64,000 nt of DNA, taken from Malacoraja senta (taxonomy: Eukaryota). The notes below the pieces were generated by a model. That model searched no databases and was not told the origin of the DNA. It saw only the letters and a list, made by a program, of their open reading frames with translations. Positions 1-64,000 of the stretch are shown here, one piece after another. Both the position numbers and the translations under genes were made by a program. Where the stretch lies: positions 1,552,001 through 1,616,000 of the forward strand of contig CM075996.1 in the NCBI GenBank assembly GCA_038087875.1, read 5' to 3'. The stretch's first letter is position 1. Every line of letters begins with the position of its first letter.

Positions 1-444
1 CGAGTCTACTCCGCCTTCTGATCTATCTCTGATATAGACCTCTGATCTATAATCTCTAGCTTCTTCAACGTATTCCACCTACAGACTAGCCTCTGAGTTC
101 TCTCTTAAATCTCTCCCCCTTCACCTTAAGTCTGTGCCCTCTAGTTTCAAAATCCTTTACCCTCTGGTGAAAAAATACATTTGATAGTACTTGATAGTCA
201 CAATTTATAATACAGCTTCTTTGTTCAAACTTTTCTTACAACATTTTTTTCCACAATTGCAGGTAAAACGGTTTTGATTAAAAGATACAGCGTGGAAACA
301 AGCCCTTCAGCTTACTGAGTCTATTCCAACCATTGATCACCCGTTCTGTGTTATCCCACTTCCTCATCCACATCCTACACACTAGGGGCAATTTACAGAG
401 GGCCAATTAACCGACAAACTTGCACGCCTTTGGGATATGGGGGT

Positions 445-750
445 GGTACGGTGGCACAGCGGCAGAGTTGCTGCCTGACAGTGCCAGACTCCCGGGTTCA
501 ATCCTGACAAGGGGTGCTGTCTATGTCGTTTGTACGTTCTCCCCTTGACCACGTGAGTTTCCCACGGATGCCCCGGATTCCGCCCACATTCCAAAGACGT
601 ACAGATTCGCAGGTTAATTGGTTTTGGTTTAAAAAAAAAAAAAAAAGGAAATTGTCCCTAGTGTATGGGGTAGCGTTAGTGTATGTCGATCGCTGGTCGG
701 CGTAGGCTGAAAGGCCTGTTCCCACACTGTATCTCTACACTAAACTAAAC
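445..750 (+). mobile_element. tRNA-derived SINE (copies at ~5394-5590, 40515-40680, 60558-61030 on +; ~10690-10968, 51185-51480, 61660-61955, 63355-63605 on -)
   Basis: GGTGGCACAGCGG A-box-like and GGGTTCAATCC B-box-like head, shared body and (CTAAA)n-like tail. Confidence 0.8.
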
Positions 751-2508
751 CCACGGGGTAACGTGCAAACTCCACACTGACGGCACTGAAGATCAGGATC
801 GAACCCGGGTCTCTGGCACTGCTCTACCAACTGTAATCCCTTCGGGTTAGTGCACCTTAAAGAAAAGCGCACATTTTTCGCCATCAGCTCAACTGAATGA
901 CATCTCTGGTGATGAAAACGCACAGCTGTCCTGCACGCCAGGGCTCCGTCGCTGATTGCGATTGCTTCCTTTCTCGGTTATCTGAGTAATTTTCTTGGAG
1001 TGAGCTGAATAAAATGGAGACATATAATCCTTCATCCCAGTCAGTGAATTGTGGGTTTTGCCTGGTTAGTTCACTGTTTCAGTTTAATTAATTAACACAA
1101 AAATCAATGCCGATGATAATGTCACACTTTTATTCCCAGACTCAAGTAATCAGGGATTTCCATTGTCAATTAGGCTCGATATCCAGCCTGTGAATTTCTA
1201 TTCTATATTTACAAAAGGGCACAGTGGAAGAGACTAAGCTTCCATATTTCACCTAATATTACAAAGATTGCTATCTTCTTTTGAATTGGGCAGGTGTATT
1301 TCTTATGCTAATAGATAACTTTAAGAGTGTTATGTTAATGATACAATTTGCATATAGATACCAAATATAAATTTCATTCCTTTTCCCTGCTATTTGGAAC
1401 CAGGGGTTCTGTACTTCCAAAAGACATTTAGACAGATAGCAGACACAAGAAGCGGGAGTAACTCAGCGGATCAGGCAGCATCTCAGGAGAGAGACTGGTC
1501 TGAAGAAGGGCGTTGACTCGAAACGTCACCTATTCCTTTTCTCCAGAGATGCTGCCTGACCCACTGACTTACTCCAGCTTTTTGTGTCTATCTTCGGTTT
1601 AAACCAGTATCTGCAGTTCCTTCCTACTCTACAAACCAAGTTATCTGTTTGAAGAAGGGTCCCATCTGTCTGAAGAAGAGTGGACTTGATGGGCCGAATG
1701 GCCTAATTCTACTCCTATTCCTTATGACTAACCTGAAACGTTGCCTATCCACGTCCTCCAGAGATGCTGCCTGACCTGCTGAGTTACTCCTGCTTTTTGT
1801 GTCTACCTTCTGTTTAAACCAGGACCTGCAGTTCCTCCTTACACATTTAGACAGATATATATGGATAAGAATCTCTGCCACAGAAGGTAGTTGAGGCCAG
1901 TTCATTGGCTATATTTAAGAGGGAGTTAGATGTGGCCCTTGTGGCTAAAGGGATCAGGGGGTATGGAGAGAAGGCAGGTACAGGATACTGAGGGATGATC
2001 AGCCATGATCATATTGAATGGCGGTGCAGGCTCGAAGGGCCGAATGGCCTACTCCTGCACCTATTTTCTATGTTTCTAAGAACAGTTTCAAGGGCTATGA
2101 ACCAAATGCTGGCAAATGCCCAATATATCAACTTGGTTGGCATGGACAAGGTGGGCCGAAGGGCCTGTTTCTGTGCTGTGGGGATGCTATGAAACAAGGC
2201 TGGTGTGTTTATTCCGTGAAAGGGAGGGAGTGCCCGTCCAAGTACTGTACATCCATCATTACGCTTTTTTTATTTATTGTTATAATAGGGTGAGGTGTTC
2301 TCTGACAGGTATTATCTTCATGATGAATGGTCTGTTTGATTTACTGAGTGCATTGTGTGTGTTCATCAAACAAATAGAGAATGCTGCTTGCTGCTTTTAT
2401 AAACCAGGTGTTAAGTCAGAGTTTGGTGGAGACAGCAACGAACGGTCTATTCAGTGCCACCATGCCTCGTCTTATAATGGTCCATGGTCACTCCCAGGGG
2501 AACGAAGG

Positions 2509-2905
2509 GGATGAGAGGGAATCTCATTGAAACATATAAGATTGTTAAGGGCTTGGACACGCTAGAGGCAGGAAACATGTTCCCGATGTTGGGGGAGTCC
2601 AGAACCAGGGGCCACACAGTTTAAGAATAAGGAGTAAGCCATTTAGAACGGAGACAAGGAAACACTTTTTCTCACAGAGAGTGGTGAGTCTGTGGAATTC
2701 TCTGCCTCAGAGGGTGGCGGAGGCCGGTTCTCTGGATGCTTTCAAGAGAGAGCTAGATAGGGCTCTTAAAAATAGCGGAGTCAGGGGATATGGGGAGAAG
2801 GCAGGAACGGGGTACTGATTGGGGATGATCAGCCATGATCACATTGAATGGCGGTGCAGGCTCGAAGGGCCGAAAGGCCTACTCCTGCACCTATTGTCCA
2901 TTGTC
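2509..2905 (+). mobile_element. CR1 LINE 3' fragment (similar copies at ~1878-2075, 3374-3762, 13660-14012, 57414-57740 on +; 14690-15145 on -)
   Basis: RMRGDLIE.YKI..G, TRGHS and FF.QRVV.LWNSLP C-terminal ORF2 motifs plus a shared 3' UTR. Confidence 0.85.
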
Positions 2906-4002
2906 TAACCCATTGGCCTAGCACCCGTAAACTGTCGTACAGGGCGGGAACAGGCCCTTCGGCCCAACACGTCCATGCTGACCGAGAGACTATCTAAAAT
3001 AGTCTAATTTGTCCGTGTTAGGCCCTTATCACTCCAAACAAAATTTAGATGCCAATTAACCTACAAACCCGCACGGCTTTGGGTTGTGGGAAGAAACCAG
3101 CGCACCTGGAGGAAACCCATGTGGTCATAGGGAGATTGTGCGAACTCCACATGGACAGCACCCAAGGTCAGAATCGAACTGTGAGGTTGCAACTCTACCC
3201 ACTGAGATCTGTGTGCTAAACTGCAGCAGGGTAGGAGTTGAATTGTTCCTTTGTACATACGACGATTAGACACTCTCGTCTTTTGACTCGCTCTCTCTTG
3301 CATTTAATCTCCAGTGGATCTCGGCGAGTGGATAGTGATGAGTGATGATGACCTTATCCATCCAGAACACAGGGATGAGGGGGGGATCTGATAGAGACAT
3401 ATACAATTATAAAAGGACTGGACAAGCTAGATGCAGGAAAAATGTTCCCAATGTTGGGCGAGTCCAGAACCAGGGGCCACAGTCTTAGAATAAAGGGGAG
3501 GCCATTTAAGACTGAGGTGAGAAAACACTTTTTCACCCAGAGAGTTGTGAATTTGTGGAATTCCGTGCCACAGAGGAGGCCAAGTCACTGGATGGACTTA
3601 AGAGAGAGTTAGATAGAGCTGTTGGGGCTAGTGGAATCAAGGGATATGGGGAGAAGGCAGGCACGGGTTATTGATTGGGGACGATCAGCCATGATTGCAA
3701 TGAATGGCGGTGCTGGCTCGAAGGGCCGAATGGCCTCCTCCTGCACCTATTTTCTATGTTTCATTCAGGAGGCATCCAAACTCAAGGCAAACTCATAGAG
3801 TGATACAGTGTGGAAGCAGCCCTTCGGCCCCACACGGGACAACATGTCCGAGCTACACTAGTCCCACCTGCCAGCATTTGGCCCATATCCCTCCAAACCT
3901 GTCCTATCCACGTACCTGTCTAACTGTTTCTTAAATGTAGCAATAGTCCCTGCCTCAACTACCTCCTCTGGCAGCTTGTTCAAAGGGGACTACGTATAAA
4001 CA

Positions 4003-4180
4003 CTGCTGTAATTTCTACATGGTGAAACCAAAATGTATAAAAATGGCCTTTATTAAAATCTGACAATGTGCATTTTAACCACATGTGATTTTTTTTCTAT
4101 TACAAATCTCAAATTGTGGAGTACAGAGACAAATAAATAAATGATGGGTCTTTGTCCCAAACATTATGGAGGGCACTTTA
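4003..4180. mobile_element. Tc1/mariner-like terminal inverted repeat fragment
   Basis: Ends ...GTCCCAAACATTATGGAGGGCACT(T)TA, resembling the reverse complement of a CAGTG-type Tc1 terminus. Confidence 0.5.
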
Positions 4181-4440
4181 TCAACAACTTGATTTGACAG
4201 ATTATCTTGGTTATTGCGAGTAACGTACGTCTTTGGCCTTAAACTGAATTATTTTAAGACTTCAATGCATTCTGCACATAGCGGAAATTATGTTACGTAC
4301 TATATTTGCCCTGAAATTTGCTGTAACATCATTAAGCGCATTTTTCTAATAGTAATCCCATTATGCAAAGCCATTTTTATCCTGCTGCTGTCGTCGCGTT
4401 TCAGCAACAGGGCTTCTATATTTAGATCTGCTCTATAAGG

Positions 4441-4717
4441 TATGTGGGCATGTGCAGTGTGTGTTTGTATGGTCGTCTGTGGGTGGGAGGGTGTTGGGCG
4501 GGTACTGTGTGTGTGTGTGTGTCAGTGTGGGTGTGTGTTTGTATGGTCGTCTGTGGGTGGACATGTGTATGTGTGGGCATGTACTGTATGTGTTTGTATG
4601 GTCCACTGTGGGCGTGTGTGTCAGTGTGGGTGGCCGTGTGTGTGTGGGCATGTACTGTGTCTGTCAGTGTGTGGGTGTGTGTGTGGGCATGTACTGTATG
4701 TGTCAGTGTGTGTGTCA
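4441..4717. repeat. GT-rich degenerate tandem repeat
   Basis: Seen directly. Confidence 0.85.
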
Positions 4718-4960
4718 ATGCTGGAGTAACTCAGCGGGTCAGGCAGCATCTGTGGAGAACATGGATAGGTGACATTTCACAGAGTGCTGGAGTAACTCAG
4801 CGGGTCAGGCAGCATCTGTGGAGAACATGGATAGGTGACGTTTCACAGAGTGCTGGAGTAACTCAGCGGGTCAGGCAGCATCTGTGGAGAACATGGATAG
4901 GTGACGTTTCACAGAGTGCTGGAGTAACTCAGCGGGTCAGGCAGCATCTGTGGAGAACCA
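4718..4960 (+). repeat. 66-bp tandem satellite derived from Penelope-type repeat (other arrays 9663-10121 -, 49459-49980 -, 54553-54935 +, 56592-57035 -, 62421-63192 +)
   Basis: Unit AGTGCTGGAGTAACTCAGCGGGTCAGGCAGCATCTGTGGAGAACATGGATAGGTGACGTTTCACAG; 22-aa periodic ORFs confirm the 66-bp period. Confidence 0.92.
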
Positions 4961-5595
4961 TCTCCACCGTCTATCCAGACCCGAAACGTCACCTGCCCGT
5001 GTTTTCCACAGATGCTGTCTGGCCTGCTGGGTTACTCTGTTAAAGAAAACTTTAAAAGACGCCACAAAGTTTGGGCAAGGCACTCAGGACTTTATTTAAG
5101 AGTCCAAATACAATGGCCATTGGGAACAATCAAACCAGACTGTTCACCAAACAAAGATTCATGTGATCTTTTGTACAGAACATGTAACAGATTTTGCAAA
5201 AACCCTTCAGCTTTCATTTTTTTTTAATCAGATCGCACTGACAATGGCTGTAAATCATGTACCTCCAACAAATACCTCTGTGGTTCAGTCTTCAACCATC
5301 GCAATGGTAGCCAAACAGATGTCCTGATACCCATTCAAACTCATTTTACTGATTTTTAAAAATATGATTGCTATTTGTCCTTTTACATCTTGGCCAGCAC
5401 GGTGGCGCAGCAGTAGAGTTGACGCCTCACAGCGCCAGAGACCCGGGTTCCATCCTGACTATGGGTGCTTCCTGTTAGGGGTTCGTACGTTCTCCCCCTG
5501 ACCTGCGTGGGTTTTCTCCGGGTGCTCCGGTTTCATCTCACACTCCAAAGACGTACAGCTTTGTAGGTTAATTGGCTTTCTATAATTCTAAATTA

Positions 5596-6300
5596 GCCAG
5601 AGGATTGGGAAACTTTTAAAGATCAACAAAAGGTAACTAAAAAGGCAATACGGGGAGAAAATGATGACGTACAAAAAGGTAAGCTAGCCAAGAATATAAA
5701 GGAGGATAGTAAAAGCTTCTAGGTATGTGAAGAGGAAAAAAAATAGTTTAGACAAATATGGGTCCCGTGAAGACAGAAACAGGTGAATTTATTATGGGGA
5801 ACAAGGAAATGGCAGATGAGTTGAACAGGTACTTTGGATCCGTCTTCACTAAGGAGGACACAAACAATCTCCAAGATGTACTAGTGGACAGAGGGCCTAG
5901 GGTGATAGAGGAACTGAAGGAAATCCACATGTCAAGATATGGTGTTGGGTAGACTGATGGGAGTGAAGACTGATAAATCCCCAGGGCCTGATGGTCTGCA
6001 TCCCAGGGTACTCGAGGAGGTGGCTCTAGAAATCGTGGACGCATTGGTGATTATTTTCCAATGTTCTATAGATTCAGGATCCGTTCCTGTGGATTGGAGG
6101 GTAGTTAATGTTATCCCACTTTTTAAGAAAGGAGGGAGAGAGAAAACAGGGAATTAGATACCCGTTAGCCTGACATCGGTGGTGGGGAAGATGCTGGATT
6201 CAATTATTAAAGATGAAATAGCTGCGCATTTGGACAGCAGTACAGGATCGGTCCAAGTCAGCAAGGACTGAATGGCCTACTCCTGCATCTACTGTCTATT
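5596..6300 (+). mobile_element. CR1 LINE ORF2 fragment
   Basis: EMADELNRYFGSVFT and KSPGPDGLHPRVL...VPVDWRV.NV.PLFKKG motifs. Confidence 0.85.
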
Positions 6301-9300
6301 TATCTATGTATAAATTGTCCCTAGTGTGTGTAGGATAGTGTAAGTGTGTGGGGATCACTGGTCGGTGGGCTGAAGGACCTGTGTCTGTGCTATATCTCTA
6401 AACTACACTACAACTAAACTCTGGCACTTTGTGGACTTTCCACTTATCACTTGCCAGGCTGTGCTGTATCCTCTCCTCTCTTCCAACTTTCTTACCCGAC
6501 TCCGTTCATCGCTTGTCCATTCCCTCGATGGATGCTGCCTGACCCGCTGGGTTCCTCCAGCACTTTGTGTCTTGCTCAAGATCCCAGCGTCTGCAGTCTC
6601 TTGTGCCTCTGTTTTTACATTGCCTGCACCTTATGGATTGTAAGGTGCTGGAAAATCAAGTGGGATGAAATCAGGCCCAAAACTATATTAAGTAGGAAGG
6701 AACTGCAGATGCTGGTTAAACCGAAGATAGACACAAAATGCTGGAGTGACTCAGCGGGACAGGCAGCGTCTCTGGAGAGAAGGAACGGGTGACGTTTCGG
6801 GTCGAGACCCTTCTTCGGATTGAGAGTCAGGGGAGACGGGTAAGGTGTGAAAAGGAGACATCTAAGGGGAAGTTGATCACGCAAGAAGAGACTGACTGAT
6901 CTGCTCGGAAGCTGAGGCTGATCTTCAGATTAATGAAGTGTGGCTGATGAAAGCAGGTCGCCTCTCCACTTGGCAAGTCAAGAGGCGTGTTTGTATTGTG
7001 ACTTCCAGCATTGCTAACCATTCCACTGAGCCTGGAGAACACTGAGCCTTGTCAATTGCTTTATTTCTTCTACAGTTCCAATTTGCTGTGTGATAAATTG
7101 CACATAAACCGCTTCTACTGCAAGGCTCTTAATCAGCCGCCTCAGATTGCTTCTGTTAATGACCTCAATGCCAGCTGTGTGCTGGGCTTCATACAGTCAC
7201 CATCCTTCTCGCTCCCCATTCCTCAACATTTGCCTCACCATTGCTGGCTGTGGGTCGTGTTCTTGCCCATATCCCTCTAAACATCTCCCATCCATGTCCC
7301 TGTCCGAGTGTATTTTAAATGCTGTTCCAGTACTTGCCTCAACTACCTCCTGTGGCAGCTCGACCCTTATGCTCTCCATTCTCTGAGTAAAAACATTACC
7401 CCCCCCCCCCAGGTCCTATTAAATGTTTCTCCTCCCACCTTTAACCTATGTCCACTTTCTAGAGAGAGTTAGATGGAGCTCATAATGAAAGCGGAGTCAG
7501 GGGAATATGGGGAGAAGGCAGGAACGGGGTACTGATTGGGGATGATCACAGTGAATGGCCTCGAAGGGCCGAATGGCCTACTCCTGCACCTATTGTCTAT
7601 TGTCCTCTGGTTTATGAATGTTCTATTCGCGAAACAGACCCTATGATTTCACCCTCATGATCTCATACCCCTCCTGAAGACCACCCTTCAGCTTCACCTG
7701 CTCCAAGGTATAGAGTCCTAGCCTGCCCCTACCTCCCTCCCTGTAGCTCAGCCCCTGACCACAACTCTTCTCTGCATCCTTTCCAACTTGCCAGCAGTTT
7801 TTTTTCAAATGCACAATTATTTGCTGGGTGCTTGGAATTGTAATCATGCTATTTCACGGCAGCCAAGCCAGATTTAAGTCAGCAAAATCCATTGGATGTA
7901 TGGATGAAATGATCTGTCCTTGGAAAATCTCAATGAAGGACAAAGGCATACACTTCAGCACTTCCTCATAGAGTCATACAGCGTGGAAACAGGCCCTTCG
8001 GCCCAACTTGCCCATGCCGACCAACATGTTCTATCTACACAGGACCCACCTGCCTGCGTTTGGCTCGTATCCCTCTAAACCTGTCCTATCCATGTACCTG
8101 TCTAAATGCTGCTTCCATGTTGTGATAGTACCTGCTTCAACTACCTCCTCCGGCAGTTCGTTTCATATACCCACCACCTTTTGGTGTTTCAAAAATAAAG
8201 TTACCCCTCGGGTTCCTATTTAATCCTTCCCCCTGCACCTTAAACCTGTATCCTCAGTGGTCAATAGTGCTTTATTTCTGACATATGAAACTGCATAGTG
8301 GAATTCACTTTGCATAGATGCTGCTGCACCCGCTGAGTTTCTCCAGCATTTTTGTGTACCTTCCATGTTTCAAACGTTGACCTCGCTGTCATCGTCCGTC
8401 CTGAAAAGGCCGCAGGCTTCCGGCGACAATCAGTGGGAGCCATCACTTGTTGCAAGAGATGATGGTGGTAGCAGAATTAGCTCGGGATACTTCCAGTTTC
8501 CAGCCCCGCCACGCCATTCTCCTAGCAGGAGGCTTTAACGGCGTACTCATTAGAGATTATTCCAGGTGCACTTCTGAGAGGAAGATTGCTGCCAGCTTTA
8601 CGATGCTTAGATGGTTGGCTCTGCAGGAGCTGTACGTTGCTGTTTCAGCGAAAAAAGAGCATCAGTCAATGCTGCCACCACAGACTGGAGATGAATATGG
8701 ACGCAAACCCCTGAGCTAATTCCACACTCCTGGCTGCTTTAACCTTCACCTTCACCATGTAGCATTTTAATTAACGCGGATTAATTTCATCTCTAATTCA
8801 AAGTTGTTTAAACGATTGATGTGGGGAAGAATGTTGAATTGTTCTGATATTTAGCTCCCCGGCATCTAAATATCCTTAATAGCCTCGGCCCTGTTTTTCA
8901 TCTGATATTCTCCACTGCAAATGTTTTTAGATCATTTTGATGAAGTACCCTTTTATTTAAGTGCCCAGACCAGAATCGGTGAAATGAATGAAATTCAGCA
9001 ACGTAATAGATATTAAAACAATCTTACTTGCTGCAGCTTCCCAGGCCTGGAAATGCAACAACACACACATAAATATATAATTTTCACCAATACAATAAAT
9101 TAATAACTGTAATAATCATTGACCATAATCGTGTAAAAACAAAGTCCCTCGTGTTAGTTACCAAAGACACAGTCCATAGATCATAGTTGCTGAGGTTAGT
9201 GTTGTGCATTGGATCGATTGTAATCATGTATGGTCTTTCTGCAGGGTTAGCATGTAACAAATGATTTTCACTGTACCTTGGTACACGTGACAATAAACTG

Positions 9301-12300
9301 AACTAATTAAACTGAACTGAACTGCAGCGTTCAAGAACATGTTGCTGGGAAGAAGCTGTTCTTGAACCCGGAGGTTAAAGTGCTGGAGTAACTCAGCGGG
9401 TCAAGTGGAGAACATGGACAGGTGATGTTCTTGTGTCAACACCCTCCTTCAGTTTTGTTCCAATATGTCCCCTGTGCATAGACATAAAAGCTGGAATAAT
9501 CAGACAGCATCTCTGGACCTCAGCTAACAATGGCCTGTCTCCTTTATCATCGTTACCGTTTTTGCATATCTTCTATACATTTGTTCTATATCTCTCTATA
9601 TCACCGTCTATATCTCTCATTTCCTTTTCCCTTGCCCCTCAGTCCGAAGAAGGGTCTCGGCCTGAAACGTCACCTATCCATGTTCTCCACAGATGCTGCC
9701 TGACCCGCTGAGTCACTCCAGCACTCTGTGAAACGTCACCTATCCATGTTCTCCACAGATGCTGCCTGACCCGCTGAGTTACTCCAGCACTCTGTGAAAC
9801 GTCACCTATCCATGTTCTCCACAGATGCTGCCTGACCCGCTGAGTTACTCCAGCACTCTGTGAAACGTCACCTATCCATGTTCTCCACAGATGCTGCCTG
9901 ACCCGCTGAGTTACTCCAGCACTCTGTGAAACGTCACCTATCCATGTTCTCCACAGATGCTGCCTGACCCGCTGAGTTACTCCAGCACTCTGTGAAACGT
10001 CACCTATCCATGTTCTCCACAGATGCTGCCTGACCCGCTGAGTTACTCCAGCACTCTGTGAAACGTCACCTATCCATGTTCCCCACAGATGCTGCCTGAC
10101 CCACTGAGTTACTCCAGCACTTGACCTTTTTTGCATCGGCAGTTCCCTTGTTTCTAAACTATATTGCCGTGATAACTGTCTGACCTCTGCAGCTGCTACA
10201 AAGAGCCTCATAATCTGCCTCAGACTGCCGTGAATATTTCTGCCTTGATCATTGCCTGAGGGCGAAATGAGCTTCTAACCAGTGAGTTTGGATTCTGATA
10301 AACACAAAAGCTAATTTGTGACATGATTTATGGCTGGATAGGTTTCCTGGAAATCAGAGATTAAAACTAGTCTGATGCCAAATCTCTGACCCATAGCTCA
10401 TCACTTCAATCTAAGCAGAATTGGAAAACGCTGGAGACTCTGCTTCAAATAGGAACTGATTTATAAACTGTAAAGTGTGGTTGGCACTTCCCAGAGCAGC
10501 AACTATATTTACTGAACCAATGATTTAAAAAGTAATCATTGTCATTTTACAGCTGTGCCTGGGAACTTGATGCAATGACTATAATTTAGAAGGGCTTGTA
10601 AAACAAAGTGCTGGAAGAACTCAGCGGGTCAGGCAGCATCTGTGGAGGGAATGGACAGATGATGTTTTGGGTCTGATTTCGTTTAGTTTAGAGATACAGC
10701 GCAGGAACAGGCCCGAGTCCGCACCGACCAGCGATCCCCGCATACTTGCACTATCCTACACACCCTTAGGGACAATTTACATATATACCAAGCCAATTAA
10801 CCTACTAACATGCACGTCTTTGGAGTGCGGGAGGAAACTTAAGATCTCGGAGAAAACCCATGCAGGTCACAGGGAGGACGTGCAAACTCCGTACAGACAG
10901 CACCCGTAGGCTAGATCGAACCCGGGTCTCTGGCGCTGTAAGGCAGCAACTATACTGTAATGGCACCATGTATTTCGAGGTACAAGAAAAAGCCTTTTTT
11001 GTTGCATGCTAACCAGTCAGTGGAAAGACTATGCAAGGTTACAATCAAGTCGCCCACAGTGTACAGATACAGGATATAGGGAGTAACATTTAGTGCCAAA
11101 TTTAGTCCAGAAAAGACGGATTAGGGATAGTCCGAGGGTTTCCAGCGAGGTAAATGGTAGCTACGGAACGCTCTCTAGTTGGTGATTGCATGGATCAATT
11201 ATCTGATCACCTGCGAAGAAACTGTCCCTTGAATCTGGAGGTGTGCATTTTCACACTTTTGTACCTCTTGCCCGATGGGAGAGGGGGACAAGGTGCGACT
11301 GGTCCTTGATGATGCTGCTGGCCTTGCCGAGGCAGCGTGAGGTGTAGATTGAGTCAATGGAAGGGAGGTTGGTTGGTGTGTGTGTGATGGTCTGGGCTGC
11401 GTCCACAACTCTCCATAACTTCTAAGTTTAAGTTTTAATTTAATTTTATTTTATAACACTTTCCAATTTTATAACACTTTTGTTCCCAAACCGTGCTGTG
11501 ATGCATAAAGCAGCAATGCCTTCCCTGAGGATTGAACTCAGGATCTCAGGTTTATGAGCCTGAAGGGTCAGCAACCTTCTCCTGTAACTGGTCCCTCGTG
11601 TGTAGGGAGTGGATGAGAAAGTGGGAGCTAGTGTGAACGGGTGATCAATGGTCAACATGTTCTCGGTGGGCCGAAGGGCCTGTTTTCATGCTGTATCTCT
11701 AAACTAAATTAAATAAACAAACAGTCCTCCAGAGCTCGATGAGGAAGCGGTGTTAAGAGATGTGAAGATATCTTGTCTTAAACAGTATTAGTGTCTGACG
11801 CAGTCCCCTTGTGTCATCTCTTTGAACAGGAGCTGTTAATGCAGCTGGAGTAATGTGGGCATCTTACATATGCAGAGGCCTTTGAAGCTGCCCAGGGCAG
11901 GGAAAGGACTGGAATGGTTCACATCTCTGTCATCATGTGGAAGCCTGAACAAACAACACCAACACCAAAGCCAGTAATACCAGAGGCCTTGCGCTAATAG
12001 ACTCCCTCCCCTAAAACCTGCCAACAAATGCCAGGGATGCGTGGAATTGGAGAATCATGTTTGTTGTTAACACTCGCAGGCTCTCTCTAACGTCATGGCA
12101 CTTGCTTCATAGTTAAGTTGTCATTGGACTGGGGTCCGCTCCAACCTTCAGGCATGTAGCGAGGGATCACTTCCTCATCAAGGATCTGCTCAATTATCAA
12201 AAGGATAAGGCATTGAACCAAGTTGTTTTACACAGAGGGTGGTGGGTGCCTGGAACGCGCTGCTAGGAAAGCAGATATGATAGTGGCATTTATGAGGCGC

Positions 12301-15300
12301 TTAGACAGATCCATGAACAGTCTGGCCATGGAAGGATTTGGACCATGTGCAGGCAGATGGGATCAATTAAAATTGGCATGACGGTTGATACCACATTATG
12401 GGCTGCTGTTTGTGTAGATGTGAAAGTTCCGTGGTTCCGCAGTTAGTTTAGTTCAGCTTATTATTGTCATGTGTACAGTGGAAAGCTTTTCGTTGCATGC
12501 CACCCAGTCCTAGAAACTTTTTTTTTTTAGTCCGAATAAGGGTCCCGACCGGAAACGTCACCCATCCCTTTTCTCCAGAGATGCTGCCTGACCTGCTGAG
12601 TTAACACCAGCGCTCTGTGTCTTTCTCAAAGAAAAGACTACGTGATTACAATCAGGCTGTCCACATACAAGATAAATGGAACAACGTTTAGTGCAAGATA
12701 AAGTCCGATTAAAGATTATTCAAAGGTCTCCAATGAGGTGGATGGGAGGTCAGGACCGCTCTCTACCTGGTGAGAGGATGGTTCAGTTGCCTGATAACAG
12801 CTGGGAAGAAACTGTCCCTGAATCTGGAGGTGTGTGTGCGTTTTCACACTTCTGTGCCTCTTGCCTGATGAGAGAGGTAGGAAAAGGGAGTGGCCGGGGT
12901 GAGACTGGTCCTTGATGATGCTGCTGGCCTTGCCGAGGCAGCGCGAGGTGTAGATGGAGTCAATGGAAGGGAAGTTGGTTTGTCTTTTAAACCTATGTCG
13001 TCTGGTTCTTGATTCCCCTCCCCTGGGGAAAAGACTCTGCATTAACCCTATCTATTCTAAGATTGCAACCTTCACGTGGTCCACCCTGTTTCGACTAATG
13101 CAATCAACTCGACGTGCACAAAACGGAAGATCAAATAGAACAAGTTGTCCTACAACTTTAGGCCGTGCACGCCACACGAAAGAAGAAGATCTATTCCCCA
13201 CATGACTTCACAAACCCCTATAAGATCGCCCCTCAGCCTCCTCGAGGTGAAAGGTTCGGCTGATGTGCCCTCATTTACAAAGGTCTCTACGCTAACTCCC
13301 CCACTTTACAGGAAGCCTTCCTGATGACATTTCCTTGTTTTAAAAAGAAGATTCAAGGGGTAGAGGAGCTGCCCACACTCAAAGGCATCTTGCTGGGAAC
13401 CTCTCATTAAAAGGGGCCCTCGGTGCGAGACTCTTGTTAAAAGGTGATAATATCTTATTAAAGTTGCTGCTGGTTGAGGCTGTCTTGTTAGAAGCAACCC
13501 TGATATTAAACCCCCCCCATGAAGAGTGATAGTGAGCGCAAATTGAAACTGTTTTAAAATTCGCACGTCCAGGAAGCTATTAAAAAGTAAACAGAACAAA
13601 ACTTTAGTTGTAGAAGTTTCACTGGGACCACACGAGCACCATTGGTTTAAGTAAATTAGAAAAGGACTGGACTAGCTAGATGCAGGAACATTTTTCCCAA
13701 TGTTGGGCGAGTCCAGAACCAGGGGCCACAGTCTTAGAGTAAAGGGGAGGCCATTTAAGACTGAGGTGAGAAAAAACGTTTTCACCCAGAGAGTTGTGAA
13801 TTTGTGGAATTCCCTGCCACAGAGGGTAGTGGAGGCCAAGTCACTGGATGGATTTAAGAGAGAGTTAGATAGAGCTCTTGGGGCTAGTGGAGTCAGGGGA
13901 TATGGGGAGAAGGCAGGCACGGGTTATTGATTGGGGACGATCAGCCATGATCACAATGAATGGCGGTGCTGGCTCGAATGGCCTCCTCCTGCACCTACTT
14001 TCTATGTTTCTATGACATTGTTTTGTTTCGTTTATTATTGTCACGTGTACCGAGATACACTGAATAATAATAACATAGAAAATAGGTGCAAGAGGAGGCC
14101 ATTCGGCCCTTCGAGCCAGCACCGCTTTTGCACATTGAATAAGTTTATTGGCCAAGTATTCACATACAAGGAACTTGCCTTGCTGCTCTGCCCGTAAGTG
14201 ACAACATGACATACAGTGACAGTTAGGAATGACACATAAAACATTAATAATAAAACATTATTGATTAAACATGTGAATTAAATAAAATACCAGAGCGAAA
14301 AGTGTAAGAAGGAGCCGGCAGATGCTGGTTTATACCGAAGATTGACATTAAATGCTGGAGTAACACAACGGGACAGGCAGCATCTCCCTAAAAAAACAAA
14401 CGGTGATGTTTCGGATCAAGACCCTTCTTCAGAGACAAAAGTGAGAAGGTGTTTATTGGTTGGTTCTGCGGTCGAGGAAGAAACGGAGGGCTTTAAGACC
14501 CGCCTGGTGGGGGATGGAGGTGTAGAGTGACTGGACATCCATGGTGAAGATGAGGGAATGGGGAAGATGAAGAGCCCCGACCCCCCCACCCCACCCTCAC
14601 TTCAGTCTGAAGAAGGGTCTCGACCCAAAACGTTGCCTATTTCCTTCGCTCCATAGATGCTGCCTCACTCGCTGAGTTTCTCCAGCATTTCAATAGGTGC
14701 AGGAGGAGGCCATTTGGCCCTTCGAGCCAGCACCGCCATTCAATGTGATCATGGCTGATCATCCCCAATCAGTACCCCGTTCCTGCCTTCTCTCCATATC
14801 CCCTGACTCCGCTATTTTTAAGAGCCCTATCTAGCTCTCTCTTGAAAGCATCCAGAGAACCTGCCTCCACCGCCCTCTGAGGCAGAGAATTCCACAGACT
14901 CACAACTCTCTGTGAGAAAAAGTGTTTCCTCGTCTCCGTTCTAAATGGCTCACCCCTTATTCTTAAACTGTGTGTGGCCCCTGGTTCTGGACTCCCCCAA
15001 CATCGGGAACACGTTTCCTGCCTCTAGTGTGTCCAACCCCTTAACAATCTTATGTGTTTCAATGAGATCTCCTCTCATCCTTCTAAACTCCAGAGTGTAC
15101 AAGCCCAGCCGCTCCATTCTCTCAGCATATGACAGTCCCGCCATTTCTGTCTGCCTGAATCTGGAGGTGTGTGTGTTTTCAAACCTGATGGGAGAGGGGA
15201 GAAGAGGTTGTGACCAAGGTGGTCCTTCATTATGCTGGTGGCCTTGCTGAGGCTGTGTGGAGTCAATGGAAGGGATTGCTTCCTCTAGGTCGGCGAGACT

Positions 15301-17034
15301 TTGTGACCTACTGGTTCCTTTCCCTCCTCCCTGCCTGGAACCAGCCGCTGCGATGAGCAACTTTCTTGGCCTCTTCCCCAAGTGGCTTTCACAACATTCA
15401 CCGCAGGAGTGGGAGTTCAGTACACACACTCGGGAAGGGAAAGCAGGAATTAAGGTGTTGACAGCAGAGAGTAGCTGGCGTGACCTATCCGTGATGAGGC
15501 GTATAATTACCGTCAACGTTTTTGTTTACCGGCCCTGCTCTCGGGGCGATGGTTCGGCCAAGGTTGTTCCCTTGTGGTTGTAAGGACAAAGCTTCACAAG
15601 AAAGTGAGTGCAGCGGGAGATATCATGTTCTCATTGTTATCGCTGTCTGTTCGACCAGCTTCATCTGTCACAGAGTGGAGACCAAAAAACATCGCCTCGC
15701 TGCAAATAACGTTCTGCAAACTCCCTCAGATTCAACGCAAGAAACACTGCTTCATGCGTCAGCCACTGGCTTGTTGTTTAACCACACGGTGACTTTTGTA
15801 CAAGGTGGCAACTTCTTCATAGTCTCAGAGGTCTGAAGAGGGGTTCCAACTCGAATCGTCACCTATTCCTTTTCTCCGGAGATGCTGCCTGACTCGCTGA
15901 GTTACTCCAGCATTTTGTGTTTAAGAAGGAACTGCAGATGCTGGAAAATCGAAGGTGGACAAAAGTGCTGGAGAAACTCAGCGGGTGCAGCAGCATCTAT
16001 GGAGCGAAGGAAATAGGCAACGTTTCGGGACGAAACCCTTCTTCAGACCTCTGAGGGGTGGGGAGATTGCAACCTTCACGTGGTCCGACGAATGCAGTCT
16101 GAAGAAGGGTTTCAGCCCGAAACGTTGCCTATCTCCTTCGCTCCATAGATGCTGCTGCACCCGCTGAGTTTCTCCAGCATTTTTGTGTACCCAGCATTTT
16201 CTGTTTATCATTAGTGGGGTTAGAGATCCCTCAGTTAAAAAAAACAAACAAAATAAAATGTATGTAAGATTTTAAAAATGTACCAATAAGTACTGCGCAA
16301 AAATAAGACATTCTCCATACATACGTTGGTTAGGTAGGTAGGTAGGGGTCTTTTTTCCCTCCTGGGATGAACAAAATTCTATCGAGTTGTATCGTTTCTC
16401 ATTCATAGGTAGGTTTGGAAATTCATGGATAGACACAAAGTTCTGGAGTAACTCAGAGGGTCTCTGGAGAAAAGGAATAGGTGACGTTTCGGGTTAGATC
16501 AGGTTGTACTTTGTTGGAACAAGTACCAGACTGGGGGAGAGACACAAAATGCTGGAGTGACTCAGAGGGACATGCAGCGTCTCTGGAGAGAATAGGCTGT
16601 GGGCTGAGGAGGATTTTCGTTCAAGTTCATGACCCAACTCACGGAACTACCTGAATTTTAATAATAATGTATTTTTAAGAATGTATATTTCTGATTAATG
16701 ATGCTCCCCAGAGTCCCACATTGAGCATCGATGGATGCACATCCGTACCATCCACGGTTGATGGAGGCAGCTGCTCCAGGTATCAATGAAATGGAGTTTG
16801 AAATCTCAAAACTAGAACACTGCCTTGAGACAAAGATCCTTTAATCAATTATTTTACCAACCGAGAAGAATCTCAAAAATATTCATTTTGTTCTAACATT
16901 AATTCCTCTTTTTTCATTTCCTTTAGAGTGATTTTGAAATTTATCACGGCGGAAACCAATGATAACTTTAGCATTTACCCTGGACCATAGAGCTGTTTTA
17001 ACGGACCTCTATACAAAGGATATCGATTACAGCA

Positions 17035-17250
17035 TGCTGTTCCTACCCTCACTAGAACTTAGCACTGGAAGTAATCCAGAGATCACTACCCTGGAGGTCC
17101 TGAGTTTAAGATATTTACCTAACTCCCTGTAGCCATATTGCAGAACCTCCTTCCTTTTCCTACCGATGTCATTTGCGCCAACAAGCACGATGACTTCTGG
17201 CTGTTCCCCCTCCTCCCTTGAGGCTGTCATGCAGCCACTTCGAAACGTCT
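17035..17250 (-). mobile_element. CR1 ORF1 esterase (SGNH-like) fragment
   Basis: QPEVIVLVGANDIGRK...ELG..LK.RTSRVVISGLLPV motif. Confidence 0.7.
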
Positions 17251-18529
17251 TGGACCAAGTGTCTATCCTCAGATTCAATCCTGCCACACACTGGGCTGGA
17301 AAGGCTGAAATTGTTGGTTAACGATATTTCGTTGTAAAACAAAGGTCATAGCTCTCTTCTGCGGTTCTTAAAGATAACTTTTTTTGGACAGAGGCAGGGT
17401 GTGAGGTGGACACGGTAGTGGAGGGGGTGGGTGGGGGGGAGATGAAGGGAAGGGGTTGGGGGCGTAATGGGACTGAAGAGGATGAGCAGTAATTCTCACC
17501 TAATCACAGCTCGTTTTGCAAAGAAATGCAGAGAATCAAGAATTTCAATCAGATAAAAATTCCTCTACTGCAGTACCACAAGGCATGGTATATTTTGTGC
17601 CCTTTACTGTTTGTTTATTGTATGTTTATTTGCTGTTTTTTTCACAAGAGTACTGTACATATTAAGCCCCTTATTTGGTTAAATAAATGTAGCAGAACAT
17701 TGGCAATAACAGGCACCACCTCCCTCTCACCCGCCCCCCCCCCACCCAGTGTGGTTCTCTATAACAAGGGCTTACTGTAATTCACGCTCCATCCCCCCCC
17801 CCCCCCCACCACCCAAAAGAAAACCAAATTCTTGTATCACCTCGGCAGGATTCAGTGCCTGCGCCCCAGTTACACCATAACCAGATTTCTTAGCTTTGGT
17901 GAGATGTATTGAGAGTCAAGAATTCCAGAGACACAAAATAAAAAGAGACCAATATACAAGATCACGGCTCTTTATTAGTGGCTTTTACAATGACCTTTGA
18001 AAAGGTGGGTGGGATTTGAGTCGCCTGCTGTAAAAGAAAGGGAGGTCAGTACTTCAGAACAACTCCTCGGTTGGACAATACACCCACTGGTCCTCATGAC
18101 CCCAACAGGTTAAGTCTTGCTGTTTACATAGACAACCTTTGGAAGGGTACGTACTGAGTAACATCCTGCACCCTGGAAGAGCAGTGTCCAGAGTGGTTAC
18201 AGTGGGTTTCTGGTGACATCTGATCTCTCTCTCTGGAACAGGTTGCAGTCCGTAGTGACGAGGCTTCAATGGGCTTCTGCTCGATTTTTCCCTCTGGCAC
18301 TGTGCAGCAAAATGTTGGAGGTAGATCAGCCATGGGCTTGAAGGGCAGGGCAACGCTGAAGATCCCAAAGGCCCATTGTTTCTACAAATACTGAGCGATC
18401 CTGCACATACAAATAACAAGGCAAATGCAATGTTAGCATTCATTTCAAGACAACTGGAATATAAACTCAAAAAGCTGAAGTAACTCTAAAATATATAAAA
18501 AGAGATGTAATGTTCAATTCAATCTTTAT

Positions 18530-19115
18530 TGTCATTGTGCAGTGTACAGTACAGAGACAACGGAATGCAGTTAGCATCTCACCCAGAAGAGCGAACTTAG
18601 GAATAATGAGCAGTAAATATATATATATATATACAGCAGTATCAGTAGTGCAATTGTTCTGGGGAAGGAGTGTCTGGGGGGGTGGTGACTGGCAATCACC
18701 AAGGTGCAGAGTTCAGTAGTGTAACAGCCGCAGGGAAGAAGCTGTTCCTGAACCTGCTGGTCCGGCAACGGAGGGACCTGTAGCGCCTCCCAGATTGGAG
18801 GAGGGTAAACAGTCTGTGGTTGGGGTGAGAGCAGTCCATGACGATGCTGCGCGCCCTTCGCAGACATCGCTTGCCTTGGACAGACTCAATGGAGGGGAGT
18901 GAGGAACCGGTGATGCGTTGGGCGGTTTTCACCACCCTCTGCAGCGCTTTCCGGTCGGAGACAGAGCAGTTGCCGTACCATACTGTGACGCAGTTGGTAA
19001 GGATGCTCTCGATGGTGCAGCGGTAGAAGTTCACCAGAATCTGAGGAGACAGATGGACCTTCTTTAGTCTCCTCAGGAAGAAGAGACGCTGGTGAGTCTT
19101 CTTGACCAGTGTTGA
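18530..19115 (-). mobile_element. Rex1/Babar-type LINE 3' fragment
   Basis: QRLFFLRRLKK...NFYRCTIESILT.C.TVWYG...SFFP motifs in ORF 18696-19163. Confidence 0.85.
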
Positions 19116-19119
19116 TGTA

Positions 19120-20610
19120 TTGTGGCTTTGTTGAGGCTTTGTAAGGCATTGGTCAGACCACATGTGGAATATTGTGAGCAGGTTTGGGACCCATATCTGA
19201 AGAGGGATATGCTGGTATTAGAGAGGGTGCAGAGGAGGTTTATGAGAATGATTGGATTAACATATGAATGTTTGACGTCTCTGGACCTGTACTCGCTGGA
19301 GTTTAGAAGGATGAGGGGGTGGGACCTCATTGAATAGTGAAAGGCTGGAAAGGGTGGATGTGAGAGGATGTTTCCACTAGTGGGAGAGAGAGTCTAGGAC
19401 AAGAGGGCACAGCTTCAGAATTAAAGGATGTATCTTTGGAAAGGAGACAAGGAGGAATAAAATGAAAGAGAATGCATATAACATTGCAAAGGTTAGTGGG
19501 GTAGCTGGAGAATTGGGAAGCTTTTAAAAAAACAACAGAAGGTAACTAAAGGTTGATAGAGTGGGCGGAGAAGTTGGAATACAGCGTAGCAAAATGTGGA
19601 GTCATGCATTTTGGTAGTTGGAATAAAGGCGTAGACTATTTTCTAAATGGGGAGAGAATTCAGGATTTGGAGGTGCAAAGGGACTCAGGTGCTGCTGCAG
19701 GATTCATGAAAAGTTAATTTGCAAGTTGAATCGATCGTAAGGAAGGCGAATGCAAAGCCGGCAGTTATTTTGAGAGGGCTAGAATACAAATACAGGGATG
19801 TATTACTGAGGAGTTCCTAGGGCACTGGTCAGACCACATTTGGAATATTGTGAGTAGTTTTGGGCACCAAATCTCAGGAAGGATGTGTTGGTCCAGAGAA
19901 CATTTACGAGAATGATCTCAGGAATGATTGGGTTAAGATATGATGGCGTTTGGCGGCACTGGGCCTGTACTTGCTGGAGTTTAGAAGGATGAGGGGGAAA
20001 CTCATTGAAACTTACCGAATAGTAAAGGTGGATGTGGAGAGGATGTTTCCACCAGTCAGAGAGTCTTGGACCAGAAGCCATAGCCTGAGAATAAAAGGAC
20101 GTACTTTTAGAAAGATGAGAAGGAATTTCTTTAGTCAGAGGGTGGTGAAGCTGTGGAATTCATTGCCACAGACAGAGATGGAGGCCAAGTCAATGGATAT
20201 TTTTGAGGCAGAGATTGACAGATTTTTTATTAGTACGGGTATCGGGTTATGGGGCGAAGGCAGGAGAATGGGGTTGAGAGGGAAAGATACATCAGCCCTG
20301 ATTGAATGGCAGAGTAGACTTGATGGGCTGAATGGCCTTATTCTGCTCCTGTAACTTATGAATTTCTTCAGGCAGAGGGCGGTGAATCGGTGGAATTATT
20401 TGCCACAGACGGCAGCGGAGGCCAAGTCATTGGGAATTTTTAAAGTGGAGATTGACAGGTTCTTGATTAGTAAGGGGGTCAAAGGTTACGGGGAGAAGGC
20501 AGGAGAATGGGGTTGAGAGGGAAATATAGATCAGCCATGGTTGAATGGTGGAGTAGACTCGATGGGCTGAATGGCCTAATTTTGGTCCTATGACTAATGA
20601 AGTTATGACA
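19120..20610 (+). mobile_element. Clustered CR1 LINE 3' fragments
   Basis: LVRPH.EYC.Q.W.P.L..D...LERVQRRF motif and CR1 3' ends. Confidence 0.8.
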
Positions 20611-21389
20611 AGTGGCACTGGCAGAGCAGTTTGAAGACGGACAGCTGTCTACATTGTTGGTGGCACAGGAGTTGCTTCAGACAGTGAGAGATCGGGAGCC
20701 ATGAATATGCTGCCAGTGAGTGTTCTACAACTGTTTGTAAGGTCTATCTCGTGGGGAATTGCAGAGGAAGGATACCCAAGTAAAGGTCTTACCTGAAGTC
20801 CCGAGCGTTGTCCCATACCAGGCACGGGAAGGCAGTTCAGCGGAGAAGCAGCTCAGTCTATTCCCAGTAGCACCACATCCTCCTCAGGAACACAGAAGAG
20901 TCAGGAGTGATGAAGCTTCTACATGTTTCCCTTGGTCCATGGCCATCTCTTCAGATCTTGTCCTTTGGTCAATCTCAGGTCAATCAGAGGCTGATGATCA
21001 CCCTGGAAATAGTTCAATCTCTTCCCTTCTTTGTTCTCCCGCGGACGGGGGCCTCGAGACTTCCGTTGACGGGGCGATCGTGGCTCCCGTAGCCGGCGGT
21101 CGGGCCCTCCGTGTCGGGGCGATCGTGTCAAGCTCCTGCATCGGGGGGATCTCAGCCCCCCCGCGCCAGGCAATCAGACCACGGGTTGGGTGAGAAAGTT
21201 GAAAAGATTTAAAAGTTACAAAAATGAATTCAGCTGCAAAATTAGAAGCAAAGAAAGGCTTTCCCCTTTATGTTTTCCCAATTCCTCCATAACACTAGCG
21301 AGATAACAGCACATATACTTGAATGTTTCTAAATAGAGCAAAACAATGAAGGGAATGTTCAGACTCTTGGCTCCTACCCTTGCTCTATA

Positions 21390-21740
21390 AGATTATAAAG
21401 TGCGTCAATAAAGTAAAAAAATAAAATGCTTGATCTGCAGAAAAATAGCCTCATGATGACCATATATGGGCTAACCCTTCCTCTCTCGAAAGAACCTGTC
21501 AATCTTAAGCAAGAGGCTGTACAATGCTGTGTGAGATATATTATTGCTGAATCGCTGATTTTTGGGGTGTAATTATATCTGATTAAACATCACCCCTTTG
21601 TGTGGGGATCGAGTGAACCTATCTGTATATTACATACTGTAAGCATTTACTGCCACACCCGCCTGGCGAAATAAAGATTTTACTACGATCACTAATTTTA
21701 TTGTGTTTTCGTCTGTTTGAAGTTAAACGAACCATAACAG
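21390..21740 (+). mobile_element. Possible LTR 3' remnant
   Basis: AATAAAG followed by a T-rich tract and ending ...CATAACA; no matching 5' end found. Confidence 0.25.
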
Positions 21741-23939
21741 AGGCTGGTCGAACCCCCTGCGACTTTGGACCTTCCCGACATCAGTCTCCACCCGAGATTG
21801 TGAGCTCCTTGATGTTGAAATCCGCAGGCAGCGGTTGGAGTGTCGATCCCAGGCAAGGGATCGCAGGCTCCGATGGTTAGTCCACGGCCATGCGGTGGGG
21901 CTCAAAGTCAGTCTCGAGCAAGGCCTCCAGCTCAGCACAAACTGGCAACACCCCCTCCTCTATACCAACACTGGAACAGCTCAAGGCTGTGTGCTCAGTC
22001 TCCTGCTCTATGACCAGGACTGTACAGCCAGACCATTCCAATTCTGTCTTTAAATTTCACCAACCATTGTTGGACAAATAATGGGTAATGACGAGTACAG
22101 GAAAGAGATTGATAATCTGAGGGAATGCTGCCAATAGGACATTATTACTCCTGTTCTTCCATGTCTGCTTGGATATCCTCCAGAATGTGGTTACTGTATA
22201 GGAAGGTGGTTTACTGTAGGTGAATTGATTTCCTCGTCCAGAGAGTGGCTATCAGTCACCGTTGATCCTAGGTAGGTGAATTGGATAAGTTTCCAGCTGA
22301 CTGGTGTTTAGGATGATTTCAGAGGGGAGTGGAGTGCCTTGACCCATGACAACAGTTGTCTTAATACTGATTGCCAGTTGGTAATCATTGCAAGCATGAG
22401 ACAGTCTGTCCATCAGCCCCTGAAGTCCTTCTTCTGTTGGGGTGATGAGTGAACAATATGATCCCGATGGTTCCTCTTCCTTCTCCGCGGTGTGCCATTC
22501 CATGAGCAGTCTGACCTCCGGCACCTACCGAGGGCCCATACTTGACACTTGTCTCGGCGGTCACTTCGGCTGCCGGGTTCGTCCTTGTTCGTGGCCTTTG
22601 CGGGCCAAGTCCGGTCTTGGCGGCTTCAATCATCTGTCATTCAAGTCCACGGTGATCATCAATCTGTCAACAGAAACCGACCTGGTAAATGGGAGACAAG
22701 AATGGAGTCTTGAAGATTCCCGATCCAAACCATTGTCTGCCCAATCCCTCCACAGATGAAATGCCCTCTCGGAGTCATGTGCTGGACCGAACTTGGGTCT
22801 TCAGGATCTTCAAGCATCTGTCATGCAAGTCCATGATGATCGTCAATCTTGGCCATTTCCTGTCATCAGAAACTGACCTGGTAAATGGAGACAAGAATGG
22901 AGTCTTGAACGGTCCCGATCAAAACATCATCTGTCTATTCCCTCCACAGATGCTGCCTGACCCGCTGAGTTCCTCCAGCAGTTTTCTGCTCCACTTTCAC
23001 TAACAGCCGAACTCTAAAAACACATCTCCATCACGGTCTTCCACTGAGGGCAGTTTACAGAGGATCAGCTCCACATTCCCAGTGACACCAGATCTTCCTC
23101 AGCAACACAGCAGGACCAGGTGTGATGAAGCATCTGCGTGCCAGCCTTGGTCCATGGCCGTCTCGTCAGATATTGTCCTTTGGTCAATCACAGGAAACAT
23201 GGCAGAGGTCGATGAACTCAGGAGGGGAAAGCCGATGATCCACAAACTTGTCTTCATTCATGGGACAGTGGTGGAGAACGTTATGTTGCAAGTTCCTGGG
23301 GGTCCATGTCTCTGAAGATCTGCCCTGGATGTCCTCACATATCTCCTTAACCATGTCTCTGCTCAATCCTGTACAACTGGATCTTCAATTTCCTCATCAG
23401 CAGACCACAATCAGCACAAACGGGCAACACCTCCTCCTCTATAACCAACACAGGACCAGCTCAAGGCTGTGTGCTCAGTCCCCTGCTCTATGACCAGGAC
23501 TGCACAGCCAAACCATTCCAATGCCGTCTTTAAATTTCACCGACGGTACCACCGTTGTTGGACAAATGATGGGTAATGACGAGTCAGAGTACAGGAGAGA
23601 GATTGATAATGTGAGGGAATGCTGCCAGTGCAGACGTTTTGTTCTCAATGTCCGCAGGACCACAGAGCCATTTGTTGACCTCAGGAGAAAGCCGCAGATC
23701 CACAAACTTGACTTAATTAATGGGACAGTGATGGAGAAAGTTATGTTCCAAGATCCTGCTTCAAGTTCCTTGGCGTTCATATCTCTGAAGATCTGTCCTG
23801 GTTCCGACGCGGGTCCCATTTTGTTCTCCACATCACTCCTCGTCCGACCTCCGGCACCCACCGCGAGCCCGTCCGAGGCTGCCCACCGCCGGGTCCTCTC
23901 TTGGTCCTCTCCCATTCATTTACCGTTCTTGATGTAGGT

Positions 23940-24745
23940 AAGTCGCCCAAACTTCACTGCTGTACAGTAACATGTTCAACACTCACGCATTGTAGACAGT
24001 TATCTTGGTCTTCATTGTGAGTTTCCTGTTCTTCCATGTCCACTTGCTTAGTTTCCCGAAGGTGGGTGCTGTAGGGGAAGGTGGTTTACTGTACGTGAAT
24101 TAGTTTCCTCATCCAGAGAGTGGCTGTCAGTCACCGTAGATCCTAGGTTGGTGAATTTAAGACATTTTCCAGCGTAGTGGAGTTTATGGAGGGGAGTGGA
24201 ATGCCCTGACCCATGACACCAGTCATCTTAACGCTGATTGCCGGTCGGTCTTTGGTGCGAGCACGAGACAGTCTGTCCATCAGCCCCTGAAGTCCTTCTT
24301 CTTTTGTGGAACTGAGTGCTGCATCATCAGTGGGCTGGAGTTCCCTCATAAGCACAGTTCTCATCTTTGTCTTGGCTTTCAACATTGCCACATTGAAGAG
24401 CATCCCATCACTTCTGGTTTGAAGATACACGTCTTCCGTGCCTGTTGGGAAGGCAAAGGGCAGATCGGAAGATGCTGAACACCATGGGAGTTGGGGCACA
24501 GCCTTGCTTCACTCCACTTCTCATGGGGAAATTGTCCGATGTAGCTTCATCAAATTCCACTGAAGATGCATGTTCTCATGGAAGGAGGTTTAGAAGACGT
24601 GGTGGACATCTAAACTTCTCCAGTAGCTGGTAGAGGCCGTGTGTGCTGACAGAATCAAAAGCTTTTGTAAGATCCACAATGGGGTTTGCTGCTCTTGACA
24701 TTTTTCTTGGAGTTGACACGGGGAGAAGATCATGTCCATTGTGGA
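23940..24745 (-). mobile_element. RTE (BovB-like) LINE RT fragment (related pieces ~22150-22460, 26360-26560)
   Basis: Y..TRSDG.LFN.A.LKAKTK...RE...DDAAL motif, and NYRDISLLSVTGKAFARVIL in the related piece. Confidence 0.75.
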
Positions 24746-37129: not shown

Positions 37130-38010
37130 ACCAGCCGATGCCACTTCCGGTGGCTAATCGATTATTCTCTCGATTTTCCGGTTTATTCAAAACGCCGCTC
37201 GCTGCAGCCAATCGGCAGCCGGGGTTGGGGGGGGGAGAGGCGGCACCGCGCGCTGCCATTGGCGGAGACGGCTGTGGATCACCCGGCCCTGAGGAGGCGG
37301 GACCGTCATCGGCGGCTCCGGTTGGTCGGATCCCCCGTCAATCACCCCGGCCCGGACCAATGAGGCGCCGGAGCCCGTGGGGGAGGGGGCGGGACTAGTA
37401 TCGATGAGGAGAAAATAAACGATTTCTGTGACGGGGGGGGGGGGGGGGGAATAATATTACAAATAAATAATTAAACTCCAGCCAAATGTCAACCCAGCCG
37501 CCTGGGATCCTCCCTCCTTTGGATTTATGAGGTAAAATAGCGGCCGATACCAATTTGAAGTTGTAATTCGATTATAATCGGGATTACTCGGCAATAATCG
37601 GCCCGTGTGTGCGTGCGTGTCGCGAGAGGGGAAATAAATAAAGCGATTAATCGACACTAATCGGGTCTGGCTGGTTTGTGTGGAGGCGCAGGGGCGGTTT
37701 CCTCGTCGATTAGTCGCGATTGTTTGCCGGCAAGTGGCACCGACTGCAGGGTCGGGACATAAGAGTCGGCGTGGGATTGTGAATCGCGGGGTTTAGGTGT
37801 GTTAACCCCCCCCCCCCCCCCCCCCCCCGCCTCGATTATTGGGGAATAATCGAAATAATCGATTGGATGGGGGGAGATGGGGGGGGGGGTAAGATGGTGG
37901 GGGAGGGGAGATGGGGGGGAGAGGGGGGAGAAGACGTGGGGTGAAATGGGGGGAAAGGGGGGGGGTGATGGGGGGGGCAACAAGGCAGATACTCGATTAT
38001 GAAGGTATTG
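37130..38010. promoter_or_regulatory. CpG island / probable promoter of the PR-ZBED gene
   Basis: Dense CpG in non-repeat sequence, with an ETS-type ACTTCCGG (~37144), several CCAAT/ATTGG boxes (~37208, 37258, 37357) and GC boxes (~37386, 37691). It lies about 2.3 kb upstream of the first coding exon. Confidence 0.7.
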
Positions 38011-38358
38011 CGTCTGAGGCCAAAAGGTGTGAAATCTGCCAATAAACGCAACGTTGAGCAAGTCATTTTCAATTAGGTTGAAGTTGTGCCCAAATTTGGT
38101 TGGAATTCAATCAATTGGCTGGTTTATGGTGCCAGTTATGGTTTTATTAAATGTGCCGTGAGTGAGATTTGAACTTGCCATCTGCCAACCCTTCACGCCT
38201 GTCTCACGCCTTCCGTGCAGGAAGGAACTACAAATAGACACAAAGTGCTGGAGTAACTCAGCGGGACAGGCAGCATCTCTGACCCTTCTTCGGACTGAGA
38301 GTCAGGGGGGGAGGGAGACGAGAGATATAGAGGGTGATGTGGAGAGATATAGAACAAA

Positions 38359-39807
38359 CTAGACCAGGTGCGGACCCGTTGGACCCGTCCCCCACGGCAA
38401 TATTCCACCACTCACCCATAGCCCCCAACCGCGCGGGCGCGGCTGAGGGGTTCCCGTTGTGACACCAGAGATTACCATTGAGTCACGGCAACCCTCCATC
38501 AACTGCGCCTCTTCCCATCCCTCTTCCTACCTCTATCCTCCTCCATTCCCCCTCATCCCCCAGCACTCCCTCCCCCTCCTCTTCACCCTCCCTCTTCTTT
38601 TCCCTCTCCTCCTCCCCTCCCCCACTCCCTCCCTCACCTCTACCTGCCTCTCCTTTCCCCTATTCTCAGTCACTCCGTCCCTCCCTCCATAACCCCTCTC
38701 CCTGCTCCCCACTCCTCACCTCTCCCCCATCCCACTCCCTCTCCTTACAACAATATAACAAATCTCTCATTGTACTGGGTGCTCTGTCATTTGGTAACAT
38801 TTTAACAGGTAGGACAAGTTTTAAAGTGAAAAGTTTGATTATTTTAAATGAAAAGCTTATTTTTTAAAGTTTAAAATGTGAATTAGAGATTAGAGAGATT
38901 CCTTTATTTGTCATTCAGACCTTTCGGTCTGAACGAAATTTTGTTGCCTGCAGTCATACATATAATAATAAATGACAAAACACACAATAAACACAAATTA
39001 ACATCCACCACAGTGAGTTCACCAGGCACCTCCTCACTGTGATGGAGGCAAAAGTCTTAAAGTCTCTGTCTCTTCCCGCTTTGTTCTCCCTCTGCGCTGA
39101 GGCGATCCAGGCTTCTGATGCTGTGGCCCCGCCGGGCGACGGTAAGCCAGTCCAGCGGCCGAATCCGTGCTCCGCGACGGGCCGGCTCAAACTCCGCGGC
39201 CCGGGGTGGTCGAAGCTGCCGAAGCTGCCGCCCTCCAGTCCAGCGGACGCAGCTGTAGTTGCGGGAGCCCCAGAAAAACAGGTCACCCACCTGTGACCTG
39301 CGCGCTCCCGACGATGTCGTCCACTGGGCCCGCGGCCGAGCCTCCGGATTCAGGTCGCCACCAGTGTCCTCGGTCGCCATCGCCGGAACGCCACCGCAGC
39401 CCGGTATTGTAAAATAAAACATCAATCTGAATTGAACGCTGCTGTGTTTTTTAAAACAGATTTTAAAAATGTAAATGAGATCCCATTGTGATGTCATGAG
39501 GGAGTGGAACACTGCTGACGGGCAGTTTATGTAAATGAGATCCCATTGTGACATCATAGCTGGTAACTGTCAGTGCAAGTTTAAGTGATTTTTGTCAAAC
39601 TGGATTTTGAAAAGTTTAAAATGTGAATAACTTGTAAAATATACCATCAATCTGAACGAAATTTGATACACCACACACCAGGACAACGGTGAGTAAGGTG
39701 GATCAAAAATTGTAGCGCTATCGTGTACCGTTTTGGCATAATTTCAGGATCACATGGGCACAGACAGAATCACAGAAATAGAAACAAACAAGATGAGAGT
39801 TTTAGTA

Positions 39808-39872
<65 letters not shown>
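38359..39872 (-). mobile_element. Non-autonomous Helitron-like insertion (contains a nested GC-rich retroposon-like repeat ~38884-39405)
   Basis: The minus strand begins TC(TATC)n and ends in a degenerate hairpin + CTAG, inserted between A and T with no TSD. Removing it rejoins a Penelope-type repeat matching the reverse complement of ~9540-9600. Confidence 0.7.
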
Positions 39873-39873
<1 letters not shown>

Positions 39874-40276
39874 TAATAAAATATGCAAAAGGGTAATGAT
39901 GATAAAGGAAACATGCCATTGGTAGCTGTGGGCTAGGTGAAAACGAGTTACAGACAATGAGACCTATTTGAGACGACTTTGAACCTGGACTAATGACTTG
40001 GGAGGGGAGGGATGGAGAGAGAGGGAATGCAAGGGTTACTAGAAGTTAGAAAAATCTATATTCATACCACTGGTGTATAAGCTGCCCAAGTGAAATATGA
40101 GGTGGTGTTCCTACAATTTGTGTTTACCTCACTCTGACAATGGAGGAGGCCCAGGACAGAAAGGTCCTGTGGGAATGGGAAGGGGAATTAAAGTGTTTGG
40201 CAACTGGGAGGTAGGTTTGCGTAATGGTCTGGGCTGTGTCCACAACTCTGCAATTGTTTATGTCTCTGTGTTTCAG

Positions 40277-40335
40277 CTGGCGGGAGATGCAGGTGGGTGA
40301 CGAGGCTTGCGCTCAGCTCGAGGATGAGCTGCTCT
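40277..40335 (+). CDS. First identified coding exon (ATG at 40287): MQVGDEACAQLEDELL-F
   Basis: Acceptor tgtctctgtgtttcag|, donor t|gtaagt at 40336. The phase-1 T joins TT of the next exon to give Phe, so EDELLF-CEEC parallels PRDM9 DDDYLY-CEMC. The frame is open to the exon start, so a further upstream coding exon cannot be excluded. Confidence 0.75.
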
Positions 40336-43300
40336 GTAAGTATGTGCAACGCTTGCTCCATATTCTGGGGCAACGACAGCAAACACTCAGCGGGTCAGGC
40401 AGCATCCGTGGAGAGAGATACAGAGTTAACATTGGAAAGAGAGGAAAGCAAGTTGTTTATGAGTTTCAGAGAAGGTGGGTGGAGGGATTGACGAGATAAA
40501 GGGAATATCTTTGGGTGGCACAGTGGTGCCGTGGGTAGAGCTGCTGCCTCGCAGCGCCAAAGACTCGGGTTCCATCCTGACCGTCTGTGTATAGTTTGCA
40601 CATTCTCCCTGTGACTGTGAGGATCTCCTTTGGGTGCTCCAATTTCCTCCCACATCCCAAAGTGCAGGTCTATTGGTTAAATGGCAAGCTTATCGGTTAT
40701 ATATATATAAGCAAGAATATATATATAAGCAAGAATTTCATTGTCCTATCAGGGACACATGACAATAAACTCACTTGAACTTGATATATACTGTATACAT
40801 ACATATACATATACATACACACACATATATACACACACGCACACATATATATATACACGCACATATACACACACACACACACACACATATATGTAGTGTG
40901 TTTATGTATTATATATAGATATAAACAAACAATAATAGTGCAAAGTCAAAAAATAGTAAGATTAAACGAGAACTTACCAGTTTGAAGTTTGATCTGTATT
41001 TTATGAGGAGTTACGATGAGGGATTACGTGAAGAACCCGTCCAGCACGCATGCGCGGCATACTTCAAAGCAGCGGTGTGGAATCACAGGAAACACAATAA
41101 TTGAAATAAACATAGTAAAGAAAAGGAGAACTAAGATACCAGTTGATCTCTATAATTGAGGGTGGGAGCGGAGGGCACGTAATCCCTCATCGTAACTCCT
41201 CATAAAATACAGATCCAAACTGGTAAGTTCTCGTTTAACCTTACTATTTTACTTCGGAGTCACGTGAGTGACTACGTGAAGATTTTAAAGCTCTGTGATT
41301 TCAAACCGTGTAACAGTTCATACTTCACTCGCTGCCGAAGTCATTCAAGGGAGGAAGTATGTTATCATGAATCTGTTTGTAAACAATAATGGTATTTATT
41401 AAACAATAACAAAAGAAAAATGCTCCCCCGGGCTTAAATTATATATTTGCAGATTCGAAAACTCTTTCTGCAAATAACACAGGTTCTGCTAGCGGCTTGT
41501 TGTAGAACGTTTGGAACGTTTTCTCCATGGACCACCCCGCTGTAGCCAGGATGTGGTCCAGTGGTACGTCCATCCTTTTAGCCGCCGATGTGGATGCTGC
41601 ACTGGTGGAGTGAGATGTATATACGTCAGTATCTACTCCACAGCTCCCAGTACCTGCTTGAGCCATTTTGAGATGGTTTGGCTCGACACCTGAGCATGAG
41701 GTTTCTTGTGGCTGACCCATAAAGCTTTTTCTCTCCCTCGGGAATCTCTTGTTGTGTTGATGTAAGTGAGTAGGTGAGTCATGACACACAACCGTGGGTC
41801 AGGTGGGTATGCCCGGAAATCCATAACTAGGCCTGAAATTCCTGGCCTGCTCTGCTTTACCAGCTCCTGAATGGTGAATGAGACCCGGTCTGGTGTTATA
41901 ACCATGTTGTCCAGTCGCAGTAATTGGAGGGACTGGACTCTTTGTGCTGAGACTAGTGCCATCAGCATGACCGTTTTCAGGGTTAGCTGTTCCAGGATGA
42001 GAGACCTGGCTGGTGACCATCCCCTTAGGTATGTCAGGACCACACTGACATCCCAGATTTGGGTTACCTAGGTCTAGGGGGGTTGGAGTTGAATATACCC
42101 CTCATGAGTTTGATCACCAGCAGGTGAGACCCTATGGCCTGTTGTCCTGGTACTTGTTTTAAGTAGGCTGACAGAGCACTTCTGGCAGTATTGATGGCAC
42201 TGTAGCTCAGTCCTTCATTATGGTGAAGGCCAGCCAGGAACTCCAGTACATTGGTTATGGTTGTAGATGAGTATGTTGTCCCAGTATTCGAGCAGTATCT
42301 TTCCCACTTCCTGATGCTCGATAGGTATTGTTTCCTGGTGGACATACGATGGGACGCTGTCATCGTGTTGATGGTCCTGTCAGACAATCCCAGGCCCAGC
42401 AGTGGTCTTTTCATAATCTGCAACCCAGTAGGTTAATTTTGTCATGGCATGGATGACTTATGCCTGATACCGGGTGAGTCAATAGGTCTGGGCTACTGGG
42501 AAAGGTCATAGGAGTTTCGATGACCATGTCGAGGACCACTGGGAACCATGGCTGTGTAGGCCAGTGGGGTACTATCAAAATACCTGAAGCAGAGTCCATC
42601 TGTATTTTGCGTAGTACCCTACTGATGAGGCAGAAGGGGGGAAAAGCATAAAAGAAATAGTTTCTCCAGTTCAGCGCGAATGCATCTATCGCTGCTGCCT
42701 CAGGGTCTGGTTCCCAGGCAACATACATTGGTACCTGGTGATTTAGTCTGGATGCAAAGAGATCGATATCTGGTGTGCCATATTGGTTTGTAATTTTAGC
42801 AAAAGCTCTAGGATGTAACCCATTCGGTGTTATCATTGAATTTGCGTGACCTGGTGTCTGCCACTGTATTTAGCTTACCTGGTAGGTAAGTTGTTGATAG
42901 CCAAATATGTCTATCGACACACCATTGCCAGATTTTGTTGACCAAATTGTCACATGATATCGATTTTATTCCGCCCATATGGTTAATATAGGCCACCACC
43001 GTGGTATTATCAATCTGTAAACGAACATGCAAATGGTGCATATTCGTAGAATATGCTTTTAAACCATAAAACGCACCCAACATTTCCAAATAATTTATGC
43101 CCAGTGTTTGTAGTAAAGATGATTCTAGGTTAGTCCATCTACCACCTGTGCAGGATATGTTATTAGTTGCTCCCCAGCCTTGAGCACTGGCATCTGTTTG
43201 TATAGTTAATGTTGGGTTATTGATGATGATAGGGCTGGAACTATGCCAAATGTGCTCTATCCACCACTGTAACTCTGATATAGCTTCAAGGGGTAATTTC

Positions 43301-45899
43301 ATGGTTCGGTCAAAGTGACCTGCATGTCGTTTTAACGCCTGTACTTTTGCCCTTTGTAGGTTTTGATAGTGCAGGGGTCCAAATTGTGTACCTGGAAATG
43401 CTGCTACCATTTTGCCAATTACTCTTGCCACTTGTCGGATGGTTGGTCGATTGCTAACCATTAAATTGTTACACGTCTGTGCCAATTCTGCTGCTTTACC
43501 TTTTGGCAACGTTACAGACATGTGGACTGAGTTAATTGTGAATCCCAGATAGTCCATAATTGTGGATGGCGTCAACTTAGATTTATCTGGATGTAAGACA
43601 AATCCCAGGGTTTCAAACAATTGTTTGGTAGCTAATGCAGCTGATTTAGGCAACTCCATGGTTTTGCCTACTATTAGATCATCAAGATATGCCATGACAA
43701 TATGTCTCTGTTTTCTTAATGTTGCCAAGGCTGGTTTTAATATCTTGGTAAATAGTCTTGGGGCTGATGTTAACCCATTTAGGCAGCGCTGTAAACTGCC
43801 ATAGTTGCCCCATCCAGGTAAATTTCAGGTATCTGCGATGATCCTTTTGAATGGGTACTGTATAGTAGGCATCTTTTAAATCAATGCTTGCCATAAAGAA
43901 TCCTTTGGAAATCAGTTGTTTGGCAGTTACAAATGTTTCCATTTTGAAATGTACATACTTAACAAAGGTATTTAGTGAGGTTAAGTCAATGATGATGCGA
44001 CATGCACCATCTTTTTTGTTTTTGGTAAATATATTTGAGACAAATTCCAAAGGTTCATGTTTGGATTTCTCAATGATACCCTTTGTAAGTAACCTCACCA
44101 GTTCTGCTTGACCCTCTAGTTTCTCTTTGACTGAGAGGGTAAAGACCCTTTGGGGTATATGCTGAACTGGTGGCATATTTTCTTGAATGAACTCTATTTT
44201 GTATCCACGAATACTGTTAAGTATATAACTATCATTCATGACAGACCTCCATGCTTCAATGAACAGGTGTGATCTCCCCCCTGTTAGTACAGTTCCCCCA
44301 CTTTTTATATGCTGGTAGGAACCAGACCCACCTACCTCCATAGTTATGGGAGTGTTCATTGCTTCTGTTTCTTCATCCGTCGTTGTACTGCTGGATGTAC
44401 TGCTGGTTGGGGGTGGCGCATTTTCCATGGGGTCCGCTCTGGGCCCTGGCCTAAAAAAGGCTTTTGGGGATGGTATGCGGACCCCGAGCTTTCACCAGTC
44501 CCATAAGTTTGACGTCGACTGGTGGACGCGGTGGGGTACTGCCGTCTGGGTTGTGTGGGTCTGCTCGTTCCGGGGCCTGCCCTCATGAGGCCGAATGCTT
44601 TGGACTCTTCCTCCAGGTCTTTCACTTGTTTTGTCAAGTCCTTTCCAAATAACAGGATCTGTGGCTCTGAGGCCGGTGTTTTACACAGTCCTGCATATTT
44701 GGGATTGAGGGCAGATCTTATTATCTCCTTGCGGAGGTTGTTTATCTCATATTGAGTGTTGCACAGCAGAGCCAGAGTGTCTTGCTGGTTGGTGGTCATA
44801 TCCACCCCATCCACGGAACGAGCATAGGATGTTATCCCTGTCGTCAGGAGCTTGAGGATACGCTGTAATTTTAGCTCCTGGTTCCGGATACTCTGTCCAA
44901 CATACCCCCAGATTTGGCTGTTAACGGCCGGTACGTTGAGTGAACTTCAGTTCTCCAGAGGCGAGTAGAGTTCTAGTGCCTCATTGACTATCTGTTCTTG
45001 TAGGGGTTTGACAGGTGGTTAATGCTGGCCGCCAGTTTTGGCTGCAACGGCCGCCCTGCTCGTGGTGTAGCCACGTAGCGATTCACCACACCCAGCAGCT
45101 CTTCCTGGTCCTGTACCCCAAGCGTACTCCCGATATCTTCGGCCAATGACCCCTGTTCCTGGCCAGCCCAGCCCTGGTCGCCAACGCTGCCCTCGGCTGA
45201 GGGGGAAGCGATGGCCAGTGCATTGTAAGGCACTGATGTGGGAGTGCCTGAATTCCCTTGGCGAGACTGCTCCAGCTCCCGAAGCAAGTCTTGCTGGAGC
45301 ATTTGCTCCATGAGCCTTTCCATGCGGCTCAGGTGGCTACCTCTGCCGCTCTCAGGCGGAGAGTCCTCCTCATCGGAGTTATCAGATATAACCGGCCGGT
45401 CAGTTTTTCGTCTTGATTTACCTCCAGCCCGCTGCTGTTGGTCAGGCTGAGCTAGCGGTACTGGGCTCGGCTCGGTCTCAATGATTGTGGACCGCAGCAT
45501 GTGCGGTCCAGGTGCCGCCTCTCGCCCCCCACTGATGGGACACTCCCGTTCTGTTGGAGTCAAACGGGGGGGGCGGTCTTTTTCCCTTGCCGTGCTTTGC
45601 TCATTTTTCCAGCTTCTTCAACCTGGAATTCACAAAGCAGAGCAAAGCTTCCTAAATACGACCTCAGAGTAAGTACTTACCTGATGGTCCGCTTTTTAAA
45701 ACTTGTAGCAGGAACGCCTGTACTCCCGTCCGTCGCTGTTGCACTGCGTGAACGCTAATGTCGCGCATGCGTGCTGGATGGGTTCTTCACGTAGTCACTC
45801 ACGTGACTCCGAAGTATAAACAAAAAATAATAGTGCAAAGTCATATACATATACATACACACACATATATACACACACGCACACACATATTAATACACG

Positions 45900-45970
<71 letters not shown>

Positions 45971-48900
45971 TGTGTTTATGTATTATATATAGATATAAAC
46001 AAACAATAATAGTGCAAAGTCAAAAAATAGTAAGATTAAACGAGAACTTACCAGTTTGAAGTTTGATGTGTTTTTTATGAGGAGTTACGATGAGGGATTA
46101 CGTGAAGAACCCGTCCAGCACGCATGCGCGACATAGTTCAGAGCTTATTTGGAGGTTGTAGTGTTTAATAGCCTGGTGGCCGCAGGGAAGAAGCTGCTCC
46201 TGAACCTGGATGATACAATTTTCAGACTCCTGTACCTTCTTCCCGATGGCAGGGGTGAAATGAGAGTGTGGCCAGAGTGGTGTGGGTCTCTGATGATGCT
46301 GGCTGCATGTTTCAGCTAATAGATTTTTCTGTAAATATTTGAATTTGTAGTTTTCTTCTCCATGTAATGTGAGCCTCTAATGGGCATCCACGCACGGCGT
46401 TAAATCTCCTTCGTCTGTTCCAGTTTGTGAAGAATGCCGGCTCTACTTCCGGGACTCGTGCCCACACCACGGAGCGCCCACGTTCGTGCCGGACAGGATG
46501 GTCCTGGAGCGCGAGCCGTCCCGAGCCCTGCGTACACTGCCCGAGGGGCTGGCAGTCAAGGAGCGACGGCAGGGCGGTCTCGGCGTCTGGTGCACGCTCA
46601 CTGTCGTCCCGCGTGGCTGCATTTTCGGCCCGTTCGATGGAGACGTCCTGACAGACAGGAACGACTGCACGGTGTACTCCTGGGCGGTAAGGACATCTTT
46701 ACCTCCTGAAGTCTTGCCTGGTGAACCTGACGCTGGGCCACAGTCCCATGTCTCAAGAGTCAAGATTGTTTAACCTGTTCAGTGCCATCCCCGAGTATAT
46801 TCGGGTCAATGCCAATAGTTTAAAAACAACTTGGCAGTGAACAGTGTAGGAAGGAACTGCGGATGCTGGTTTAAACTGAAGATAGACACAAAAAGAAGGA
46901 GTAACTCAGCAGGACAGGCAGCATCTCTGGAGAGAAGGAATGGGTGACGTTTTGGGTCGAGACCCTTTTTCAGTCTGAAGAAACGTCACCCATTCCTTCT
47001 CTCCAGAGATGCTGTCTGCCCTGCTGAGTTACTCCAGCTTTTTGTGTCTATCTTTGGCAGTGAACAGGGAAATTGTCATAGGTACCAGTGTTGGAACAAT
47101 GACATTGTTACTTGCTGTAGCTTCACGGGCCAGTAAATGCAAAAACAAACATAAATATACAGTGATCAATAATACAATAAATTATACTAGGTAATCATAA
47201 TAGTACTAAACCAGATTCTGTAGTATATCCACCACTGATTTTCTGGCAACTAGTAGGCTGGATCCCACTTTAATCTGGACAAATAGGCGAATTGACAGTT
47301 CAAATTTGCCCTCGACGGCCGGCGCTCTGGAACTTCAGCCCGGTCAGAGCCGGCAGATCCTTTGACACAGCCGACTTCTGATGCCGACTTGCAGGCTTGT
47401 ATCTCGGCCCCACCAAGGCTGTAATATCGGCGGTGAACCGGTCCAACCAAAGACACAGTCCATAGAAGATCACAGTTGCTGAGGTTAGTGTTGTGCAATG
47501 TTCAAGAGCCTGATGGTTGTTGGGAAGAAGCTGTTCTTGAACCTGGTGGTCACGGCTCTCAGGCTCCTGTGCCTTCTTCCCCATGGTAGCAGCCAGATGA
47601 GAGCATGGCCTGAGTGTATGAGAGGTGTGGGTCTCTGATGATGTTACCTGCCAACTCCAACCTTGTGAAAAGAGAATCGGAAATAGTTCCACCTGCGATC
47701 TTCTTCTCTTTCAGTTACGAGAAAATGGATCCTATTATTACATGGACGCTTCCGATGAGACAAAAGCCAACTGGATGAGGTATGGTGGGGGGGAGATGGA
47801 TTGGATGACACACAGTTAGTCTACAGCTTCAATCTATCTGCCTACATTCAATACAATATTTTGGTTGTGAATTACTACCTGCCAGTTTGTCAATGTCAAG
47901 TGTCGGACATCACTTGCCTGAAGTCTCCCTTGTGTCATCAATCCAATTCAGCCAAGGTGGACATTTCAGTCTGAGTTCTGAACTGTAGCCATTCATTTAC
48001 ACACATTTCACTGATCATTTATTTCCTGCTAAGAACTTCTCAGCCGCTCTAATGTTTGGGCACCCACACAGAGACTGATGGAACGATTTAAAGTTACAAT
48101 CGAAGATAGACACAAAGTGCTGGAGTAACTCAGCCGGGCAGGCAGCATCTCTGGAGAGAAGGAAATGGGTTTCTTCAGACTGAAGAAGGGTCTCGACCCA
48201 AAACGTCACCCATTCCTTCTCTCCAGAGATGCTGCCTGTCCCTCCAGCATTTTGTGTCTTTCTTCGATTTAAACCATCGTCTGTAGTTCCTTCCGACACG
48301 TTTTAAGGTTACAGTTGTACAAGAGGTTGGTGAGGTGGCGTTTGGAGTATTGTGTTCAGTTCTGGTCACCCTGCTATCGGAAGGATGTTGTTAAGCTGCA
48401 AAGATTGCAGAGAAGATTTACGAGGATTTTACCAGGACTCGAAGGCCTGAGATATATGGAGAGGTTAGACAGGCGTGGACTTTATTCCCTGCTGCACAAG
48501 AGGTTGAGAGATCTTATAGAGGTGTATAAAAACATCTAAATTGCCCCCAATGGAGTGGATGAGAAAGTGGCATAACATTAGAACTAGTGTGCATGGTGGT
48601 TGAAGGTGGGCATGGACTCGATGGGCCGAAGGACCTGTTTTCATGCTGTATCTTTTAATCAATCAAAAAAAAACAGTTTTAAGCTTTATAATGGAAAAAA
48701 AAAGAAAATGCTGGAAAGACTCAGCAGGTCAGGCAAGGTCGGTGGAGAGAGAAATTGTTCGTGTTCCAGGTCTGGGACATTTTTGCCTCTGTGTCTGTGC
48801 AATGGTTAGGGTGTGGGCCACATATAAAGAATGTGAAAGAATTAGCCAAAAATTGTCTTTGAGTTGGCAGTCCTGGGTTCACTTATGTAGGGTTGGCATG

Positions 48901-51900
48901 AAGTTTGACATCTCATGCAGAATAGTTTGCAAAAGCACACTGCAGATCCCTAAATTACCCTCTCCACACGTCGATAATTAATTACTGTCTGTAGCCCTTT
49001 GCTCCCTAGCACCATTCTATTAATTGCCATACTTGAGTCAACTTTTTCACCATAAATTCACGTGCTAACATTTAAGTTGTCAAAGCAGTCCTAAGGTCAG
49101 TGCGACTTAGAATTTGCAGCATTGCTTCCCCACTCCTAATTAGTTGTGTGTCTGTGTATTGCTAAGGATTTGAGGGGATTAGCTGCAGGGAGAGGTTGGA
49201 CATGCTATGACTATGTTCCTTGGACCGCAGGAAGCTGAGGTTTCTTATAGAGAAACAAGGAACTGCAGATGCTGAAGAGATGAAATGCTGGCTGAAAGAA
49301 GGGGGGGTTAAAAGGGACATGGGGACCTCAGGTGATGCATGTATGGAGCAGGTGAAGGAACAGAGTGATTGGGGTGGTGGGGAAAATGTGTGAGCATTTA
49401 CGTGAGGGGGGCAGAGGAAAGAGATTGAGGTATATTATCTGCAAAAGGGTCCCAACCCGAAACGTCACCTATCCATGTTCTCCACAGATGCTGCCTGACC
49501 CGCTGAGTTACTCCAGCACTCTGTGAAACGTCACCTATCCATGTTCTCCACAGATGCTGCCTGACCCGCTGAGTTACTCCAGCACTCTGTGAAACGTCAC
49601 CTATCCATGTTCCCCACAGATGCTGCCAGACCCGCTGAGTTACTCCAGCACTCTGTGAAACGTCACCTATCCATGTTCCAGCAGCATCTATAGAGCGAAG
49701 GAAATAGGCAACGTTTCGGCCCGAAACCCTTCCGGGTTTTGGCCCAAAACGTTGCCTATTTCCTTCAGGGTTTCGGCCCGAAAGGTTGCCCATTTCCTTC
49801 GCTCCACAGATGCTGCCTGACCCGCTGAGTTACTCCAGCACTGTGTCTGTGAAACGTCACCTATCCATGTTCTCCACAGATGCTGCCTGACCCGCTGAGT
49901 TCCTCCAGCACTCTGTGAAACGTCACCTATCCATGTTCCCCACAGATGCTGCCTGACCCGCTGAGTTACTCCAGCACTCTGTGTCTTTTTTGGGGCGCAT
50001 TATCCTCCCTCCTACACTGAGCCTCAGCTCTCTCTGCCACTTGGATTGATGGTGTAAATACAAGGCAATGTGGAATTGGCTGCAATCACACACAACTGTT
50101 TGAAGGTAATGGGGGAGGAGAAAAAACGAAGCCAACTGGTTTTCCCCATTGAGCTGGCGCTGTGTGGAGCGGAGGAACACAAACTGGTGTGCCCTCAAGT
50201 CCCTGTCTTTGCCTCACAGATACGTGGCCTGTGCCTCTAGCGAAGAGGAACATAATATGACGGTGTTCCAGTATCGCGGCAAAATCTACTACCGGGCCTG
50301 CCAGACCATCGCCGCTGGCAATGAGCTCCTGGTGTGGATCGGTGAGGAATACGCCAGGACCTTGGGGCTGAAGTTGGGTAGGTCCTAAACAATCAATCAC
50401 TCACTGGGACGTTACTGTCATGTGTACCTACGTACAGCGAAAGTCTGTTCTTTTGGCATACTGCTCAGTGGCAATCCTACTATAGATTTGGTATAATCAT
50501 ACTGAGTGTAAAACAGTAGACCACACTGAGTCCGTACACAAGAGCCGCCACGTTTTAGGTGCCACCTTAGACTCCAGTCCACAGAAGATCACCGTTGTTG
50601 GGGTTAGTGTTGTGCAGTGTTCAAGAACCTGATGCCTGGTTGTTGGGAAGAAGCTGTTCTTGGCTCATTTTTCCTTCGTCCCGATGGTAGCAGCGAGATG
50701 AGCGCGTGGCCAGGGTGGTGCGGGTCTCTGATGATATTGGCCGCCATTTTGAGGCAGCGCCTCCCTTGATGTTGGGGAGGTCAGTACTCGTGGTGGACCG
50801 GGCATCCACCACTCTCTGTGGTCTCCTTCAAAGTTCAGCGTTCAAGTTGGCGAACCAGGCTCTAATGCAACCAGCATGCTCTCTACTATACACCTGGTGT
50901 TCACCTGTACAACTAGGCGGCAGTCCTGAACTACCATCTACCTCACTGGAGACCCTCGGACTATCTTGCACTAAACATTATGCACGTGATTCCCTTTATC
51001 GTGTACAGTGTGGAGGGCTCGATTGTAATCATGTATTGTCTTTCCGCTGACTGGTTAGCACGCAACAAAAGCTTTTCACTGTACCTCGGTACACGTGACA
51101 ATAAACTGAACTCAGCTCAAACTCAAGTTAGCAAAATTGGTGAGTGAGTCACACTGTGTGTTAACCTCGCCTGTAGAGTGTAGCGATACAGCATAGAAAC
51201 AGGCCCTTCGGCCCACCATGTCCATGCTGACCCTCGATCACCAGTTCTATGTTAATCGCACTTTCTGATCCACTCCCTACACACTAGGGGGCAATACACA
51301 GAGGGACAGTTAACTTACAAACCCGCATGTCTTTGGGATGTGGGAGGAAACCGGGGCACCCGGAGGAAACCCACGCGGTCACAGGGAGAACGTGTGAACT
51401 CCGTACAGACAGCACCTGAGGTTGGGATTGAACTCGGGTCTCTGAGGCTGTGAGGCGGCAACTCTATTGGCTATAACACTGCTGACCCGTGAATCTGTAA
51501 TGATATTAAAGGTGTATTTGGGATTGGAATTAGCTGCAGACAAATGGAGAGGCCAGTAAATCCGATGAATGAATAAAACATTCTTGGATCTATGATGGTT
51601 GGGAGAAAGCTGAACCTCTTTCTCTTTTTATTAGGTGAACATTTTAAGTATGAGTTTGGAGAGAAAGAGCTGCTTATGAAGTTGTTTCAGGACCTCCAAA
51701 CCAAGGTTCCCAAAGAGATGTCAAGTCACAAGAAAGCCCAAGGGCAGCATAACTGCAGGGACTTTGTGGCCTCCATCATCCAATCCCACGAGAGCAGCCT
51801 GAGGCGAGAGGTCCCTGGCGCCCTGCGGGAGGGCACGAGGAACAACCTGGTCAGCCTGGGCCGAGCGCAGAGCCGTTACTGGACCTTCTTCGGTTTTCAG

Positions 51901-53646
51901 GGAGACGCCTTGGGCCGCATCTTGGACAAGACCAAGATCATCTGCAAGCTGTGCGGGGTGAGGTTGTCGTACAGCGGCAACACCACCAACTTGAGGCAGC
52001 ACCTGATCTACAAGCACAGGCAAGAGTACAACCAGCTGGTGGGAGGGACGGCCGCACCGCAGAAGGAGACCCAGGACCACCCGGCCAGGACCTCCATGGT
52101 GATGACCACCCCTGTCGGGAGAACCACCAGGGCCATCTCAGATTTCATTGTGACCGACCTTCTGCCACTGAGGACCATTGAGGGGGAGGGTTTTGTCCAG
52201 ATGATGAGCGTGTTGGAGCCCACCTACAAGATCCCCACCGTGGCCTTCTTTGCTCAGACAGTGCTACGGGACATGTACGCCCAGGCCAAGCTGAGGGTGA
52301 TGGATTCCATGAAGTCGCAGAGGCACTGCACGGTCAGCATTGACCTGTGGAAGCACGAGCAGTCACGCTCCTACGTCACGGTCAGTGCCCACCAGGTGGA
52401 CAGCTCCTTTGACCTCAGGATCTACGTGCTGTCCACCCGGGCGGTCGGCGAGGAAGGCACGGCGGAGAAGGTCCGGGCGGCCCTGCTGGACGTCGCCAAC
52501 GAGTGGAGCATCGGGGAGCGGACCTGGCTCTCCATCATGGCCAGCAACGTGGACGTCAGGATGGCGGTCACCAAGCTGGGCTGGAAGACTCTGCCATGCA
52601 TCGGGCACGCTCTGCAGAACTGCGTAGACTCGGCACTGCAGCAGCCACCCATCCTGCGCACGTTGGACCGCTGCAAGAAGCTGATGGAGAACGTGTCCTC
52701 CTTTCCGGCTCTGAGCGACAAGGTGGGCTCCAGCGAGGTCCTCCACAAGTTCCAGTCCAGGACGTTTCCCGCAGGCAGCGTGAAGTGGTTCAGCACCTAC
52801 GATCTGCTGCAGAACCTTCAGGACCATCGTTCGTTCCTGGATGGTCTGAGCGAGGAGCACGAGGGTGAGGGGTTGGGTCTGAGAGCCGAGGACTGGCAGG
52901 TGGTCCAGGAGATCACGGGCATCCTGAAGCCCCTGGCCATCGCCACGTCCACCTTGACCAAGGAACGTTTCTCCAGCCTGTCGCTGGTGAAGCCGGTGGT
53001 GACCAGCCTGATCTACAAGCACCTGGCCACCAACGAGGGCGACTCGGAACTGGCCCACGACGTCAAGCAGGCGATCCGCACCGACCTGGACCAGTGGTAC
53101 GCCGACCGCGAGGTCAACCGCGTGCTCAACCTGGCCTGCGCTCTGGACCCGCGCTTCCGGGGCTTGGACTTCCTCAGCCAGGTGGAGAAGGTGGAGACCT
53201 TCCACGCCCTGAGGCAGGAGACCGCTCAGCTGGCGAGACTCCAGCCGCAACCTGGCGACCCCGAGATGTCCAGCTGCGGCCCCGAGCCGGCCAAGAAGCC
53301 CCGGCCGGACTCAGGCATCGAGTTCCTGCTGGGCGACCTGTGCAACGTGAGGAGTGCCTCGGTCAACTCGGTCAACCAGCAAGCGGAGCAGGAAATCAGC
53401 GGCTTCCAGACCAGCGAGGCGGCCGCGCTCTGCCAGGACCCCCTGCAGTGGTGGAAGGCCCACCACACCCAGTACCCGCTCCTCGCCACTGCCGCACGCA
53501 AGCTGCTGGCAGTGCCCGCCACCGCCGTGCCCGGCACCTGGATCTTCACCCAAGCCGGTCAGGATGTCTACGGCAAGCGCTCAGACCTGGCACCGGAGCA
53601 CGTGGACATGCTGGTGTTTATGCACGGAAACCACAAGTCAGCTTAA
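40287..53646 (+). CDS. Spliced gene: PRDM9/7/11-like zinc knuckle + PR/SET domain fused to ZBED1-like hAT transposase-derived module (predicted 848 aa; join 40287-40335,46424-46686,47715-47779,50220-50377,51635-53646)
   Basis: All four introns are GT-AG with pyrimidine-rich acceptors. Exon lengths 49+263+65+158+2012 = 2547 nt = 848 codons + TAA, and phases 1/0/2/1 match. The translation shows PR-domain motifs followed by BED finger and hATC motifs. Confidence 0.9.
41439..42423 (-). pseudogene. DIRS tyrosine recombinase, frameshifted; H-x-x-R reads HSTS
   Basis: N-terminal SYSAINTARSALS, then LVSAQRVQSL and HST(S)AAS...AGWS..TF..FY, split over three frames. Confidence 0.88.
42411..42836 (-). 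pseudogene. DIRS methyltransferase-like (MT) domain
   Basis: DIDLFASRLNHQV, YAFPPF and LIVPHWPTQPWFP motifs directly after RNase H. Confidence 0.85.
42808..44428 (-). pseudogene. DIRS reverse transcriptase + RNase H, frameshifted near 43780
   Basis: RIIIDL..LN, SIDLKDAYYTVPI, YLDD, TDASAQGWG, INYLEM, QIDN and NTVADTRSR motifs. Confidence 0.92.
44356..45604 (-). pseudogene. DIRS ORF1 (gag-like), disrupted
   Basis: ORF pieces 44988-45563 and 44356-44814. LALL......IN.LR..... and LLFG.DL motifs and the position upstream of RT fit DIRS ORF1. Confidence 0.7.
46024..46134 (-). mobile_element. Isolated second copy of the DIRS 3' terminus
   Basis: Near-identical to 40950-41060. Confidence 0.85.
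46424..46686 (+). CDS. Zinc knuckle (CEEC...CPHHG) and N-terminal PR/SET domain exon
   Basis: ccag| acceptor and gcg|gtaagg donor. Translation: CEECRLYFRDSCPHHGAPTFVPDRMVLEREPSRALRTLPEGLAVKERRQGGLGVWCTLTVVPRGCIFGPFDGDVLTDRNDCTVYSWA. Confidence 0.93.
47715..47779 (+). CDS. PR/SET middle exon: LRENGSYYYMDASDETKANWMR
   Basis: ttcttctctttcag| acceptor and ag|gtatgg phase-2 donor. The D-x-x-D...ANWMR motif is diagnostic of PR domains. Confidence 0.93.
50220..50377 (+). CDS. PR/SET C-terminal exon: YVACASSEEEHNMTVFQYRGKIYYRACQTIAAGNELLVWIGEEYARTLGLKL-G
   Basis: cctcacag| acceptor and g|gtaggt phase-1 donor. The ExNx..FQY..IYYR...ELLVWxGxEY motif of PR domains is present. Confidence 0.93.
51635..53646 (+). 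CDS. Terminal exon: ZBED1-like domesticated hAT transposase (BED finger ~51871-52017, CxxH motif, basic PAKKPRP putative NLS, hATC dimerisation domain ~53380-53640)
   Basis: tctctttttattag| acceptor, then an uninterrupted GC3-rich 2-kb ORF. SRYWTFFGF...CKLC...YSGNTTNLRQHLIYKH resembles the ZBED1 BED finger. LDPRFRGL and DPLQWWK..YP.LA..ARK.L..PAT are hAT motifs. Confidence 0.93.
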
Positions 53647-53986
53647 TCCACAGACAGAGATGCGGAGAGAGAGAGAGAGAGAGAGATGTCTCACATTCCA
53701 CGCTTCTTCTCCAGGCGATGGGAAGAAGCTCTGCTGGTAGCGTTCATTGCCCGGGTGGGCTGAGACCACGTGGATGGATGTCCCGGCTGCCACGTGATGC
53801 CGAGACCAGGGACCGGTTTGCTGCATGTCCATTGCCGCTGCAGTGGCACCCTATCTGCATCCAATCAGCCCGCCAGCATGCATTGGTCCCAATAGGTACC
53901 GCATGCCGTTCTGCATTTGGGCCATTCTTTGGAAAGTAAACCAACGTGTCACATACGTGACCATGTGTCATCACATAAAGTGATAC

Positions 53987-53992
53987 ATTAAA
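53987..53992 (+). terminator. Candidate polyadenylation signal ATTAAA
   Basis: A PAS-like hexamer about 340 nt after the stop codon; not verified. Confidence 0.3.
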
Positions 53993-56900
53993 AGATTCTT
54001 GCAAGAGATGAGCCTTATTCATTGCTATTTTCCTATCGACGGAACTATGATGCATGTCTGCTAAAGTTACTAACATTCTAGCTTTTTAAAATTCACAGAG
54101 TTTGTAAGATAGGTTATGAAAAGAAATGCTTCCGAGTGAGGTCACACACGTGGCCAGTCATATTTGACCTCTGACCCTAAACAAACATTGTCAGCATAAC
54201 AGAAAAATTTCATTTGCTAAACTTCGAAATAGCAAACTAGGAATCATATACATAGTGCAAAACAATATACCTTCAATGCTTTCAGAATTAGAAGAATTGT
54301 ATTCCACAGTTTTTCATATTTTTGGCACACACGTAACTAGGAATGGGCCATTTCCTCATGCACGTCAGTACCCAGGTCCATCCCGCATCTCCTCAACCCG
54401 TTCAGCCATAGGCTCACAGAGACAGGAGACAGGCCCTTCGGCCCATCACGTCTGCACCAACCATCAACCACCTGTTCATACCAACCCAATGTTATCGTAC
54501 AATCCCCACTCCATGGGAAAGCACATCAGCTTTTCCTAAGATGGACACAAGTGCCAGAGTAACTCAGCGGGTCAGGCAGCATCTGTGGAGAACATGGATA
54601 GGTGACGTTTCACAGAGTGCTGGAGTAACTCGGCGGGTCAGGCAGCATCTCTGAAGAACATGGATAGGTGACGTTTCACAGAGTGCTGGAGTAACTCAGC
54701 GGGTCAGGCAGCATCTGTGGAGAACATGGATAGGTGACGTTTCACAGAGTGCTGGAGTAACTCAGCGGGTCAGGCAGCATCTGTGGAGAACATGGATAGG
54801 TGACGTTTCACAGAGTGCTGGAGTAACTCAGCGGGTCAGGCAGCATCTGTGGAGAACATGGATAGGTGACGTTTCACAGAGTGCTGGAGTAACTCAGCAG
54901 GTCAGGCAGCATCTCTGGAGAACACGGATAGGTGATGGTTTGTGTTGGAATAATCAGGGTGTGACTTGTCCTTAATTATGTTGGTGGCCTTGCCGAGGCA
55001 GCATAAGGTGTAGATGGAGTCAATGGAAGGGAGGTTGGTTTGTGTGATGGTCTGGGCTGCGTCCACAATTCTCTGCAATTTCGTGCGGTCTTGGGTGGAG
55101 TTGTTCCCAAACCGTGCTGTGATTCATCCCAATAAAATGGTTTATACTGCATGTCTGCAGAAGTTGGCGAGAGTTGTTGGGGACATTGCCGAACTTCCTA
55201 TGCCTACTAGGGAAGCAGAGGCTATGTGAGCGGTGAAGGTGGAAACACAGTCGCAGGCTCCACAAGAATGGGACTGGCGCTGTTGATCGATGAGGCTCGA
55301 CAGGGCAGGATGTGATGATCGCAGGCCAGATGGCTATGGGCCAATTCTGGGATTAACCTGGCGATTACTGGCCGAGGAGACTGTGGCATTCTGGGGTTCC
55401 AGCTGCCTGCATCCACCACATAAACATCGGTGACATTTAGCCAGGAGTGGCAATTGTACCAATAATCTCATTAGTATCAGTCGTTATAGAACAGCGGAAC
55501 AGGGCCTCGAGTCCAAGTCATCTACGCCAACCAAATTCTGAAGAAGGGTCTCAACCCGAAACATCACAGATTCCTTCTCTCCAGACATGCTGCCTGACAC
55601 GCTGAGTTACTCCAGCTGTTTGTGTCTATTTGCTGTTTAAACCAGCACCTGCAGTTCCTTCCTGCACTACAAACCAAGTTATCTGTCTGAAGAAGGGTCC
55701 CAACCTGAAACATCGCCTATCCATGTCCTCCAGAGATGTTGCCTGACCCGCTGAGTTACTCCAGCTACTTTGTGCTCCATGGAAGATTCCACTATCTGCA
55801 GTTTCTTGTGTCTTTAACTGCTTTTCATCAGCTATTTATATGTTGCAGATAATATATTTTTCTGTAAATAGTTGATTTTGTAGTTTTCTTCTTCATTTAA
55901 TGCATCCTCTAATGGGCATCCATACCTGGTGGACATTCTCAGTGGGTTATCTGTAATGTTGTATTTGTTTCTAGTCTGTGTTTACCATCTTTCTGTTGAG
56001 ATCCTCAGAGCAGATTTAGTCGCAGTTCCCAGTGGAGAGGATGTAGACAAATCATTTCTTTAAAATATAGAACTTTTAAGTGGATAAAAGCAAATAAAAA
56101 GAACTCCATTTTTGCTGTAAACTTGGAATACAGAAAATCCCTGAATGTATTAGATGTCAGGCAGAAAGAGAGAATGTTTCACCCCAATGGTTTTGCAACA
56201 GAGTTGGAAGAGATGTATTAGTTTATAAGTCACCTGTTCATAAAACCAGTCCTTTATTCATCTCACTCTCTGCATATTCCACACACTTACCTGGGTCTGC
56301 GGTTACTTTATCAACTAAAAACAATCCCTGGTGCCAATTCCCTTTTGCTGGCTTTCTTTGATTTAATCACCGACCAAATCAGTCCTGATTTCTCACTAAC
56401 TACATGCGCATCTTAACGATAGAATAGGGCGGCAGCGGGTAGAGCTGATGCCTCACAGCGCCAAAGACCCGGGTCTCTGTAAGCGCTGTAAGCACTGTAA
56501 GGCAGCAATGCTACTGCACCACTGTGCCGCTTTGTGTCTATCTTTAGAAAGACAACCTTTGTTCACGCCACGAAGGGTCCTGAACCGAAAAATCACCTAT
56601 CCATGTTCTCCACAGATGCTGCCTGACCCGCTGAGTTACTCCAGCACTCTGTGAAACGTCGCCTACCCATGTTCTCCACAGATGCTGCCTGACCCGCTGA
56701 GTTCCTCTAGCACTCTGTGAAACGTCACCTATCCATGTTCCGGCAGCATCTATGGAGTGAAGGAAATAGGCAACGTTTAGGCCCGAAACCCTTCCGGGTT
56801 TCGGCCCGAAACGTTGCCTATTTCCTTCAGGGTTTCGGCCCGAAAGGTTGCCCATTTCCTTCGCTCCACAGATGCTGCCTGACCCGCTGAGTTACTCCAG

Positions 56901-58440
56901 CACTCTGTGAAACGTCACCTATCCATGTTCCCCACAGATGCTGCCTGACCCGCTGAGTTACTCCAGCACTCTGTGAAACGTCACCTATCCATGTTCTCCA
57001 CAGATGCTGCCTGACCCGCTGAGTTACTCCAGCAATCTGTGACCTTCTCTTCAATACCTTGCTCCACAAATGGAATGATGAACAGTTTGGATGGTGGAGT
57101 AACACTGAGCTGGTGCCTCAGGAGAGCTAATTTCTATTAATAGACGGAATTATTAATGGTATTTTTCATATAGTTCAGTCTAATACACCACCTGCAGATT
57201 GTAAATAATCCATTAAGAAGGATTATCATACAAGGTCTTCGATTACTGCAATTAACAAAATCCATGCCCAGTAACTTTGTTTTAATGGGCAAACATCTAA
57301 TTTATTCTACAAACTCTTATGATTCTTTAGCTTTATTCAGTTCAGTGCTCATTTCTCCCACCATCTCCCACGTCCAGCAGCCACCCTGCTCGATTACCCT
57401 CCTGCATACTTGGGGGATGTTTGGGGAGCCCAGAACCAGGGGTCACACAGTTTAAGAATAAGCGGTCGGCCATTTAGGACTGAGATGAGGAAAAACATTT
57501 TCACCCAGAGAGTTGTGAATCTGTGGAATTCTCTGCCACAGAAGGCAGTGGAGGCCAATTCACTGGATGTTTTCAAGAGAGAGTTAGATGTAGCTCTTAG
57601 GGCTAACGGAATTAAGGGATATGGGGAGAAAGCAGGAACGGGGTACTGATTTTAGATGATCAGCCATGATCATGTTGAATGGCGGCGCTGGCTCCAAGAG
57701 CCGAATGGCCTACTCCTACACCTATTTTTCTATGTTTCTATCTCCCATCCCCGAGTCCCCCGTCTCCATTTTATACGCCCTCTTTTCTCTCTCTCCTGCA
57801 GACTTCAGTTCTGCAGGTCCTGAGGTCCAGTGCAGAGGCCAGGTGTGAAACAATGGTCCAAGCGCAAAATACCGCAGATGCTGGAAATCAGAAATAAAAG
57901 GTCACCGACCTGAAATGTCGCCGCTGGCTATCTCTCCACAGATGTTGCGCAGTTTGCTGAGTATTTATAACCTTTCTGTATGTTTGGTTAAATTTCAGAT
58001 TTCCTGCATCTGCAGTAACATAAGATCATAAGTAGCAGAATATGGCCATTTGGCTCATCATCACTCCACCATTTGATCATGGCTGAGTTGTAAACCCTCT
58101 TCTCTTACCTTTTACCTCTCAACCCTATTCTCCTGTCTTCTTCTGGTGGGCCGAATGGCCTGTTTCCATGCTGTATCTCTAAACTAAACTAAACTGGGAG
58201 CAACTCAATATGCCAACGTGGTTGGCAAGGACAAGGTGGGCCGAAGGGCCTGTTTCCCTGCTGTATCTCTAAACTAAATTATTCCAGCACCTGCAGTTCC
58301 TTGTATCTCGTACTTCCTTGCTTGTTTGTAGACCAAAGCTGCCTGGCTAGCTGCAACGAAAATGGAGAAACAAGGAACTGCAAGCACTGGTTTACAAAAA
58401 AAAGACACAACCTGCTGGAGTAACTCAGCAGCTCAGGTAG

Positions 58441-58516
58441 CATCTCTGGAGAACATGGAAAGGTCTGAAGAAGGGTCCCGACCCGAAACGTCACCTATCC
58501 ATGTTCTCCAGAGATG
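58441..58516 (+). ncRNA. Minimal type I hammerhead ribozyme-like motif in a Penelope-type terminal repeat
   Basis: AGGT-CTGAAGA-A-GGGT(CCCG)ACCC-GAAAC-GTC-ACCT, embedded in a longer inverted repeat. Confidence 0.6.
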
Positions 58517-58780
58517 CCACCTGACCTGCTGAGTTGCTCCAGCACTTTGTGTCTATCTTTGGAAAGACAACCCTTGTTCATACCAAGAAGGGTCCCGACC
58601 CGAAACGTCACCTATCCATGTTCTCCAGAGATGCCGCCTGACCTGCTGAGTTGCTCCAGCACTTTGTGTCTATCTTTGGAAAGACAACCCTTGTTCATAC
58701 CAAGAAGGGACCCGACCCGAAACGTCACCTATCCATGTTCTCCAGAGATGCCGCCTGACCTGCTGAGTTGCTCCAATACT
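58470..58780 (+). repeat. 117-bp tandem repeat, about 2.7 copies
   Basis: 39-aa periodicity in ORF 58514-58972. Confidence 0.85.
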
Positions 58781-59764
58781 TTGCATTGCATCAAAAATTC
58801 CGTTGCAATCAGCAAGGTTTCTTCTTTCATCAATTATTCATGCTCACTGTCTCTGTGGAACTTCAATTCATTTAAAACGAACCAACCTTTTTATCCCATT
58901 GTACATAAGCTGACACTTATTGATATTGAGGCTGACAGAGAGTGTTGTTGTGTTGATGGGGACAGGATATGATCTGGGTGGAGGGACAAGTCTCCTTTGC
59001 CTGCATGGCTTGGGTTTGTTGTTCCTGCAACCTTCTCACTCCAGCTAACTGGCCCTCAAAACCATCTGATGGAAGTTCACAGGTCATAGGAACAGGTTCA
59101 CAGGTTATTCGGCCCATCGAGTAAACGTTTTGTACACGCCAATGGAATCACCTCTCGTTCGTTTACCTTCTGGCCCACTTAGACGTAATCTGCACAATTT
59201 CTTGCAATAAAACAGAATGCCCTGGATGAACTCAGCATCTGCGGAAGACGTGGACCGGCGACGCTTCGGGTCAGGAACCCTCTTCGGAATGATTGTAGGC
59301 AAAGGGGGAAAGGAAATGTGGGGCAAACCTGGCAAGTGATGGGTGGATACAGGGGGGGGAGGTTTGATTGGCAGATTGGGGTGGAGTACGTGGAGGTGAA
59401 AAGGAGACAAAAGTGGCGACATGAGGAGTGACGTAAAGCCGCAGGGAGGAATGTACGCGGAAGGAGGAGGAGGGCAGGGGAAAGGGGGAAATACAAGGGA
59501 AATGAGGGAGTCGGGGATGGGTGATGAGTGTACAAAGGAGGGGAAAGGAGCAGAATGATGGTGGTGGGCTGAAAGGGTTGTTTATATAGAATTGGAGAAT
59601 TCAACGTTCCATTCGGTTGTTTAGCTGCTTAATCTCTCGTACAACAACCTACCATTCCAGGAATCAATCTGATGAACTTCTGTCTTCTTCCTTAAGTCCT
59701 GTAAGAAATAGTCCAGATAATCCATCCAGAATTATCCATTCATGAGGCATTTAGAATATAGAAT

Positions 59765-64000: not shown

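What the first reader, a model, noticed from the sequence alone, without database searches (positions are those of the whole stretch)
40287..53646. PRDM9/11-like PR/SET domain spliced in frame to a ZBED1-like domesticated hAT transposase
Seen: five exons with canonical splice sites and matching phases give an intact 848-aa ORF of zinc knuckle, PR/SET domain, ~80-aa linker, BED finger, transposase core and hATC domain. The ORF track shows only disconnected pieces. The 2-kb last exon is intact and GC3-rich, and I saw no TIRs, while the coding transposon relics around it are truncated or frameshifted. Known: PRDM proteins normally use C2H2 arrays, ZBED1/DREF is a hAT-derived transcription factor, and SETMAR is a SET-mariner fusion. 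As I recall, a long PRDM11 isoform also carries a different (ZNF862-like) hAT-derived region. Inference: this is a host-transposase fusion chromatin factor that I cannot match to any named, characterised gene. Uncharacterised orthologues in other fishes are plausible but unchecked.
Basis: partly seen in the sequence, partly recalled or inferred. Interest (0 to 1): 0.92.

Follow-up and report, generated by a model that had tools for sequence, protein, structure and literature searches.

The report
Ancient PR/SET–hAT transposase fusion gene
This skate locus is a real five-exon gene that joins a PRDM9/PRDM11-type histone-methyltransferase-like domain to a tamed hAT transposase; the same gene occurs from sharks to reptiles under a misleading automatic name, and I found no paper that describes it.

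Summary
Five exons with GT-AG introns and matching phases give one 848-aa frame: short N-terminus, zinc knuckle, PR/SET, linker, BED finger, hAT RNase-H-like core and hATC domain. Contigs of two public runs from close relatives join exon 4 to exon 5 at the predicted junction, and one joins exon 2 through to exon 5. The last exon is single copy in its own genome, has no flanking inverted repeats, and has lost two of the three catalytic DDE residues.

The gene is not skate-specific. Of 57 database relatives, 51 carry both the PR and hAT parts: cartilaginous fishes, coelacanth, lungfish, amphibians, squamates, turtles, tuatara, sturgeon and eels. None is a mammal or a bird. Most are auto-named "ZBED1-like".

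In PR-domain trees the family is a third clade beside PRDM9 and PRDM11. The junction and BED finger are the most conserved parts. The PRDM9 catalytic tyrosine Y357 is isoleucine in 21 of 21 members.

Most likely it is a dimeric, sequence-specific chromatin factor, not a transposase. Novelty is moderate, because the gene is already annotated and may already sit in a published fusion-gene table that I could not read.

The parts
39000..39499 (+). CpG-rich stretch about 0.8-1.3 kb upstream of the start codon; a candidate promoter, unverified
   Evidence: GC 0.586 and CpG observed/expected 0.96 in this 500-nt bin. No transcript start is shown.
40287..40335 (+). Exon 1 coding part: MQVGDEACAQLEDELL plus the first base of the next codon (phase 1). 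An alternative in-frame ATG lies at 40260.
   Evidence: Donor CTCT|gtaagt. The N-terminus is conserved in P0001, P0005, P0021 and P0030.
46424..46686 (+). Exon 2: PR zinc knuckle and the first third of the PR/SET domain. It holds the Y276-equivalent codon, TTC (Phe), at 46633-46635.
   Evidence: Acceptor ccag|TT and donor GCG|gtaagg. Pfam Zn_ribbon_PRDM4 and PRDM2_PR positions 5-48. PDB matches to PRDM11 3ray at 4.7e-19 and PRDM9 4c1q at 5.4e-18.
47715..47779 (+). Exon 3: middle of the PR/SET domain (LRENGSYYYMDASDETKANWM plus 2 bases)
   Evidence: Acceptor tcag|TTA and donor GAG|gtatgg. PRDM2_PR positions 52-71.
50220..50377 (+). Exon 4: last third of the PR/SET domain. The Y341-equivalent TAC (Tyr) is at 50290-50292 and the Y357-equivalent ATC (Ile) at 50338-50340.
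   Evidence: Acceptor acag|A and donor TTGG|gtaggt. PRDM2_PR positions 73-122, E 3.1e-18.
51635..53646 (+). Exon 5: linker, BED finger, hAT core, hATC domain and the TAA stop. It is one intact 670-codon exon derived from a hAT transposase.
   Evidence: Acceptor attag|GT. Open frame of 689 aa. Single copy in the genome. Contigs join 50376 to 51634.
51635..51699 (+). Ultra-conserved junction motif G-EHFKYEFGEKELLMKLFQDLQ, directly after the splice site
   Evidence: Model residues 161-200 are on average 96% identical to the window's protein in 16 species from sharks to turtles, the highest value of any 40-residue block.
51871..52020 (+). BED zinc finger (residues 79-128 of the exon-5 protein)
   Evidence: Pfam zf-BED 4.5e-10. 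C, C, H, H are kept in 21 of 21 family rows and the block is 86-88% identical. The match to human ZBED1 BED 2ct5 has E 9.6e-14 with 24 of 53 residues identical.
52138..53316 (+). hAT RNase-H-like catalytic core with its helical insertion, catalytically broken. The first D is kept (52342-52344), the second D is Ser (52543-52545). Bounds are approximate.
   Evidence: Alignment to Hermes. The AF2 model of the Amblyraja orthologue has pLDDT 85-94 here. Foldseek finds Hermes at TM (target) 0.66-0.69.
53437..53631 (+). hATC dimerisation domain. The codon at the place of the catalytic Glu is Thr (53536-53538).
   Evidence: Pfam Dimer_Tnp_hAT 1.5e-13. Hermes alignment. 0 of 21 family rows have Glu there.

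Best explanation
This is a genuine, single-copy, five-exon host gene. It was already present in the last common ancestor of jawed vertebrates.

Origin (inferred). A PRDM9/PRDM11-type N-terminal module (zinc knuckle plus PR/SET) came to be spliced to the near-complete coding exon of a ZBED1-like (Ac-type) hAT transposase. This is the 'transposase capture' route.

What the transposase half now does. It no longer cuts DNA, because two of the three DDE residues are gone in every member (shown). It is kept as a DNA-targeting and self-association module. The almost invariant BED finger would read a fixed DNA motif (inferred). The hAT core and hATC region would make the protein a dimer or higher oligomer (supported by a model only).

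What the PR/SET half does. It is the effector brought to those sites. Its catalytic status is open. Y357 of PRDM9 is Ile in all members and Y276 is Phe in cartilaginous fishes. I therefore put about even odds on a non-catalytic or weak, altered-specificity PR domain that recruits partners, as in most PRDMs. I put about one in four on a robust PRDM9-like methyltransferase.

In PR-domain trees the gene is a third paralogue beside PRDM9 and PRDM11, not the orthologue of either.
For: Gene structure. Four GT-AG introns, matching phases and one 848-aa frame. The three PR exons rebuild the PR profile in order.

Splicing. X1 record 5 places 135 letters on exon 4 and 203 on exon 5 in one contig. X3 record 18 places 262 letters on exon 2, leaves 64 unplaced letters (exon 3 is 65 nt), then places 159 on exon 4 and 1007 on exon 5. 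The two runs come from two studies and two coded organisms, and the contigs are about 95-97% identical to the window.

Copy number. Exon 5 matches itself at 100%, then 26% and 23% elsewhere in the 1.94-Gb genome. Exons 2 and 4 are 100% identical only at this locus.

Orthologues. There are 57 hits at E<=1e-10, and 51 carry PF21549 (PR) with hAT domains. They comprise 12 cartilaginous fishes, 1 coelacanth, 1 lungfish, 15 amphibians, 17 squamates, 2 turtles, 1 tuatara, 2 sturgeon/paddlefish, 4 eels/bonefish and 2 unnamed. Identity to the window's protein is 96.9% for Amblyraja. For Xenopus it is 76.9% in the PR part and 56.1% in the rest.

Third paralogue. In the careful tree of 56 rows the family scores 100/99, PRDM11 100/100 and PRDM9 98/93. 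The quick tree of 104 rows gives the family 99 and PRDM11 100. Clade labels come from PDB matches and source names. The named hits also list a PRDM9-like protein for Rhinoraja (P0085) and a prdm11 for Chiloscyllium plagiosum (P0099) beside the family members P0002 and P0006.

Dead transposase. The first D is kept in 18 of 21 rows. The second D is present in 0 of 21 and the E in 0 of 21. There are no flanking TIRs.

DNA binding and dimer. BED C, C, H, H are kept in 21 of 21 rows and the block is 86-88% identical. The Hermes fold is recovered at TM 0.66-0.69. In the homodimer model of residues 400-854, the score is 0.47 against a best control of 0.01 among 3 controls. On microbes the mark was reached by 21 of 30 proteins solved as pairs of one chain and by 0 of 23 solved as single chains; on eukaryotes by 17 of 29 and 0 of 30. 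The runs agree in at least 55% of contacts, and the partner's pLDDT is at least 71. The interface falls on the invariant SGIEFLLGDLC and KPLAIATS..LVKPV..SL motifs.
Against: - No listed run is on record as RNA. X3 is flagged 'probably DNA', so its intron-less contig could in principle be a retrocopy in that relative.
- The exon 1 to exon 2 junction was not seen in the rows shown.
- Expression in this species, DNA binding, dimerisation and enzyme activity are all untested.
- The dimer pass may reflect the model's memory of solved Hermes dimers.
- The AF2 model of the PR half is poor (pLDDT 30-68), so nothing structural can be said about the active site or about how the conserved linker packs.
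- dN/dS was not computed, because no orthologue DNA was at hand. Constraint is inferred from protein conservation only.
- Where the family sits relative to PRDM9 and PRDM11 is unresolved: with PRDM9 at 90/81 in the careful tree, with PRDM11 at 91 in the quick tree.
- Absence from mammals, birds and most teleosts rests on word-seeded searches that scored only some candidates.
Confidence: 0.85

Rival explanations
1. Same gene, but the PR/SET domain is a fully active PRDM9-like H3K4/H3K36 methyltransferase. An invariant BED finger aims it at fixed sites, making it a hard-wired counterpart of PRDM9.
For: The PR domain scores slightly better against PRDM9 structures than against PRDM11 (4c1q 5.6e-48 versus 3ray 4.1e-43), with 46% identity to 4c1q. 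The Y341 equivalent is Tyr in 21 of 21 rows. The Y276 equivalent is Tyr in 12 of the 20 rows that have a residue there. PRDM7 keeps H3K4me3 activity despite a Y357 substitution, according to passages of PMC5519329. The PR half is the more conserved half: 77% against 56% identity between skate and Xenopus.
Against: The Y357 equivalent is Ile in 21 of 21 rows, and the Y276 equivalent is Phe in 7 of 7 cartilaginous fishes and in Pogona. In the 227 PRDM9 orthologues of PMC5519329, substitutions at these tyrosines never occur in complete, presumably hotspot-directing PRDM9 genes. No assay exists.
Confidence: 0.25
2. It is the true orthologue of ZBED1/DREF. On this view the ancestral ZBED1 carried PR/SET exons, and mammals, birds and teleosts later lost them.
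For: NCBI names some members plain 'ZBED1' (Xenopus laevis, Mustelus, Pristiophorus, Microcaecilia). Human ZBED1 is the only BED-domain structure matched (2ct5, 9.6e-14, 24 of 53 identical). The family's BED scores better against it than the genome's other ZBED1-like gene does (4.4e-12 against 2.5e-8). No mammalian or avian family member was found.
Against: Within the family the BED block is 86-88% identical across about 450 million years, but only 45% identical to human ZBED1. PMC3606216 (passages) lists ZBED1 orthologues upstream of DHRSX in frog and lizard, lineages that also hold the fusion gene. I could not check whether those are different genes. I had no full-length ZBED1 sequence and no synteny data, so this is untested rather than rejected.
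Confidence: 0.1
3. Gene-model or read-through chimera: a small PR-only gene and a separate intron-less ZBED1-like gene happen to lie side by side.
For: Some database entries hold only the BED-hAT part. Six of the 57 hits lack the PR domain; several come from contigs of 2.7-5.9 kb, or are older Callorhinchus models.
Against: The phases match across all four introns. Contigs bridge exon 4 to exon 5. The same architecture appears in 51 of 57 hits from many independent annotations. The stretch spanning the junction is the most conserved part of the protein (96%). Exon 5 is preceded by a polypyrimidine tract and an AG, and has no conserved start codon of its own at the top.
Confidence: 0.03
4. A mobile or recently mobile hAT element that picked up host PR exons.
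For: The exon is of transposase origin and the region is rich in repeats.
Against: It is single copy and has no TIRs. Two of the three DDE residues are missing in all 21 rows. Family relationships broadly track vertebrate phylogeny.
Confidence: 0.01

Closest known systems
PRDM9 (and its primate duplicate PRDM7)
   Same: The zinc knuckle plus PR/SET module is homologous: 46% identity to the mouse PRDM9 structure 4c1q, E 5.6e-48. The boundaries of exons 2 and 3 and the 5' boundary of exon 4 are shared with this genome's PRDM9-like copies.
   Different: No KRAB or SSXRD match in the exon pieces scanned. No C2H2 array in the gene or the window. DNA binding is by a slowly evolving BED finger, not a fast-evolving zinc-finger array. 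Y357 is Ile, and Y276 is Phe in this species. It forms a separate clade (100/99). The donor of exon 4 lies about 13 codons further upstream than in the PRDM9-like copies.
PRDM11
   Same: A PR module of the same superclade (3ray, E 4.1e-43). Both lack a C2H2 array. In PRDM11-clade proteins the PR module is also followed by other DNA-binding modules: Myb/SANT-like, BEN or zf-C17orf113.
   Different: A different, strongly supported clade (100/100 against 100/99). In the named hits Chiloscyllium plagiosum has both a prdm11 (P0099) and a family member (P0006). The C-terminal partner here is a whole hAT transposase.
ZBED1 / DREF (domesticated hAT, Ac family)
   Same: One BED finger, an RNase-H-like core and an hATC domain encoded in a single exon. 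The nearest Atlas clusters are 'ZBED1' and 'ZBED1-like'. The precomputed Pfam families on the hits are ZBED1_RNase-like families. The BED finger is 45% identical to human ZBED1.
   Different: It carries four upstream PR/SET exons. Orthology to ZBED1 is untested. A second conserved ZBED1-like gene in the same genome (C4, L002) is only 24% identical and keeps the second D and the E.
SETMAR (Metnase)
   Same: A histone-methyltransferase-type domain spliced to a captured transposase exon, with the transposase DNA-binding domain retained. This comparison rests on my own knowledge and on a mention in the Cosby preprint.
   Different: SETMAR is primate-specific, uses a canonical SET domain (not a PR domain) and a mariner transposase. 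This gene dates to the jawed-vertebrate ancestor and uses a hAT transposase.
Host-transposase fusion (HTF) genes of Cosby et al. (bioRxiv 10.1101/2020.05.07.082677; passages read)
   Same: It fits their definition and their model. The transposase domain sits in its own exon and is joined by splicing to host exons. They name SET among the host domains and say that 11.6% of fusions pre-date tetrapods.
   Different: The main text names neither PRDM nor ZBED1 (0 occurrences). Their gene list (Table S3) was not readable here, so I cannot say whether this gene is on it. Their screen did not cover fishes.

Membership tests
PRDM family (PRDM9/PRDM11 superclade) | PR/SET domain | tested here: met
   Exons 2-4 match PRDM2_PR positions 5-122 of 123 in order; exon 4 alone gives 66.1 bits against a cut-off of 27. 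PDB matches to PRDM9 and PRDM11 at 1e-43 to 1e-48.
PRDM family (PRDM9/PRDM11 superclade) | Zinc knuckle just upstream of the PR domain | tested here: met
   Zn_ribbon_PRDM4 at 3.8e-5, 23.8 bits, just under the 25.8 cut-off. The CEECRLYFRDSCPHHG stretch aligns to the knuckle of 3ray and 4c1q.
PRDM family (PRDM9/PRDM11 superclade) | C2H2 zinc-finger array (typical of PRDMs, absent from PRDM11) | tested here: not met
   No C..C-x12-H-x3-5-H pattern in any of the six frames of the window. No C2H2 family on exon 5.
PRDM9 orthologue | KRAB and SSXRD domains upstream of the PR domain | tested here: not met
   Only 16 residues precede the knuckle. No KRAB or SSXRD in the family's precomputed Pfam lists.
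PRDM9 orthologue | Three catalytic tyrosines Y276, Y341, Y357 (role taken from PMC5519329) | tested here: not met
   The window's protein has Phe, Tyr, Ile. Across 21 family rows the Y357 equivalent is Ile in 21, the Y341 equivalent is Tyr in 21, and the Y276 equivalent is Tyr in 12, Phe in 8 and a gap in 1. The numbering assumes that the PDB chain starts at residue 195; that assumption places Y276 at FGPY.
PRDM9 orthologue / PRDM11 orthologue | Falls inside that clade in a PR-domain tree | tested here: not met
   Separate clades: family 100/99, PRDM11 100/100, PRDM9 98/93. The quick tree shows the same split.
Active hAT transposon | Intact DDE catalytic triad | tested here: not met
   D, S, T at the three places in the window's protein. 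The second D is present in 0 of 21 rows and the E in 0 of 21.
Active hAT transposon | Terminal inverted repeats and multiple copies | tested here: not met
   No flanking TIR among 27 inverted pairs. One copy in 1.94 Gb.
Domesticated hAT / ZBED-type protein | BED finger, RNase-H-like core and hATC domain in an intact conserved frame | tested here: met
   Pfam. Hermes fold at TM 0.66-0.69. 42-89% identity across the 40 aligned relatives.
ZBED1 orthologue | Orthology by tree and by synteny with DHRSX (PMC3606216) | not testable with these tools
   No full-length ZBED1 sequence and no annotated vertebrate context were available. The only direct comparison is the BED domain, 24 of 53 identical to 2ct5.
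Host-transposase fusion gene (criteria of the Cosby preprint) | Transposase domain in frame with host domain, two or more exons, transcript support for the introns | tested here: met
   Five exons in one frame. The exon 2 to 5 joins are seen in contigs of relatives. The exon 1 to 2 join is supported only by orthologue models.
Host-transposase fusion gene (criteria of the Cosby preprint) | Purifying selection on the transposase part (dN/dS below 1) | not tested
   No orthologue DNA was available. Constraint is inferred from 56% protein identity between skate and Xenopus over 659 aligned residues.

The most novel reading that the evidence does not exclude
The protein is a hard-wired relative of PRDM9. 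An active PR/SET methyltransferase is aimed by a BED finger that has barely changed in about 450 million years at one fixed DNA motif. That motif might be a promoter element, or relics of the ends of its own parent hAT family. This would be a third, PRDM9-independent way of writing H3K4/H3K36 methylation at defined sites in non-mammalian jawed vertebrates. More broadly, PRDM9/11-type PR modules would be recurrent acceptors of transposon-derived DNA-binding domains: BED-hAT here, and Myb/SANT-like, BEN and zf-C17orf113 in PRDM11-clade proteins.
Probability: 0.18. Interest if true: 0.85.

Novelty: new member of a known kind. Interest (0 to 1): 0.58.

Why it matters
The finding adds an old, well-conserved third branch to the PRDM9/PRDM11 group. 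It would also be one of the oldest clear host-transposase fusions: a histone-methyltransferase-type domain joined to a whole hAT transposase, like SETMAR but roughly ten times older (the ages rest on general knowledge, not on a call) and kept in many lineages.

Public annotation hides it under the name 'E3 SUMO-protein ligase ZBED1-like'. Surveys of PRDM or ZBED genes can therefore miscount it.

Frogs and axolotl carry an orthologue, so function can be tested directly:
- which DNA motif the invariant BED finger reads;
- whether the PR domain still methylates histones with Ile in place of Y357;
- why mammals and birds appear to do without the gene.

It is not a new kind of system.

Tried and rejected
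Expression. No RNA holder was listed for exon 5. All 17 runs have a guessed or unknown kind, so nothing can be said about expression level or tissue. Contig depth was not used to rank anything. In X1, X2 and X5 the unique parts of intron 1 have next to no cover, but I do not count that as evidence.

Literature. Nine searches found no description of a PR/SET-BED-hAT gene (one search was a look-up of the PRDM9 catalytic residues).
- Passages read: PMC5519329, PMC9392472, PMC3606216, PMC11872487, PMC8290160, the Cosby preprint and the 2026 cnidarian PRDM9 preprint.
- A term search of PMC10027918 found no occurrences.
- The three supplementary files of PMC5519329 that are held as text contain no 'ZBED1' or 'BED domain'.
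- The published Cosby paper (DOI and PMC8186458) is not held. The preprint's Table S3 is closed, so the gene may be listed there.
- ZBEDX of PMC3606216 is a different gene: two BED fingers, syntenic with C7ORF29.

Other checks that led nowhere.
- Our own earlier notes: nothing for this genome or for these words.
- The C4 ORF (L002) as 'the real ZBED1': it is a conserved cartilaginous-fish ZBED1-like gene, 81-90% identical in chimaera, shark and ray. No tetrapod ZBED1 appeared among its 32 hits, so the orthology question stays open.
- AF2 of the full orthologue gave a poor PR half, so I made no active-site or linker-packing analysis.
- Synteny and dN/dS need annotated vertebrate genomes and orthologue DNA, which I did not have.
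- The weak alignment of the linker's first residues to PRDM9's post-SET stretch is too short to say whether the linker is of host or transposon origin.
- A polyadenylation signal search was uninformative. The first AATAAA on the + strand after the stop codon is at 55131.


Full report
**1. What is in the sequence**

They lie at 40287-40335, 46424-46686, 47715-47779, 50220-50377 and 51635-53646. Each intron starts with GT and ends with AG. Each acceptor is preceded by a pyrimidine-rich tract. The codon phases fit at every junction.

Joined by coordinates in a script, the exons give 2547 nt, which is 848 codons and one terminal stop.

Pfam places the three middle exons on consecutive parts of one PR-domain profile: positions 5-48, 52-71 and 73-122 of 123. 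A PR zinc knuckle sits at the start of exon 2. Exon 5 carries a BED finger (4.5e-10) and a hAT C-terminal dimerisation domain (1.5e-13).

Against solved structures, exon 2 matches PRDM11 and PRDM9 about equally (4.7e-19 and 5.4e-18). Exon 5 matches the Hermes transposase and the BED domain of human ZBED1.

Exon 5 has GC3 of 0.86, against intron GC of 0.45-0.49. Other long frames inside exon 5 are by-products of that GC content.

Exon 1 looked weak from sequence alone, but orthologues share its peptide.

**2. Is it spliced as predicted?**

No run is on record as RNA, and all run kinds are guesses. I laid four runs on window 34400-54300.
- One contig of X1 (organism A) carries 135 letters of exon 4 directly followed by 203 letters of exon 5.
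- One 1609-letter contig of X3 (organism B) carries exon 2, then 64 unplaced letters (exon 3 is 65 nt), then exon 4 and 1007 letters of exon 5. It has 115 further letters upstream of exon 2 (table 8).
- Contigs that stop exactly at the end of exon 2 and then continue with letters that do not fit the intron occur in X1 and X2.

The contigs are about 95-97% identical to the window, so they come from close relatives and not from this animal. X3 is flagged 'probably DNA', so a retrocopy in that relative cannot be excluded from this evidence alone. In the window's own genome, however, the gene exists once and with introns.

**3. It is an old, widespread gene**

A search with exon 5 found 57 proteins at E<=1e-10.
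- 51 carry a PR domain together with hAT domains and are about 750-960 aa long.
- Named sources are 12 cartilaginous fishes (skates, sawfish, electric ray, sharks, chimaera), coelacanth, lungfish, 15 amphibians, 17 squamates, 2 turtles, tuatara, sturgeon and paddlefish, and 4 eels or bonefish. The last group is very divergent, at about 30% identity.
- Two hits are unnamed.
- None is a mammal or a bird.
- Most are auto-named 'E3 SUMO-protein ligase ZBED1-like'; one cobra entry is called 'PRDM7'.

The window's protein is 96.9% identical to the Amblyraja radiata protein. Against Xenopus it is 76.9% identical in the PR part and 56.1% in the rest.

Because cartilaginous fishes, lobe-finned and ray-finned lineages all have it, the fusion was present in the common ancestor of jawed vertebrates. 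This is an inference from the distribution and from the family tree.

**4. A third paralogue beside PRDM9 and PRDM11**

An exhaustive profile search with exon 2 gave 298 hits at E<=0.001, with a gap after the first five. I scanned 77 of the 150 listed hits, those of 330 aa or more, against Pfam. I named twenty representatives by cluster look-up and checked two against solved structures.

Trees of the knuckle plus PR region show three well-supported groups:
- the BED-hAT family (100/99 in the careful tree of 56 rows; 99 in the quick tree of 104 rows);
- PRDM11 (100/100), holding squirrel PRDM11, shark and ray prdm11, and tarpon PRDM11;
- PRDM9 (98/93), holding KRAB/SSXRD/zinc-finger proteins and a clam PRDM9-like protein.

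Which of the two the family is closer to is not resolved. The two trees disagree and neither branch is strongly supported.

The named hits list family members beside other paralogues. Chiloscyllium plagiosum has a prdm11 (P0099) and a family member (P0006). Rhinoraja has a PRDM9-like protein (P0085) and a family member (P0002). Latimeria has a PRDM9-like protein (P0108) and a family member (P0011).

A side observation concerns PRDM11-clade proteins. They also carry varied DNA-binding partners after the PR domain: Myb/SANT-like, BEN and zf-C17orf113.

**5. The transposase half is tamed**

- Exon 5 is single copy. The next best matches in 1.94 Gb are 26% and 23% identical.
- No inverted repeat brackets it.
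- In the alignment to Hermes, the first catalytic Asp is kept, the second is Ser and the Glu is Thr.
- In a 21-row family alignment, the second Asp is present in 0 of 21 rows and the Glu in 0 of 21. The first Asp is kept in 18 of 21, with Glu in the three eel-group rows. Inactivation therefore pre-dates the family's radiation.
- An AlphaFold2 model of the Amblyraja orthologue, built with 40 relatives, is confident over the hAT core (pLDDT 85-94) but poor over the PR half (30-68).
- Foldseek recovers Hermes at TM (target) 0.66-0.69 and PRDM9 and PRDM11 PR domains at 44-46% identity.
- The hAT part belongs with ZBED1-like, Ac-type elements. Its BED finger is 24 of 53 identical to human ZBED1.
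- A second conserved ZBED1-like gene in the same genome (C4, L002) is only 24% identical. It keeps the second Asp and the Glu.

**6. What is conserved**

- The best-conserved 40-residue block of the whole protein spans the end of the PR domain, the splice junction and the first 22 residues of exon 5 (…ELLVWIGEEYARTLGLKLG|EHFKYEFGEKELLMKLFQDLQ). On average it is 96% identical to the window's protein in 16 species from sharks to turtles.
- The BED finger follows at 86-88%, with C, C, H, H kept in 21 of 21 rows. A variable spacer between them is 38% identical.
- The three PRDM9 tyrosines important for its catalytic specificities (Y276, Y341, Y357; their role is taken from PMC5519329) correspond to Phe, Tyr and Ile here. 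Across the family, the Y357 equivalent is Ile in 21 of 21 rows and the Y341 equivalent is Tyr in 21 of 21. The Y276 equivalent is Phe in all 7 cartilaginous fishes and in Pogona, and Tyr in 12 others.

**7. How it most likely works**

Shown: the protein cannot be a working DDE transposase, and both halves are under long-term constraint at the protein level.

Inferred:
- The invariant BED finger binds a fixed DNA motif.
- The hAT core and hATC region hold two or more subunits together.
- The PR/SET module is the effector delivered to those sites.

A homodimer model of residues 400-854 passed its controls.
- The score was 0.47 against a best control of 0.01 among 3 controls.
- On microbes the mark was reached by 21 of 30 proteins solved as pairs of one chain and by 0 of 23 solved as single chains. 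On eukaryotes it was reached by 17 of 29 and 0 of 30.
- The runs agree in at least 55% of contacts, and the partner's pLDDT is at least 71.
- The interface falls on invariant motifs of the family.
- Hermes dimers are solved, so the pass may show likeness only.

Whether the PR domain still methylates histones is open. The Ile at the Y357 place argues against PRDM9-like chemistry. PRDM7 shows that such a change need not abolish H3K4 methylation.

**8. Comparison with what is known, and novelty**

The gene works like the host-transposase fusions described by Cosby et al. and resembles SETMAR in concept. It is not a PRDM9 or PRDM11 orthologue and not an active hAT element. Its relation to ZBED1 proper is untested.

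Nine literature searches, and passages of the papers named under Tried and rejected, turned up no description of it. It is nevertheless already in RefSeq for dozens of species. It also meets the criteria of the Cosby screen, whose gene table I could not read. I therefore rate it a new member of a known kind, with moderate interest.

**9. Limits**

- No RNA of this species was available.
- No dN/dS, no synteny and no full-length ZBED1 sequence for a tree.
- Absence from mammals, birds and most teleosts rests on searches that score only part of the candidates.
- The window holds a 200-N gap at 32156-32355, outside the gene.

Noticed in passing
Own genome outside the window: loci L005-L013 (exon-2-like) and L015-L023 (exon-4-like), e.g. 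G000:C775:68926-69192 and 75876-76025: The genome holds at least 140 further matches to the knuckle/PR exon. Most are 40-45% identical, and most have open 107-aa frames. About 29 matches to exon 4 are 50-53% identical. Nearly all lie on small unplaced contigs. They are 79-92% identical to a Rhinoraja 'PRDM9-like' protein (P0085) and share the boundaries of exons 2 and 3 and the 5' boundary of exon 4. This looks like a massively amplified PRDM9-like gene family in skates. A 2026 preprint says that, where vertebrates have multiple full-length PRDM9 paralogues, only one retains all the hotspot-type features.
   Followed up: partly
G000:C3:35305490-35315166 (-) and G000:C3:35388713-35403089 (+): Two single-copy PR-exon pairs, 36-45% identical to exons 2 and 4, lie about 80 kb apart on one large contig. 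They are candidates for the skate's ordinary PRDM9 and/or PRDM11 genes.
   Followed up: no
G000:C4:63503555-63505465 (L002): An intact 713-aa open frame of a second ZBED1-like hAT gene. It is 81-90% identical in chimaera, shark and ray. The first catalytic Asp is Glu, but the second Asp and the Glu are kept. It may be another domesticated transposase.
   Followed up: partly
window 41400-45700, minus strand (intron 1): A frameshifted retroelement lies in intron 1. Overlapping ORFs of 119-338 aa include a reverse-transcriptase piece (RVT_1, 1.3e-7). The other pieces scanned match no Pfam family.
   Followed up: partly
window 36500-36999: A stretch with GC 0.72 but CpG observed/expected of 0.04, most likely a G/C-rich simple repeat. 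CpG-rich bins follow at 37000-37999 and 39000-39499.
   Followed up: no
window 49400-50000 and 54580-54960: Tandem repeats that read as the same peptide-like unit (…WIGDVSQSAGVTQRVRQHLWRT…). They run in opposite orientations on the two sides of exons 4-5. They carry very high contig depth in all four runs laid, so this is a common genomic repeat.
   Followed up: no
Proteins P0099, P0153 (shark and ray prdm11), P0097, P0093 (fish PRDM11), P0142 (Polymixia): PRDM11-clade proteins carry different C-terminal DNA-binding modules in different lineages: BEN in cartilaginous fishes, Myb/SANT-like in tarpon and other fishes, and zf-C17orf113 in Polymixia, where the protein is named 'zinc finger protein 862'.
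   Followed up: partly
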